A stretch of 64,000 nt of DNA from Candidatus Nanoarchaeia archaeon (GCA_038874075.1 JAVZDD010000003.1:25488-89487); one strand, 5' to 3'. Shown: positions 1 to 64,000, counted from the stretch's first letter. Notes: a model not told the origin generated them from the sequence alone. Numbers and translations: made by a program.

Positions 1-3000
1 AGGTGTTGGACCGTAGTATGTTGTTTGATTCGCAAGTTGCCATTCTCCACCAGATTTCCTTATCCATAGATAAACAGTAACATTATCTCCATCAAAATTC
101 TTTACCTTTATTTCAAATGTGAATGTTGTCCCCCATTCACCAGAACCAGGAGTAATGCTCCACGAACCTTCAACAAATTCAGGCCTATGATTTATGTAAA
201 ATGCATTCTCATATGTTGAATTTTCATCTGCATAATAACTCTTACTACCATTCATCGTTAAGTTATGCCATCCCCAGTTCCAGTTCCAAGTATCACCACC
301 AAGTATTGTGGCTGTATAGTTACCATAACCTGTATCGGTTGCAAGATAAAATGCATTTTCACTTGGCACAGAGAAATAAACAGTAGCACCAGGAACTAGA
401 CCACAATTTGCATCGTCTGATAAATTACCTGAAAGAGGAATGTTATCGACACCCCTTTCAAATGCTGGATTGTTCTTTGGCCCAATTGGTTGATTTATCT
501 TAGGAGTGAATTCTGAAGTTATTGTAACATTGAAAATACTTGAGTTTGCATCTTTCCACTTCTGATCATTATACACTCCACCTTTCCACTTTTGCTTTCC
601 AACATTATAAACACATTTATTAACTCCAACTGGGAAGTATAGATAGAAGTGACCAGTAGAATTTGAATCACTACCTGGTATTCTTGGTCCCCATGAATTT
701 GGATCACTTGCATTCGTTGTTACCCAGAAACTTGTTTTTGCACCTGATGCACTTTGTCCCAAATCCAAATCAATTACTCTCAATATAAATGTCGTATTTT
801 CTGAGACCCTATTGAATGTTGTTTCATTTCCTGCGATGTATTCAATTGAAACATCATTTTTTTCTACCGTTATATTCAGTATCTTAGTATCGTTTCCCAA
901 ATCAACATCAGATTCATACACACTTTCGTTTACAAAGAACATAATTGACCAATTTCCTTGTTGTTGGTAATTGAATGTTGTAGTTCTCGTTGCAGTTCTA
1001 TTCGTACTACTGCTTCCTGAACTTGTACCGATTAGATGCCAGTCATCAGATACTGGATTGCCATTCGCATCTGTCAATTGTTTTTTATAGAAATAAACCA
1101 CGTCAGTATCCTCATCCGGATCGCTTACATTCACTGAAAGTATAAATGTCTCTCCCCACCCTCCAATCTGAGGAGTTACATTTGGGTAATATAGTTCTGG
1201 TTTTGTTTCTATCCAAAATGAATTGGATCCGTAGGTGGTATATGTAAGTGTGGTAATGTTTTCATTGTAATTTGTTTTGTTTGTTTTCATCGTTAGATTG
1301 TAAGCTTTTGGTGGCATTGAAGAGGTATTGAATGTACAATTGTAATGTCCGTCACCTTCACTTAAAACAGGTTCGCAAATGAAAAGCTCATTTGTTTTTA
1401 ATGATTTGGTTGTAAAGTTTACAGTTACTGGATCAATGATGACATTGCAGTCATCTGTAACATTTGCCCTTATTGTTACATTATCACCTCTTAAGAATTT
1501 TTCACCATCTGGTTGAATTACTGTATTAAACAAGCTCCCAATCACATTTACTGTGTAATTTTCAGTTGAATTTACTTCAACATAGCAAGCATCATTTGTT
1601 ACTCCACCTTTCCAATATTGCTTACCTACAGAATAACTACAATTCGGATCAAAATCAAGCGTAAGATAACCATTTGAATCCCCATTTATCACATAAGCAA
1701 AATTATAATTTTGTGAATCATTTGTGATCCAAATCGTTCCATTTGGATTTATCGCTGGTTGTGATCTGTTTAAGTCATAAATTCTTAATTTCAATTGTTG
1801 GCTAGCTCCATATCGATTTACGTTCGTGTTATTTCCAGCAATGTAGGTTACATTTACAATGTCTTTATGTAAAATTGGACCACTAGCGATCGTTGTGTTG
1901 ATTACATTTGTCGAATCATTTAATTCAAAGATGAAACTGTTTTCAGCCTGCAATAAGTAATCGTTGCATGTGAAGTCATTAACTGTAATCGAACAATTTC
2001 CTTTCCCATTTGTTACTGTGCTGCTTCCTTTATATATCCATTCACCCGTTGTGTTTACGTACAGCTTGCAAACAACAGTATCATTCTCAGGATCATCTAT
2101 TGTAACATTATATCTATACACATCACCAAATCCACCTTCACTTGGAGTAACAATTAAATTTGAATAATATGGATTGATATTCTCTAACCAAAAGCGATTC
2201 CAATAAATTGTGATATTATTATTATAGTAGTTCCTCGATGTTTCTATTCTAACACTATAATTTCCTTCTGGTTTATTTGTTGAATTCCAAGTACAATTGT
2301 ACCATCCATTTCCCTCGTTATTTATGTTTGTACATGAGTACTCATTACCAGTCTGATTATGTATTAATTTGATTGTAATAGATGAAACATCATTTATTAA
2401 GCCCTCATCGCTACAATCAGTTGATACATTGAATCTTATTGGAATTTGATCACTCACATTATAAACAAGTGAATCAGGTTTTTCCAAGTTATTCTTCAGC
2501 TGTCCATATAAGTAATAACTTTCCCAAGAAGTCATTTCTTTTGTTTCATAACAGTCTCCACCATTTATTGTTAATTTCCAATATTGCATTCCAGTACTAT
2601 AACTACAATTCGGATCAAAACCATAATAACTTATTCTACCATTCTCATCTGTTGTATTTGTATGATCAGAATCCCATACAGGAGTTGTGTTGTAGCTGAA
2701 ATTGAAATAACCATTTAATCCCTGAGGTACGGGTATCCCTTTATCCGTATCATTGATAAGAACAATAAATGTTCCGTAATTTATTCCCTCCCTATTTATG
2801 GTTATTCCAGAACCTTGTTCAACAATGAATGAAACATTGTCTTTTTGGAATGTAATATTGAAAATGCTTGATGTTTTAGTTAAATTATAGTTATCACTTG
2901 AATTGAATTTGAAATAAACAATCGGTCCGCTTTGTAAATCATTACATGTAAAAACAGGATAAAAGTTGAGTGTGTTCTCACTCAAACAATTCGTGCAATT

Positions 3001-6000
3001 TTTTGATTCCAAATATATCCATGGACCATTTTGGTTATATGCTTTCCATAGACTCACATTTACAACATCATCCGGATCGGAATCTTGAACTGATACATTC
3101 AATGTGAAATTGTATCCCCAACCCTCACTACTTGGATGAGCACCAGCACCGCTTAACTGTGATCTTGCTCTTAACTGGAACGCATTTATTTTCTCAACGA
3201 ATGTGCCATTATAGAAATTCTTTGAAACATTAAAGCTTACATTGTACCAACCTAATGGATCACCTGTTGTATCAAAAGTACATGTGTAATTTCCATTTCC
3301 TAAATCATTTGCATTGCAAGTATGATAGGAACTCCCATCTTGCATTACATTAAATTGTTTAATTGTTGCGCCACTTACACTTCCGCAATCATCGGAAACA
3401 TTTGCATTTACGATTAAAGATTCACCAACTGCAATTACTTCCCCATTGGGTTGGGTAATATTTGAATTTAGAACTGAGAGAATATTCACAAAATAAGCAG
3501 ATGAATTGTTTGCAAAGTAATAATCACTTTCAAATCCAATCTTCCAATATTGTAAATTGACCGCATAACTGCAACTTGGATTAAAGCTGAAGTTTAAGTA
3601 ATTTGAAACAGCACTTGTTGTACTGTCCAATATGTAATTGCTCTGATCAGTTGTAACATAGAGTTTTCCCGTAGGTCCTGATATACCCCTACCCGGCTCT
3701 ACAGCATCTATCACTTTAACAGAGAGTAATGTTACATTCGAGCCAATTCTTGAAACATTCGTGTTATTCCCAGCAATGTATTCAAAGTAAACATTTCTTT
3801 TTGTGATGTTGAAATAACCACCAAAACTTTCATTTGTTTGCCCGTATTTATCCGTAACATTGATTTTCCATTCATATTCTCCGATCTGTGATGAGCTGAA
3901 GCTCTCAGTAAATGTAACTCTTGTATTTATTGGATTTGTCACATTTTGAGAATCTTTTAATGTGAATGATGTATCAGAAATTTTCTTTACCCACAAACTC
4001 ACATTTACAACATCGTCCCTATCACTTACATTGCAATAAAAGTTTATGTTTACACCCCAAGGAACAGAAGATGGTGAAACATTTAGGCCGAATAAATTTG
4101 GAGGAACTTCGATAAACATCGCATTTGTGTATGTTGTTAAATTGCTATTGTAATTTTCAGTGTATGAGAACATCTTCACATCATACAAACCACCAGCAAG
4201 ATCTGTTGAATTCCAAGTACAATTGTAATAACCATCAGTATAATTATTTGCATAACATGCAAATGTTTCATAACCAATTCTTGAAACATTAAAGCTTACA
4301 TTACCATTACTTATTTTAATCCCACATTCATCCGTAACATTTGCTTCAAATGTTACATTTGAATATTGTTGATATACATTGTCCCCCCCAGGTTCTGTAT
4401 TTCCATTTGGTTCAATTAAGATATTATTTAACCATCCTTTTATTGTCAATGTGTAATTCTGAGTGCTATTCACATTCTTGTAACATGAGTTGTTTACTGT
4501 TCCAGCCTTCCAATATTGTTGACCCACAGAATAACTACAATTTGGTATGAAGCCATAATTTACATAACCATCAGAATTTGTAGTGTTTATACCACCATTA
4601 TCGAAATTTGATTGATCAAATGTTACCCAAAAGCTTACATTCACTCCGCTGAACACATAACTCTTATTATCAGTATCATTTATTCTAACACCAAGTAACG
4701 TGCTTTCACTTCTATTCACTTGTGAATTGTTTCCAAGTACATATTCAATGACCACATCATCCTTGTCTAATGTGAAGTCTATTCCAGCTCTGTCTGTTGT
4801 ATTATGCGCATCACTCGCATTAAACTTGAAATAAGCAGTTGGTATGTAGTCACATGTGAAACCTTTATAGTAGAATACTAATTCTTGCTCTGTCCCACAA
4901 TCATAACAAATCTGAGAACTTACGTACTGCCATGTTAAATTATCAGGAGATATCCATAAGCTTACATTTACATTTTCACCGTTTGCATCACTTACATTCA
5001 CTTTAAATGTGAAATTCTCACCCCATCCCCAATCTTGCTCCGGTAAAACGGTTTCATTTTTGAGAACAGGAGGTTGCCAAACTTGTACGATGTTAAATGC
5101 ATTATTTTTCGTGGAACTTCCATTATTGTAGAAATTTATATTACTTGCATTCATTTCAACATTATACCAACCTTGTACTGCATCAGTAGCATTCCAAGTA
5201 CAATTGTATGTTCCATTGCCTAGATCATTTATTTCATCACAGAAGTAATTTGTTCCTGGAAATGCAACACTTTTTATTGTGAAGTTCACATTTGCGCCAG
5301 CAAAGTAATGTAAGTTACATTCATCATACACGTCACCCGTTATGTTTATTGTCAAGTACTGCTCTCTCTGATATGTTTGACCATTTGGGAATGTGACGTT
5401 CGGCGTTAAGAAACCTTTTATTACCACATTGAAGGTATCTGAGTTCTTGTCTTTGTAACAAGAATCAGCAGAACTGTAAGCATACCAATTCCTATTTCCA
5501 GCTTCATAACTACAATTCGGAGCAAAATTATACTCTACATATCCACTTGAATTTGTCGTGTTCCAACCAGGAATGATATAAGTTGTACCGTTATGCACCT
5601 TAAACCATATTTTTGCTGCACCGTAGCTTGGATTGTATGCCGGAATGCCAGCATCCGTATCATTCACAAACAAGATAAATTTAGTTGGAGTACCACTTCT
5701 ATTCACTTGTGAATTGTTTCCAGCAATGTAGATAATATCAATGTCATCCTTTTCCAAAAGATGTGAACTTTCAGTTGTTTCAGCGTATGTATCTGGTTCT
5801 CCGGGCTCTGACGCATTGAACTTGTAATATTTAAGTGCAGCATCTTGGTAATCACTACAACTGTAATTTCTTGTAAAGTTTACGAGCGTATTGCTTGGAT
5901 TTTGGATATACTTACATTCAGTGATCTGATAATTCGAAGTTGCAGTCATTTTTTCTAAAAGACAAACATTCACATTTGCATAATGTGTAACAGTAACAGA

Positions 6001-8060
6001 GAAATTGAACGTCTCCCCCCATCCACCTGGATTTGGATTCACTTGTGCGGCACTTAAAACAACTGGGGTTCTGAGGAAAAATGCATTTGTTTTTAAATCA
6101 GTACCATTATTGTAATAATCATTCCAAGAATTCATTGTTACATTAAACCATCCACCACTAATCGCCTCAGATGAGTTCCAAGTACAATTATAATAACCAT
6201 TACCATCATAAGTTACATTCCCGACACCTTTACAGTAATAGACATTACTTCCAGATTGTATTTTGAATTCTATCCTGCTTTCTAAACCAGTCACAGGCTG
6301 ATTGCAATCGTCCAAAACTCTTCCTCTAAACGTAATATTTTCTCCCTTTGTGTAATTTGCTGATCCATCCGGTAGCACAATTTGATTTAAAAGATTACCA
6401 TAGATCTCAATGTAAAAGTTCTCTGTTTGATTGTCTTTATAACATGAGGCTCCGGAAACTGTTACATTCCAATATTTTTTACCAGGTGTATATGAGCAAT
6501 TTGGATTGAATTCACGGTAGTAATGTGTTTCATTCTTATACTCTTCATTTTCATTTTCCAACCAATACCCATTTGCTTTCACCCGGAAATGTACATTTGA
6601 AAGATCAATAACATTTGTATAATTGTTTGTTACTAAGTCCCATATTTGGACCGTAAGATTTACCTTATTATTTTCGCTTGAATCGCTCCTGTTCACTTGG
6701 CTATTGTTTCCACTTACATAATTAATCGAAATTGCTGATTTTGTTACATTGAAAGCAGTCTCAGATGTGGTTGCACTGAAACCAGTTACGCTACTTGCAT
6801 TGAATTTAAAGTACCAATTATCTATGTTGTCACAACTGAAGTTCTTTTGATAAGAATAATCGAAATTGTTACAATTTACACAGGAAGTTGAGTTCTCTAG
6901 GAACCAATTATAAGTTGTGTTCTTTAACCATAGCATGATTGTTACATTTTGATTGTCTTCGGATGTTACAATTAGAGAGAAATTGAATGGTTTTATTTCC
7001 CAGCTTCCTTCTGGATGGGGCTGGACTTGTGGATTAGTTAGACTAATATTACTCGCTAGGAAAAATGCATTTAAAATGTTCTTTGTTCCGTTCCAATATT
7101 TATTCCCATTTTCACCCTTACCAAATGCAATCATTGTGACATTGTACCAACCATATGGGAAACTCGAATTTGTTTCAATTTGACATGAGAAACCAGTTGT
7201 GGTTATACAAGTTCCATAAACATTTCCATTTTGCATCATTCTGAACTCTAAACCAAATTTGCTTGGATCAGTTTGTGTAACAGAACAATCATCGATCACG
7301 CTTCCAGAAAATGCAATTGTTTGTCCTCTAGTGAAGTTTTGATTGAACGATTGAATCGTTGAATTGCTTAAATCACCCATAAGCCAAAATAGAAGTGCAT
7401 TGTATGGTGATGGTTCGGTTAAATTGTTATTGTAATAACTTGAATCAATTGCTCCACCTTTCCAATAATTCTGCCCAAGATAAAAGTTATTTGCAGTTGG
7501 GCACCAATCACTTAATGTCATTGTTTGTGTCATGTAACCGCTCTCATTCACAACTGGTGATTGGGGATAATATGTCTTATAAGTTGTATTGCTTCCGAAT
7601 TGAGAAATTTGGATGAAACCTTTACCAAATTCTAGAAGTGTCGCAGGTGTTTGATTGTCACGATCATATATTTCTAATGTGAAATTGTAAGGTGTACTCC
7701 TGTTTATGTTTTCATTCCAGCTCGGAGTGATATTTATTACATCGATATCATCTTTCTCAACTTTAAAATTGTATCCACCAATTTCAGTACTACCATCAAC
7801 ATTGGTTGCATTGAATTTAAAGTACCAATTATCACTTATGTTAAGATGTGAGTAATCATAACTGAAATTGGCTTGCGTCCAGCTAGCACAATTTACACAT
7901 TCCCAACTCCCAATTAAATTGTAATCCTCTACTCCTTTTTTATGCCATGCATAAACAGTAACATTCCTACCGAATCTATCTTTGACCATCACAGAGAAAT
8001 TGAATTGTTCCCCCCATCCACCAGTTGTTAGAGATGGATTTCCATTTACGTAGAGCGTTG
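1..8060 (-). repeat. Tandem array of divergent coding modules of about 970 bp (about 320 aa) inside the giant ORF: 8 complete copies plus 1 partial copy that runs off the window
   Basis: Hand-translated motifs recur with a 950-1015 bp period. GGWGE-type motifs (TPQIGGWGETF, NPNPGGWGETF, TTGGWGEQFNF, SGEWGTTF, SEGGFGDVY) lie near 150, 1160, 2140, 3120, 4070, 5035, 6030, 7010 and 8015. PNCSY..G.QYWK motifs (DFDPNCSYSVGKQYWKGG, GFDPNCSYSTGMQYWK, FNPSCSYAVNLQYWK, FIPNCSYSVGQQYWKAG, FAPNCSYEAGNRNWY, FNPNCSYTPGKKYWN, NKCVYNVGKQKWKGG) lie near 615, 1635, 2605, 3570, 4535, 5505, 6495 and 7480. GNG.YNCTWN and KDD.I.Y.AGNNSQVNR also occur once per module. Confidence 0.85.
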
Positions 8061-11000
8061 CATTTTCCAAAAGTGGAGCATAACTATATTCTTTCACCTT
8101 CATGAACAAATGCTGGGTCTCATTAAACAAGAGTCCATATAACCAAGTGTAATAAATTTTTGTTATATTCGATGTTGTATTTGCACCATAAGTACCCGTT
8201 GCATAGGAATGTAAGTACAATGGGTGTTGCAATTGCCTGAATCTCCAACTTTGATCTTCGGTGAGGTTATATATTGTTTCGTATTCAAAGTAAATGCTTC
8301 CAAAAAAGTTTCTCTCAAAGAAAAGTGATTCTACATTATCATCAGTTTCAGTTTTTATTGAAAGTTCAGAAATTGTGAGATTTTCACCTGTCGCATTGAA
8401 TGTGAAGTTTATACCACCATTAATGATTCTCTGGTAATTTTTATTGGGTGATTGCAATGTGTGGTAGATTGTTTTATCACATGAGGCACCTGAGCAAACA
8501 TAGTTAGGATAGTCGGTATAATTTATTGTTCCCCTTGTATCTTTGATTGCGTATGGATTTAATACAATTCCACCTTCTGAACTGCAGTTTATTGTGAAAT
8601 TCAGATAAGTTGTATTCCTTACATTGAGGTTACTCAAATTCCATTCAATTGTTCTTGTGCTCGAATTCCAGCTTCCATTCCAAACTTGGGTTACATCACA
8701 AATTCCAGGAATTGGTAAATAAATCGTCCAATTGTTCGCTTGTGTGTCTCCAATGTTCCTCACGATTAAACTAGCATTATAAGTATAATTTGGTTGCAAA
8801 CTTCTCGGCTCATTCCAGGGAAAGTCAGGAAGCTGCCATAAAGCAAGATCGAATTCTATATGACTCTCATTTGTGTAATTTGCCGTTTGCAAATGATGGA
8901 ACTCATGCGGCTCATCCCAATCCACATTCTCATAGTTTAAATTCCACTTCATATTTCCTGTAGCTCCAATTGTCGTCGGAGCTTTTACTTGATAAGTAGC
9001 TACTCCATACTCATTCACATCAAAACCAGCAATTTGCCATATCACAAGATTGTTTTCCAAATCAACTGAGGAATTGAAATTCAATCCACCCAGCAAATTT
9101 GGATTTGCTGGTGTCCATCCAGGTTTTATCTCTTCTTTAAGTATCACATTTCCATTTATCGGTGCACATCCTTTGTTATGCAGTACTAGTGCACTTTCGA
9201 AAACACCATTCGGATAAACCCTTGTTGGTGTTTCCCTTATTACTTCGATCACAGAATGGTTTGCGTTACTCACATTCAATTGGTAAAGTTTAGTAATGTT
9301 GAACTCTAAAAACTCCTGCAAATAGGAAATCGAGACATTTATTGTTGCATTTTCTGCATTGTTAGGAGATGTGATGTTAAATTCAAACTTAATGTCCTCT
9401 GGTGTGAAAATGACATACTCTAAATAACCAGGCGATACATCCCAACCAGGAGGCACGCTCACACTTACATTTATTATTGTGTTTTCATCAGCATGGATCC
9501 CTTCTAATTCAACATTTAATGTTTCAGAAGTTCCGGGACACATTCTTGGATTGAGTGTTAGGTAAACTTGTTCAGGTATATTATAAAATCTCTCAAATCT
9601 GGTTGTCGAATTTCCATCGCTGAAATTCAAGGTTGTATTGACAACCAACATCTCGTGTGGCATATTCAGCGTGTTTACGAGAAATGTATAATTTATTAAG
9701 CTGTTTGGGGTCAAATTTAGATAAGTCGAATTTTCATAATAACTGACATTCCCATCCCAATTTGTTATGTTGATTGAAAGTAATGTGTCATTGTACCATT
9801 CATTGAATGGGTTTTTGATCGAAATGACCATATTAACCGTGTCATCACTTCTTAAATAAGTGACATCAGTTACTACGACTCTTTCTATCATGTAAATCGA
9901 TGCATTCACATAATCAATCATCAATGGCTCCGGACCATAATTTCGAAGTTGTAAGCCACAAGAACCATTGTTAAAAAGGCCAACATCCGGACCAAGTGGT
10001 CCAAGGGGCTTCATTGTGATATTTTCAGTCACAATCTGTGTGCTTGCAACCGTGAACCATTCTTTCTTTCCGTAGCCAATGATAACAGCATTGGCAGTAC
10101 CATTCAATGCTTCCCAGAAGATTTTTATGTCTGCTACTCTTGGCTCAATTGCACCACAATCCCATTCAAGCAATATACTTTCTCCAGGATCAACTTTTGC
10201 TTCAGCACTTTCATTATCAAAATCGTTACCAATCACCCCATCCAAAGAACAAACTTTGCTTGTAACATCTATCCCCTTTAATGTTAATCTGGCATTTGGA
10301 CACCCAAGATACTTATAACCCCAGACAATTGGATTCACATATTCTGTGTCATCATTACCTAATGAGTTATTTACATATATTGAAATACTAAAATTACCAT
10401 AAGTTGTTGCATTGATTGTCCATTTTACTTTCTTTAGTTCTCCAACCCCAATTGAACCAATATATTTAGTTCTATTATCTACCTGCCATTCTGAAGGGGC
10501 GTTCAATGTCACATAAACATCATTTGAAGTACTAACGAGGCTTGAAATCGTTGCATTTATTGTGAAGTTATTGTATTGGAATACTTCAATCGGAGAAAGC
10601 GCTTCTACGATTGTTGGTTGTGGTTCACAACCAGTTACGTCGATCGTTATTGTGAAATTCTCACTTATGTTACTATAGTAAGCACTGTCTTCACTAATCC
10701 ATGCAAACCATTTCTGGGCTCCTGGATTAAAATTACAATTTGGTGTGAATGTCACTGTTGCTATTCCATTTGTATCAGTTGTTGTTGAATTGACAAGATA
10801 ATTGTATATTCCATCATAACTCACATTGAAATAAACAGTCGTAGCGGGTGTCAAATTGTAAGTGTCAGCAATCAAATCCTTTACTCTTACTTTAAAAGTA
10901 GCTGCTTGTGTTAGATTCGCATAGCTATTGTTTCCAGAAACATATTCGATCGAAGTGTTATCTTTTTTGATTACAAAACTATCATAACCTGATGTTGATT

Positions 11001-14000
11001 CAGTAGCTAAACTGAACATGTAAAACCAAGTGCCAACATCTTGAGATGTAAAATTCTTGTACCAATACTTTGTTTGATTTATACAATCAGGATAACTACA
11101 ATTCAAAGGTGTTTGATTCACACAATCTGAGCACTCAGTGAAACCAGTCGGAGAACCCTTTGCTAATAATAATTTTACTTCATATGAATCTGTATCTCCA
11201 CTGCTTGATATAATAGAAAAATTCCAATTTTTATAACCCCAGCCTTGTGAGCTTGGAATCACACTTGGATTTTCCAATTTATAAATAGGGAAAAGATAGA
11301 ATAATCCAGGAGAAATTAATCTATAACTCACATTTGAATAGTAATAATTTGCTTCTGCGTACATCGTGGTATTGTACCATCCTTTTGGTGTGGTCACATT
11401 TGTATTCCAATCACAAGTATAAGCATTTGCACCTACTTGGCTTACTGGTGAGCACTCATAACCTGCTGTTGAATGATTCGCATAGAACTTTACATTTGTG
11501 CTTAATGGATCTCCGCAATCATCCGTTGTAGCACCTAAGAAAGGAATTTTTTGCTCCTGCGTATAATTCGTTGACCCATCTGGCTTTTGGAAATCCAAAT
11601 TTATATCTCCAGTTACAAGAATGCTTAAATTGTAGTAATTTTCCGTTGAATTGTCCTCATAGCATGCTTGTCCAGAAATTACAGCTTTCCATTTTTGATT
11701 TCCCACTTGGTATTTCGGAGAACATTTCGCCTGGAAATAGTAATTGGCATATGCGGATGAATTTGTTGTATTGCTCGTACCAACATCGTATATAGATCCA
11801 TCCAATGTTACATAGAAGGTAATCGGTAGATTTGTGATCAAAGTTCCATTTGCGTCTCTCACTCTTAATGCAAGTAATGTGGTCGTCTTTCCTCTTCTTG
11901 TTTCAGTGTTATTACCAATTACATCCTCAAAAATCGTCTTGTCTTTTGTTATCGTGAAAGTTTTCGTCGTTGAGTTCGTTGTTCCTGCATCATTCGTCGC
12001 ATTGAATTTCGCAAATACTGTTGAACCAATATCCTCACAATCTGGATCGAATTCGAATGTGAAATTTGTCCATTGTCCTGTCCCAGAGCCAGGTGCTTGA
12101 TATATCTGACAGTTTCCTACTTGTTTCCATGGTTCACTACCAGTCTTACTGAACCAGGCGCAAACGCTTACATTATTCTCGGAATTACTTACTCTTACAG
12201 TAATATTAAAAGTGAAATTGAATCCCCAAGCACCAGATGAACTTCCTGTTTCATTCGATACAATTGTTGCATTCTCCATTTCAATTGAGGCAGGAGGAGC
12301 TAGCACTTGTACATCTTTACAATTAAAAACAATCGTTGAGTTTTCAGTTGCATTTGCTTTTATGCAAAATGTATAAGTCCCTGGTGTTGTCCCAGATGTG
12401 TTAACAATGTAAGTGTAATCAGTATGTGCATTTCTTGATTGTAACGGACCTATTGTTCCAAGGTAAGTAAGATTACTAATTTCATTTGTGGAATTCCTAA
12501 CTTCAAATTTGCCTGTATAGTTTATCTCAACAATTACATTACTTGCATTGCCAGGACCAGCATTATAAATTGTTGATGAAATGTTGAAAACATCACCAGC
12601 ATATATCGTACTTGGTATTGTCGTTGGCTTTGAAACGTTTAATGAGGCACCACACGAAGCTGAGAAAATGTATGGTTTATTATAGTATATCAATGTTCCA
12701 TTTAAAGGTATTGCTTGGAATCTGAAAGTACCATTTGTTTGATATGTTACATTTAATGTGTAATTGTAATATTTTGAATAAGGCTTTCCATACGGAGATT
12801 GGAAATTTATATTATTGTCCCAGGTTATTTTTACTGAATCGTTTATCGTTGCAGGACTGCCTTCGCTTGACCATGTGTTTTGGAATATCAAATCTTGTGG
12901 ATGCGTTACAGTTAAATTTTCCTTATTTTCAGTAAAGTTGAAATTGCTTCCTGGCTGGTTTCCTTTGTTGAAAACTTGGAATGAAACATTGAAAGTACCG
13001 CACCCGAACGAGCTTGGAAAACCTATGAGCCACTGGGAAGAAGATGCATCATAATAATTTCTAATTGTTTTAATCCAAGGACCAAGAAGCGTTATTGTTC
13101 TCTTGTTTTTTGTCCACCACTCTCCCTTATTCCTTGCTGCTTCACCTAAGAGATTTTGATACCATGGTTTTCCTCCAGGTGCAAATTGAAGAATGCTTCC
13201 TATGGTTGTTTGTATGTTAGAAATCGTCACCAGACCACCTATCGTTGTTGATGTGGTGATGTAACCATTCGTAAATGCACCAAGTCTAGACCATCTAATC
13301 CACCAACCCTCATACATAGAACCTACTGGATAACCTGGATCAGGTGTATATCCACCACTAAAACTATCTCTACTTATATTGAAACCAGGAGGTATCCAAA
13401 GATCAATCACATACACATAACCAGCAGTTGCAGATCCTGTTCTTATCGCATATTGTATTGTTGCCGAGGAGCTCTCTCCAATTTCTGTAATGTTTAGGAA
13501 TGGATCAGGAGAACCGGAATGTCCCGTAGCAGCATTAGCAGAGATAAATGTGTCCGTTTTTGTGATCGTTTGTGAGCTCTGAGTAACGGGATCTACCCAA
13601 ACTACTTCTGTAACAAATTGACCATCTGCACTTGCCTCTTCTGGACCAACCCATTGGATTGTTGCATTGAAGCATGAAGATGTTGGTATTTCTCTATTTA
13701 ACCATTGAACTAGACTTGCAGTTATTGTATTCGCGCTTGGTCCTTCTATAATTGTTGGTGCTGTTGATGGTGATTGGCCAGAAGGATATACAGTAATATT
13801 AACTGTTAAGTTATAATCACCAAAATTACATACACTTAGTCTTTGGTAATTCCTACTACCACTATCACCTGTTCCTCTATTTGGATAAGTGGTAAATATG
13901 ATAAGTGGAGCAAGGTTGCCTTCTTCGGATTGATAAATATCAAATGTTTTTGTATAAGTAAGAGTTGGTCGATTAGTTTGATTTATTTCAACTTTTAAAG

Positions 14001-16404
14001 TATAAGTTTTTTGAGGAATATCCTCTGGAACTTCAAATCTCCAGGTTAAAATACTCTCATTCCAATATGGGATTGTACTCGTTGCTCCAATGGAAAATGG
14101 TTTAGTAGTGTTGTCCCAGAAAAACCAATCTAACTGTGTGTCACCATCCCACAAACTAACTGTAACATTTCCAGAAACACTCGCAGTGGTATTGTAATTC
14201 GCTAGAGGAACCGCGATGAAAGCAATATGTCCTCTTATTATTTTTTGGTCCTCACCAGTAGGAGAATAAATTTTTATATCTCTGACCAGGTTTGCATTTG
14301 TACAGTTTATTACTCTGACCGTAAGGATATTCGTATTTTCTCTGAATGCACCAGGATAAACAGATGAGGTTAACTTGAGCTTATATGTACCTGTTGCTGC
14401 GTCATTTGTGATGTTTAAAAGTCTTGTCTCGAAATAACACGCATCAGCTACACCATTTGTACAAGTTAAAGCAGCGTTACTTAATTCATTAGATACTGAA
14501 TGATCATTTGTATCCCCGCCCCAGTATGTCCAGCCAGCGTACGGTAAATTATTATATGTTGATGCACCTCCTGGAAGAAGTTGCAGTCTGAGAATCTGTG
14601 CTGACGATGCTGAGTCATAGGCAGCATCAACGACCTGTACGCTTACATTATAGTATTCTCCTCTACAAACAGTTAATGTATCCGTTATATTACTTGTGTC
14701 TCTCCATCTCCAAGTCCATTTTACATAATAATAGAAAATTGTATCAACTGCGATACTCCATGGTCTCACTTCTTCAAAGCTCTTAGCTTCTGAATCTTGT
14801 ATATAATCAATGTGTAATGGTCCAACTAAATAGAGCATCGGTGAGATTTGCGGCGTTTTATAAGTATATTCCAGAATTACATTATCAGATGGATTTTCAT
14901 ATTCCCATAAAATGAATTTTCCGCTTTCATTCTGTATTACGATTCCATTGGTTTGTGTTATTATGAAGTCATCCGGTATCGGTTCAATTATTTTAACACT
15001 TGAAGCGTTGAGATATGGTTTAATGTATATTTTCATTTTTGTTGGTGGCTCTGGATATATCACTGTCTCAGATTCCCGAAGTATATCGAACTCAACACTT
15101 TCACGAACCTCAAAGATTGTTTCATAATCAGCATCGACGTCTTCCCAAATAGCTCTTGCATAAATTTTGTAAATACCGATTTCTTCTGGATAATAAGTCA
15201 AGTTATAAGTTCCATCACCATTACTAATTATCCCATCATTTGTTGAGAATTCTTCTATTTTACCAGAAGGTGTTATTATTTTTAATGAAATGGAAGCATC
15301 AGGTACTCGATGACCATATTTATTTAGTACGCCAACTATTATCTTAGTTTCTTCACCTACTAAATAAATCGATTTTGGTGTGTTTATATTTACCAAGCCA
15401 ACGGAAAACTCACTCTCACTTAAAATTTTATCAAGAAGCATTAGTCTCAATTTGTATAAACCTGGTTTGAAATTTCTACTTGTATCTATCAAGAATTCTT
15501 TTCTTAATTCATTAAATCGAATCTGTGTTTCATTTCCTTCTGGATCAATTAGAATTACTCTTAATTTTCCGAGCCATTTTGTTATGTTTTCATTTGTTAA
15601 TATTTCAAAATTTATCTTTTCACCAATTTTAAAGGATTTTTTTGGCAGTTTAATTTCTATACGTTGTTCACCCACTTGTACCTGTTCCTGTTCTAAGATG
15701 CTCTGATTTTTGCTTATTTCTGTTGTTGTATCTTGCCCAGTTGCTAACCCATTCTGCGTTTCACTTAAAGAAATAAAATTTATATGTTCAATCGTAGAGA
15801 AGTTTTCGGTACTTGCAACAAATGTGTATTCACCACTTTCATTCCAATTGGCAGTTATTGTGAAATTGAAAGTATTTTCTGATAGATCCAGTTCTCTTTC
15901 AAACACACTCAAATTACTCGGAGAAATGATCTTTATTTTTATGATTGTTCCATTCGTTTCATTGACAATACCAAAAATAGTGAGATTTTCACCATAACTT
16001 AGATTAAGTTTATCTAAGATCACGATTTCCTGCCCACTTGATGGATTCAAGGCTTCACTAATATTAAGGATGCTGAATCCTGTAATACTTCCATTAAGAA
16101 CGATTAAAGATTCACTGAGCACAATTGCGCCAAAAATTAAAATCAATAAAAATTTTATTTGAGATCTCACCTGGGATTTTGCACTGAGCTTATTACTTTT
16201 GTAATTCATCTGTTCTTTCAAAAACCAAAGATGCCTGCCACTCGTGCTGATTCTATCAATCTTATCTTCTATCTGCATCTCTAGAAGTATTTCATGTACT
16301 CTATGCCAAGATATATTTAATTCCTCAGCAATTTCACCAGTACTTCTAGGGCTACTTCTTTTGAGAAGTTCCAGTATTTTTTCCTTGATTTCTTTATGAT
16401 TCAT
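1..16404 (-). CDS. Giant cell-surface protein, N-terminal 5468 codons (C-terminus lies beyond position 1): cytoplasmic wHTH-like domain, single TM helix, huge repetitive Ig-like ectodomain
   Basis: ATG at 16404-16402 with an in-frame TAG two codons upstream. Minus-strand codons fall on plus-strand triplets starting at positions 1, 4, 7 and so on. I found no tta/cta/tca in that register in any stretch checked by hand (1-660, 1601-1660, 2101-2160, 4721-4780, 5701-5760, 7981-8040, 12181-12360, 15121-15180, 16021-16404). The ORF track lists no complete minus-strand ORF between 714 and 16534, as expected if this frame never reaches a stop in the window. N-terminus: MNHKEIKEKILELLKRSSPRSTGEIAEELNISWHRVHEILLEMQIEDKIDRISTSGRHLWFLKEQMNYKSNKLSAKSQVRSQIKFLLILIFGAIVLSESLIVLNGSITGFSILNISEALNPSSGQEIV. 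Confidence 0.9.
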   Translation of the reverse strand, partial: MNHKEIKEKILELLKRSSPRSTGEIAEELNISWHRVHEILLEMQIEDKIDRISTSGRHLWFLKEQMNYKSNKLSAKSQVRSQIKFLLILIFGAIVLSESLIVLNGSITGFSILNISEALNPSSGQEIVILDKLNLSYGENLTIFGIVNETNGTIIKIKIISPSNLSVFERELDLSENTFNFTITANWNESGEYTFVASTENFSTIEHINFISLSETQNGLATGQDTTTEISKNQSILEQEQVQVGEQRIEIKLPKKSFKIGEKINFEILTNENITKWLGKLRVILIDPEGNETQIRFNELRKEFLIDTSRNFKPGLYKLRLMLLDKILSESEFSVGLVNINTPKSIYLVGEETKIIVGVLNKYGHRVPDASISLKIITPSGKIEEFSTNDGIISNGDGTYNLTYYPEEIGIYKIYARAIWEDVDADYETIFEVRESVEFDILRESETVIYPEPPTKMKIYIKPYLNASSVKIIEPIPDDFIITQTNGIVIQNESGKFILWEYENPSDNVILEYTYKTPQISPMLYLVGPLHIDYIQDSEAKSFEEVRPWSIAVDTIFYYYVKWTWRWRDTSNITDTLTVCRGEYYNVSVQVVDAAYDSASSAQILRLQLLPGGASTYNNLPYAGWTYWGGDTNDHSVSNELSNAALTCTNGVADACYFETRLLNITNDAATGTYKLKLTSSVYPGAFRENTNILTVRVINCTNANLVRDIKIYSPTGEDQKIIRGHIAFIAVPLANYNTTASVSGNVTVSLWDGDTQLDWFFWDNTTKPFSIGATSTIPYWNESILTWRFEVPEDIPQKTYTLKVEINQTNRPTLTYTKTFDIYQSEEGNLAPLIIFTTYPNRGTGDSGSRNYQRLSVCNFGDYNLTVNITVYPSGQSPSTAPTIIEGPSANTITASLVQWLNREIPTSSCFNATIQWVGPEEASADGQFVTEVVWVDPVTQSSQTITKTDTFISANAATGHSGSPDPFLNITEIGESSSATIQYAIRTGSATAGYVYVIDLWIPPGFNISRDSFSGGYTPDPGYPVGSMYEGWWIRWSRLGAFTNGYITTSTTIGGLVTISNIQTTIGSILQFAPGGKPWYQNLLGEAARNKGEWWTKNKRTITLLGPWIKTIRNYYDASSSQWLIGFPSSFGCGTFNVSFQVFNKGNQPGSNFNFTENKENLTVTHPQDLIFQNTWSSEGSPATINDSVKITWDNNINFQSPYGKPYSKYYNYTLNVTYQTNGTFRFQAIPLNGTLIYYNKPYIFSASCGASLNVSKPTTIPSTIYAGDVFNISSTIYNAGPGNASNVIVEINYTGKFEVRNSTNEISNLTYLGTIGPLQSRNAHTDYTYIVNTSGTTPGTYTFCIKANATENSTIVFNCKDVQVLAPPASIEMENATIVSNETGSSSGAWGFNFTFNITVRVSNSENNVSVCAWFSKTGSEPWKQVGNCQIYQAPGSGTGQWTNFTFEFDPDCEDIGSTVFAKFNATNDAGTTNSTTKTFTITKDKTIFEDVIGNNTETRRGKTTTLLALRVRDANGTLITNLPITFYVTLDGSIYDVGTSNTTNSSAYANYYFQAKCSPKYQVGNQKWKAVISGQACYEDNSTENYYNLSILVTGDINLDFQKPDGSTNYTQEQKIPFLGATTDDCGDPLSTNVKFYANHSTAGYECSPVSQVGANAYTCDWNTNVTTPKGWYNTTMYAEANYYYSNVSYRLISPGLFYLFPIYKLENPSVIPSSQGWGYKNWNFSIISSSGDTDSYEVKLLLAKGSPTGFTECSDCVNQTPLNCSYPDCINQTKYWYKNFTSQDVGTWFYMFSLATESTSGYDSFVIKKDNTSIEYVSGNNSYANLTQAATFKVRVKDLIADTYNLTPATTVYFNVSYDGIYNYLVNSTTTDTNGIATVTFTPNCNFNPGAQKWFAWISEDSAYYSNISENFTITIDVTGCEPQPTIVEALSPIEVFQYNNFTINATISSLVSTSNDVYVTLNAPSEWQVDNRTKYIGSIGVGELKKVKWTINATTYGNFSISIYVNNSLGNDDTEYVNPIVWGYKYLGCPNARLTLKGIDVTSKVCSLDGVIGNDFDNESAEAKVDPGESILLEWDCGAIEPRVADIKIFWEALNGTANAVIIGYGKKEWFTVASTQIVTENITMKPLGPLGPDVGLFNNGSCGLQLRNYGPEPLMIDYVNASIYMIERVVVTDVTYLRSDDTVNMVISIKNPFNEWYNDTLLSINITNWDGNVSYYENSTYLNLTPNSLINYTFLVNTLNMPHEMLVVNTTLNFSDGNSTTRFERFYNIPEQVYLTLNPRMCPGTSETLNVELEGIHADENTIINVSVSVPPGWDVSPGYLEYVIFTPEDIKFEFNITSPNNAENATINVSISYLQEFLEFNITKLYQLNVSNANHSVIEVIRETPTRVYPNGVFESALVLHNKGCAPINGNVILKEEIKPGWTPANPNLLGGLNFNSSVDLENNLVIWQIAGFDVNEYGVATYQVKAPTTIGATGNMKWNLNYENVDWDEPHEFHHLQTANYTNESHIEFDLALWQLPDFPWNEPRSLQPNYTYNASLIVRNIGDTQANNWTIYLPIPGICDVTQVWNGSWNSSTRTIEWNLSNLNVRNTTYLNFTINCSSEGGIVLNPYAIKDTRGTINYTDYPNYVCSGASCDKTIYHTLQSPNKNYQRIINGGINFTFNATGENLTISELSIKTETDDNVESLFFERNFFGSIYFEYETIYNLTEDQSWRFRQLQHPLYLHSYATGTYGANTTSNITKIYYTWLYGLLFNETQHLFMKVKEYSYAPLLENATLYVNGNPSLTTGGWGEQFNFSVMVKDRFGRNVTVYAWHKKGVEDYNLIGSWECVNCASWTQANFSYDYSHLNISDNWYFKFNATNVDGSTEIGGYNFKVEKDDIDVINITPSWNENINRSTPYNFTLEIYDRDNQTPATLLEFGKGFIQISQFGSNTTYKTYYPQSPVVNESGYMTQTMTLSDWCPTANNFYLGQNYWKGGAIDSSYYNNNLTEPSPYNALLFWLMGDLSNSTIQSFNQNFTRGQTIAFSGSVIDDCSVTQTDPSKFGLEFRMMQNGNVYGTCITTTGFSCQIETNSSFPYGWYNVTMIAFGKGENGNKYWNGTKNILNAFFLASNISLTNPQVQPHPEGSWEIKPFNFSLIVTSEDNQNVTIMLWLKNTTYNWFLENSTSCVNCNNFDYSYQKNFSCDNIDNWYFKFNASSVTGFSATTSETAFNVTKSAISINYVSGNNSQVNRSDSSENNKVNLTVQIWDLVTNNYTNVIDLSNVHFRVKANGYWLENENEEYKNETHYYREFNPNCSYTPGKKYWNVTVSGASCYKDNQTENFYIEIYGNLLNQIVLPDGSANYTKGENITFRGRVLDDCNQPVTGLESRIEFKIQSGSNVYYCKGVGNVTYDGNGYYNCTWNSSEAISGGWFNVTMNSWNDYYNNGTDLKTNAFFLRTPVVLSAAQVNPNPGGWGETFNFSVTVTHYANVNVCLLEKMTATSNYQITECKYIQNPSNTLVNFTRNYSCSDYQDAALKYYKFNASEPGEPDTYAETTESSHLLEKDDIDIIYIAGNNSQVNRSGTPTKFILFVNDTDAGIPAYNPSYGAAKIWFKVHNGTTYIIPGWNTTNSSGYVEYNFAPNCSYEAGNRNWYAYSSADSCYKDKNSDTFNVVIKGFLTPNVTFPNGQTYQREQYLTINITGDVYDECNLHYFAGANVNFTIKSVAFPGTNYFCDEINDLGNGTYNCTWNATDAVQGWYNVEMNASNINFYNNGSSTKNNAFNIVQVWQPPVLKNETVLPEQDWGWGENFTFKVNVSDANGENVNVSLWISPDNLTWQYVSSQICYDCGTEQELVFYYKGFTCDYIPTAYFKFNASDAHNTTDRAGIDFTLDKDDVVIEYVLGNNSQVNRSESTLLGVRINDTDNKSYVFSGVNVSFWVTFDQSNFDNGGINTTNSDGYVNYGFIPNCSYSVGQQYWKAGTVNNSCYKNVNSTQNYTLTIKGWLNNILIEPNGNTEPGGDNVYQQYSNVTFEANVTDECGIKISNGNVSFNVSRIGYETFACYANNYTDGYYNCTWNSTDLAGGLYDVKMFSYTENYNSNLTTYTNAMFIEVPPNLFGLNVSPSSVPWGVNINFYCNVSDRDDVVNVSLWVKKISDTSFTLKDSQNVTNPINTRVTFTESFSSSQIGEYEWKINVTDKYGQTNESFGGYFNITKRNVYFEYIAGNNTNVSRIGSNVTLLSVKVIDAVEPGRGISGPTGKLYVTTDQSNYILDSTTSAVSNYLNFSFNPSCSYAVNLQYWKIGFESDYYFANNSSAYFVNILSVLNSNITQPNGEVIAVGESLIVNANVSDDCGSVSGATIKQFNVMQDGSSYHTCNANDLGNGNYTCTFDTTGDPLGWYNVSFNVSKNFYNGTFVEKINAFQLRARSQLSGAGAHPSSEGWGYNFTLNVSVQDSDPDDVVNVSLWKAYNQNGPWIYLESKNCTNCLSENTLNFYPVFTCNDLQSGPIVYFKFNSSDNYNLTKTSSIFNITFQKDNVSFIVEQGSGITINREGINYGTFIVLINDTDKGIPVPQGLNGYFNFSYNTTPVWDSDHTNTTDENGRISYYGFDPNCSYSTGMQYWKLTINGGDCYETKEMTSWESYYLYGQLKNNLEKPDSLVYNVSDQIPIRFNVSTDCSDEGLINDVSSITIKLIHNQTGNEYSCTNINNEGNGWYNCTWNSTNKPEGNYSVRIETSRNYYNNNITIYWNRFWLENINPYYSNLIVTPSEGGFGDVYRYNVTIDDPENDTVVCKLYVNTTGEWIYKGSSTVTNGKGNCSITVNDFTCNDYLLQAENSFIFELNDSTNVINTTIASGPILHKDIVNVTYIAGNNTNVNRYGASQQLKLRIYDLNRSQPAINPNGTIWITNDSQNYNFAYVINGDSNGYLTLDFDPNCSYSVGKQYWKGGVTNDACYVEVNSTENYTVNVIGSLFNTVIQPDGEKFLRGDNVTIRANVTDDCNVIIDPVTVNFTTKSLKTNELFICEPVLSEGDGHYNCTFNTSSMPPKAYNLTMKTNKTNYNENITTLTYTTYGSNSFWIETKPELYYPNVTPQIGGWGETFILSVNVSDPDEDTDVVYFYKKQLTDANGNPVSDDWHLIGTSSGSSSTNRTATRTTTFNYQQQGNWSIMFFVNESVYESDVDLGNDTKILNITVEKNDVSIEYIAGNETTFNRVSENTTFILRVIDLDLGQSASGAKTSFWVTTNASDPNSWGPRIPGSDSNSTGHFYLYFPVGVNKCVYNVGKQKWKGGVYNDQKWKDANSSIFNVTITSEFTPKINQPIGPKNNPAFERGVDNIPLSGNLSDDANCGLVPGATVYFSVPSENAFYLATDTGYGNYTATILGGDTWNWNWGWHNLTMNGSKSYYADENSTYENAFYINHRPEFVEGSWSITPGSGEWGTTFTFEIKVKNFDGDNVTVYLWIRKSGGEWQLANQTTYYGPTP
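10560..12260 (-). repeat. Second block of the same module family (about 1.75 copies) in the giant ORF, separated from the main array by about 2.5 kb of non-repeat coding sequence
   Basis: Hand translation gives SSGAWGFNFTFNITVRVSN (about 12230), YFQAKCSPKYQVGNQKWKA (about 11700), SSQGWGYKNWN (about 11250) and VTFTPNCNFNPGAQKWFAW (about 10720). Spacing is again about 980 bp. Confidence 0.7.
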
Positions 16405-16488
16405 TAACTAGACCTTTTGCAGACTATCTGCTATAGGTCATTTTTCATTTTCCGTCCATCGTACGTAAAGTAATCTAAGAATTGGATT

Positions 16489-16496
16489 ATTTATAA
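16489..16496 (-). promoter_or_regulatory. TATA-box-like element (TTATAAAT on the minus strand) upstream of the giant ORF
   Basis: Plus strand atttataa. It lies about 88 nt upstream of the ATG at 16404 and 9 nt downstream (in the direction of transcription) of the 32-nt palindrome. No TSS data. Confidence 0.3.
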
Positions 16497-16504
16497 GCTT
16501 TTAC

Positions 16505-16536
16505 AAGTATTTGTACAAATATTTGTACAAATACTT
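16505..16536. promoter_or_regulatory. Perfect 32-nt palindrome (two tandem TTTGTACAAA cores); operator or terminator hairpin
   Basis: aagtatttgtacaaatatttgtacaaatactt. All 16 base pairs (16505/16536 through 16520/16521) verified as complementary. It overlaps the stop codon of the 727-aa gene and sits about 100 nt upstream of the giant ORF start. Confidence 0.6.
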
Positions 16537-18718
16537 AAGAAGTTTTGTTTACTAAAATTGTGATATTACCTGTATAAACATCAGCTACTTGCCCTGCTGG
16601 AACGAAAAGCCACCAATAAATTGGGATTATACTACCACTTTGTATGTTCTGTTGGAACAATATGAATTGATTCAAGAGTAAATTCATTTTTGAAGCAGGA
16701 TTTGAATTGTTTGCGCATTTTAAATTATTTACACTTATTGAACTTGCGCTTCCAATTAAATCTGTGTCTCCTCTCAGCCAAATCGATGTGTTCACATTTG
16801 ATTCAATGTAAACATTCATTGGAAACCCCTGAATTCCTGTACCACATTCTGTTTTCGAACCATCACTCGCATTTATTTCTATTCCAGTTCCGGTCACGCT
16901 ACCAAAGCAAATCGGATAATTTGAAAGTGTGACGCTTAAGAATTCTTCAACTATATTTACAGTGGTGTAGTCTGTTTTATTTGATTGTACATAGGGACTA
17001 TCAGAAACAAAATTAACATCGAGTTTGTAACTGCTCCCAACATTACCAGTGACATTCACGGTCCATTTTAAGCTGCAAGGTGGACTATTTAAATTTAAAT
17101 TTCCACATTCTTGTGGGTTTGATTCAATCGTATAGAAAGGTATTGCATATACACCGTTCCCCTGTACATTCGTGTCTGGATTTGAGTTTGATGTATTGTA
17201 TCTCAATGTACCATTTACTTTTCCACAAACAGCACCCTGTGGTCCAGCGCAGGTAACATTTGCTATCAATACAAAAGTTTGATTTTGTGCATAATTATTC
17301 GTTCCAGTTGGCGATATTAGTGTCACATTGAGATATCCGACCGGCGGATGGAATGATATTGAATAGGCCTCAAAAGTAGAAACCGTTGTGTCTGCTGTTA
17401 TTATAGAATCACCGTAATTTACATAATTAGTTCCATCAAAACTGAATGAACCAATGTCAAAATTACTATTTAATCTTGCACCGATTATGTTGATAGTATC
17501 ACTATCTGTTGGATTCGTGTATAATGATATCCATGCGCCAGTTCCAGCATAACTTGAAAAAGTAGTTGTGGAAGAAGTACATAGTGGTGAACAGGTTCTT
17601 TGGCTTAGAGTTGTACCAGTCGTATCTGTATCCCAAACCAATCTACCAGTAGAGCCAGATGGGTTCCATGCAAAGTCAGCACATCTTGCTGTTGCCAAAT
17701 CAACTGTTCCATCTATATTGGCTGTTATCGTCCATGAAGAACCATTCCAGTACATGGTATCTAGATCAGAGCCACTGTTGATGGAAACCGCCATTAAATC
17801 ATCACTAGCAGGATCTGCTTTTAATGTAAGCCATCTGGTATCCTGGTTATCCCCAGCATCCAAATCACCGATGTCTGCAACAGTCCAAGTTGAACCATCC
17901 CAATATCGTCCGACTACTGCACCGATAGTGCCAGTCGCGCTTATGACCATGCCCTTACTTCCATCTGATGCGTATTTTACTGCTATGGCTTCATATCCAC
18001 CCGTAGCAGTCGCAGCATCTGTTAATTCTACTCTATTACCCCAAGTGTTTCCGTTCCAAACCCAAGCATTTACATCACTACCCGAGGAATCAAAGCCGAC
18101 TAGTATTATTTCTTCGCTATTACTAACAGGTTTTCTATCTAATTTTACCCAACTATATTGAAGATCACTACCACCATTAGCACTATCATCATCTATACAA
18201 TATTCGACAGATTCTGAAAAGCTTGTTGAAGTTGCTGGCAAAATTTTGTAAGCCAAATCACAATTCACGCTTGTATTTAAAACACCATAAACCACTAATA
18301 AATCCCCAGTCTTTGTTTCGAATTCAATATCAAACCTTCTTGAGTGTGGTGTAGGTGCTGTGCTCCAGACTTGCCCAATGTTATTAGTGATAATCCATGA
18401 ATTTGTGTTGTTACAATTAGAAGTGCAAACATATGCGTCTAAATAACCATCATCACTTTGCGTAACTAAAACAATTTTTTCCGAGACAGGAGAATACTTA
18501 ACTATCACTTCTCTTATAGGTGAACCTGCTGTTGGTAATTCGATTTCACTTCCCCAACTACCAGCATTAGATGAATTCCAAAATCTGATTTTTGGTGAAT
18601 TTAATCCGTAGGTCCCAGTATTTGATCTATAAGCAATAATCGCATCCGTAGCGCTTACTGGTGACAGGGTGAAAGTTAAAATAAAAAAAGATAGCGCGAG
18701 AAGAAATTTTGATTTCAT
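16535..18718 (-). CDS. Secreted 727-aa protein: signal peptide, beta-propeller-like W-x-G-x-x-W repeats, Ig-like domain, C-terminal subunit-like domain shared with the 183-aa and 217-aa proteins
   Basis: ORF track. N-terminus is MKSKFLLALSFFILTFTLSPVSATDA. Recurrent blades end in FWNSSNAGSW, WVWNGNTW, YWDGSTW, YWNGSSW and FAWNPSGS. The C-terminus (EEFLSVTLSNYPICFGS...IYWWLFVPAGQVADVYTGNITILV) aligns by eye with ORFs 22315 and 23621. Confidence 0.85.
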   Translation of the reverse strand: MKSKFLLALSFFILTFTLSPVSATDAIIAYRSNTGTYGLNSPKIRFWNSSNAGSWGSEIELPTAGSPIREVIVKYSPVSEKIVLVTQSDDGYLDAYVCTSNCNNTNSWIITNNIGQVWSTAPTPHSRRFDIEFETKTGDLLVVYGVLNTSVNCDLAYKILPATSTSFSESVEYCIDDDSANGGSDLQYSWVKLDRKPVSNSEEIILVGFDSSGSDVNAWVWNGNTWGNRVELTDAATATGGYEAIAVKYASDGSKGMVISATGTIGAVVGRYWDGSTWTVADIGDLDAGDNQDTRWLTLKADPASDDLMAVSINSGSDLDTMYWNGSSWTITANIDGTVDLATARCADFAWNPSGSTGRLVWDTDTTGTTLSQRTCSPLCTSSTTTFSSYAGTGAWISLYTNPTDSDTINIIGARLNSNFDIGSFSFDGTNYVNYGDSIITADTTVSTFEAYSISFHPPVGYLNVTLISPTGTNNYAQNQTFVLIANVTCAGPQGAVCGKVNGTLRYNTSNSNPDTNVQGNGVYAIPFYTIESNPQECGNLNLNSPPCSLKWTVNVTGNVGSSYKLDVNFVSDSPYVQSNKTDYTTVNIVEEFLSVTLSNYPICFGSVTGTGIEINASDGSKTECGTGIQGFPMNVYIESNVNTSIWLRGDTDLIGSASSISVNNLKCANNSNPASKMNLLLNQFILFQQNIQSGSIIPIYWWLFVPAGQVADVYTGNITILVNKTS

Positions 18719-18724
18719 CTTTGT

Positions 18725-19972
18725 TCACTTGTATATTTTAACATACTTTATAACTCCATTGAAATTATCAAATGTTTGTCCTGTCCATTTGTAGTATCCT
18801 ACATCCGCCCCAATTGAGATTGGAACTTCACTATTAATACTCTTTATTCTTGAAATATCTCCTTGAGCTTCGAGCATGCCGTCAACATACAATAATATAT
18901 CATTTTGATTTAAAAGCACGAATATTTGATGGAATTTTCCATCATTATACGCTTTGTTTGTCTCAATCGATACAGAGTTATCACCATCACCAATATCAAA
19001 TCTTATCGTTCCTTCAGAATTGACTGCTAATACAAAAAACTTCCCATTCAAATAATCATTTCTGGATATAATCGTACCACTTGAATTTGGATATATTTTA
19101 ACATCAGTTTCTATTTTGAAAAAATTATCATTTAAATAGAATTTCTCTGAGTCTTTGATTATTACATAATCTTTCTCTCCGTCGAAATATAGACCTCCAT
19201 CTTTCATCTTGAATTTATCTCCCGACGAATAGTCCCAAGTGAGCACATCTAATTTTGATGGAATGTTTTGGTTAATTGGAGAAATTACCGGTTGGCTGAT
19301 ATACTGATCACTTTGATTTAGTGTTTGCATTTGAATTGGTTCATAACCCAAAAATTTATAATCTATTTTTTCAATTTTAATTGTCATATTTCCATCAAAG
19401 GTTAAAATAAGATCATAAGTACTATCAGTTAAATTTAAAATATCACATATCTCTCCACACATATTTTCAAAATAAAATGTTTCAGGTTCTTCGATCGTGA
19501 AATTGATTTCCTCCGTTACATTTATTGTTTGTGTAATTGTTTCATTTGTTGTCTCATTCACAAATGTGATGTTTTGTTCTCTTGTAACGTTCTCTGTAAC
19601 TATTGTTTGATTTAATTCAAAGTTTTTGGAAAGTATAGTATATATCTTCCCATTATTCTCCAAGTAAATACTTAGGTTACCAGAACTATTTGCGATTACA
19701 TAACCAGAAATTTTTACGGAAGTTAAAGTACAATTTGTTAGGTTGCAAGAATTTTTTAATATCCAATTGTAAATAGTAGGTTCATTTGTTTCAAAATTAA
19801 TCTCATCCACATAGTTCAATTCAACCGGGTTCCATGTTTCGTAGATAAAGAAACCCGTGATTGAACTAATTTCATTGAACCCAATGAATATCACGTAGAG
19901 AGATAGAAATAACAGAACTAAACTTATCAGATTTAGTAATGACCATTTGCTGAAAATTATTTTTTTCCTCAT
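18725..19972 (-). CDS. N-terminally anchored, sequon-rich protein with a C-terminal LamG/concanavalin-A-like lectin domain
   Basis: ORF track. TM segment is LLNLISLVLLFLSLYVIFIGF, followed by SSITGFF. The C-terminal about 170 aa (DGGLYFDGEKDYVII...GKFHQIFVLLNQNDILLYVDG...FNGVIKYVKIYK) match the Laminin_G_3 pattern (F.G.ID.V.IY ending). Confidence 0.8.
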   Translation of the reverse strand: MRKKIIFSKWSLLNLISLVLLFLSLYVIFIGFNEISSITGFFIYETWNPVELNYVDEINFETNEPTIYNWILKNSCNLTNCTLTSVKISGYVIANSSGNLSIYLENNGKIYTILSKNFELNQTIVTENVTREQNITFVNETTNETITQTINVTEEINFTIEEPETFYFENMCGEICDILNLTDSTYDLILTFDGNMTIKIEKIDYKFLGYEPIQMQTLNQSDQYISQPVISPINQNIPSKLDVLTWDYSSGDKFKMKDGGLYFDGEKDYVIIKDSEKFYLNDNFFKIETDVKIYPNSSGTIISRNDYLNGKFFVLAVNSEGTIRFDIGDGDNSVSIETNKAYNDGKFHQIFVLLNQNDILLYVDGMLEAQGDISRIKSINSEVPISIGADVGYYKWTGQTFDNFNGVIKYVKIYK

Positions 19973-20032
19973 TTTTTCTCACTGTAAGATAATTAAATTA
20001 ATTCATTTGGATATATAAAACTTAGAGATGGT

Positions 20033-20794
20033 TTATTCTAGTCTGAGTAAGAATCTAGCAATTTTATCAATTATGCTTCTCTCTTCCTCTTCTATGCCAC
20101 AAAGCTTTTTTGCTAGTTCCTTGAATTTTTTCGAAGAACTTGCATTCGGATTCAGTAAAACAACAGGTATCTTGAAAAATAAACTTCTTGCGACTTCATC
20201 ATCATGTGGTATTACCGACAATATTGGAATATCACACATTTCTTCGATTTCTTCAATTTTCATTCTGTATTTTTTCTTATACATGTTCACAACAAGCCCA
20301 GTCAATTTTACATTGTATTCATTCAACACATCTTTAACTCTCATCACATCAACAACACTCATGAAATTTGGATTTGCTACTAAAAGAACTTCGCTTGAGG
20401 CGAGTAATGTTCCCATCGTTTCTCTTCCGAATCCTGGTGCAGAATCAAGAAGTACGAAGTCTGCCATACCTAATACATCTTTTATCTTTTTCCTTAGGTT
20501 CACGATATCAACACCAATCATGCTGTGCGAGGAAAGAGAAGCAGGAATGATTTTCACACCACTTTTGTGTTCGTATATTGCATCATAGATTTCATATTTT
20601 CCCTTTAACACGTCATTTATCGTAACAGAATAATCATGAATTCCGAAATAGAGCGCCAAATGCGAAGTAGATATATTGCAATCAACAATTATCACTTCCT
20701 TACCCAATTGCGCAAGACATACGGCCAGATTTGCAGTTACTGTCGTCTTACCAACTCCACCCTTTCCAGACATAATTCCAATTACCCTGGTCAT
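20033..20794 (-). CDS. MinD/ParA-family P-loop ATPase (deviant Walker A)
   Basis: MTRVIGIMSGKGGVGKTTVTANLA... carries the KGGxGK[ST] deviant Walker A motif. Length is 253 aa. The start ATG overlaps the TGA of the upstream 469-aa gene (tcat at 20791-20794). Confidence 0.9.
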   Translation of the reverse strand: MTRVIGIMSGKGGVGKTTVTANLAVCLAQLGKEVIIVDCNISTSHLALYFGIHDYSVTINDVLKGKYEIYDAIYEHKSGVKIIPASLSSHSMIGVDIVNLRKKIKDVLGMADFVLLDSAPGFGRETMGTLLASSEVLLVANPNFMSVVDVMRVKDVLNEYNVKLTGLVVNMYKKKYRMKIEEIEEMCDIPILSVIPHDDEVARSLFFKIPVVLLNPNASSSKKFKELAKKLCGIEEEERSIIDKIARFLLRLE

Positions 20795-22200
20795 TTCTCT
20801 TCCTCTCTACTTTCCAATGCCTTTAATCTTTCTTCACATTTTTCCTTTATTTCATCATATGCATTCTTTGATATATTGCCAATTGCATATTCTTTTTCAA
20901 TTATCTTCAATAGTTGTCTGAGTCGCTTTATTTTCTCTTTTGGTGCTGTCTCTTTTTCTTCAGCTATCTTTTCCTTTACGGCCTCCATGAACTTCTTATC
21001 TATTTCTCCCTTCATCTTCTTTACATCGATTTGAGCACCAGGTATTCCTTTCTCCATCGTTCTCAATACTTCTGAACTATAGAAACTCAATATTCTAGCA
21101 AGCCTTTTTTCTGACCATCGATGGTAAATGTAAATCGCAATGATTGGTATTGTGATTAACACGATATAAGAAATGATAATTAATGTATTCATCTTTGCAT
21201 ATTCTGGTAGATATGGTAAATTGTTTATCTGTTCTTCACTTTTTGTCAGCAATTCATCCGCACTTGCAAGCGCAATCAATGCTTGGTCAAATTTTTCCTG
21301 CTCCAAGTACTGCTTGGCAAAATTTAATTGCATCTCAGCCTGTTGTATTAGCAATGAAATTGAAGACGTATTTCTTCCTTCAAATATCGCTGCTTGCATC
21401 TTTAACTTTGCATCATTCAATCTAACTTCAAGTTTCTGCATATCGAACATGGCAAGTTCCTTTGCAGAGGTGAAAACGCGCATTAATGCCTTCTTGACAT
21501 CAAACAAACCTTCTGCTGATGAAACACGCATCGTTATTTCATAATTCTTTGTTGTTGCATTTGGGGGCACATTTATTCTAAAAGAAAACACAAGCTCTGT
21601 GTTTGGTAGTATACGATCGTAAATTTCCGGTGAAATCGTGTACCAATCATTTTCAATACCATCAATTGTGAACGTTAAATTGTGGAGTATTTCATCTCCA
21701 CTGTTCCTCACTTTTAATGTAAAAAGTTTTGACCACCCACGTTCAGCGCTTATCTCAATTGGATATTCAGTGATGTTGAGATTTGTGGTAGTTATGTTTA
21801 CGATTCCCTTTGCAACGTAAAATTGTTTGTTCGTAGATAAATCAGTACTCGTATTGCTGAACTTTAACTTTACCTTTAATAAGTAATTTCCTGGGGGTTG
21901 TATTGAGAAGATGTAAACTTCTCTAGACAAATTAACAAAGGCAGGAGCATCGCTAATATAAACGATTGTTGTTTCCCTTATCCAAGTACCACCATCCATC
22001 GATTCAATCCAATACTCTATTGATGCATCAGCGCCAGGACCACGTGTTTTGTTTATTAAGATATTAAAGGGTAAAAATTCTCCCTGTCTTACAATTGTCT
22101 TATCCAATTCAATACTGACTGTACCTTCCTGAATTTGAGCATTTGAAATAGAAAAAATCAATAGTGGAAGTACGATGAAGATGAAAATCTTTTTTTCCAT
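20791..22200 (-). CDS. Bitopic surface protein: signal peptide, two Ig-like (CARDB/NEW3-like) domains, helical stalk, TM, K/E-rich cytoplasmic tail of about 100 aa
   Basis: ORF track. Signal peptide is MEKKIFIFIVLPLLIFSISNAQ. TM segment is LIIISYIVLITIPIIAIYIY. The tail ends ...KEYAIGNISKNAYDEIKEKCEERLKALESREEEK. Confidence 0.85.
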   Translation of the reverse strand: MEKKIFIFIVLPLLIFSISNAQIQEGTVSIELDKTIVRQGEFLPFNILINKTRGPGADASIEYWIESMDGGTWIRETTIVYISDAPAFVNLSREVYIFSIQPPGNYLLKVKLKFSNTSTDLSTNKQFYVAKGIVNITTTNLNITEYPIEISAERGWSKLFTLKVRNSGDEILHNLTFTIDGIENDWYTISPEIYDRILPNTELVFSFRINVPPNATTKNYEITMRVSSAEGLFDVKKALMRVFTSAKELAMFDMQKLEVRLNDAKLKMQAAIFEGRNTSSISLLIQQAEMQLNFAKQYLEQEKFDQALIALASADELLTKSEEQINNLPYLPEYAKMNTLIIISYIVLITIPIIAIYIYHRWSEKRLARILSFYSSEVLRTMEKGIPGAQIDVKKMKGEIDKKFMEAVKEKIAEEKETAPKEKIKRLRQLLKIIEKEYAIGNISKNAYDEIKEKCEERLKALESREEEK

Positions 22201-22223
22201 TAAAACTAATTTAAAGATTTGCG

Positions 22224-22231
22224 TTTTATAA
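22224..22231 (-). promoter_or_regulatory. TATA-like box for the minus-strand operon (469-aa gene / MinD ...)
   Basis: Plus strand ttttataa. Its centre is about 27 nt upstream of the ATG at 22200, which is compatible with a leaderless archaeal transcript. Confidence 0.4.
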
Positions 22232-22285
22232 TTCTTTCTTTTTAAATCTTTTCCTGCATCTGTTTTTAAGTAAATCCGAAAGAGA

Positions 22286-22292
22286 TTTAAAT
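22286..22292 (+). promoter_or_regulatory. TATA-like box for the plus-strand six-gene operon
   Basis: TTTAAAT is centred 26 nt upstream of the ATG at 22315 (leaderless geometry). AGATTTAAA here is the inverted copy of TTTAAATCT at 22241-22249. Confidence 0.4.
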
Positions 22293-22314
22293 GATGAAAG
22301 TTTCTTATTAGAAC

Positions 22315-22866
22315 ATGAACAAAGAATTTGATGCCATGTTAGTAGTAACAATTGCCATCATTGTTTTAGGAGTTTTTTCTGTGATCGCATACAGGGAAAA
22401 CCTTGTTTCTGGAATTGCTTCATTGACCGGTTACGCAACATGGAATCAAACAACTTCCGCGAGTGTTACAGTGAATGAGTACATCTCAGCAACTCTTTCA
22501 AACATACCAATTGATTTCGGTAGCTTAGATCCAGGTACAACAAACCAACCTGCAACGAATAATCCATTATTAGTTCAAGTCGGAGCAGAAACAAATGTTG
22601 AATATAACATCACTTTGAATGGTACCACTAATTTCGTCTCAGGTGGAAATAGTTTCTCTGTAGGAAATCTCTCTTACAACACAACAGAAATTACAACACC
22701 AACACCTTATGAATTAAATGTTGAAAAAAATGCATACACGAATGAACCATGTCCCTGCGGAACACAAGCAGATAGAAACGTCTGGCATTACATTTCTGTG
22801 CCAGCTGGACAAGTAGCTGGAGCGTATTCAGCAAACATAAAAATCACAGTGAAGAAGAGTACGTAA
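22315..22866 (+). CDS. Small N-terminally anchored beta-rich protein, subunit-like paralog 1
   Basis: ORF track. TM segment is MLVVTIAIIVLGVFSVIAY, followed by SLTGYATW. Motifs ISATLSNIPIDFGSLDPG, ETNVEYNITLNG, FSVGNLSYNTT, CPCG and the terminal strand WHYISVPAGQVAGAYSANIKITV are shared with ORF 23621 and with the C-terminus of ORF 16535. Confidence 0.85.
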   Translation: MNKEFDAMLVVTIAIIVLGVFSVIAYRENLVSGIASLTGYATWNQTTSASVTVNEYISATLSNIPIDFGSLDPGTTNQPATNNPLLVQVGAETNVEYNITLNGTTNFVSGGNSFSVGNLSYNTTEITTPTPYELNVEKNAYTNEPCPCGTQADRNVWHYISVPAGQVAGAYSANIKITVKKST

Positions 22867-22904
22867 ATATTAAATATCAAAATTACCTAAGTTAAGAAAG
22901 CGAG

Positions 22905-23624
22905 GTGCAAAAAATGACAAGAATAGTTAGCTCTTTAAAAATTGTTTCCATGCTTCTACTCTTTATAATGTTTCTAAACATTTCACACGCACAAAAGTGT
23001 AGTCTTGGAATGACTCCTCTTTCTGCATCTGTGAGAGCGACCCCAGGACAAACTGCGATCATAATTTGGAATTTATATAACATTTATGGTGATAGATTAA
23101 CACATGTAAGTTTGACATACACTTCAGATGTTGATTGGCCTGTTACATTTGATCCAGCGCTTAAAAATGTAACGTATGACATTGCAGGACAAATAGTAAC
23201 TGTTACTGAGAACTTGGCATTGGAACCAAATCCACCAGTAACAGTAAAACCTGAAGTAATTCCACCAGGAACAAACTATGTAAAACATCCATTCACTGAT
23301 GAGTACATTCCTGTAAAGACTGTTAAAATATCAATAAAAATTCCTGAAAATGCTGAGGTTTGGAAGACACATGAATTTACAATATTGGCTGAGGGAAATT
23401 GCTTCACTGCACCTGGTGCAGTTATACCATCACTTTCAACTCCATTGAAAATTACACTTCAAGTGGTTCCAAGAGAATTTTATGAAAAGGCAGTTTTACA
23501 AATACCATGGTACGTCCAATATAGCTATGTGATTATTGCAATCGTGATAATCGTGCTCTTAGGAATAATATATTGGAGTTATAGAAGAGGAAAAAAATTA
23601 ACCCAAAAAGTGAGTAAAAAATGA
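22905..23624 (+). CDS. C-terminally anchored Ig-like surface protein, partner paralog 1
   Basis: ORF track. It has a signal peptide, then AQKC, and a C-terminal TM (YVIIAIVIIVLLGIIYW) followed by RRGKK. It is paralogous to ORF 24264 through shared LYN[IL]YG, THV, IP[VA]K.V...I..P.NAE[VL]WKT and VVP.E[FY]YE[KR]A. Confidence 0.85.
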   Translation: MQKMTRIVSSLKIVSMLLLFIMFLNISHAQKCSLGMTPLSASVRATPGQTAIIIWNLYNIYGDRLTHVSLTYTSDVDWPVTFDPALKNVTYDIAGQIVTVTENLALEPNPPVTVKPEVIPPGTNYVKHPFTDEYIPVKTVKISIKIPENAEVWKTHEFTILAEGNCFTAPGAVIPSLSTPLKITLQVVPREFYEKAVLQIPWYVQYSYVIIAIVIIVLLGIIYWSYRRGKKLTQKVSKK

Positions 23625-24274
23625 AATTTGAAATACCACTAGGACATATCATTGCAATTCTAATAGGATTACTTGTATTTTTTCCTGTGTACAACTACCT
23701 AAGCTTTGGAAGAATAGGAGTCGAAGTTACAGGTTTCGAAGCATTACCAAAAACACAGCAAGCACAAGCAATTCTAAGCATAAATAGATACATCAATACA
23801 GGCATCGATAAAGTACCAATTGATTTTGGTTCTGTAGATCCAGGTTACACATACAATGCAACTCCAAATTCTGGATGGCCTTCAGAATTAATATTATATT
23901 GGGAAACAAACGTTGAAACAAATGTAACATTTTGGGGCACTCAATACTTTTGCAGAAGTAATACAGCCTGTGATGTTGAGCTCGTGAATAGGTTTCAAAT
24001 TGGTAACTTAACGTTCAATACCACAAGCATTAATTTCACGCAGCCAGGGGATGCATGGATGCATTACATTTGGGGAAAGTTTGATAATACAATTCCACAG
24101 AAATCAGTTAATTATACAGAAGCGAATGCTGATTTGATATATAACACAACTTGCCCTTGCGGTGAAGAAAATTATACATTACCAAATTACTTCAGATTGT
24201 CTGTTCCCCCAGGTGTCAGAACAGGAAATTGGAACGCAACCGTCACTTGGAAAGTGATAGATATTGGAACATAA
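23621..24274 (+). CDS. Small N-terminally anchored beta-rich protein, subunit-like paralog 2
   Basis: ORF track. ATGA overlap with the upstream gene. N-terminal hydrophobic segment is HIIAILIGLLVFFPVY, followed by VTGFEAL. Motifs: VPIDFGSVDPG, ETNVETNVTFWG, FQIGNLTFNTT, CPCG and YFRLSVPPGVRTGNWNATVTWKV. Confidence 0.85.
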   Translation: MKFEIPLGHIIAILIGLLVFFPVYNYLSFGRIGVEVTGFEALPKTQQAQAILSINRYINTGIDKVPIDFGSVDPGYTYNATPNSGWPSELILYWETNVETNVTFWGTQYFCRSNTACDVELVNRFQIGNLTFNTTSINFTQPGDAWMHYIWGKFDNTIPQKSVNYTEANADLIYNTTCPCGEENYTLPNYFRLSVPPGVRTGNWNATVTWKVIDIGT

Positions 24275-24986
24275 AATAATCCAAAAACTTTCAATTTGTA
24301 GCCTTTTTTTATTTGTACTTTTCTCTATCTCTTTTGCCCAATGTGATTTTGGAACAATGCAGCCAGTGCTCGCTTATAGTGCTGCACCTGGTGCAATCAT
24401 AAATGCAAAAATCTATTTGTACAATCTTTACGGTACTTATCCAACACATGTCTTGTTCAATGTTACAACAGCACCCCCAAATTGGGTAATTAATATTAAT
24501 CCTCCAGCCAGGAATGTGATTTATGAGATTCCAGGAGGAACAACAACCATATTTGAAAATGTTGGCGTCGAGCAGATGGATAGGGTAAATGAAACACCCG
24601 CTACACCTCCCGAAGGAATTGAATATATAAGAGACCCAGTTAAGATTGGTATGTTTATACCAGCAAAAGTTGTTTATGTGAACATAGAAGTACCAAACAA
24701 CGCTGAACTTTGGAAGACGTACGATATAAAGATCTCAGCAAGTGCTTGGTGCACTGGTGGCGCTCCTGGTACAGTTGGAGCAACGCAATCAAGGGACTTC
24801 AATTTCCAAGTTAAAGTTGTACCAACGGAATATTATGAGAGAGCACAAGTGAAAGTTGGATGGATTGAATTTTTAAGACAAAACGCAATTCTCGTTGCAT
24901 TAATTGTAGCAATCATTGTCGTAATTCTCATAATCTTCGTATTAAAGAGGATGGGAAAATTAATATTGAAAGTTGAACTTAAATAG
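24264..24986 (+). CDS. C-terminally anchored Ig-like surface protein, partner paralog 2
   Basis: ORF track. 11-nt overlap with the upstream gene. It has a signal peptide, then AQC, a C-terminal TM (ILVALIVAIIVVILIIFVL) and KRMGK. Conserved blocks as in ORF 22905. Confidence 0.85.
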   Translation: MEHKIIQKLSICSLFLFVLFSISFAQCDFGTMQPVLAYSAAPGAIINAKIYLYNLYGTYPTHVLFNVTTAPPNWVININPPARNVIYEIPGGTTTIFENVGVEQMDRVNETPATPPEGIEYIRDPVKIGMFIPAKVVYVNIEVPNNAELWKTYDIKISASAWCTGGAPGTVGATQSRDFNFQVKVVPTEYYERAQVKVGWIEFLRQNAILVALIVAIIVVILIIFVLKRMGKLILKVELK

Positions 24987-26946
24987 ATTTATGGATAAAT
25001 CGAAATTGTCCATTCTTTTTATTTTCTTCGTACTATTCAGCATTGTATTTGCAAATTCTCCAACTGCTGAATCTAGTGTCACATTCAGCGTCCAAGACCT
25101 GTATCCAAACGTCTCGATTGAACCAAGCCCCATTTTAATTAAGATTAGACCGAATTCAAGTGATAGATACAGTATCGTTGCAAGGTCATTGATTGGAAAT
25201 TTACCGATAAACGTTTCATTTGAATTACTTGGCAATGTAACGAACATTTCTTTCATATATCCAACAGAGCTTTCACTTGATGTACTAGAAGCGAAATCAA
25301 TCGGATTTTATATCTCAACTGAAAACATTTCTGTTTCGAATTACACAGGTGAACTTCACTCCATAATAAATGAAACAGGTGTTGAGAACTCAACACCCAT
25401 ATTTATTGAAGTGAGTGAAAATGTTGGGAGATTTCATATACATGTGGTTGATGAGGCAAACAGATCATTGGAAGGAGCATTCGTGCAAGTGTACCAAGGT
25501 GTAAATTTCGTTGAACAGGGCTATACAGATGGTAATGGGATGTACATTACCCATTATTATGACATGGATTTGTACTATGCCTTTCTCGTGATGAGAGAAG
25601 GTTATACCTCTACGACAAGAGGTAAAAGACTAACTGAGCCTGAAATGTACTTTGAGATTGTTATGGGAGGTACTCCTCAATTGAATTTCAATCCTAGCAA
25701 TGTGACAATTTCAATGTATATAAATCAAACAAGAAATAAAACACTCACGCTTGAAAATATTGGTACTGGAAAGGAGAAGTGGATAGAAATAATTTCAGAT
25801 ACTAGTTGGTTAGTTCCGAACGTTAGAGAGATCGAGTACATAGAACCAGGTGGTTATCGTGAAATCACTGTGAACATTGGACCATTTTCACAGAGTGGAA
25901 CATACACAAGTAGACTAAGAGCATTTGGTTACAAATCAAGTGCTATTGCATATTTTACAATCGATGTACGTCTACTTCCTTTTTGTGGTGATGGTGTTTG
26001 TGGAGGAAACGAAACATGTGAAAATTGTCCAGAAGATTGTGGACCTTGTCCACCCCCACCACCTTTACCACCAGGTCCACCTGGTCCCGGTGGTGGTGCA
26101 CCCACACAACCAACCCAACCAGGTGCAGGAGTGACTCCGGGTGCGGGAGCAGGAGGAGCACCAGGTGCTGGTGCGGGGGGAATAGGAGCAGGTGGCGCTT
26201 ATCCTTGGGAACAAATTACCAGATTTCCAAGACTCGATGTCTCATATCCAAGAGAAATCACACTTACGAAGTTGGTTCCAAAATTAGTATTTATTTACAT
26301 AAAAAATGTCGGTGAAATTCCGATTACTAATATGGCCCTCTATACGAACGCAACGAATATTTCAATTGAAATTCATCCGATAATGTATTCAATTTTATTC
26401 ATAAATGAAACCAGGATTTTTTTATTAAAGCTACTTGCCAGTGAGATAACACAAGGAAACATTATCTTGAAAATTGATTCTGGTGAAATTGAAACATACA
26501 ATGTCATAAAATTTAATGTTATTTCATCAGAGGTTGATCCAGAGGCACTTTTGAGAGAAATTGATTCAATCATAAATGTTCTTAGGAAAGCAAATGAGGA
26601 AGTTGAAGAACTGGCAAAGGAGGGTTACACAGTAGCACCAGCTGTTTCGCTCATAAATGCAATTGAAAGCAAGTTATTAAAAGCAAGAGATGCAGTTCGT
26701 GCTAAGGCGTATTATGAAGCAAAGGCAAGGATCGATGATTCACTTAGGGACATCGATGACTTGTATATGATGATTTCGAAGATAAGGGAGCAAGGTCCTG
26801 CAAAGCCAGCAGGAATAAATTGGTGGCTCATTTTATTATTAATAATTTTATTGATTTTAATCTTAATTTTAATAATTAAGAGAAGGAAGAAAAAGGAGGA
26901 GGTTGAGGAAGTTAAAATACCAAAGAAAAAAGCTGAGAAAAAATGA
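24973..26946 (+). CDS. Large type-I anchored surface protein: Ig-like domains, carboxypeptidase-regulatory-like domain, CGDGxC Cys knot, Pro/Gly linker, helical stalk, TM
   Basis: ORF track. Landmarks: HIHVVDEANRSLEGAFVQVYQG...GYTDGNGMY; FCGDGVCGGNETCENCPEDCGPCPPPPPLPPGPPGPGGGAP...; helical ALLREIDSIINVLRKANEEVEELAKEG...; TM WWLILLLIILLILILILII followed by KRRKKK. The true start may be the second Met (MDKSKL, 24991). Confidence 0.85.
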   Translation: MNLNRFMDKSKLSILFIFFVLFSIVFANSPTAESSVTFSVQDLYPNVSIEPSPILIKIRPNSSDRYSIVARSLIGNLPINVSFELLGNVTNISFIYPTELSLDVLEAKSIGFYISTENISVSNYTGELHSIINETGVENSTPIFIEVSENVGRFHIHVVDEANRSLEGAFVQVYQGVNFVEQGYTDGNGMYITHYYDMDLYYAFLVMREGYTSTTRGKRLTEPEMYFEIVMGGTPQLNFNPSNVTISMYINQTRNKTLTLENIGTGKEKWIEIISDTSWLVPNVREIEYIEPGGYREITVNIGPFSQSGTYTSRLRAFGYKSSAIAYFTIDVRLLPFCGDGVCGGNETCENCPEDCGPCPPPPPLPPGPPGPGGGAPTQPTQPGAGVTPGAGAGGAPGAGAGGIGAGGAYPWEQITRFPRLDVSYPREITLTKLVPKLVFIYIKNVGEIPITNMALYTNATNISIEIHPIMYSILFINETRIFLLKLLASEITQGNIILKIDSGEIETYNVIKFNVISSEVDPEALLREIDSIINVLRKANEEVEELAKEGYTVAPAVSLINAIESKLLKARDAVRAKAYYEAKARIDDSLRDIDDLYMMISKIREQGPAKPAGINWWLILLLIILLILILILIIKRRKKKEEVEEVKIPKKKAEKK

Positions 26947-28559
26947 GGAGAATTATCTTAATATTAACTATTCTTTTGTTAATTGAAACATCACTTGCAT
27001 TAGAACCAGTAATATCTGTTTCGCCAGTACAAGTGAATAAATCAGTTCTAATACTAGGTAAAATATCAAACTTTTTTGAAGTTTTCACATTTGATGGAAA
27101 TGAATCTGCAAACATAACATTCAGCACAGAAGGTGAAATTGCTGGTTGGATAAAATTACAAGATAATTCAATTATGATCGGACCTAATAGCAGCAGGAAA
27201 GTATACTACACGATCAATGTGCCAAGGACAAATCCAGGAACGTATGGTGGGAAAATTAAGTTAGCAACGAGTAAGGGCCAAGTAGATGAGATCAATTTGA
27301 CGATAAGTACCAGTTATGCATTAGGTAAATTTGTGATTGAAGGTTTATCTGGAAATAAAATTGTTTCCAATTTTTCTGTTTTTGTTTATAAAAACAATGA
27401 TCTTATCTATCACGATTCAACGTCAAACGGATATTTAATTTCGGACTACTTCCCATATGGCGAGTACAAAGTTATTGTTAGAAGTGATTTTTTTTATGAA
27501 GCATCCAAAAATATTTTTTTGAATGCACCAGAGATAGTATTGCTTTACAATTTGACGAGAGTTCCAACAATCTCAATCAAACTAATTCCCGAACAAGTAG
27601 TGATGGATGTGTGCGAAACAGAAACTGGTTCATTTTCAATCACGATAAAGAATGATGGCGAAGAGGATTTTAATGCAAGTGTAAGATATGATGATAAACT
27701 TATAAAGCCAGAGATTGAACAAATGAAAATTTCATCCAAAAATTCTTTTAATTTAGGATTCAAGACAAAAAAATTGAGTGAAGGCAATTACACAACAACA
27801 ATAGGTATCGGCAATGAGAATTTGACGAGAAATGTTTCATTAAATTTGCGGATTATACCTCTCTCACAATGTAGCATTACACAGATTGCAGAAATAAAAG
27901 TGAGAGACAGGGTAGAAGTCGCTAAGAATTATATTTCACCAATCGTGGTCATTGTAAGAGCAAATCAAAAATTGGGAACGCTGATCATCAGTGTGAAATC
28001 CAAATTTTTCACTGAGGTCTATCCACAAAATTATTTAAATTTGAAGATTGACGAAGAAGCACCATTTTTGATTCGAATAATTCCAAATGAAACAACGAAT
28101 GATACGCTGCTAATAAGTTTAAGAAGCAATGTTGGTGAAATGAGTGATGTGGTAAGCGTTTCTGTTTATGATTCATTGAATAAGGAGATTGTTGGGAGAG
28201 AAATAAATGATACAAGGGAGCTCCTGAATAATATTAGATCGAAAATCATTCAAAAAGGCATTCTGGGAGAAAGGATTGATGAGCCAATGCTTTTGGTCGG
28301 TGAGTATTTAACAAAACTAGATATGGCTTCAACATTGTACGAAAGCGACCTAAAAAGTGCAAAAGAATACGTTGATATGGCCACAGTTGGTGCAAGACAA
28401 ATGCTGGTTGACTATGTAGCAGTAACGGAAGTTAAAAAAACAAATTATGCGATTATCATTCTCGTTCTGATCATTATTGCATTCATTGCTACCTTACTGT
28501 ACTGGAAGTTCATTCTTCCAAAAAGGAAAAAAGAAGAAGCTGAGAGAAAGGGATTTTAA
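26943..28559 (+). CDS. Large type-I anchored surface protein with the same architecture as ORF 24973 but no Pro/Gly linker
   Basis: ORF track. ATGA overlap with the upstream gene. It has a signal peptide, an Ig-like domain (WIKLQDNSIMIGPNSSRKVYYTINVPRTNPGTYGGKIKL), a CarboxypepD_reg-like segment, a helical stalk, and a TM (YAIIILVLIIIAFIATLLYW) followed by a basic tail. Confidence 0.85.
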   Translation: MRRIILILTILLLIETSLALEPVISVSPVQVNKSVLILGKISNFFEVFTFDGNESANITFSTEGEIAGWIKLQDNSIMIGPNSSRKVYYTINVPRTNPGTYGGKIKLATSKGQVDEINLTISTSYALGKFVIEGLSGNKIVSNFSVFVYKNNDLIYHDSTSNGYLISDYFPYGEYKVIVRSDFFYEASKNIFLNAPEIVLLYNLTRVPTISIKLIPEQVVMDVCETETGSFSITIKNDGEEDFNASVRYDDKLIKPEIEQMKISSKNSFNLGFKTKKLSEGNYTTTIGIGNENLTRNVSLNLRIIPLSQCSITQIAEIKVRDRVEVAKNYISPIVVIVRANQKLGTLIISVKSKFFTEVYPQNYLNLKIDEEAPFLIRIIPNETTNDTLLISLRSNVGEMSDVVSVSVYDSLNKEIVGREINDTRELLNNIRSKIIQKGILGERIDEPMLLVGEYLTKLDMASTLYESDLKSAKEYVDMATVGARQMLVDYVAVTEVKKTNYAIIILVLIIIAFIATLLYWKFILPKRKKEEAERKGF

Positions 28560-28720
28560 CCAAATACCTTTGATATGTGTAAAAATATTACGAAAATAAT
28601 TACGATGATTGTTAACACGATCACCATCTCTGGTTTTAGAGGTATCTTACTTTTGTATTCATTGTAATAGGTGATTATACCCCCATAACTTGATGGTAAG
28701 GCAATTTTATCTTCTGCCAT
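28556..28720 (-). CDS. secG: Preprotein translocase subunit Sec61beta (archaeal SecG), 54 aa; below the ORF-track length cut-off
   Basis: Hand translation: MAEDKIALPSSYGGIITYYNEYKSKIPLKPEMVIVLTIIVIIFVIFLHISKVFG. The pattern (S..GG[IL]..Y[YF].E....I...P..V, then a tail-anchor TM) is typical of archaeal Sec61beta. Confidence 0.7.
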   Translation of the reverse strand: MAEDKIALPSSYGGIITYYNEYKSKIPLKPEMVIVLTIIVIIFVIFLHISKVFG

Positions 28721-28763
28721 GCTTTCCACTTAATTAATTTAACATTAAAAATCTTTTCATTAG

Positions 28764-28871
28764 AATTGGGGGCACAAGAACTCGCTATTATCCTTGTTCT
28801 TTGTAAATAATGCAAGTACTTACATAAACAATGGACGGAGTCCTTTTGATATTCAATTTGTGCCCCCAGTT
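28764..28871. repeat. Long-range GC-rich inverted repeat (14-bp arms enclosing 80 nt with internal hairpins); candidate structured RNA of unknown class
   Basis: aattgggggcacaa (28764-28777) pairs with ttgtgcccccagtt (28858-28871), giving 13 Watson-Crick pairs plus 1 G-U. Inner hairpins include GGAC-gga-GTCC. It lies in the divergent intergenic region between secG and the TrmB gene. Confidence 0.35.
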
Positions 28872-28930
28872 AACTTAGGCCACATTTAGAATTCAGCACT
28901 TCATCGTTAGTTCTAACTAAAATCAATAAA

Positions 28931-28979
28931 TATATAAATTTTTGTTACCAAATTATTTGTTACTTTGGTAACAAAAATT
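28931..28979 (+). promoter_or_regulatory. TATA-like box (tatataaa) followed by a 16-nt-arm inverted repeat; candidate autoregulatory operator of the TrmB-family gene
   Basis: aatttttgttaccaaa (28937-28952) is the exact reverse complement of tttggtaacaaaaatt (28964-28979), with an 11-nt spacer. The predicted TSS (about 25 nt after the TATA box) falls inside the repeat. ATG at 29005. Confidence 0.45.
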
Positions 28980-29004
28980 TTATTTAAGGTAAAGTGAAGG
29001 AAAA

Positions 29005-29865
29005 ATGAAAATTTTTGAGGAAGATGTAATCAAAATATTGAATGATCTTGGATTAACAAATTATGAAGCCCGGGTATACCTAACACTCATCTCTCTCGGA
29101 GCTATGACTGCAACACAGCTAAGTTTTCAAGCAAAGATTCCTAGGCCAAAGGTTTATGGTGCAATCAGAAAGCTCGTTGAAAAAGGTTTGGTTTTTATTC
29201 TTCCAGAAAAACCAGAAAAATACACCGGTGCAAGTCCAAGCATATTTTACTCGATTCTCGAAGACAGAGCAAGACAAATTAGAACAACAAATACAATCAT
29301 TAAAATTTTGGAGAAAAAATACAAAGAAATGAAACGCTCAGAATATGAAAGTGAACGAGAAATACTCGTAATTAAGGGAAGGGAAAACATATATCAAAAA
29401 ATAAAAGAGGCCGCAAATAGGATGAGGAAAGAAGCGCTATTACTCACGACTGCAAATGGCTTGATAAGGACATATAGAGGTTTTAAAGATTTGATCGCGA
29501 AGAAAAAAGGCAAAGGAATTAATCTTAAAATAATAACTTGCATCAATCAGTTTAACTATGAATTTGTTGAAAAATTGATTTCACTTAGCCCAAAAGAAAT
29601 ACAAATAAGACACATGAATGAATTAACAAAAATGAGGATTCTGATCATAGATAATAAAGAGATGATTTTATTCGAGGCAGTACCAGATAATATAAGTACG
29701 AGTAGCATGGCAGATATTGGTATATGGACAAATTCAAAATCATTTTTGAGTTTAATGAAATACTGTTTTTATGCATATTGGGAGAGAGCGAGTGATGCTT
29801 TAGAAGTTATAAAAAAGATAGAGAAAAATCAAAGGGGTGGCAGGGCTGTAGCCCGTCTTCTGTAA
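29005..29865 (+). CDS. TrmB-family transcriptional regulator
   Basis: The N-terminus (LGLTNYEARVYLTLISLGAMTATQLSFQAKIPRPKVYGAIRKLVEKGLV) matches the TrmB wHTH pattern. The last about 11 codons read into the antisense RNase P RNA gene. Confidence 0.85.
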   Translation: MKIFEEDVIKILNDLGLTNYEARVYLTLISLGAMTATQLSFQAKIPRPKVYGAIRKLVEKGLVFILPEKPEKYTGASPSIFYSILEDRARQIRTTNTIIKILEKKYKEMKRSEYESEREILVIKGRENIYQKIKEAANRMRKEALLLTTANGLIRTYRGFKDLIAKKKGKGINLKIITCINQFNYEFVEKLISLSPKEIQIRHMNELTKMRILIIDNKEMILFEAVPDNISTSSMADIGIWTNSKSFLSLMKYCFYAYWERASDALEVIKKIEKNQRGGRAVARLL

Positions 29866-30128
29866 GGGAGCTATACAGCATTCCCTTCTTTAGCATTCGA
29901 CTTAGCGTTTTAAACTTGCACCGACTGGGTCGGCCGTTTCAACTTACTTTGAGATTCTTCAGCTTCGCCAGCATCACAAACATTTCACAAAGCAGTCTCG
30001 TTTCTGATCCGTTGCCATCCTTTTACGGATGAGCATTGCTGCTCCAGTCTTTTTTTGGGTGGACGGACTTCCTCAGCACTTTTGGTTTTATCCAAAAGCA
30101 CCGACAGCTAAACACCCCACCACCCTTC
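29832..30128 (-). ncRNA. rnpB: RNase P RNA (archaeal type), about 297 nt
   Basis: GC-rich island. The minus-strand RNA contains GCUGAGGAAGUCCGUCC (CR-I-like, compare GAGGAAAGUCCG) and ACAGAAGACGGGCUACAG (CR-V-like, compare ACAGAA..CGGCUUA). These can form P4 (AGUCCG with CGGGCU). The termini pair as P1 (AAGGGUGGUGGGG with CCCUGCCACCCCUU). Confidence 0.75.
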
Positions 30129-30165
30129 TCGTCTAATTAAATCTTTTACTTTTTAAGATTTTTGA

Positions 30166-30516
30166 TTATACAGAGGATTGCACCAAATTACTAAGTTCCT
30201 GTCTTTTGCTTTGTTCTAGTTTATTTTCTATCCCCGCTTTCTTCCTCTTCTCTTTTACCTTTCTGTAAATTTCGTATCCAATGAAAGTAGTTAGAAAAGC
30301 CGGTGGACTTAGCATGTAAGCTCCAAGACCAGTGAATAGTGCAGCCAGCGCATACTTCTTTTCATTTTTTTTGTCATTGCCACTCCTGTATTTAATAGAT
30401 TTGCGTGCAAGTTCGGAGGTTGGAATAGCGAGAACTGCACCTAATGCGTGTCTTGCAATCTCTATTGTTAATGCGGGTGGAAATCCAGCAGCCAATGTTG
30501 ACAAATAATCCTGCAT
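30166..30516 (-). CDS. Hypothetical small membrane protein (116 aa)
   Basis: ORF track. It has two hydrophobic segments and a K/E-rich C-terminus. I recognise no family. Confidence 0.55.
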   Translation of the reverse strand: MQDYLSTLAAGFPPALTIEIARHALGAVLAIPTSELARKSIKYRSGNDKKNEKKYALAALFTGLGAYMLSPPAFLTTFIGYEIYRKVKEKRKKAGIENKLEQSKRQELSNLVQSSV

Positions 30517-30604
30517 TTTTGATCAATAGAAACTACTACTTAGTAATTAATAAATTTTACTCTTTAACTGACTTGGCAATTTGAACTGATAAAGAAATAA
30601 TAGA

Positions 30605-33589
<2,985 letters not shown>

Positions 33590-33829
33590 ATTAGAACATT
33601 AACTGTGTTTGAAACAGCACAGTTTCTGTTCCTTGAATCTTACTTCACGACCTTTTGGTCATGAAGCGCATGATGAACATGAAAATGGATTGGAAATGAT
33701 TGACAACAAATTGAAGCTCACACTAAAATCATCGCAGAAAAATGCTCAATTAGCAGCTAACCATATGCATCACTTCAGTTCATTTATTACGCTTGCATCC
33801 TTTAAAAACTTTTCGTTTTTTACTTAGAA

Positions 33830-36172
33830 TCAAAGTACAAAATTCAATTTTTTGATGTTATGCATTTGCCTCAGATCATCCTTAAAAATTTCTAATTCTT
33901 TTGGAGCATCAAATTCATCCAGTTTTTCATTCAATGCCATTCCCTTTTCTTTCTTATACTTCCAAACCGATGAATTGAGAGTGACGATTTTTTCTGTAAA
34001 ATTGATTAACTGCTTGCTTACTTTTATTTTTCCTGGCAATCTTTCATGGTGGACACTTTTATTATATAATTCTCGATAGATCTTATCCGTGATGAATGGA
34101 CAAATTGGTGCAAATAACCTTAGGAGAATTTCCAAGCAAAAGTGGAGTGTGTATATTGCAGATTTATCTCCTTCGTATGCCCTCGATTTCACCATTTCTA
34201 TGTAATGCGGTGCGAACAAATTCCAAACAAATCCACGGATCGCCTGTGCAGGTATGCTGAAATCAAGTTCATTATATCCATTCAAACATTTCTCTATTAC
34301 CTCATTCAATTCAGCAATTATCCATTCATCACTTTTTTTCATCTTCTTTGGCTTCTTACAATTCTTGAAGCATGAGATGAACCTAGCCACGTTCCAGAAC
34401 TTTGTTAGAAATTTGAAAGCACCATTCACTCTCTCCTCATTGTATCTAAAATCAGAGCCAAGTGAAGCTTCGCTCACACTCCACAATCTAAGCGCATCTC
34501 CACCATATTTATCTAACACAGGTTGTGGTAGCACGATATTACCTAGGCTCTTACTCATTTTCTGTCCTTTTTCATCAACACCCAAACCTGAGATCCATAC
34601 ATATTTAAAAGCTGGTTTTTTGAAAAGTTGGTATGCTCTGAGCAATGTGTAATACAACCATGTCCTCACGATTTCCTTTCCTTGTGGTCTAATCGAGCAT
34701 GGGAATGTTCTTTTGAAAAGTTCATCGTCCCTCATATAACCACAAACAACCAGTTCAGATATACTTGAATCGAACCATGTATCAAATGTCCTTGTCTCTC
34801 CAACGAATTCGTTACTGCCACACTTACATCTCTTTATTGGAGGTTTCTCCTTCCATGGTTGATAGTAATTCCCAGGTTTTGGTAGAAAGACTTCTTTACA
34901 ATTCTTACAATACCAGATTGGAATTTCTGTTCCATAGTATCTCCTTCTTGAAATCGGCCAATCGATTGTAATTGAATTCATCCAATCAATTAAGTATTGC
35001 TTTGATTCTGGTGGATGAAACTTTATTTTATCCACAATTTTTCTTAACTCATCTAAAAATTCAATTTGTTTTAAGTAAAATTCTTTCATGTTCACAAATT
35101 CAATTGGATTCTTTGACCTCCAACAGATAGGTGTTCGATGCATGATCTTTTCTTCTTTTTCAATTAAACCCATTTCTTTTAAGTCAGAGATTATTTTTTC
35201 TCTTGCTTGCTCTACTTTCATTCCTTTGTATTTTCCACTTACATCAGTCATTTCACCTTTCTCATTTATTGCATATATTGGTTTGAGTTTCAATTCTCTA
35301 AACAAGCGAACATCGGAGTAATCACCATAACTACAGATCATCACGAGTCCTGTTCCAAATTCTGGTTTTGCATATTCATGTGATCTCACTTCAACAACAT
35401 TCTCGTAAATCGGTACGATCAAATGCTTACCTTCCAACTCTTTGTATCTTGAATCGCTTGGATTGAAAATAACGCAAGCACAGGCACATAAGAGCTCAGG
35501 TCTCGTTGTTGCAATTACAACATCCTCATTCGTTTCCTTTACCTTGAACTTCAGATAGACCAACTTTGTCTCCATCTCTTTATATTCAATCTCAGCATCA
35601 GCAATCGTTGTTCTACAAACTGGGCAATAATTCGTTGGTCTTTCATCCTCGTATATTAAACCTTTTTTCCATAGTTCAATGAATGTCGCCTGTGTTATTT
35701 TTCTATAGCTCGGCCAATCAGTCCTATAGTAAAAATTAGAATATCCAATACCACTCCTCTCCATTACTTTCAACATTTCTTTTTCAAGTTCATCAAGTGC
35801 AGTGCTGCACAATTGAATAAACTTTTCTCTTGGAACTTCATGTAATTTTATTTTGTACTTTTTTTCTGTGTAAACTTCAACAGGTAAACCATTCCTATCA
35901 ATTCCACATGGGAAAAGAACCTCATAACCCTTCATTCTCATCGTCCTGGCAATCATGTCTATCTGTGAATAATGCGCGCTTGCACCAATATGCCATGTGC
36001 CACTCGGATATGGAGGAGGCGTATCAATTGTAAAAATTTTTTTCTTTGTTTTTTTATTGAAATCATAAATTTTTTCTTTCTTCCAAATTCTAATTATCTC
36101 CTCTTCAATCTTAGGATTCCATGATTTCTCCTTTATTTTTGGTTTGAGCATCAAAAATGATAAAATATACAA
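33830..36172 (-). CDS. valS: Class Ia aminoacyl-tRNA synthetase, most likely valyl-tRNA synthetase
   Basis: IDTPPPYPSGTWHIGASAHYSQIDMIARTMRMKGYEVLFPCGIDRNGLPVE covers the HIGH region. KMSKS is present (GQKMSKSLGN), as are DWPISRRRYYGTEIPIWYC and Zn-type CPVC/CKNC pairs. The 780-aa length fits archaeal ValRS better than LeuRS or IleRS. The real start may be Met8 (MLKPKIKE). Confidence 0.75.
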   Translation of the reverse strand: MYILSFLMLKPKIKEKSWNPKIEEEIIRIWKKEKIYDFNKKTKKKIFTIDTPPPYPSGTWHIGASAHYSQIDMIARTMRMKGYEVLFPCGIDRNGLPVEVYTEKKYKIKLHEVPREKFIQLCSTALDELEKEMLKVMERSGIGYSNFYYRTDWPSYRKITQATFIELWKKGLIYEDERPTNYCPVCRTTIADAEIEYKEMETKLVYLKFKVKETNEDVVIATTRPELLCACACVIFNPSDSRYKELEGKHLIVPIYENVVEVRSHEYAKPEFGTGLVMICSYGDYSDVRLFRELKLKPIYAINEKGEMTDVSGKYKGMKVEQAREKIISDLKEMGLIEKEEKIMHRTPICWRSKNPIEFVNMKEFYLKQIEFLDELRKIVDKIKFHPPESKQYLIDWMNSITIDWPISRRRYYGTEIPIWYCKNCKEVFLPKPGNYYQPWKEKPPIKRCKCGSNEFVGETRTFDTWFDSSISELVVCGYMRDDELFKRTFPCSIRPQGKEIVRTWLYYTLLRAYQLFKKPAFKYVWISGLGVDEKGQKMSKSLGNIVLPQPVLDKYGGDALRLWSVSEASLGSDFRYNEERVNGAFKFLTKFWNVARFISCFKNCKKPKKMKKSDEWIIAELNEVIEKCLNGYNELDFSIPAQAIRGFVWNLFAPHYIEMVKSRAYEGDKSAIYTLHFCLEILLRLFAPICPFITDKIYRELYNKSVHHERLPGKIKVSKQLINFTEKIVTLNSSVWKYKKEKGMALNEKLDEFDAPKELEIFKDDLRQMHNIKKLNFVL

Positions 36173-36235
36173 AAATTAAAACTTTTTTACAGGGATAAAG
36201 TTTTAATTGAATGGAAATTGATTTCTATTTAGAAA

Positions 36236-36565
36236 ATGCCCGTTGATTACAAAGAGCTATACGAAACGAATTTGGCACTGAGAAAGATAAAGTGCCCGAG
36301 ATGCAGAAATTACACACTCATCGCCTCTCCATCTCTTTTAAGCACGACAATCATCATTACCTGTGAATATTGTAATTATACACCGAATGAGGATGAACTT
36401 AAAGAAATAAATGAGAATGTGAGAAAAGAGATTCAAAGGAGAAAGATTGAGAAGACGATTTTAGGTCCAACCACACCCGAAACATTATGCGCTCATGAAA
36501 GATTGACAAAGGTGAAGGAGAACATTTACAGGTGTGAAGAATGTGGTAAAATATTTAGTTTTTGA
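36236..36565 (+). CDS. Small zinc-ribbon protein (two CxxC pairs at each end)
   Basis: ORF track. CPRC...CEYC and C(AHE)...CEECGK. Confidence 0.6.
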   Translation: MPVDYKELYETNLALRKIKCPRCRNYTLIASPSLLSTTIIITCEYCNYTPNEDELKEINENVRKEIQRRKIEKTILGPTTPETLCAHERLTKVKENIYRCEECGKIFSF

Positions 36566-36613
36566 GATTTTAACTCTACTTAATTTATGACATCATCCTT
36601 CTTAAATAATCTA

Positions 36614-36685
36614 TGGACCGGCTGGGATTCGAACCCAGGGCATCGAGCTTGCAAAGCTCGCGTCATACCACTAGACCACCGGCCC
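36614..36685 (-). tRNA. tRNA-Ala (UGC)
   Basis: Reverse complement is GGGCCGGTGGTCTAGTGGTATGACGCGAGCTTTGCAAGCTCGATGCCCTGGGTTCGAATCCCAGCCGGTCCA. It folds as a cloverleaf, with anticodon loop TTTGCAA and the G3:U70 identity pair. Confidence 0.9.
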
Positions 36686-36726
36686 ACGAATTAATTAATT
36701 TCTCTAAAATTATAAGTTTTGCTGAA

Positions 36727-37581
36727 TTATTTTATCCCTGCTGGAATTTCTAGATCAGTAACATTAACATAATCTACCCTTTCGATGATGATATATCCTT
36801 CAGCATAACCTGCTTCGCTACCTGTCCTAATAATACTTTCTAATAAGATACCATGCTCGCTCTCAAAACAAATAGAAGCGTTTATATCCGGCATAAATTT
36901 TGTAGCATTTGGATATATTATCTCACCCAATTTCTTTATACCAATTGGGTTATAATAAAAACCAATTTTTTCACAATTTTTTTCAGCAATCGTTTTGTTT
37001 CCAAGATACTTTATTTCAATTAATGGCAGTGAGGAAAAATATTTGTAGATATCTGGATTCAAAAGTTCTAAAATATCCTTTCTTTTTATTGTGGATGTGC
37101 TGCAGTTCCACGGAAGCTCATCCAGACCAATACAACCAAGTGAAACATCACTGATATTTCCACGTGCACAATCAATCACTTTACCTGCCTCTTCGTATGA
37201 AAATACTTCACATGGAATTGTATAGTTCTCTTGTGTTTTATTTCCAGAAATCATCCGAGCAATTTTAAACAACATATTAGAAATTTCTTCAAAACTGAAG
37301 TCCTTTGATATGTTTATCACCTTCATGCTTTTTCTTTCACCATTTTTTCTACTCAAATTAAATTCCAATTCAATTACGTTCTCTGTAAAAGGATCATGTA
37401 TCTTTAACACCATTCTACCATCCAAACTCAAAGATTCAGTTTCATTAAATTTTTTAGAAGCTTTATTCACTATGTTTCTAGCCTCGTTTGATTCTCTACT
37501 TAGGACAAAGATAAAACTACCAATTACTACAACACCCAACAGTAAAACTATAATGATGGGTACAATTGCTTTTTTGTTCAT
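36727..37581 (-). CDS. N-terminally anchored hypothetical extracytoplasmic protein (284 aa)
   Basis: ORF track. TM segment is AIVPIIIVLLLGVVVIGSFIFVL. I recognise no family. Confidence 0.7.
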   Translation of the reverse strand: MNKKAIVPIIIVLLLGVVVIGSFIFVLSRESNEARNIVNKASKKFNETESLSLDGRMVLKIHDPFTENVIELEFNLSRKNGERKSMKVINISKDFSFEEISNMLFKIARMISGNKTQENYTIPCEVFSYEEAGKVIDCARGNISDVSLGCIGLDELPWNCSTSTIKRKDILELLNPDIYKYFSSLPLIEIKYLGNKTIAEKNCEKIGFYYNPIGIKKLGEIIYPNATKFMPDINASICFESEHGILLESIIRTGSEAGYAEGYIIIERVDYVNVTDLEIPAGIK

Positions 37582-37701
37582 AGTCTATTAATAATTTTTA
37601 TCATTTAAATCTATTATTAGAAGAAATTGTCCTACTACTTAGTAGATTAAATTGAAACAAGTTTCAGAATAAAGTTTTGGTGCCTAACTAGAAAATAAAA
37701 A

Positions 37702-39218
<1,517 letters not shown>

Positions 39219-39382
39219 TGCGCAAGGCCTACTTCTTTCTAGCTAGGTTTCACCAACTACATTATACTGAGATATCTTACCTCAGTACTCATGATTTTAG
39301 CCACAGATGGAGAACAGCTTTTCATAATTCGAATTTTATTCGAACTTCTAAGCCAACGCCGCCATTATCTGTGGCATCCATT

Positions 39383-39412
39383 TATAAATCTTACCCAATA
39401 TATAAATCTTAC
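39383..39412 (-). promoter_or_regulatory. Tandem direct repeat GTAAGATTTATA x2 (minus-strand reading), each with a TTTATA box; candidate tandem 16S promoters
   Basis: tataaatcttac occurs at 39383-39394 and again at 39401-39412, 165-195 nt upstream of the 16S 5' end. Confidence 0.35.
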
Positions 39413-39579
39413 GTTTTCCCTTATAAGCTTTTCCCATCATTTTTCTCATTGACTCATCGTATCAAAATTTTTTTAAATCAAAATATAAGATTTAAAACTT
39501 GGTGAGAACATGGCAAAGAAAAAGGCAAAAAAGAAAAAACAACTTTACTACAAAGGTAAAGAAGTTAAATCTGAAGCAG

Positions 39580-40392
39580 TCAGTCCCTGTTGTAAATAAA
39601 GTTTGGTATGCATTTTTTATTTTTTAATGGATCAAAATTTTCAATCTCTTTGAATTTCAGAGGAATACAAATCCTTGAGACCATTCCATGGAGTGAAAAA
39701 GGTAATCTAATCAATCGCATTTCACCGATCGTAACCCATTCATCAATTGCAAAACCCTTTTTCAAAATTTCGTCTGCAATTTTCTTCCTTTCTTCTTTCC
39801 TCAAGAAATATGCATTCTTATCAAGCACGTGTAAGTGAATTCCTCTTCCAGAATATGTAAGTTTTATTTTAGAGAAATTTTTTTTCAATTCATCATAAAG
39901 CTTGATTGCTTGTCTTTTCACAATACCAAACTCAAACATACAGAAACTGAGACCCTGTTTTTTCATCATCTTTTTTTCTATATCCCCATGGTACGGACAT
40001 TTAACATTTTCAGGATCGATGTCAAACGCAAGTTCTTGTCCAATGAAATTCTTGCAATCAAAACATTTTTTATGCCCAAGTTCACATTTTCTGCAAATTT
40101 CCAATTTATCATATATATTTCTATCGTAATAAACACTCTCAGGTAAAAACCTCAATATTTTTCTTTTTAGATCAAATAGATTTTTATGATCATCAATTAT
40201 GATCGTGTCATTTGCTATTCTTTTGAATTCTTCTGGAAAGATTTTGGTGTGCCTACCAATGATGCAAGCAAAAACTGTACTTTTCCTATCTTTTAACCAA
40301 TTTGCTACGCCTTTTAAATTAAATTCATCCTCATAAAATTCTTTTCTTTCCTCGAGTGAAGAATATCTCATTCCTTTTGGCAATTTATACAT
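39580..40392 (-). CDS. priS: DNA primase small (catalytic) subunit PriS, archaeo-eukaryotic primase family
   Basis: AEP motifs ELAFDIDPEN (motif I) and YSGRGIHLHVLD (motif II). Zn-knuckle CRKCELGHKKCFDCKNF. Confidence 0.8.
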   Translation of the reverse strand: MYKLPKGMRYSSLEERKEFYEDEFNLKGVANWLKDRKSTVFACIIGRHTKIFPEEFKRIANDTIIIDDHKNLFDLKRKILRFLPESVYYDRNIYDKLEICRKCELGHKKCFDCKNFIGQELAFDIDPENVKCPYHGDIEKKMMKKQGLSFCMFEFGIVKRQAIKLYDELKKNFSKIKLTYSGRGIHLHVLDKNAYFLRKEERKKIADEILKKGFAIDEWVTIGEMRLIRLPFSLHGMVSRICIPLKFKEIENFDPLKNKKCIPNFIYNRD

Positions 40393-40396
40393 AGGA

Positions 40397-43300
40397 TCAC
40401 TTCTTTGTTTTTTCAGCCCTTATCTTTTCAAGTTTTTCATTCAAAATTCTTATCTTGTTCTCCCTTTCAACAATATCTTCTTGATATTTCCTCATCATAT
40501 TCTCAAAGCTCTTCTCATCAATCATTCCCTTGTAATACTGCGCTTCAGTTTTTATCTTCAAATCCTTAAGTTTCTTAATTTCTTCTTCAAATTTTTTTAT
40601 CTCCAACAAAGTTCTCTTTTCTTTGTAGAAAGGTAATCTTATCAAAATAGATCGATAAAAAATCGTGGTAACCAGAAGCCCAATGACAAAAAAATAAAAG
40701 TATTTTTCTAGAAATCCTTTCATCGTCTCTTGTGCTTTGATCACAATTACCTTTGTTCCATGATTTTCATACATGTCCAATGCATTGAAGCTTAATGTAA
40801 AATTACCAATCTCTTTTGTTGTATACTCAGTGGCGTAGATACCACCCTCTTGTTCTATCAGTGGAATGATACCTTGAGGAGAAAAAACAGATACATTTGC
40901 ATTACTTACAACTTCACCATTTTCATAACTTAGCTTTACAACAATCTTAAATTTCTCTTCATATTTTACAATATCTTTTTCAGGAGACAATAACTGTAAA
41001 ATTATGTTAGCTGGTAGTACAACAATTCTTGTGAAATTACCACCACCAAATGTTTTTCCCCCCTCATTTTTTATTACCTGGACAGAAATCATCCAAAATC
41101 CAAGCGCATCATTATAATTAATCGTATAATTTCCATTATAAATTCCATTTTCAATCTCTAATAATGGAACCCCTATTTTTTCTTGTCCATAAATAAATAA
41201 AGTGGCAGTTGCATTTGCCCCGCTTACTGGTAAATAGTTTGTTGTTACATTTACAGTGATATTTATCATTTCACCTCTTTTAAAATTCTGTTCAATTTCA
41301 GGTACTAAAAATGTCACATTGTAAATCGATGTACTCGAAAGCACAACTTCTTTCATCGAACTCCAACTTCCAGCATTTCCAAAATTATCTGTTGCATCTA
41401 CCTTTATTTCCCACATTCCTTCAGGGTCAGAAAAGCTTATCCAATATTGATAATCAAATCTACCATCTTGAGTGGTGTTCAATTTTTTTGATATGCTCCA
41501 ATTCCCATTTTTGAATGTGATTATGACACTAAAATTATTTGTTTTATTGTCAGAATAAAAAACATTGCCAGCAATGCGCATCAGTTCATTTTTCTCATAA
41601 ACATCCTTATCCATCTGCACAAATATATTCAAATTTTGTTTTGTTGTGTAACAGCTTGTGATGATACAACCATATGGACAATTTGTCCTTGATCTTTCTG
41701 CACAAACACCACCAATCGTTGGACAATACCTTTTGACGAGATAGCCAGCATTACAAACTTCAGGACAATCAGCATCTGAACAACAATAAAGTTCACTGCA
41801 CTTCTTTTCAACGCAGACATTGTTCACGCAAATCCTATTCGTTGGACATGGGCAGATTGTGCAATTAAATTCCCAGCTCCCAGATTTGCAAACCATTTGG
41901 TCTTTGCAAGTTCCTTGCGAATAACAAGTATAGTTGCTACAACACTCTGATAAGAAACAAAGATAGTAACCATCCAAACAACATTTTTTTGTATTTTTAT
42001 TATAACAATAGCTACCACAGACTCCCTCTTCGATTGAATTTCCACAGCAACCATAACCACTAATCCAAGTATAATTATAGAAAGAGCAGCAATTCGCATC
42101 GCTTTCAATGACTGATTCGTTACAACAATCTTTCGGGCAATTCAAACTTGTTTCCCCATTATCACAAATACCATCTCCACATGTAGCAGGAGGGATAATA
42201 ATACTAAATGTTCTTTTTTCACTTTCTCTTAAATTTCCAGCCGTATCTCTACATTTAATATACCATGTGTGATTTCCAATCGATATCCCATTTATCGTGA
42301 AAGTAGTTAATGTATTATTGACCACAGATACATTTGTTTGGTTTAAACCCAAATCTAGAAATATATTACAAGTGAATTTTGTGAACATATCATCTGTTGC
42401 GATAAAAGTGAAATTCAGGTTTTGTGATGTAGTTATAGTTGAATTTTCTGGTGAAATTAAATTGATTAAGGGCGCATTGACATCACAAATGAACTTTAGT
42501 CCAATTATACTGTGATTCATGTTTCCAGAAGTATCGTTTGCCCATGTATCTGTCCAATTGTATTCTTTTGATTCAGCACATATTCCAATCCGATAGAATT
42601 CATCTCCATTTCTGTTCGTTGAATAATTTACACTATTTATCGTAAAATAAACAAGAGAAACATTCACATTATCTTTAACCGTCTGATTTAATTTTATTGC
42701 TGAATTGCTGATAGTGGGTGTGGCATTTGCATCCGGATAAATTATCGGCGCTTCTGTGTCTAGTGGTAAAATTGTAATTTGAACTTTTGAAGAGGCTGAA
42801 GTTGGTGAATCTGAATAAATCGAAGTGCCATTACAAGCAATTAAATTTGTTGATGGTTTGTTTGCCAATAGTGTTAAATTTATACTTTTTATTATATTTG
42901 GAGGCACAATTGTGATTAATTCCTTAGGATTTTTTTCTCCAGGTCCCAATAAAATATTTTTATATGGATCAGATTCAGAACCAATGATGTACCAATTAGT
43001 AATATTTGGTGCATATACAGCATAGGGATAGACAAAAATACAGGAGCCACCATCACAGATCATACTACAAGTAATGTTATATGTTGAGCCGTTTATCCAG
43101 TTTTGTGGGGTTGTTGGGTAAGTGAGATTAACTTTTAAAAATCCAAGTGGTGTTTCTGGAACATCAACTTTACTTAGACAGGAATCACTTCCAAAGTAAT
43201 GCGTAAATTGTTTTTGAGAGGAAGTCGGATTAAAGGCATATATCCTCTCTACTAATGTGTAGTTTGCTTCGACCCAATATGCTTCCACGTTACAAGTGCT

Positions 43301-43690
43301 GTTTATTTGTATAACATCGCTGCTAGAGATTTTTGTTTCCGTCGTCTTACAAATTTCATTAATTATACCTTCTTTCTCTTTGTACAATCCAAATGAAACA
43401 TTTATTCCATAACCTCTAAAATATCCAGAGAAATTTATTTTCTCATTTATTAATATACCATTTGCACCTTCTGGAACTTGCTTTCTGAAGGTTAAATTCA
43501 CCGTACTATTTGGTTCTATTCTTATTGTGGTATTTTCGCACGTGCCTAAGCTTGGATATTCTCTACTCAAATACCAAGTGTATGGAAAAGTGCCAACACC
43601 AATTTCATAGTAGGTAGTAGTAGCATACGAGTATCTAATGAACGTAAGTAAAAATAAAAGTGAATATATCAGCAAGATATGCCTTCCCAT
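40397..43690 (-). CDS. 1097-aa type-I anchored surface protein with a Cys-rich core, Ig-like domains, a TM and a conserved K/E-rich cytoplasmic tail
   Basis: ORF track. Signal peptide is MGRHILLIYSLLFLLTFIRYSYA. There are 34 Cys in about 185 aa (TCGDGICDNGETSLNCPKDCC...). TM is FYFFVIGLLVTTIFY. Tail is ...LKIKTEAQYYKGMIDEKSFENMMRKYQEDIVERENKIRIL... Confidence 0.85.
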   Translation of the reverse strand: MGRHILLIYSLLFLLTFIRYSYATTTYYEIGVGTFPYTWYLSREYPSLGTCENTTIRIEPNSTVNLTFRKQVPEGANGILINEKINFSGYFRGYGINVSFGLYKEKEGIINEICKTTETKISSSDVIQINSTCNVEAYWVEANYTLVERIYAFNPTSSQKQFTHYFGSDSCLSKVDVPETPLGFLKVNLTYPTTPQNWINGSTYNITCSMICDGGSCIFVYPYAVYAPNITNWYIIGSESDPYKNILLGPGEKNPKELITIVPPNIIKSINLTLLANKPSTNLIACNGTSIYSDSPTSASSKVQITILPLDTEAPIIYPDANATPTISNSAIKLNQTVKDNVNVSLVYFTINSVNYSTNRNGDEFYRIGICAESKEYNWTDTWANDTSGNMNHSIIGLKFICDVNAPLINLISPENSTITTSQNLNFTFIATDDMFTKFTCNIFLDLGLNQTNVSVVNNTLTTFTINGISIGNHTWYIKCRDTAGNLRESEKRTFSIIIPPATCGDGICDNGETSLNCPKDCCNESVIESDANCCSFYNYTWISGYGCCGNSIEEGVCGSYCYNKNTKKCCLDGYYLCFLSECCSNYTCYSQGTCKDQMVCKSGSWEFNCTICPCPTNRICVNNVCVEKKCSELYCCSDADCPEVCNAGYLVKRYCPTIGGVCAERSRTNCPYGCIITSCYTTKQNLNIFVQMDKDVYEKNELMRIAGNVFYSDNKTNNFSVIITFKNGNWSISKKLNTTQDGRFDYQYWISFSDPEGMWEIKVDATDNFGNAGSWSSMKEVVLSSTSIYNVTFLVPEIEQNFKRGEMINITVNVTTNYLPVSGANATATLFIYGQEKIGVPLLEIENGIYNGNYTINYNDALGFWMISVQVIKNEGGKTFGGGNFTRIVVLPANIILQLLSPEKDIVKYEEKFKIVVKLSYENGEVVSNANVSVFSPQGIIPLIEQEGGIYATEYTTKEIGNFTLSFNALDMYENHGTKVIVIKAQETMKGFLEKYFYFFVIGLLVTTIFYRSILIRLPFYKEKRTLLEIKKFEEEIKKLKDLKIKTEAQYYKGMIDEKSFENMMRKYQEDIVERENKIRILNEKLEKIRAEKTKK

Positions 43691-43742
43691 AAACTTACTT
43701 AATTAAGTAAAGTATATATTTTTAGTTTTTCATTCTTAAATT

Positions 43743-44474
43743 ATGACACTTGTAAGTTCTGGAATTCCTGGACTCGATGAGCTGGTTTATGGCGGAATTG
43801 AAAGAGGTTCGATTGTTCTCGTGAGCGGCAGCTGTGGAGCCGGTAAAACGATATTTGGTATGCAATTTATTTATGAAGCATTAAACAGAGGTGAGAAATG
43901 TGCTTTTATTTCATTAGAAGAACCGGTTGAAAGAGTTAGAAAGTATTTTTCAAAATTTGGATATGAGATAAATAAATTTGAGAAAGAGAAGAAACTCCTC
44001 ATTCTACATATCGAACCAAATGAAATCGCTTCAAAAATTGAATTCCAGACAAAGAAAAAGAAGATGCTGGCAGTAAACATAAGACAGACACCGATATTCT
44101 TCTCAAAAGAAGATAAGATTGATCGGATCGTAATAGATTCAGTATCAGCGCTTGAATCAGCATTTACAGAAAAAAAGACATATCGTCTTTATATTCACGA
44201 GTTATTCAAAAATCTTCGTAGCACAGGAGCAACTTGTCTTGTTTTAACTGAGACATATGGAAAAGAGGATAGATACAGTAGGAGTGGTGTCGAAGAATTC
44301 TTAGCAGATGGAGTCATCGTTCTATATCACTTCAAACATGGAAATCAAAGATTAAGGGCAATTGAAATAGTAAAAATGCGTGGGAGCAAACATTCGAATA
44401 AGATAGTACCCTTCAATATCACTGAAAATGGTATAAAGGTATATCCAACAGAAGAGGTTTATACTAATCTTTGA
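43743..44474 (+). CDS. KaiC/RecA-superfamily single-domain ATPase (paralog 1)
   Basis: GIPGLDELVYGGIERGSIVLVSGSCGAGKT (Walker A) and RIVIDSVSALE (Walker B-like). 243 aa. Confidence 0.8.
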   Translation: MTLVSSGIPGLDELVYGGIERGSIVLVSGSCGAGKTIFGMQFIYEALNRGEKCAFISLEEPVERVRKYFSKFGYEINKFEKEKKLLILHIEPNEIASKIEFQTKKKKMLAVNIRQTPIFFSKEDKIDRIVIDSVSALESAFTEKKTYRLYIHELFKNLRSTGATCLVLTETYGKEDRYSRSGVEEFLADGVIVLYHFKHGNQRLRAIEIVKMRGSKHSNKIVPFNITENGIKVYPTEEVYTNL

Positions 44475-45147
44475 AGAGTATGCCAATGAACTTTATTCCT
44501 TCTTTTGTTAACTTAAATTCGAACCAACTTGTTTCATGGAAGAATCCTTTTATGTAGAGAATTCTAAAAAATCTACTTACACCTTCACTCTCATCACTAA
44601 TTTTGAATTCAAATACCCCATCAAAAAAGTAACTTAACATGTCTATCACTTCTTTTGGATGTATTGTTTCTAGCAAAAAGAACGCACATATCTTATTCTC
44701 CTCGAATTTTTCGATCTGATCTTGGATGAATTTTAATGTCTGCTCAGCTCCGTTATATATAATTGATGTTGAGAGTGTATCAAAAAAGAAATAGAATTTA
44801 CCTATTTCACTTATTTTTTCACTGATTAAAATACTGAGTTCATTCAAGTTTCTTATGTCAACTACATTTTCTTCACCATGTTTTTTTGCCTCTGCACAAA
44901 TGAAATAAAGCAAATTATTTTTTTCATACTCACTTAAATTCCAGTTAAATTCTCTCTTCACAATTTCTTTTATTTCTTCCGGCGAATCTTCAGTACAGAC
45001 ATAAACGCATTTTTTACCTTTGTCTAAAAAATCCTTCATCAAACTCAAACAGAAGGAGCTCTTACCGCTTCCGCTTGGTCCACGTAATAAATAAATGTCT
45101 TCTTTGAACCCACCTTGTATTAATTTGTTTAAGTCATTCAACACCAT
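44464..45147 (-). CDS. KaiC/RecA-superfamily single-domain ATPase (divergent paralog 2)
   Basis: LLRGPSGSGKSSFCLSL (Walker A) and YFFFDTLSTSI. It is convergent with paralog 1, with an 11-nt overlap. Confidence 0.7.
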   Translation of the reverse strand: MVLNDLNKLIQGGFKEDIYLLRGPSGSGKSSFCLSLMKDFLDKGKKCVYVCTEDSPEEIKEIVKREFNWNLSEYEKNNLLYFICAEAKKHGEENVVDIRNLNELSILISEKISEIGKFYFFFDTLSTSIIYNGAEQTLKFIQDQIEKFEENKICAFFLLETIHPKEVIDMLSYFFDGVFEFKISDESEGVSRFFRILYIKGFFHETSWFEFKLTKEGIKFIGILFKD

Positions 45148-45193
45148 GTTAAAATAAATAACTTATAAATATATAAAAAATGTTATTTTAGAT

Positions 45194-45883
45194 ATGGCAA
45201 GAGTACCAAGCGGTATTCCTGGTCTTGATAGGTTCATCGGCAATGGTTTTGTTCCAGGTTCTATAAACTTAGTGACTGGAAAGACAGGAACTGGAAAATC
45301 AATTTTCTGCGGACAATTCATTTACAAAGGAGCAATGGATTACAACGAACCTGGAATTTACATCACAACAGAGCAAACAGCCAATGAACTTCGAGGTGAT
45401 TTTAAAGAATCATTTGGTTGGGATTTTGCAATGCTAGAAAGAATGGGTAAAGTTGCGATACTTGAAGTTAAACCATACGAGATTAGACCGCTGATAAACA
45501 TATTGGAAAGTGTAATCACGAAGATAGGCGCAAGAAGGGCAGTTATAGATTCCGAAACTGTGTTCGGTCTTTACTTGAAAGATAAATACTTGGCAAGAAA
45601 GGAAATGTGGGAAGTGATGAATATATTAAAAGAATATGGTATTACAACACTTATCACTGCACAGATCCTTGAGGAGAGTGAGGGGTTAAGTAGGTTTGGC
45701 GTAATTGAATTTATGGTTGATTCAATCATCGTGCTTCGCTATATGGCATTAGCAGAAAAATTTAAAAGAAATTTAACAATAAGAAAAATGAGAAGGACGA
45801 AGCACAGCGAAGAAATTCATCCGATTGTAATATCAAATCAAGGAATTGTTGTTTATTCTCCATCAGAAGCGCTGGGTAAGTGA
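45194..45883 (+). CDS. KaiC/RecA-superfamily single-domain ATPase (paralog 3)
   Basis: GIPGLDRFIGNGFVPGSINLVTGKTGTGKS and RAVIDSETVF. 229 aa. Confidence 0.8.
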   Translation: MARVPSGIPGLDRFIGNGFVPGSINLVTGKTGTGKSIFCGQFIYKGAMDYNEPGIYITTEQTANELRGDFKESFGWDFAMLERMGKVAILEVKPYEIRPLINILESVITKIGARRAVIDSETVFGLYLKDKYLARKEMWEVMNILKEYGITTLITAQILEESEGLSRFGVIEFMVDSIIVLRYMALAEKFKRNLTIRKMRRTKHSEEIHPIVISNQGIVVYSPSEALGK

Positions 45884-47212
45884 TTAAATACTATTCATTA
45901 TTCCGCGAGCAGCGATGATGCCAGTCGCGGCTGCACCAACGATTCCCCTACTCACTCCAGCGCCATCGCCAGCAACATAAACATTTTTAATATTTGTCTC
46001 AAGATTCTTGTCTGTGATCACACGCATCGCGTAAAATTTTATTTCAGGCGCATACAATATTGTGGAATCGTCTGAGACACCAGGTATTACTCTGTCTAAT
46101 TTGTCCAGACCTTCAACAATGTCGGTTACGATTCGATGTGGTAAAGCCATGCTTATATCACCTGGTGTGGCATCTAAGAGTGTTGGCGAAACATTACTTC
46201 TCTTTATTCTTTCCCATGTACTTCTCTTTCCAGATCTTAAATCAACAAGTCTTTGAATTAATGGTTTGCCGCCACCAATTGTTGTTGTTAACTTAGCAAT
46301 ACTCTCACCATATGCATGTGTGTTTTCAACTGGTTGAGTCAAATTTACTTGGACAAGAAATGCGAAGTTTGTGTTTTGAGTTCTTATGTCCTTCCTAGAG
46401 TGACCATTTACCAAGACATATTTTTCATACTCTTCCTTTATTACATAACCATAAGGTGAAGTGCAAAATGTTCTTACAAAATCATCATATGTTGGTGTTC
46501 TTATGTGGAACTTTGGATCCCAATTCACACTCGTTACTTCTTCCATCACTTTTGCCGGCACTTCCACTCTTACGCCGACATCAACAGGATTGAACTTTTT
46601 CTTTATTCCCAACTTTTCAGAAATTTTTTCGAGCCAATTTGAATTGCTTCTCCCACAAGCGATTATTAGTTTATCAAAATTTATCTTTTCATTTTTACCA
46701 TTTCTTTTATATGACACGTATCGCTCTTTATTAATCACTAAATCAGTAGCTTCACAATTTATTAGAAATTTTACACCATTTTTTTCCAATTTTGTTTTAA
46801 TCGATTCGATTACTTTTGGTAAACAATCAGAACCAATATGGAGCTGGTCTGTTGGGATAAATTTTATCCCAGCTTTTATTGATCTCCTCTCAAGTTCATC
46901 TTCCATTCTCTTGTTATTTAAATCTTCATTCTCGACTCCGTTTTCAAGGAATATCTCTTTAATGTAATCTAATAATTTTCTTGCTTCATCGTCATGCATA
47001 AATTCATATAAATTCCCGCCAACCATTGGACTAAAAATTAGCTTTCCATCTGAGAAAAGACCCGCACCACCAATACCATAAAAAACATTTTGTGTCCTAT
47101 CCTTAACATCATTCCCCTTTTCGAGGATGATGACTTCTATGTTTTTGTTCTTAGAAAGCTCATGTGCAGCAAATAGACCAGCAGGTCCAGCTCCAATGAT
47201 GCAGACTCTCAA
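45884..47212 (-). CDS. FAD-dependent oxidoreductase (COG2509-like uncharacterised FAD-dependent dehydrogenase)
   Basis: N-terminal Rossmann motif MRVCIIGAGPAGLFAAHEL. C-terminal GDGAGVSRGIVGAAATG. Confidence 0.8.
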   Translation of the reverse strand: MRVCIIGAGPAGLFAAHELSKNKNIEVIILEKGNDVKDRTQNVFYGIGGAGLFSDGKLIFSPMVGGNLYEFMHDDEARKLLDYIKEIFLENGVENEDLNNKRMEDELERRSIKAGIKFIPTDQLHIGSDCLPKVIESIKTKLEKNGVKFLINCEATDLVINKERYVSYKRNGKNEKINFDKLIIACGRSNSNWLEKISEKLGIKKKFNPVDVGVRVEVPAKVMEEVTSVNWDPKFHIRTPTYDDFVRTFCTSPYGYVIKEEYEKYVLVNGHSRKDIRTQNTNFAFLVQVNLTQPVENTHAYGESIAKLTTTIGGGKPLIQRLVDLRSGKRSTWERIKRSNVSPTLLDATPGDISMALPHRIVTDIVEGLDKLDRVIPGVSDDSTILYAPEIKFYAMRVITDKNLETNIKNVYVAGDGAGVSRGIVGAAATGIIAARGIMNSI

Positions 47213-47272
47213 AGTATTCCCTCAATTTTCAAGAATTTACCAATATTTAAATTTTATTTAACACAATTTTTA

Positions 47273-47968
47273 TTAAAGCTTAGAAGGTGAGATTTCCCTG
47301 ATTCTTCTTGGCTTTAAGAAGTAATCTAAAATTAGCCAACTTACGAAACAAAATATTAGATATAACAATAAGTTAATTAAAGATTCCTGTGCCCTCAAAA
47401 ATAAAAATTCTTCTATTTCCATCAATCCATAATGAATAATAAACATTGCATAGAGATAGCGAAACATAATTGACAGAACCATAATTATCACCACAATTTT
47501 TAGAAAACCAACGAATATTCCATTTATTTTCTTACTTTTATTGCATTCAAACCCATGTTCATCAATTAATACTATTTTCCCATTTTTTTCCAATCTGAAA
47601 TGATAATTTCTTTTACATCTATCACATTCTAATTCTGTATCAACATTATCCTTTGATAAATCAATATAAATAGTGCCATAATCACAATAAGCGCATGGAA
47701 TCCTGTATTCGCTACCAAATTTCTCTATTTTTCTCATGTTGGGCTTAGGTTTCGCTCCTTTGATGATATCCCCGATCATTGAAAAAAGTAAAATAAATAC
47801 AGGTGCTGTTGATGACAGATAACCAGCAAACAAAATGAAGGAAGAGGCGTAAGAATAGTATCCAATTTTTATGAGTAATAAGTATACAAGCCATACGAAG
47901 AAGCTAATGATAAAACAAATGGTTTCTATCCTATTTCTTAGGTTGGAGATGATGCTATTTAAATTCAT
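47273..47968 (-). CDS. Multi-TM membrane protein with a central 4-Cys zinc ribbon
   Basis: ORF track, but I moved the start to Met13 (MNLNSII, ATG at 47968) because the listed first 12 codons overlap tRNA-Leu. Zinc ribbon is CAYCDYG...CDRCKRNY. Confidence 0.65.
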   Translation of the reverse strand: MNLNSIISNLRNRIETICFIISFFVWLVYLLLIKIGYYSYASSFILFAGYLSSTAPVFILLFSMIGDIIKGAKPKPNMRKIEKFGSEYRIPCAYCDYGTIYIDLSKDNVDTELECDRCKRNYHFRLEKNGKIVLIDEHGFECNKSKKINGIFVGFLKIVVIIMVLSIMFRYLYAMFIIHYGLMEIEEFLFLRAQESLINLLLYLIFCFVSWLILDYFLKPRRIREISPSKL

Positions 47969-47971
47969 AAA

Positions 47972-48057
47972 TGCGGAGGGAGGGATTCGAACCCTCGCGG
48001 GCACTAAGCCACAGGAGCCTCAGTCCTGCGCGTTGGACCTAGCTTCGCTACCTCCGC
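47972..48057 (-). tRNA. tRNA-Leu (GAG), long variable arm
   Basis: Reverse complement is GCGGAGGTAGCGAAGCTAGGTCCAACGCGCAGGACTGAGGCTCCTGTGGCTTAGTGCCCGCGAGGGTTCGAATCCCTCCCTCCGCA. Anticodon arm is CAGGA-CTGAGGC-TCCTG. Confidence 0.9.
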
Positions 48058-48058
48058 T

Positions 48059-48175
48059 TTATGCTACTTTCTTCCTCTCTTGCTCGTGCTTTCTCTTTCT
48101 TTCCCTTAATCTCTTTTTTCTTGTTCTCCACCTACAAGTTTTGTATTTTTTCCAGTGTCTTGAACTTCTCTTCAT
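48059..48175 (-). CDS. rpl41e: Ribosomal protein eL41 (L41e), 38 aa; below the ORF-track cut-off
   Basis: Hand translation: MKRSSRHWKKYKTCRWRTRKKRLRERKRKHEQERKKVA. This resembles the archaeal L41e pattern KRSSR.WKK...RW..KKRLRRLKRERK. The stop codon lies 1 nt from tRNA-Leu. Confidence 0.65.
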   Translation of the reverse strand: MKRSSRHWKKYKTCRWRTRKKRLRERKRKHEQERKKVA

Positions 48176-48218
48176 TTTTTCACCAAACCAAATAAAAACT
48201 ACCAATATTAATATATTT

Positions 48219-49370
48219 TCATTTGTTTTTTAATTTTTTACATATCTTCAAGAATTTTTCTGCTATTCTTTCAGGATCAAATTTGCTTACATACCTTGGT
48301 AAGTAATCGATAAGCTTCCTTCTGGTCTTTTCGTCCATGATCATTCTCATTTTTTTCGCCAAGTCCTCAGCATCTCCAGCATTGAACAAAAATCCATTTT
48401 TACCATCCTTGACCATTTCTTTTGAACCACCTATGTTTGAACCTATTACTGGTAATCCACACGCCATCGCCTCGATAAAAACAAGTCCTTGCGTTTCTGT
48501 ATCGCTAGCAGATACAAATGCATCACAACTATGATAAAAAGAAGCAACATCCTCATCCCTTACGAAACCTGCAAATCTAATATTTTTTATTTCAAGCCTT
48601 TTGCTCAATTTCTTACATCTGTTTAAATCAGGACCAGTTCCAGCAATTAAGAGGTAAATATTTTCTTCTTCAATCTTCTTAAATGCATTTAATAATATTT
48701 CCATCCTTTTTTCGAAACTTACCCGGCCAAAGTAAAGGAAAACAAATGCATTTTTTGGTATGTTCATTTTTTCTCTTATGTTTTTTATTTTATATGACCT
48801 GAATCTACTTACATCAATGCCACTCGGTAATACTTCTATTCGTTTAAAACCATTCTTTATTAAAAGCTTCTTAATTTCTTCGGTGGGTGCGATTATTCGA
48901 TCAAATTCCATATAAAATGTCTTAAGATATGACCAACTCGGTTTGTTTAAGAAGAACATTACCATTTTCTTTGGTACACCTTTGAACACATGGGGCGCGT
49001 ATTCATCGTACCTTGTGTGTAATATACCTATCATTGGTTTTTTCGTTTTTTTAGCAAAATATTTTCCAAGAAAACCGATCGGAAATGGGTCTTGTACATA
49101 AAAAATATCAATGTCTTCCTTTATTAAATCATCACATATTTTTATAAGGTCGAGACCTGCTACATACATACCTGGATAAAAAATAAATGGATATGACTTA
49201 ATTCGATATACTTTTGTTCCTAACCACTCTTCTTTTTTCGTTGATTTGCCTGGGGCAAATATAATTACATCCACATTCTTTTTCTTTAGTGCTTTCGTTA
49301 ATTCACATATTGATGTAACTACACCATTTTTTTGAGGGAGGAATGTATCCGTGAAAATTCCCACTTTCAT
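48219..49370 (-). CDS. Glycosyltransferase family 4 (GT-B, group 1)
   Basis: MKVGIFTDTFLPQKNGV... and the E..G....EAMA.G.PV signature (TETQGLVFIEAMACGLPVIGSNIGG). Confidence 0.85.
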   Translation of the reverse strand: MKVGIFTDTFLPQKNGVVTSICELTKALKKKNVDVIIFAPGKSTKKEEWLGTKVYRIKSYPFIFYPGMYVAGLDLIKICDDLIKEDIDIFYVQDPFPIGFLGKYFAKKTKKPMIGILHTRYDEYAPHVFKGVPKKMVMFFLNKPSWSYLKTFYMEFDRIIAPTEEIKKLLIKNGFKRIEVLPSGIDVSRFRSYKIKNIREKMNIPKNAFVFLYFGRVSFEKRMEILLNAFKKIEEENIYLLIAGTGPDLNRCKKLSKRLEIKNIRFAGFVRDEDVASFYHSCDAFVSASDTETQGLVFIEAMACGLPVIGSNIGGSKEMVKDGKNGFLFNAGDAEDLAKKMRMIMDEKTRRKLIDYLPRYVSKFDPERIAEKFLKICKKLKNK

Positions 49371-49407
49371 TTTATTTCAAAAATAGTTTCCTAAATAAAA
49401 AATTTTG

Positions 49408-50115
49408 TTATCTAACCACAGTGTATTTGGTCCTTCCTTTTTTGAATAACATGTAATTTATCCATGAAATCAGATGGTAGGTAAAGAATTTCGCATGCCC
49501 CCATCTTCTCATCCTTCTTAATGAAGTTTTCACATATGTACTGTTAACATATACAAATTTACCGTATTTTTTTGCCCTTTCACAAAAATCTAAATCTTCA
49601 TTTGTTTTCATTTCTTCATTAAAACCACCAACATCATCAAAAATTTTTTTCCTAACACATAAACATACACCAGCCACCTGTGGTGTTAAAAACTGGAAAA
49701 TGAGACTAATTCTGACTAAAAAATTGTATAGGATTAAACCAACATGTTCGAAAATTGTTGGTTTTTCCTTTGCTTTCATTTCAACTGTTGCGCCGATTAT
49801 ATCTCCACCTTCCAGCGCTTCATTTAACTTTTTTAACAAATTTGGTGCAACAACTGTATCAGCATCCGTAAAAAGAAGCAACTCACCCTTTGCAATCTTT
49901 GCACCCTTATTTCTTCCAGCACCTATACTCTTATCCATTGAAGAAATTACTTTACTCGTGTATTTTTTTGCTATCTTTACTGTATTATCACTGCTCAAAC
50001 CATCCGCAACGATTATCTCGTAGTCTTTAAAATCTTGTTTTTTGAAACTCAATAGACATTCCTCAATGTGCTTTTCCTCGTTCAATGTCGGTATGATAAC
50101 TGATATTTTTACCAA
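49408..50115 (-). CDS. Glycosyltransferase family 2
   Basis: ISVIIPTLNEEKHIEECLLS, ADGLSSDNT, and DAD in LLLFTDADTVV. Confidence 0.85.
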   Translation of the reverse strand: MVKISVIIPTLNEEKHIEECLLSFKKQDFKDYEIIVADGLSSDNTVKIAKKYTSKVISSMDKSIGAGRNKGAKIAKGELLLFTDADTVVAPNLLKKLNEALEGGDIIGATVEMKAKEKPTIFEHVGLILYNFLVRISLIFQFLTPQVAGVCLCVRKKIFDDVGGFNEEMKTNEDLDFCERAKKYGKFVYVNSTYVKTSLRRMRRWGHAKFFTYHLISWINYMLFKKGRTKYTVVR

Positions 50116-50148
50116 CTTGGATCCTATAATTTACAATTAATTCACAAC

Positions 50149-50706
50149 TTATTTTTGTATCGGTATTAATATACCAAGTTCGTAGGTCCAAGAACCACTA
50201 CCGGTGGCAAGGAAGACATAGATATCCATGTAATACGCAAATGCTCCTAATCGATGCCCATCATAAAGCAAGTTGTATTTATGCGCTGGTGAATTCATCC
50301 AACCTTCGATTGCTTCTGAAGGTGAGATATAACCCTTACCCAAATTCTCCCCAACATCGGTATAAATACCATAAGAATCAGCGATTTCATTCACTGTTTT
50401 TCCTTCAGGAGTGATGTGTGAATAGTAACCCCTATCATACATATCCTTAGCCCTGTATTTTGCCAATTCATACAACCTATCATCCCATACCAACTTACTC
50501 TTCCCATTTTCATATCTAATTTCATTTATTTTATCAAATGCCTTTTTTGATTCATTGAGCGCATATCTATCATACTTTTCTTGTATGCTTTTCAATGTTT
50601 CTTCGAAAATCTGTTTTACGAATGGATTTTCATTCGAATAGAGAAAGTATAGGATTCCAAATATTAAAATTAGTAGAACAAATATTTTAAAAAAGCCACG
50701 AGCCAT
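50149..50706 (-). CDS. Secreted or anchored CAP/SCP (PR-1-like, COG2340) domain protein
   Basis: N-terminal TM, then INEIRYENGKSKLVWDDRLYELAKYRAKDM...YYSHITPEG...GENLG...WMNSPAHKYNLL. Confidence 0.75.
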   Translation of the reverse strand: MARGFFKIFVLLILIFGILYFLYSNENPFVKQIFEETLKSIQEKYDRYALNESKKAFDKINEIRYENGKSKLVWDDRLYELAKYRAKDMYDRGYYSHITPEGKTVNEIADSYGIYTDVGENLGKGYISPSEAIEGWMNSPAHKYNLLYDGHRLGAFAYYMDIYVFLATGSGSWTYELGILIPIQK

Positions 50707-50818
50707 TTTAATGAAAAGTAAAAACTTTTATAAAAATGTATCCAATTAAACAAATAAAATTTTGTATTTTTAACACTATAAAAAATTAGTTAAATACAAA
50801 GGTAGTTAATTTATAATT

Positions 50819-51136
50819 ATGTTGGAGATTGAAATTCTGACGAGAATTGTGTTCTTTTTTCTCGTACTCGTACTTTTCATTTCACTCGTTATTTATAGAT
50901 GCGCATTCCTAATGGAACCATTAGATAGAAAACAAAGGCTTCTCGCCAGGATTCAGCAATTAAGAAAGGAGATAAGAACATTTAAAAACTTGAAAATAGA
51001 AACTGAGAAAAAATATTATCAAGGTAAGATAGATGATAAAAGTTTTGAGAACATCATGCGCGAATATGAAGAAGAAATTGTGAGGAGAGAGAATAGGTTA
51101 AGAATACTAACCAAGTTTTATAGAAAAGAAAGATGA
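50819..51136 (+). CDS. Small TM protein that is a free-standing copy of the TM + cytoplasmic tail module of the 1097-aa surface protein
   Basis: LKIETEKKYYQGKIDDKSFENIMREYEEEIVRRENRLRIL aligns with LKIKTEAQYYKGMIDEKSFENMMRKYQEDIVERENKIRIL at the C-terminus of ORF 40397. Confidence 0.7.
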   Translation: MLEIEILTRIVFFFLVLVLFISLVIYRCAFLMEPLDRKQRLLARIQQLRKEIRTFKNLKIETEKKYYQGKIDDKSFENIMREYEEEIVRRENRLRILTKFYRKER

Positions 51137-51426
51137 AAGAAGAATTAGAAGACACATTTGAAACTTCGAAAGTATTCTTATATATACTTACCCCTTTGCT
51201 CACAAGTATGTCTTCTTTGTATTTTGGAATGTTATACGGTTTGCCAGGTTTCTTAGCTCCACCAGTCATTGTTGGCACGCCAATGGTTTATTATTTACGT
51301 AAGAGAGAAAAACAGAGCCTGGAAGCAATGCTCAAACCCACAAAAATAAGAGACCTCGAAGAGGTTGTGAAGGAATTTCAAGAACTTCTTGATAAACAAA
51401 ATAATGATGAGAGATCTAAGAAGTAA
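51133..51426 (+). CDS. Hypothetical small membrane protein (97 aa), ATGA-coupled to ORF 50819
   Basis: ORF track. Two hydrophobic segments. 4-nt overlap with the upstream gene. Confidence 0.5.
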   Translation: MKEELEDTFETSKVFLYILTPLLTSMSSLYFGMLYGLPGFLAPPVIVGTPMVYYLRKREKQSLEAMLKPTKIRDLEEVVKEFQELLDKQNNDERSKK

Positions 51427-51430
51427 TTAT

Positions 51431-51808
51431 TTATTTTTTCACAAGTTCTTCCAGACCATAATCTTCTATTAGATGTCTTTCAGCTTCTTTTTCAAGCTTA
51501 TAACGATAAGCTACAAGCGTAGCGGGTATTGCACTTACCATTCCAACACTAGCTAGGATACTGTATGGGTATGTTATATAAGTATGAGTATTATAAGCCA
51601 AAGCAAACATCTGCCACTCTCCCAGGATTATTGTACAAATTCCAACAGGAATAAGTACAACATTTTTTACATATGCCCACGGAGAATCAAATTTTCGTGC
51701 GATCTTTATCTTCATTAATTCCCATTTGCTTCTCTTTTTATTTTTCTCCTTCTCTAGAAATTCAATATAATCTTCCACTCTTTTTACAGGCTCTTTCCAA
51801 TCACGCAT
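51431..51808 (-). CDS. Hypothetical membrane protein (125 aa)
   Basis: ORF track. Two TM segments flanked by K/E-rich regions. Confidence 0.55.
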   Translation of the reverse strand: MRDWKEPVKRVEDYIEFLEKEKNKKRSKWELMKIKIARKFDSPWAYVKNVVLIPVGICTIILGEWQMFALAYNTHTYITYPYSILASVGMVSAIPATLVAYRYKLEKEAERHLIEDYGLEELVKK

Positions 51809-51858
51809 TATTATTTTATTCTTTTCATAAATTTTTAAATGTTAATATTCAAAAAATT

Positions 51859-51933
51859 TGCCCCGGCCGGGATTTGAACCCGGGTCTCCGGCTCGAAAGG
51901 CCGGAATCCTTGACCGGACTAGACTATCGGGGC
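51859..51933 (-). tRNA. tRNA-Glu (UUC)
   Basis: Reverse complement is GCCCCGATAGTCTAGTCCGGTCAAGGATTCCGGCCTTTCGAGCCGGAGACCCGGGTTCAAATCCCGGCCGGGGCA. Anticodon arm is CCGGC-CTTTCGA-GCCGG. Confidence 0.9.
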
Positions 51934-51968
51934 ATAATAAAACCTATTTCTTCAGACAATAAATAAAT

Positions 51969-52466
51969 TTATGCTTTATGATAAGAACCCTTCTTAATTA
52001 ATTTACCTTCTCTATCTATTTCATTTTTTCTTATTCTTGTAGAACAAAGTAACCCATTATCTTCAGCAAGCACCATATCAACTACAATTAAATCAAGTTC
52101 TTTTAATCCCCTCTTTTTTCTGATTTCATTTATTTCCTTTCCACTTTCTAGTGTTAATTGGCTCACAACAAGTGCCTCAAGCTCGGGATCACTCGTTGTT
52201 ATACTATATTTATCATAAAGTGGTATGATCTTGAATTTTTTATTTGGGTTTAATTTTCTTATGTACTCAAGTAAGTTATCAACACGTTTCTCATATGGTT
52301 CTATTATTTCCTTAAGTTCTTTTTGCTTCAGTAGCTCTTCACTTGCAACAACACCAATGTAAATATTTTCACCAATTTCAAATGTTTTTTTTAATATCAC
52401 ATCATGTCCCTTGTGTAATCTATCCCAAGTTCCACCAACAGCTACTTTTTTGTAAAGCTTAGACAT
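51969..52466 (-). CDS. Cytidylyltransferase-family protein, probably archaeal phosphopantetheine adenylyltransferase (COG1019)
   Basis: VAVGGTWDRLHKGHDVILKK matches the GGTFD.LH.GH nucleotidyltransferase motif. The 165-aa size fits. Confidence 0.7.
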   Translation of the reverse strand: MSKLYKKVAVGGTWDRLHKGHDVILKKTFEIGENIYIGVVASEELLKQKELKEIIEPYEKRVDNLLEYIRKLNPNKKFKIIPLYDKYSITTSDPELEALVVSQLTLESGKEINEIRKKRGLKELDLIVVDMVLAEDNGLLCSTRIRKNEIDREGKLIKKGSYHKA

Positions 52467-52531
52467 TTTTACTACAATTAAATGACAAATTTTTCATACT
52501 TATAAATGTTGGGTAGAAATAAATTAATAAA

Positions 52532-52628
52532 TGGGCCTGGGGAGATTTGAACTCCCGACCCTCGGTTTTCCTATGTGCGAAGCATCGCCTTATAAGACCG
52601 ATGCTCCACCAGGCTAAGCTACAGGCCC
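52532..52628 (-). tRNA. tRNA-Ile (UAU) with a 23-nt intron at the canonical 37/38 position (intron 52568-52590)
   Basis: Reverse complement is GGGCCTGTAGCTTAGCCTGGTGGAGCATCGGTCTTATA[AGGCGATGCTTCGCACATAGGAA]AACCGAGGGTCGGGAGTTCAAATCTCCCCAGGCCCA. Anticodon stem is TCGGT/ACCGA and the loop is CTTATAA once the intron is removed. Intron ATAGG can pair with CTTAT. Confidence 0.75.
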
Positions 52629-52680
52629 ATGATTAAGTGTTACTAATCTTATTCTAAATATTAACTTTCTTATAAATTTT

Positions 52681-53091
52681 TTATCTGTACTTTAACATAA
52701 AGAAAAGTGCACCAAGAATTATAATGCTTATTACCAATGGTCCCAAATATTCTATTAACCTTAAAAACCATATTTGTTCGGAATAGCTAGCACCTATCAT
52801 AATCAAGAATACTTGGCTTGTGAGCGTGTAATACAAAATCAAGCCCAGTAATGCAAGCATGAAGCTTGATACTATATTTGCACCGAAGATGAAGATGCAC
52901 ACGCACACAATAATTCCGAAGAGAAAGACAGGTCCAAGATAATCAATGAAATTTAGTGTCTGTCTTTGTGTTTGGTAAGGAACACCGACCAATTCAAAAA
53001 ATTTTGGATTTGTTAGTTTGCTATATGCGATTAGCGCTACAAACAATATAAAGAAGCCGACAATCGCCCTTCTAAAATCAATTTCAACCAT
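52681..53091 (-). CDS. Hypothetical polytopic membrane protein (136 aa)
   Basis: ORF track. Four hydrophobic segments. Confidence 0.55.
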   Translation of the reverse strand: MVEIDFRRAIVGFFILFVALIAYSKLTNPKFFELVGVPYQTQRQTLNFIDYLGPVFLFGIIVCVCIFIFGANIVSSFMLALLGLILYYTLTSQVFLIMIGASYSEQIWFLRLIEYLGPLVISIIILGALFFMLKYR

Positions 53092-53173
53092 ATTGTTTTA
53101 TAGTTTTTTCTGTTTTAAAAAATTTGTTATTTTTTATAAGCATTCAATCGAGATTTTTACTAAATTTAATAGA

Positions 53174-53491
53174 TTATATAATGATGATTCCAATTAGAAT
53201 CAAAACTATTCCAATTAATTTGTAAATGTTTAACGTTTCGGATAATATAATTATCCCCAAAATAACAGAAGTAAGTGTTATTGTTCCAGTAAGTAACGTA
53301 ATTGAGGCTGAAAGTTTTTCACTAAAGAGCTCTTTTTGGAAAATTAAGAATGCAGCGATGTTGATGATTGCAAATGGGATGAAATAAAGCCAAAATGAGA
53401 GAGAAAAAAGTGGATTATTTAAACAAAGTTTTAGGATTATCGGTGATATTCCGAGTAAAATACCAGCAAATATGATCTTCTTATAAGCCAA
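53174..53491 (-). CDS. Small DMT-superfamily (EamA/SMR-like) membrane protein, second half of a pair
   Basis: ORF track. Hydrophobic 105-aa protein ending LIGIVLILIGIIII. 11-nt overlap with ORF 53481. Confidence 0.55.
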   Translation of the reverse strand: MAYKKIIFAGILLGISPIILKLCLNNPLFSLSFWLYFIPFAIINIAAFLIFQKELFSEKLSASITLLTGTITLTSVILGIIILSETLNIYKLIGIVLILIGIIII

Positions 53492-53822
53492 TTATTAACA
53501 CCCCAACTATGAGTATTATAATTCCAATAAGTTCTTTTTTTGTCATCTCCTCCTTCAAAAAAACCTTTCCAAACACAACAGGGAAGATCAATGAAAGATT
53601 TAGAATTGGTTGGAGCAGTGTAATTTCGATTTTTTTCACTGCATATACGTACAACAATGCACCAACAGCACCAAAAAATATACCAATCAACCACTTCTTT
53701 GATTTTAACATTCCAGTGATTGAGAATTTCTCTATCTCCTTCAATCCAAATTTTTGAAAAAATGCACAAAGTCCAAATAAAAATGCAATTGCTAGTCCAA
53801 TTGATACATCTAAGAGCTTCAT
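53481..53822 (-). CDS. Small DMT-superfamily (EamA/SMR-like) membrane protein, first half of a pair
   Basis: ORF track. 113 aa. The ending (KEEMTKKELIGIIILIVGVLIIGL) is typical of an EamA repeat. Confidence 0.55.
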   Translation of the reverse strand: MKLLDVSIGLAIAFLFGLCAFFQKFGLKEIEKFSITGMLKSKKWLIGIFFGAVGALLYVYAVKKIEITLLQPILNLSLIFPVVFGKVFLKEEMTKKELIGIIILIVGVLIIGL

Positions 53823-54140
53823 TTATCCTGCCTGTTCACAACACTGGCAAATATAACCCCTTCTAAATCTTTTGTCGCTTTCTATTAAACTTGGAAGTAA
53901 GTCCTCATCTTCCTTTGTCATTTCTTGTGATCTTACTGATTGCATCTGTTCGTACGGTATCTTTACATATACACTATTCGGCACAATGATGGGAAAGGAC
54001 TCCTTTTCCAAGATTTCATGTCCACTTTTTGGAATTTTGTTTGGATCAATTGCAAGCACAAGTGCTCCATCCACATTTCCTATTAGTATTCCCTCTAATT
54101 TTTCTCCATTTTTCAGTTTAACACTCAAACTTGTGACCAT
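53823..54140 (-). CDS. Hypothetical protein (105 aa), possibly an Sm-like beta-barrel N-terminus with a C-terminal CQCC motif
   Basis: ORF track. VKLKNGEKLEGILIGNVDGALVLAI. It abuts ORF 53481 with no gap. Confidence 0.5.
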   Translation of the reverse strand: MVTSLSVKLKNGEKLEGILIGNVDGALVLAIDPNKIPKSGHEILEKESFPIIVPNSVYVKIPYEQMQSVRSQEMTKEDEDLLPSLIESDKRFRRGYICQCCEQAG

Positions 54141-54220
54141 AATCTTCCATATAAAACTCTAAAATTTAAATCTTAGTATTTCCAGAAAATCTAATAAACA
54201 TGAAATAATAATAGAAGAAT

Positions 54221-54457
54221 ATGAGGAAAGGTATTTTTCCTTTTCACATTGAAATAAAAAGACTGCTTTTATGTTTCGTAATTGCATTTTTGATCATTGA
54301 ATTTATTATCGGCTTAGTGTTCCTTCTCTATTTTTCACTTTGGTCAGCATTGATGCCTGAAATTTCGATGGAAACAAGAATAGTTACTGCAAGTTTGGAT
54401 GCATATGCAGTCACATTTCTTACTGCTTGGCTTTATTTAAACGTGATAAAAAAATGA
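54221..54457 (+). CDS. Hypothetical small membrane protein (78 aa)
   Basis: ORF track. Two TM segments. Confidence 0.45.
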   Translation: MRKGIFPFHIEIKRLLLCFVIAFLIIEFIIGLVFLLYFSLWSALMPEISMETRIVTASLDAYAVTFLTAWLYLNVIKK

Positions 54458-54603
54458 AACAGAAAAAGGAGACTCGAGAAGAAATATTAAGGGAAGAGGA
54501 AGGAGAAAAACTCACAATTTTTTTTGTGACACTTATCATTGTATTAATTTTATTGTCACTTATAATTCTACTTTACTTGTATGTGTCTGGAGGAATAATC
54601 TAA
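54454..54603 (+). CDS. Hypothetical 49-aa tail-anchored peptide, ATGA-coupled to ORF 54221 (not in the ORF track)
   Basis: Hand translation: MKQKKETREEILREEEGEKLTIFFVTLIIVLILLSLIILLYLYVSGGII. Confidence 0.35.
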   Translation: MKQKKETREEILREEEGEKLTIFFVTLIIVLILLSLIILLYLYVSGGII

Positions 54604-54604
54604 C

Positions 54605-54678
54605 CGCCCAGGGCCGGACTTGAACCGGCGACCGTTCGGTTAACAGCCGAACGCTCTACCTGACTGAGCTACCTGGGC
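54605..54678 (-). tRNA. tRNA-Asn (GUU)
   Basis: Reverse complement is GCCCAGGTAGCTCAGTCAGGTAGAGCGTTCGGCTGTTAACCGAACGGTCGCCGGTTCAAGTCCGGCCCTGGGCG. Anticodon arm is TTCGG-CTGTTAA-CCGAA. Confidence 0.9.
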
Positions 54679-54716
54679 TTCTTTTATAAATATCCAACCT
54701 TTTTTAAAATATTTTT

Positions 54717-55796
54717 CTACAGGATAAAATCCTTGTTCTTTATCTTTGTTGGCAAATATTCCTCTGAAATGAATTTTATACCCCTACTGCTCAATGCTTC
54801 TAATTCCAGCTTATAACCAACTTTTAACATGTGATTTATTTCGTCCTGCCATGCCTTCGATTTGAACCAAGGATATTCCAAAAGTTCTTTTGCCCTTTTG
54901 ATATCCATTTCGTTCAATTTGATTGTGACATTCTTTGGTAATTTAAATTTTTCCACATCCTTTGTTGTTAATCCAACAAAAATTGCATCCGGTACACCTA
55001 ACTTTGGAGAAAGATGTGCCAAGTTTATTGAACCTTGTTTGATGACTGAATAAATATAATAACCCCAACCATCAGCATCCGTTAATACATATATTGGTAA
55101 ACCAAATTCATTGTGCAGTCTATAAAGCATCCTTCTTACTCCTCTGGAAGGTTGACCTTCTCCTGTGATCAGAATACAATTATGTTTTTTCCAGAACTTG
55201 TCCTCATTCAAACGACTGAAAACTGCAGCCTTTTCTACAAAAAGTACAAAATCAGCATCTATCTTCTTAAACTTTATCATCTCTTCCTCGACATTACTTG
55301 GTACTCCATAACCACCCGTACCCATCTTCCTTAAATTTATTTCATCACCCGCATCCAGAATTGTACAATTACCCACCATCAATCCTTTTCTTTCAGCATT
55401 TAAGTGCATCTCTTCTCTTAGTACATCCAATGTTACTTCCAAATCTTCGATGATGGGATCGGATTCGCTTTGTTCTTCAAACGTATTCTCCTTTGTGCCT
55501 GGAAGCGTCCTTTTCAATGCATAATATAGATCTCTAATGCTCGTTGTAACTTTTTGCTCTATCAATCCTTTTGTGAATGCTGCTACCAACAATGTTTGCA
55601 TGAATTTACGAGCATGCGCAACATTCAAAAAGAATCTTTTTGCCTTCATACCCTTCAGTTTTATTATACCTGTTTTTTCATCGAATTCAACATTGGCAAG
55701 TGTTCTCACGGGTATTTCAATGTATGGATTTTTTCCCTTTTTCATCTGTTCTAAAACATTTTCACCTATTCCCTTAATCTTCTTCTCTACGCTCAT
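54717..55796 (-). CDS. top6A: DNA topoisomerase VI subunit A (Spo11-like)
   Basis: 359 aa. Toprim DxD region VLTDADGWGYYIY. Located immediately downstream of top6B with a 23-nt overlap. Confidence 0.9.
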   Translation of the reverse strand: MSVEKKIKGIGENVLEQMKKGKNPYIEIPVRTLANVEFDEKTGIIKLKGMKAKRFFLNVAHARKFMQTLLVAAFTKGLIEQKVTTSIRDLYYALKRTLPGTKENTFEEQSESDPIIEDLEVTLDVLREEMHLNAERKGLMVGNCTILDAGDEINLRKMGTGGYGVPSNVEEEMIKFKKIDADFVLFVEKAAVFSRLNEDKFWKKHNCILITGEGQPSRGVRRMLYRLHNEFGLPIYVLTDADGWGYYIYSVIKQGSINLAHLSPKLGVPDAIFVGLTTKDVEKFKLPKNVTIKLNEMDIKRAKELLEYPWFKSKAWQDEINHMLKVGYKLELEALSSRGIKFISEEYLPTKIKNKDFIL

Positions 55797-57630
55797 TTTC
55801 CTCGCCTTCTATTTTATTCGTTTCTTTAATCTCCTCCATTTCTACAATATCATTACTTTTTTTTATTAGTTTATCAAGAATCTTCTTTATTTCATCCTTT
55901 TTTTCTCCAGTTAACTCACTTAACGCTTGTGTAACTTCTTCACCATACTTCATGAATGTTAAAATTCTTTCCTTCCTTCGCTGCGCGTAATATCGTTTCG
56001 ATAAATACAATTTCAATTTTCTTGCAATCTCTTGGAGTGCAAGTTTTATCTCTTTTATAATTATTGGATAACTTGCGATTGCACTCTTACCTTCGCTTGT
56101 GTATGGAACCCATACACTTGCAAAATGTACAAGAATTACGATTGGACCAAGCGGTATTCCATTTAATTCTTCAATGTTATAATTTTTCCAATGGACGCTT
56201 TGTATCGCTTTCAAGATTGCGCACGAAGAAGCATCGTATAACAACGGTATTTTGTTTGCAAATCTTAGTATTTCTGCCTTTTCCAATGTAATTTTACCAC
56301 CATATGCGATTGCAGCTTCCACTTGGAATGGCATTCCTCTATAAACATTCGGCTCTCTCGTAAGTGCGCAGACGAATTCTGCACCAGTCTCGTCTTTTAA
56401 GCTTTTCTCAATGTTTTCCTGTCCTATCGGAGACAAGCAGTCTAACGGTGGTCTAGCTAGTTTTACTCGCTGCATTGCCTTTAATAAACTTTCTATTTCG
56501 TGAATTTCAAGTTCTTTTGGATTTTTTTCCTTTATTGCAGCAATCTTAATTATTTGTTTTGCACTACTTGGACCTATCTTGCAGAACTCATTCATAAGAA
56601 AGCCATAGATGCTTCTTGAAGTTGTCTTTTTAATCATTCTTTTCAATATTCCAAGTTCAATCCCGTGGGGATGTGGTTTTATTTCTCTTGGCTCCTTTGG
56701 TATCTCATTTGTTTTACGCTTGAATTCAAAGACATTTCCATCCGGATCTTTAAATTTTATTGATACATATGGATTTATGATCGATGTCTGTTTTAAATAC
56801 TCATAAACTGATCTCTTACCCTTTGAGATGTAAATTCCTTCTATTTCTAGTTCAACTCTTGTACCTCTTTCCTTCTTAAAATTTTCATCGATACTTTCTG
56901 ATATGATTTCTGGTTCATTCTTTACTGTATCAATCATTACCTCAACCACATGCGCTGGTTTATCCGGAGAAATTCTCGATGTTATCCTTGCAGGTTTTCC
57001 AGTTGTAAGTTGTGCATAAAGCACAGCGCTATGAATTCCAATACCTTGTTGACCTCTGCTCTCTTTCAATCGATGAAACTTTGAACCGTATAAAAATTTA
57101 CCAAATGTATATGGTATCTGTTCTTTTACAATGCCAAGACCATTGTCCTCAACGATTAACCTATACTTTTTCGATCTCGTCTTGGTTTGCATTTCTTTAT
57201 TATTCAGAAAAATTTTGAATCTTTCACCATTAAAAATGATTCTCGCTTTTTCATTATCTATTTCAAAATTCAATTCATTCTCTTTTTTATTGACGAGCTT
57301 GAATTTCTTTCCATTCAATACGAGTAAGTGCTCCCTTCCCCTCTTAACATATTCACCAATCACATTTGTATTTTCCATCACATCGAACGTCTCTTCTGTG
57401 TTTTTAACCTCAACATAGATTTCTGGCGGAACGATACTCTTTCCCTTCTTCAGCAAAGCATAGTTCAATTCATCACAAGCATCTAGTGCATTATCAACTG
57501 CCTCCTTCACACAGGTTACTACTGCCTTTGTTTTAAGATCAAATCCGAGTAGATGCCTATTCTTCTCAAAAAACTCAGCCACACTTATTTCTTTATGTTT
57601 TTTTGCCATTTCTTCTGCGATTTCCTTCAT
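55774..57630 (-). CDS. top6B: DNA topoisomerase VI subunit B (GHKL ATPase)
   Basis: Bergerat-fold motifs KEAVDNALDAC and VEDNGLGI, plus GQQGIG. Confidence 0.9.
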   Translation of the reverse strand: MKEIAEEMAKKHKEISVAEFFEKNRHLLGFDLKTKAVVTCVKEAVDNALDACDELNYALLKKGKSIVPPEIYVEVKNTEETFDVMENTNVIGEYVKRGREHLLVLNGKKFKLVNKKENELNFEIDNEKARIIFNGERFKIFLNNKEMQTKTRSKKYRLIVEDNGLGIVKEQIPYTFGKFLYGSKFHRLKESRGQQGIGIHSAVLYAQLTTGKPARITSRISPDKPAHVVEVMIDTVKNEPEIISESIDENFKKERGTRVELEIEGIYISKGKRSVYEYLKQTSIINPYVSIKFKDPDGNVFEFKRKTNEIPKEPREIKPHPHGIELGILKRMIKKTTSRSIYGFLMNEFCKIGPSSAKQIIKIAAIKEKNPKELEIHEIESLLKAMQRVKLARPPLDCLSPIGQENIEKSLKDETGAEFVCALTREPNVYRGMPFQVEAAIAYGGKITLEKAEILRFANKIPLLYDASSCAILKAIQSVHWKNYNIEELNGIPLGPIVILVHFASVWVPYTSEGKSAIASYPIIIKEIKLALQEIARKLKLYLSKRYYAQRRKERILTFMKYGEEVTQALSELTGEKKDEIKKILDKLIKKSNDIVEMEEIKETNKIEGEENERREED

Positions 57631-58157
57631 AACAGCACCATCTCCTTTAATCTCCTTCTTTCCCTTTCCAACATTCGATACACAGTTGCATGTCTTGCAC
57701 CTTCCAAGAGCATGATAATTGCTCTTCTTGCAATTTCAATATTTTCAATTTTTCCTATCAGTGCTACACTTTTACCATATACACTTATATAAGTTTCGGA
57801 TAGCTCTTCGATGAGTTTTCTTGCTTTGCCTTCCTTTCCAATTATTCTCCCCTTTAATCGCACAAGTGCATTCTTTGATTTCCCAGCATACTCAGTCAGA
57901 TCTATTATCTCAATTATATTCTCTTCATTTAATAAACGAAAAGCCTTCTCAGGTGAGAAACCTCTTGCGATCGCTCTTATCAGGTCTCTCACGATCCAGA
58001 CCATAACCGAATCATCACCTTCAATTGATACGCCTTCTTCGCTTATTTTTATTTTTGTGTTTGTTTCTTCCTCTATCTTCTTTTTTACTTCTCCTCCCTT
58101 TCCAATTATCACATTGATCCTTTCCTTTGGTACTTTTACAATCTGGGTAAATTTCAT
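57627..58157 (-). CDS. KH-domain RNA-binding protein (Dim2/Pno1-like, two KH domains)
   Basis: IIGKGGEVKKKIEE and GRIIGKEGKARKLIEE. It sits in the conserved archaeal neighbourhood with the RIO kinase and aIF1A. Confidence 0.8.
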   Translation of the reverse strand: MKFTQIVKVPKERINVIIGKGGEVKKKIEEETNTKIKISEEGVSIEGDDSVMVWIVRDLIRAIARGFSPEKAFRLLNEENIIEIIDLTEYAGKSKNALVRLKGRIIGKEGKARKLIEELSETYISVYGKSVALIGKIENIEIARRAIIMLLEGARHATVYRMLERERRRLKEMVLL

Positions 58158-58160
58158 TTT

Positions 58161-58865
58161 TTATTCACTGGTTACATCTTCATATATTTCTTTTTCACTT
58201 CTAACTTTTACACCAAGTTTCCTAAACCATGAATTTACCCTGTTAATGTCCCTTAAGAGCAATTCATTTGCTAGATAATGATCTCTTGGCACACCTTGTG
58301 AAAAATCAATGAGTACTGGTTTATCTCGCTGATTTAATATATTGTATTCACTAATATCTCCATGAATTAAATCTTTTTTATACATTCTTTTTATGTAATC
58401 AATGATAATCCCATACCATTTTTCTGGATTTCTCGGTTTTGCAACCTTTGCATATTGACACGGGTTTCCATTTTCACCGATGAATTCCATTACTAGTACA
58501 TTATTAACAACGAATATAGGTTCAGGCGCTCTTACTCCAGCTTCCACAGCAATACTAAGGTTCTTAAATTCCTTTCTTGAAAAGGCATAAACAATGTCCC
58601 TTCTTTTCATTTTCACATTATCAAACCTTTTATCACCTTTTATGTATTTCCACATTGACTTAAATTCAGATGTGTCAGTTCTGAAAATTTTTACTGCGAA
58701 AATTTTTTCGTTCTTTCTAGCTTTATACACATTCGCTTCCTTACCGGTTGATATTACGCCTTCCAAAACATCAAAATATCCCTTGTTAACTGCCTTATAC
58801 AAACTCATCAGTGTTGATTCATCAAATACCTCCTTATATATCTTAAATCGCTCAGAAATACGCAT
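58161..58865 (-). CDS. rio1: RIO-type serine/threonine protein kinase (Rio1-like, no N-terminal wHTH)
   Basis: ISTGKEANVYKA, LIHGDISEYNIL, VLIDFSQGV. Confidence 0.85.
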   Translation of the reverse strand: MRISERFKIYKEVFDESTLMSLYKAVNKGYFDVLEGVISTGKEANVYKARKNEKIFAVKIFRTDTSEFKSMWKYIKGDKRFDNVKMKRRDIVYAFSRKEFKNLSIAVEAGVRAPEPIFVVNNVLVMEFIGENGNPCQYAKVAKPRNPEKWYGIIIDYIKRMYKKDLIHGDISEYNILNQRDKPVLIDFSQGVPRDHYLANELLLRDINRVNSWFRKLGVKVRSEKEIYEDVTSE

Positions 58866-58866
58866 T

Positions 58867-59172
58867 TTATATCAGGTCTTTTTGTAGTGTTTTGAAAAAA
58901 CCTTTTCTCAATAAAAAAGAGACTTCACTCTTTGTGTATCTAAATATAATGTCACCCCTAGTATCTCCTTGTACTTCCCATGGTTCTACGAGTACCACAT
59001 CTCCTTCTTTTATCCACACTTTTCTCACAAGTCTACCAGGAATTCTACAAAGCCTTATTTTGCCATCATCACATCTGACATACATCTTACAAAAACCAAG
59101 AAGTTGCTCCACAATACCCAAAACCTCATTCCCCCTTGGTGTCCTAACCTTCTCTTCCATTTTTTCACTCAA
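58867..59172 (-). CDS. eif1A: Translation initiation factor aIF-1A
   Basis: S1-like OB pattern: [48 protein letters not shown]. Confidence 0.85.
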
Positions 59173-59482
59173 TTATTGAAACAAGCTGTGCGTGTGGAAT
59201 GTCTTTTATTTTTATTACATTTTCTTCCTTTATAATACCAGCTTTTATTGCAAGATCAATAGCCCTTTTTCCCACGATATTTGCGATCGTTGCTTTTCTT
59301 AACTCTTCTATTGCCTTCTTTTTGCTAATTATTTTTCCTTTGTAAAATCTCGGATTCACAAATAACCTCAAGTTTCCATCACTAAATTTTTTACCAATGA
59401 GTTCTTTATCGCAGAGAGCGACGATATACTCTTCAATGTCATACTGTATAATTCTATATGTTTTAATGTAAATTCCACTCAT
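59165..59482 (-). CDS. DUF424-family protein (COG2412-like)
   Basis: I moved the start to Met15 (MSGIYIK), whose ATG overlaps the TGA of aIF2beta (tcat at 59479-59482). [26 protein letters not shown]...[10 protein letters not shown]...IPHAQ resembles the DUF424 pattern as I recall it. Confidence 0.6.
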
Positions 59483-59898
59483 TTTATTGCCCTTATTGGC
59501 TTTCTTGCTCCACAAGCAAGACATTTAATGAATGTGATTCTATCCTCTTTCTCAAACCTCGTGTCTGGTTTCTTACATTCAGCACATATCACAAATTCAT
59601 TGACATACTTCTCAATTTTACTATTTAACAAACTTGTTGGAAATCTACCTGTAAAAATTACCCTGTAGTCCTCAATGTTACCAGAAGTTGCAAGTTCTCT
59701 TGATAAGAATTTTAACAGATGGTTTATATCTCTTTTTAAATAATTTGATATGTGTGTTAGGTTGGTAACGATTGTTCTATTTCCCTGAATAAAAGATTCA
59801 ACTTTTGGAATCTCGAATCTAACTCTTTCTCTCACTTTTTCAGGTAAGTTTTTGTAAATCCTTTCAAGCATTTCATTATAATCGTATTCCATCCTCAC
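59479..59898 (-). CDS. eif2b: Translation initiation factor aIF-2 beta subunit
   Basis: YDYNEMLERIYKNLPE..., C-terminal zinc ribbon CAECKKPDT...CLACGA. 139 aa. Confidence 0.85.
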   Translation of the reverse strand: MRMEYDYNEMLERIYKNLPEKVRERVRFEIPKVESFIQGNRTIVTNLTHISNYLKRDINHLLKFLSRELATSGNIEDYRVIFTGRFPTSLLNSKIEKYVNEFVICAECKKPDTRFEKEDRITFIKCLACGARKPIRAIK

Positions 59899-60560
59899 TC
59901 CTCCAATATCTTGAACTTTCCAGGTTTTGGTTCATATATTTCGCTTTCCTCAAGCAGCTCCCTCAAAATTTCTTGACATTTTATTTTATCGCTAATTTCA
60001 TTTAAGATTTCTTTTATATCAACACCTTCCCCCTTATCTAAGCTTCTTATTATATTTAGAACTTTGCTCTTCATCTCAATTTCTTTTTCATCTAAAATCT
60101 TTTCCTCCTTGATCTGCACTTTTGTCTCTTCACCTTTTTCTTCTTCTTCCTTTTCAATTAATTTTTTTAGTTTTTCTTTTAAAATCATTATTTCAATTTT
60201 TCTTTCTATTTCCCAATTCGGATCGTCAACTTTTATGATTTTTTCCTCCACCAAATAGACTTCGTTTTTATACACATTTATTCTCCCAATTACATCGACA
60301 ATATCACCAATTTTTATTCCAGAAAAATTTTTGGATGGATCAAAACTTTTTATTCTTATCGTCTCGGTTCCATCGTCAAGTACAATAAAACCATACTTAT
60401 TATCCTCAGAAATAAAAATTTTCATTACGCTTCCAATTATTCTTGCTTTCCTGACATTTAATCCAAATTTTGTTCTTATTGTTCTGTTATCCTCTTTAGG
60501 TTCAGCATCCACGATGTCCTTAATTGTTAATTTATAAGCAGTGTCTATTTTTGTGAACAA
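59895..60560 (-). CDS. OB-fold protein with an acidic coiled linker and a C-terminal winged-helix-like domain (RPA32/Stn1-like architecture)
   Basis: ORF track. The OB-like core is ARIIGSVMKIFISEDNKYGFIVLDDGTETIRIKSF...GDIVDVIGRINVYKNEVYLVEE. The C-terminus is LNIIRSLDKGEGVDIKEILNEI. It lies next to mcm. The assignment rests on architecture only. Confidence 0.5.
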   Translation of the reverse strand: MFTKIDTAYKLTIKDIVDAEPKEDNRTIRTKFGLNVRKARIIGSVMKIFISEDNKYGFIVLDDGTETIRIKSFDPSKNFSGIKIGDIVDVIGRINVYKNEVYLVEEKIIKVDDPNWEIERKIEIMILKEKLKKLIEKEEEEKGEETKVQIKEEKILDEKEIEMKSKVLNIIRSLDKGEGVDIKEILNEISDKIKCQEILRELLEESEIYEPKPGKFKILEE

Positions 60561-60564
60561 TTTC

Positions 60565-62613
60565 TCACCTGAAAATCACGCGCTTTATGAATCCATGCTT
60601 CGGTTCAAATATCTCCCCGTCCCTTTTCATTTTGTCTATGACTTCCTCTGTTTTGGTTGCTTCTATGCCTTTTGATTTTGCCTCTTCGACAATTTCAGTG
60701 ATAGGTATTGGTGAGTCTTTATACTTATTTTCTAATCCAGCTATGATTTCTTTTACTGTAACTATTCTTGATCTTTGAGCAGTTGTTATCCCTGTAACGA
60801 TTCGATCGATATCAAATTGTCCGGTTTCGTAATCAATCCCCACTTCACTCAAGCAATGTCTTAGCAATCTTATTGCCCTTCTCGCATCGCTTCTCGTCAC
60901 GGTATTGCTCAATCTTACCCTTGCACTTGCCTCAGCCAGTCTTACTAGTGCTTCAAGTTGTCTTGGCGAGATTGGGATTGGTTTTACTTCAGATTCTGCA
61001 GAAACTGCTTTTCCTCTTAGTGTCGCATAAAAATTTTTTAATTCTTTTATTGCTTCGTCACTGAGTTTTGGTTTACATACGCGCTTTGCATATGCGATGT
61101 ACTTCTTTATCATTTCTGGTGGTATTACTGGATGTTTTAACTCTGGCTCTTTTGCAATTTCAAGCATATGGGTTGCAATTTTCTCATCTATCTCCCTTCT
61201 AGGTTTATCTTGTATTGTAAATATCAAATCAAATCTATTAATCAAAGTGGGTGGAATATCAATTTGTTCAGGTATTGGTTGATATGGGTCAAATCTTCCA
61301 AGTTTTGGATTAGCAGCAGCAAGTATTGTTGTTTCACATCTTAGCGTTGCTTGTATGTTCGCTTTTGATATTGTGACGATTTGTAGTTCCATTGCTTCAT
61401 GCATCGCAACCCTGTCATCTTTATCCATCTTATCAATTTCATCGATGCAGACAACCGATTTGTTCGCTAATACAAGCGCGCCGGCTTCTAAGCTCCAACC
61501 TCTTACGAATTCATCTCTCACAACTGCAGCCGTTAATCCAGCACCGGTCGTTCCTTTTCCAGACACATATCTTGCCTTTGGTGCCAATTTTGAGACATAT
61601 CTTAATAATTGTGATTTTGCCACACCAGGATCCCCAACAAGTAAAATGTGTATATCTCCTCTTCTTTCTGTCCCATCAGTCATAATTTTTTTCACACCAC
61701 CAAATAATTGAAGCGCAATTGCTTCTTTTATGATCTTATAACCATAAATTGTAGGTGCGATCGAATCCCTAAGTTTTTTGTATATTTTTGGATCAGAAGC
61801 GAGTTTCCTGATTTCTTTTTCATCCTCTGGCGTTAATTCAATCTCTTCAAACTCTTTTTCAGAGGGCAATATGTTATTGGCCTCGATCATTAAGTCATAT
61901 CTTGTTGATTCTCCACCCCCTTTTAATGGAAGTGGTACTTCAACCACAACACCGATTACTTGCACCCTACTTCCAGGGCATGTTTTCTTCACAATTTGTG
62001 GATCAACGAGATCCTTTCTTAAAAAAACACTAATCCTTCTTGGCTGTTCTCCACCTTCTAATGTTTCCGGACTTTCTTCAAGAACGATTCTCTGCGTATC
62101 AATAAATTTTCTTTTTATTACTTTAAATTTTCCCTTCCTTCCACAATTTGGACATCTGAATGGTTGGCGAATCATCCTTTCGTCTTGCTCCTGTTCTATC
62201 ATCGTTCCACATGCTGGACACTCAAAAGTAACTAAGCAAGAAACAGGTCTTACATCACTCGTTTGTCTTACTAGACCATCGATGCATATCAATTTCCCAA
62301 TGTGTTTACTTCTAATATCTTTGATGGCCACCATTCTGCTTTCTGGTAAATTGAAAAACCTAATTTCAATTTCTTTACTTTCCTCAAATGGCAGGTCTAT
62401 CGCATCTATTGAACGCTTGAATAACTCCAATGTTTTCATTGGTTCTTCAAGTAATAAATCAGCAATTTCTACACTGAACTTTTCTAATTCTTTGAAATTT
62501 ATGTTTACACTTGTCCTTCCTTCTTCAACGACCCTTGCCAATTCCTTAAAGTAAAATTTTTTCAAAAAATCTTCAAATTTCTCTATGATTTCCCTTTCCT
62601 CTATTTCACTCAC
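60565..62613 (-). CDS. mcm: MCM replicative helicase
   Basis: Zn motif CPACG...CPNCG, Walker A LLVGDPGVAKSQLL, Walker B CIDEIDKM, and arginine-finger region NRFDLIF. Confidence 0.95.
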   Translation of the reverse strand: MSEIEEREIIEKFEDFLKKFYFKELARVVEEGRTSVNINFKELEKFSVEIADLLLEEPMKTLELFKRSIDAIDLPFEESKEIEIRFFNLPESRMVAIKDIRSKHIGKLICIDGLVRQTSDVRPVSCLVTFECPACGTMIEQEQDERMIRQPFRCPNCGRKGKFKVIKRKFIDTQRIVLEESPETLEGGEQPRRISVFLRKDLVDPQIVKKTCPGSRVQVIGVVVEVPLPLKGGGESTRYDLMIEANNILPSEKEFEEIELTPEDEKEIRKLASDPKIYKKLRDSIAPTIYGYKIIKEAIALQLFGGVKKIMTDGTERRGDIHILLVGDPGVAKSQLLRYVSKLAPKARYVSGKGTTGAGLTAAVVRDEFVRGWSLEAGALVLANKSVVCIDEIDKMDKDDRVAMHEAMELQIVTISKANIQATLRCETTILAAANPKLGRFDPYQPIPEQIDIPPTLINRFDLIFTIQDKPRREIDEKIATHMLEIAKEPELKHPVIPPEMIKKYIAYAKRVCKPKLSDEAIKELKNFYATLRGKAVSAESEVKPIPISPRQLEALVRLAEASARVRLSNTVTRSDARRAIRLLRHCLSEVGIDYETGQFDIDRIVTGITTAQRSRIVTVKEIIAGLENKYKDSPIPITEIVEEAKSKGIEATKTEEVIDKMKRDGEIFEPKHGFIKRVIFR

Positions 62614-63155
62614 CTCTTTAATCTTCTTAAAACTCTGACTAGATTATCAACAGCCTGTTTAATTTCTCTTTCATTTTTTGCACCAGTACAAACAATCTTT
62701 CCAGTACCAAATAAGAGGAATGTGATGTGTGATGCTGGCACCTTGTACACCAATCCAGGAAATTGTTCAGGTTCATATTCAGCATTCTCCAATTTAAATG
62801 CCAAGTCGTTCAAGTTCAGTCTCATTCCAAGATTTCCACTTGCAACCATGTTCTGTATTTCTATGTCTGGCTTTGCTCTGATGTTGACCCCAGCTTTCCT
62901 GATTTCTTTTATTATCTGTTTTACTGCTTCCCCTACACCCCTTTCGCTCTTTGCACCAGTACAAACAATCTTTCCAGAACTAAAGACGAGCGATGTAATT
63001 CCTTCTTTATTTAGTCTCAATACCAATCCAGGAAATTGTTCAGGATTGTATTCTGTGTTCGGTAAGATACTTGCTACTTTTTCAAGTGGAATTTCTTTAT
63101 GTAGAGAAGCACTTGCAACAACATTTTCTATCCTTACTTGTTTTTTACTTTTCAT
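62610..63155 (-). CDS. tbp: TATA-box binding protein
   Basis: Two direct repeats carry PEQFPGLVLRL...SGKIVCTGAKSE and PEQFPGLVYKV...TGKIVCTGAKNE. Confidence 0.95.
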   Translation of the reverse strand: MKSKKQVRIENVVASASLHKEIPLEKVASILPNTEYNPEQFPGLVLRLNKEGITSLVFSSGKIVCTGAKSERGVGEAVKQIIKEIRKAGVNIRAKPDIEIQNMVASGNLGMRLNLNDLAFKLENAEYEPEQFPGLVYKVPASHITFLLFGTGKIVCTGAKNEREIKQAVDNLVRVLRRLKR

Positions 63156-63225
63156 CGCACCCCCTCCTTTTATTTATAAGATAGAAAAATTTATAAGGAG
63201 TTCCTTTATAAATACTTTTTCCGAA

Positions 63226-64000
63226 TTAAACAGGTGTAATTCCAATTAAAAATTCTCTATTTCTTATCTTGATTTTATCTACTTTCTTTTCAATCACTTC
63301 ACCCTTGTCCTTTACTATTAATCCACAATTTACTCGTGTCTCAATTTCTTCCCTGAACTTTTCCATCACATTCAAGAAATCACTATCACAAAGCACTACA
63401 AGTCTTATCCTATTTAATTTTCTTAAGTTCATTTCTTTTCTTATTTCTTGAACCCTTCTAATCAATTCTCTCACATAACCCTCATTTTCTAGCTCAGTAC
63501 CGGGTTCTATGTCAAGATAAACAAAACCGAATTTTGATTCATTTCCTACGATATTTTTTGGGAATTTCTTTTCAAACTTTATATCTTCTTCCAAAATCTC
63601 AATTTTTTTACCATCCTCTAAACTGATCACAAATTTTTTCTCTTTCTCAAGTGCCTTTTCAATCGATTTTGTGCTCATCTCCATAATCTTCCTAATTACT
63701 TCTGGAAGATCCTGCTTGAATTTTTTTTCAATGATTTCATAATTTACCTTATGTACCTTTTCAACGAAACTTGGTTCCCCCTCAAGGAAAACTACTTCCT
63801 TTACATTTGCAAGTTTTTTAATTACATTGTCAAAATCATGAAGATCTTCTTTCGTGATTATAAATGCCTTCCTTAAAGGCCACCTTAAACTTATGTTCAC
63901 TCTATCCCTACAAGCTTGCAATGCTTGCACGAAATCCCTCACAATTTGCATTTTCCTCTCGAGCTCAACATTAATTTTTGTTTCGTCAAAGGACGGCCAT
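63226..64000 (-). CDS. ileS: Isoleucyl-tRNA synthetase, C-terminal part (N-terminus lies beyond position 64000)
   Basis: The frame stays open upstream of the listed Met to the window edge (WPSFDETKINVELERKMQIVRDF...). R.RWPL and EGYVRELIRRVQEIRKEMNL are characteristic of archaeal-type IleRS C-termini. Confidence 0.75.
   Translation of the reverse strand, partial: WPSFDETKINVELERKMQIVRDFVQALQACRDRVNISLRWPLRKAFIITKEDLHDFDNVIKKLANVKEVVFLEGEPSFVEKVHKVNYEIIEKKFKQDLPEVIRKIMEMSTKSIEKALEKEKKFVISLEDGKKIEILEEDIKFEKKFPKNIVGNESKFGFVYLDIEPGTELENEGYVRELIRRVQEIRKEMNLRKLNRIRLVVLCDSDFLNVMEKFREEIETRVNCGLIVKDKGEVIEKKVDKIKIRNREFLIGITPV

Follow-up and report, generated by a model that had tools for sequence, protein, structure and literature searches.

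Four consecutive genes in a 64,000-nucleotide (nt) stretch of DNA from a Candidatus Nanoarchaeia archaeon (hereafter, the window) are most likely the core module, present twice, of an unannotated surface system of single-membrane prokaryotes. Each copy joins a gene for a small exported protein, A, to a gene for a membrane-anchored partner, B; together with large proteins that end in an A domain (hereafter, X-A proteins), the module most likely builds a stalk or fibre on which adhesins and enzymes are displayed. The paralogy of the genes, their conserved operon, the position of the A domain, the topology and a weak fold similarity are established, and an excess of A is probable. The features of the locus are as follows, with the evidence for each in brackets.

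A1, 22315..22866, plus strand: 183 aa, small, putatively secreted, pilin-like β-sandwich protein (ORF, homologues, family profile, AlphaFold, Foldseek, sequons).
B1, 22914..23624, plus strand: 236 aa, partner of A1 (ORF, homologues, AlphaFold, Foldseek, start-site reading).
A2, 23621..24274, plus strand: 217 aa, divergent A1 paralogue with an insertion of ~35 aa (ORF, BLASTP, profile).
B2, 24264..24986, plus strand: 240 aa, B1 paralogue, partner of A2 (ORF, BLASTP, profile).
X-A protein, 16535..18718, minus strand: 727 aa, candidate tip or cargo subunit (ORF, BLASTP, profile; orthologues adjoin the cassettes in relatives).
C, 24973..26946, plus strand: 651–657 aa, surface protein with a C-terminal transmembrane (TM) segment (ORF, domain scan, relatives).
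D, 26943..28559, plus strand: 538 aa, surface protein with a C-terminal TM segment (ORF, Pfam scan, relatives).
E469, 20791..22200, minus strand: Ig-like domains, TM segment and coiled coil (ORF, domain scan, relatives).
MinD-type ATPase, archaeal, 20033..20794, minus strand (TIGR01969, 238 bits against a cutoff of 201.75).
LamG-domain surface protein, 18725..19972, minus strand: 415 aa (ORF, domain scan).
Giant surface-protein gene, 5′ part, 1..16404, minus strand: the full gene is called at 12,055 aa by the source assembly, and the C terminus lies beyond the window.
Divergent intergenic region between E469 and A1, 22201..22314, no strand (read directly from the sequence).

The gene order in the window is A1-B1-A2-B2, followed by C and D. 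An earlier note on this DNA had located the four ORFs correctly except for the start of B1, which is likelier to be the ATG at 22914, with a GAGGTG Shine–Dalgarno sequence upstream and a product of 236 aa in the public assembly too, than the alternative GTG at 22905 (239 aa). The overlaps that it reported, 4 nt between B1 and A2 and 11 nt between A2 and B2, match our reading, and BLASTP bears out the two paralogies that it proposed: A1 and A2 share 30% identity (E 9e-18) and B1 and B2 share 36% (E 7e-35), similarities far above chance. TTTAAAT TATA-like boxes lie ~25 nt 5′ of the A1 ATG in the divergent intergenic region. Translational coupling of A and B in this lineage suggests production of the two proteins at a ratio of about 1:1.

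A begins, in this lineage, with a TM helix and an ITG[FY] motif in place of an ordinary signal peptide, and may therefore remain membrane-bound. Besides the helix, A1 has an LTGY motif, the conserved strand SASVTVNEYISATL and five N-X-S/T sequons. The other motifs that had been proposed for A can all be located in the A1/A2 alignment, namely PIDFGS.DPG (IPIDFGSLDPG / VPIDFGSVDPG), CPCG and the C-terminal strand (SVPAGQVAGAYSANIKITV / SVPPGVRTGNWNATVTWKV). CPCG is lineage-specific, with PAPVG or PPPGG at the same place in the closest homologues (P0003–P0007).

The same ‘TM + ITGF’ signal opens the LamG protein, and it recurs in the giant protein, where an N-terminal wHTH-like segment precedes TM, ITGF and a series of Ig-like repeats. 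This distribution bears on whether A1 and A2 could be archaeal type IV pilins served by a PilB/PilC machine encoded elsewhere. The AlphaFold model of A1, an N-terminal helix (residues 3–38) followed by a β-sandwich, resembles such a pilin; some close homologues begin MKG-M..., and Pilin_N matches 2 of 109 A members weakly (E 0.14). However, the class III cleavage motif is inconsistent (...FDA-M in A1, ...PLG-H in A2), the signal peptides of distant homologues are of the ordinary Sec kind, cut at AxA sites, and X-A fusions carry the domain at the C terminus of large proteins, and on these grounds we rejected the assignment as highly improbable. It also fits poorly with ‘TM + ITGF’ lying ~100 aa into the giant protein, behind a predicted cytoplasmic domain, and with the absence of Pfam matches to PilB, PilC or PibD among the cluster proteins and ten larger ORFs of the window that were scanned.

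The A family comprises 1,079 representatives at E ≤ 1e-3 in a profile search (clusters at 50% identity) and has no entry in Pfam or NCBIfam; scanned against NCBIfam, B, C, D, E469 and the 727-aa protein were without a family as well. Profile and model comparisons suggest that A is an exported, SCPU/DUF4402-like, pilin-like β-sandwich of ~135 aa. DUF4402 matched 33 of 109 A members (best E 4.5e-5) and SCPU matched 5, all below the gathering score; A1 itself reached E 0.0049 against DUF4402 (18 bits, cutoff 25.2), and one JGI record of the family carries the name ‘spore coat protein U-like’. Single-chain AlphaFold prediction of A1 gave a best model with a pLDDT of 67, the other four ranging from 38 to 49. 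The top 30 Foldseek matches of this pLDDT 67 model are nearly all chaperone–usher pilins (FimI, CfaB, CsuA/B, Caf1), at E ~2e-3 to 1e-2, none below 1e-3, and TM scores of 0.3–0.56. The SCPU/DUF4402 likeness raised in the earlier note draws support from the profiles, every score of which is sub-threshold, and from the pilin-rich Foldseek list, whose matches are weak.

The TasA-like kinship that had been suggested alongside it found no sequence counterpart among TasA/camelysin, AbpA, thread or cannula subunits. PDB sequences searched with A profiles built from 14 and 109 sequences contained no TasA, AbpA, Taf, thread or CanA match at E ≤ 10, and PDB searches with the A profiles, the B profile and the 727-aa protein returned either the ‘VPxGxxaGxY’ C-terminal hairpin of the GH123 N-domain or nothing. 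An hhalign comparison of A with B does not support their homology, its sole alignment being the C-terminal hairpin (probability 29%).

Conservation in A peaks at an N-terminal A-x-V-x-V strand, in which A49, V51 and V53, just past the signal peptide, are among the most conserved columns (0.79–0.89). This strand is missing from 33 of 37 X-A fusions, an SVTV-like segment preceding the domain in the other four, and it is unpaired in the AlphaFold A1 monomer, at a pLDDT below 50. In a direct-coupling analysis (213 sequences), the strand is nevertheless linked with the C-terminal hairpin and the core (E55–K181, V53–A173, V53–I160), contacts for which intramolecular and intermolecular pairing are indistinguishable; the same analysis recovers strand pairs of A, with a ladder that is not clean. 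A has an N-terminal extension of alternating hydrophobics, missing from most fusions, of the kind seen in chaperone–usher pilins, and as a small, putatively Ig-like subunit with such a strand of small residues it resembles the SCPU/DUF4402-type subunits of archaic (sigma) Csu-type pili.

Stand-alone A proteins account for 110 of the best 160 family members, and among the same 160 the A domain lies within 6 aa of the C terminus in 48 of 50 long members. The domains fused to it include subtilases, β-propellers and CARDB domains, and one relative encodes a giant X-A protein of 3,552 aa. In the window, the 727-aa protein consists of a signal peptide, a W-rich repeat region, an Ig-like region and, at its C terminus, an A domain (residues ~565–727, window 16538–17026) that ends 1 aa before the stop. 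Its C-terminal ~160 aa match A with a BLASTP E of 6e-11 and a profile E of 5e-52, so that the domain singled out in the earlier note is an A domain; being C-terminal and devoid of the N-terminal strand, it would also behave as in a two-domain tip subunit. Two-domain adhesins likewise carry their pilin domain at the C terminus, and X-A proteins share with FimH, CsuE and PapG a C-terminal subunit domain that lacks the N-terminal strand.

B has a signal peptide, a Cys near the cleavage site, one Ig-like sandwich, a C-terminal TM helix and a basic tail. AlphaFold (pLDDT 82) agrees with the sequence in placing a long irregular insertion in the single β-sandwich, in line with the layout first proposed, and B is predicted to be a type-I membrane protein of anchor-like topology with a cytoplasmic tail. 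In B1, the conserved irregular loop spans residues ~100–130. Pfam gave no match for B at E ≤ 1, including WxLIP, PapD_N and PapD_C, and no PapD_N, PapD_C or Usher match in any cluster protein. PapD-like character is not detectable in what is a generic sandwich of the NEW3/GH123-N type: in the Foldseek list a GH123 N-domain (E 6e-6) stands above the chaperones FaeE, FimC and CsuC, and MSP (E 3e-4 to 9e-4), and cohesins are also present. B2 is nearer than B1 to non-DPANN B proteins. In non-DPANN pairs, the sequence ‘MVCITVP’ in the B loop is similar to ‘ASVTV’ in the A strand; the resemblance does not extend to B1 and B2 and is a lead only.

Conservation of gene order supports A and B as a dedicated, co-inherited pair. 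Their adjacency is kept in relatives: it persists through a rearrangement within the lineage, where the window order A1B1-A2B2-C-D corresponds to A2B2-C-D-A1B1 in Haiyanarchaeum, A1-type genes always adjoining B1-type and A2-type always adjoining B2-type, and it recurs in distant archaeal and bacterial loci. Distant archaeal and Dehalococcoidia-like operons run small A → X-A → B, with B immediately 3′ in 10 of 12 informative non-DPANN loci. The 1:1 encoding that had been described for the window holds only in this lineage, whereas elsewhere one B per operon commonly accompanies two or three A-type genes, among which an A variant, A and X-A can be told apart. This set of paralogues recalls major and minor subunits. 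The hosts, archaea (Nanobdellota and others) or Dehalococcoidia-like bacteria, have a single membrane. A metagenome scan yielded 19 loci and a GTDB genome scan 3, the latter number reflecting an insensitive pattern method. The literature that we searched on DUF4402, archaeal SCPU, the DPANN donor strand and Haiyanarchaeum contained no description of an A/B system.

At six loci, a conserved GC-rich hairpin lies ~17 nt 3′ of the first A gene and nowhere else (z −3.2 to −5), even though the A proteins that precede it are only 32–70% identical to one another. By analogy with major pilin genes, this hairpin suggests that A is probably expressed in excess over X-A and B. Scans after A in four further loci (L017, L019, L004 and L023) gave nothing significant, which limits the attenuator to one sub-clade.

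We tentatively favour, at somewhat below an even chance, a B-(A)n-X-A chain built by strand complementation and anchored by B, in which we infer the strand exchange, the length of the polymer and the dual role of B. The A sandwich would be completed in trans. A and X-A, once exported, would be captured at the membrane through a strand lent by B, with the conserved irregular loop of B as its probable source, and the N-terminal strand of the next A would then displace the donated one. The resulting chain would hold the X-A head domain off the membrane, with B staying behind as the base anchor, and A1/B1 and A2/B2 would represent two co-diverged specificities. Subtilase cargo, which docking modules carry more typically than pilus tips do, sits less easily with such a chain, as do the SVTV-like segment kept in four fusions and the translational coupling of A and B here.

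A bolder formulation, in which the system is the usher-free, single-membrane counterpart of chaperone–usher pili, B doubles as donor-strand chaperone and base anchor, and A fibres are tipped with giant adhesins or subtilases, is possible but doubtful. The Foldseek list and sub-threshold DUF4402/SCPU profiles of A point towards such pili, as do the A gene order and post-gene hairpin, which suggest a major subunit in excess. Unlike chaperone–usher pili, however, the A/B system has no PapD-like two-domain chaperone, usher or outer membrane; B is single-domain and membrane-anchored, the cargo includes proteases, and all profile scores fall below threshold.

The closest architectural precedent for A, X-A and B is found in the WxL/WxLIP clusters of Firmicutes, which encode a small WxL protein, a large WxL protein and a WxLIP (DUF916-DUF3324-TM), as in the Csc clusters of Lactiplantibacillus. 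The shared plan is a small domain-only protein, a large protein with variable N-terminal domains and a C-terminal copy of the domain, and an Ig-like protein that ends in a TM helix (PMC10599100), and a disordered WxLIP loop is predicted by AlphaFold to become a strand that completes the WxL sandwich (PMC10599100, PMC9772566). It is this cluster architecture (PMC9772566, PMC10599100) that recommends a non-polymeric docking system, similar to WxL/WxLIP or cohesin–dockerin: the A domain would be a C-terminal surface-retention module of diverse secreted proteins, B its anchored receptor and small A an adaptor, stabilizer or competitor, in complexes of 1:1 or 1:1:1 and with no fibre. We consider this, the main rival of the chain, unlikely overall, even though several results agree with it. 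The near-invariant C-terminal position of the A domain, the translational coupling of A and B in this lineage and the cohesins in the B Foldseek list fit docking, as does cargo of subtilases, β-propellers and CARDB domains. The sub-threshold matches of D to WxLIP_HBD (E 6.9e-6, 26.5 bits, cutoff 28.9) and of its orthologues to WxLIP_PGBD (E 7e-5 and 4e-4) add a likeness to WxLIP.

Docking, however, leaves without a role the N-terminal strand that is specific to stand-alone A, and it accounts poorly for the multiple A paralogues per operon and for stand-alone A being the commonest form, encoded at the head of the operon and ahead of a conserved hairpin from which its expression in excess is implied. 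The A consensus contains ...HWLxVP... but not the double Trp-x-Leu motif; WxL is absent from the Pfam families matched by 109 A members; B has one sandwich where WxLIP has two, with no DUF916 (PGBD) or DUF3324 (HBD) match. Moreover, the A/B hosts lack peptidoglycan, the proposed WxL ligand, and A, with its conserved N-terminal strand, resembles chaperone–usher pilins, homology to WxL not being demonstrated. Cohesin–dockerin, the C-terminal domain (CTD) of T9SS cargo and SLH are similar in combining a small domain at the extreme C terminus of diverse enzymes and adhesins with a cell-bound receptor; they differ from A, which is also abundant as a stand-alone protein with its own N-terminal strand, and have no sequence kinship with it.

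The neighbouring genes raise an envelope of the S-layer type, in which A, B, C, D and E469 would be structural, the anchored proteins serving as SlaB-like stalks and A as a lattice or accessory component. SlaB of Sulfolobales S-layers combines a signal peptide and β-sandwich domains with a coiled coil and a TM segment at the C terminus, a plan shared in outline by C, D and E469. C has a signal peptide, CarboxypepD_reg-like and Ig-like domains, a Pro/Gly-rich linker, a coiled coil and a C-terminal TM segment, and in Nanobdellota relatives it is conserved beside the cassettes. D has a signal peptide, an N-terminal Ig-like domain that carries the sub-threshold WxLIP similarity, further Ig-like domains, and a coiled coil ahead of a C-terminal TM segment, and E469, which is divergent from A1, has a signal peptide, NEW3-like Ig domains, a TM segment and a cytoplasmic coiled-coil tail of ~110 aa. 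E469 overlaps minD by 4 nt, and Haiyanarchaeum retains the MinD-type ATPase within the island. In favour of an envelope, the island as a whole is conserved and glycosylation-rich and includes giant Ig-repeat proteins. We nevertheless regard this reading as improbable: outside DPANN, C, D and E469 are missing from the minimal module, which is only A, X-A and B; A is small (~15 kDa); X-A proteins are enzymes or adhesins; and PDB and Pfam comparisons show no likeness to known S-layer proteins.

For the anchored chain, a further comparison is with TasA-like fibres (tafi, archaeal bundling pili and TasA/TapA), which are donor-strand fibres exported through Sec or Tat by single-membrane cells. A differs from them in showing neither sequence nor profile similarity to TasA, AbpA or Taf proteins and in a modelled fold nearer chaperone–usher pilins (TLP-1a stands at rank 17 and cannulae at rank 49 in the A1 Foldseek list), and scans of the A/B cluster proteins and neighbouring ORFs gave no signal peptidase of the SipW/TafD type and no DUF5305 gene, a difference from tafi. 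To our knowledge, tafi, bundling pili and cannulae are taken in current papers to self-assemble without a chaperone. For such fibres, among them tafi (TafA/C/E with TafF), AlphaFold models led to the proposal of a tip, an adaptor, a major subunit and an anchor, TafF, that spans the membrane at its C terminus (PMC11821415, PMC12337348), TafF being the predicted membrane anchor (PMC11821415); TapA nucleates through strand complementation (PMC10151520), and in the mth58–61 operon of Mth60 fimbriae, Mth59 is a proposed chaperone (PMC10370314).

B offers a concrete candidate for the machinery that would assemble and anchor donor-strand fibres in cells lacking an outer membrane: a membrane-anchored Ig partner genetically tied to pilin-like subunits in archaea and monoderm bacteria. 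If true, this would connect chaperone–usher pili, WxL clusters and archaeal fibres, which have hitherto been treated apart, and ~1,000 sequence clusters labelled ‘hypothetical’ would gain a family assignment. In DPANN archaea, the conserved island probably presents giant adhesins to the host, such as the 3,552-aa X-A protein of a relative, and a gene of 12,055 aa adjoins it here; were the A/B system indeed usher-free, it would be the apparatus by which nanoarchaea present giant host-attachment proteins.

The four open reading frames proposed in the earlier note were all found as described, including the overlaps of 4 and 11 nt between cassette genes. A1 and A2 are paralogues (30% identity over the full length, E 9e-18), as are B1 and B2 (36% identity, E 7e-35). 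B1 most likely starts at the ATG at 22914, downstream of a GAGGTG Shine–Dalgarno sequence, giving a product of 236 aa, in agreement with the public assembly's gene call.

The A/B cassettes, by window position
22315-22866, A1, small secreted pilin-like protein
22914-23624, B1, Ig-like partner anchored by a transmembrane (TM) helix
23621-24274, A2, paralogue of A1
24264-24986, B2, paralogue of B1

The window is archaeal, with a GC content of about 35% and archaeal 23S rRNA, 16S rRNA and RNase P RNA, and its proteins are found identically in NCBI assembly GCA_025920735.1 (contig JAPDLF010000002.1). Among named relatives, Candidatus Haiyanarchaeum thermophilum (Nanobdellota, Jingweiarchaeales), of a hot-spring DPANN lineage, is nearest in its A/B genes. 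In the window lineage, the cassettes sit in a conserved surface island. The 23S and 16S rRNA genes are unlinked; the roughly 4 kb between them carries a tRNA, a 284-aa ORF and a gene for a class I aminoacyl-tRNA synthetase.

Surface island and following genes, by window position
1-16404 (-), giant ORF of the island, more than 5,468 codons in the window, 3′ end outside it
16535-18718 (-), 727-aa island protein, an X-A protein (large surface protein with a C-terminal A domain)
19850-19861, ITGF motif of LamG415, the LamG-domain protein of the island
20791-22200 (-), E469, island protein with NEW3-like domains, TM helix and cytoplasmic coiled coil
24973-26946 (+), C, island protein with Ig-like domains, coiled coil and C-terminal TM helix
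26943-28559 (+), D, island protein with the same features as C
28556-28720 (-), Sec61-beta-like 54-aa gene, overlapping the end of D on the opposite strand
29005-29865 (+), TrmB-family regulator, after the island
29837-30123, RNase P RNA
30612-33582 (-), 23S rRNA gene
33833-36172, class I aminoacyl-tRNA synthetase gene
37702-39218 (-), 16S rRNA gene
40400-43690 (-), MG2-domain surface protein, 1,097 aa

E469 overlaps an archaeal-type minD gene (TIGR01969, above cutoff) by 4 nt (20791-20794), and this pair adjoins the cassettes in Haiyanarchaeum too; the overlap and the conserved position together suggest that a cytoplasmic positioning ATPase may be linked to the surface island. In a sister assembly, GCA_025920645.1, the 727-aa gene is split into 147- and 579-aa products (locus L031, 12077-14359, equivalent to window 16535-18718) and E469 is called as 460 aa, which is due either to variation between strains or to an assembly or frameshift discrepancy. 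The gene call for the giant gives 12,055 aa in the source assembly, with its 3′ end about 20 kb beyond the window start in JAPDLF010000002.1, and 3,857 aa in a sister assembly; its Haiyanarchaeum orthologue has 5,418-5,492 aa. The giant protein begins with about 75 aa of wHTH-like cytoplasmic sequence, then a TM helix and ‘GSITGF’, followed by Big_1, NEW3, Filamin and Big_7 repeats. Its TM helix and ITGF are one case of an unusual N-terminal signal common to four island proteins, in which a TM helix is followed after 10-15 residues by [ILV]TG[FY]. The same signal occurs in P0134 and P0026, two proteins from relatives. Outside DPANN, A homologues have ordinary Sec signal peptides. The signal may act in processing or sorting as a motif peculiar to this lineage.

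The [ILV]TG[FY] motif in island proteins, by window position
16083-16094, giant protein, ITGF at residue 107
19850-19861, LamG415, ITGF at residue 38
22423-22434, A1, LTGY at residue 37
23726-23737, A2, VTGF at residue 36

Adjacency of A and B in relatives had been set beforehand as a check, and it is conserved both in the lineage and in distant loci. The order is [X-A] A1 B1 A2 B2 C D in the window and in L014/L015, and A2 B2 C D A1 B1 in Haiyanarchaeum and in L011/L012, with X-A on the other side. In every lineage case the A1 type adjoins the B1 type and the A2 type adjoins the B2 type; it was therefore the pair that was duplicated, and it stays together when rearranged. In distant loci, A shows 30-40% identity and an ordinary signal peptide, and B lies immediately downstream in 10 of the 12 loci with enough flanking sequence (exceptions, L027 and L010). 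The operon there runs from a small A through X-A to B (L005, L017, L019, L020, L021, L023, L024 and L025); L004, which also holds bacterial PNPase and S15 genes, and L022 have A-B alone. The proposed 1:1 encoding describes the window lineage, but beyond the DPANN lineage a single B usually goes with two or three A-type genes. Pairing of A with B is real and biologically meaningful.

Three loci of one bacterial-like sub-clade carry a fourth, conserved gene after B (L005 3044-4126, L020 1968-3095 and L025 7684-8778). Its product, another C-terminally anchored protein that matches no Pfam family, combines a signal peptide and an ectodomain of ~300 aa with a TM helix and the conserved cytoplasmic tail RRRRAREAA..WPTG...DWE.R.

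An exhaustive profile search places 1,079 representatives (50%-identity clusters) in the A family at E<=1e-3; tightening the cutoff to E<=1e-10 leaves 398. Among the best 160 of the 1,079, 110 are stand-alone proteins of 140-230 aa and 50 are longer; in 48 of these 50, the A domain ends no more than 6 residues from the C terminus. Their N-terminal parts include subtilases (Peptidase_S8, E 4e-47 and 6e-48), WD40 propellers, CARDB domains and a 3,552-aa Ig-repeat giant, and in the 727-aa protein, encoded opposite to the cassettes, the last ~160 residues are the A domain. The 3,552-aa giant, P0134 (L032 3736-14394), has a Pfam DUF2341 match, and its terminal A domain shares 44% identity with the one in the 727-aa protein; its gene comes immediately upstream of an A1 B1 A2 B2 C D E block, and giants can therefore be cargo partners. 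Nanoarchaeota, ‘archaeon BMS3Abin16’ and a Dehalococcoidales bacterium are among the few named sources, and one JGI record carries the name ‘spore coat protein U-like’.

Neither A nor B has a family in Pfam or NCBIfam or a detected sequence relative in PDB, and all their similarities to named families fall below threshold. In 109 stand-alone A members, Pfam scans gave sub-threshold matches to DUF4402 (33 members, best 4.5e-5), SCPU (5) and GH123_N_2 (31, covering the last hairpin only). A is therefore a new family, not a member of SCPU/DUF4402 by the curated thresholds; those subunits of archaic chaperone-usher (CU) pili are its nearest detectable relatives. The CPCG motif is kept in the nearest relatives only, with PAPVG or PPPGG in others.

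A1 opens with a TM helix and a spacer that finishes in LTGY; a strand SASVTVNEYISATL and a beta-sandwich ending 2-3 residues before the stop come next, and the protein bears five N-glycosylation sequons. Its monomeric AlphaFold model is moderate (pLDDT 67, pTM 0.54; four other models, 38-49) and leaves residues 39-55 unpaired. The top 30 Foldseek matches of this model in PDB are almost exclusively CU pilins (FimI, CfaB, CsuA/B, Caf1, FimA/F/G and PapE), with weak scores (E 2e-3 to 1e-2, TM 0.3-0.56). A type IV pilin reading is a poorer fit to the data and highly improbable.

B1, also modelled as a monomer, gives a good model (pLDDT 82) with a signal peptide, a single large sandwich (residues 31-184) that a conserved irregular insertion interrupts at ~100-130, then a TM helix and a basic tail. 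This topology is that of an anchor. Its structural neighbours are generic sandwiches, with a GH123 N-domain best (6e-6) and CooA/CfaE pilins, cohesins, the PapD-like chaperones FaeE, FimC and CsuC, and MSP at 1e-4 to 9e-4. Invariant B residues are Y55, N56, H64, W75, P81, E99, N100, P144 and E191, of which E99 and N100 are found where the irregular loop starts, E191 is in the linker ahead of the TM helix and the others are elsewhere in the sandwich. They are mostly polar or aromatic, and could form a metal- or ligand-binding or catalytic site rather than being purely structural. The conserved cysteine after the signal peptide holds in DPANN B proteins, where a second lies at position 163, but both are missing from distant B proteins.

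A few residues past the signal-peptide cleavage site, A carries an A-x-V-x-V strand (A49, V51 and V53), which stays unpaired in the AlphaFold monomer. Family-wide conservation at these three positions is among the highest (0.79-0.89), as it is at F68, N94, P163 and Y171. A linker replaces this strand in 33 of 37 X-A fusions, which keep the next strand, ‘EYISFTV’. In CU pili, the donor extension is present on the major subunit and absent from the two-domain tip adhesin, and A and X-A show that pattern. The strand pairs of the model reappear in direct-coupling analysis (Neff 178), which also links the A-x-V-x-V strand with the core and the C-terminal hairpin (E55-K181, V53-A173, V53-I160 and A49/V53-N94), a pattern compatible with, but no proof of, its insertion into a neighbour.

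We consider it very probable that a single dedicated surface complex is made up of A, X-A and B; our literature search found no description of such a system. The closest described architecture, under either of the two main readings, is that of Firmicutes WxL clusters, which share a trio of a small WxL protein, a large C-terminal-WxL protein and an Ig-like, TM-anchored partner (WxLIP), a loop of which is predicted by AlphaFold to turn into a strand completing the WxL sandwich (PMC10599100, PMC9772566). That likeness, the enzyme cargo of X-A and sub-threshold WxLIP_HBD/PGBD matches in window D and its orthologues fit the main rival, a non-polymeric docking system. Docking, which we rate as rather less likely than the chain, has against it that stand-alone A is abundant, first in the operon and apparently over-expressed, and has the strand that cargo proteins are without. 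An S-layer-type structural role is a poorer fit to the data and more doubtful still. The closest archaeal precedent is the TasA-like fibre (tafi) model with its membrane anchor TafF (PMC11821415, PMC12337348); the likeness to it, as to the WxL clusters, is one of architecture rather than of demonstrated homology.

About 17 nt past the stop of the first A-type gene, six distinct loci of one sub-clade each carry a single copy of a conserved GC-rich hairpin, GGGGGAGCC-loop-GGCTCCCCC, which they have at no other place (z-score -3.2 to -5.0); the A proteins preceding it are only 32-70% identical.

The post-A hairpin, by locus
L005, 992-1012
L016, 4640-4668
L021, 2254-2274
L022, 913-934
L025, 4739-4758
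L028, 2545-2564

It is likely to be an attenuator or mRNA-stabilizing stem-loop, and looks like a device that would raise A above X-A and B in abundance, akin to major pilin genes, which yield product in excess of other subunits.

A filament subunit with an assembly or anchor partner is the best-supported reading of each cassette, although unproven. Somewhat short of an even chance, in our estimate, is its specific form, in which exported A domains would be completed in trans. B would keep A domains at the membrane, and every incoming A would displace the previous partner with its N-terminal strand. The resulting chain B-(A)n-X-A, with B as base anchor, would project the head of X-A, which is the 727-aa protein in the window, and giant adhesins or subtilases elsewhere.
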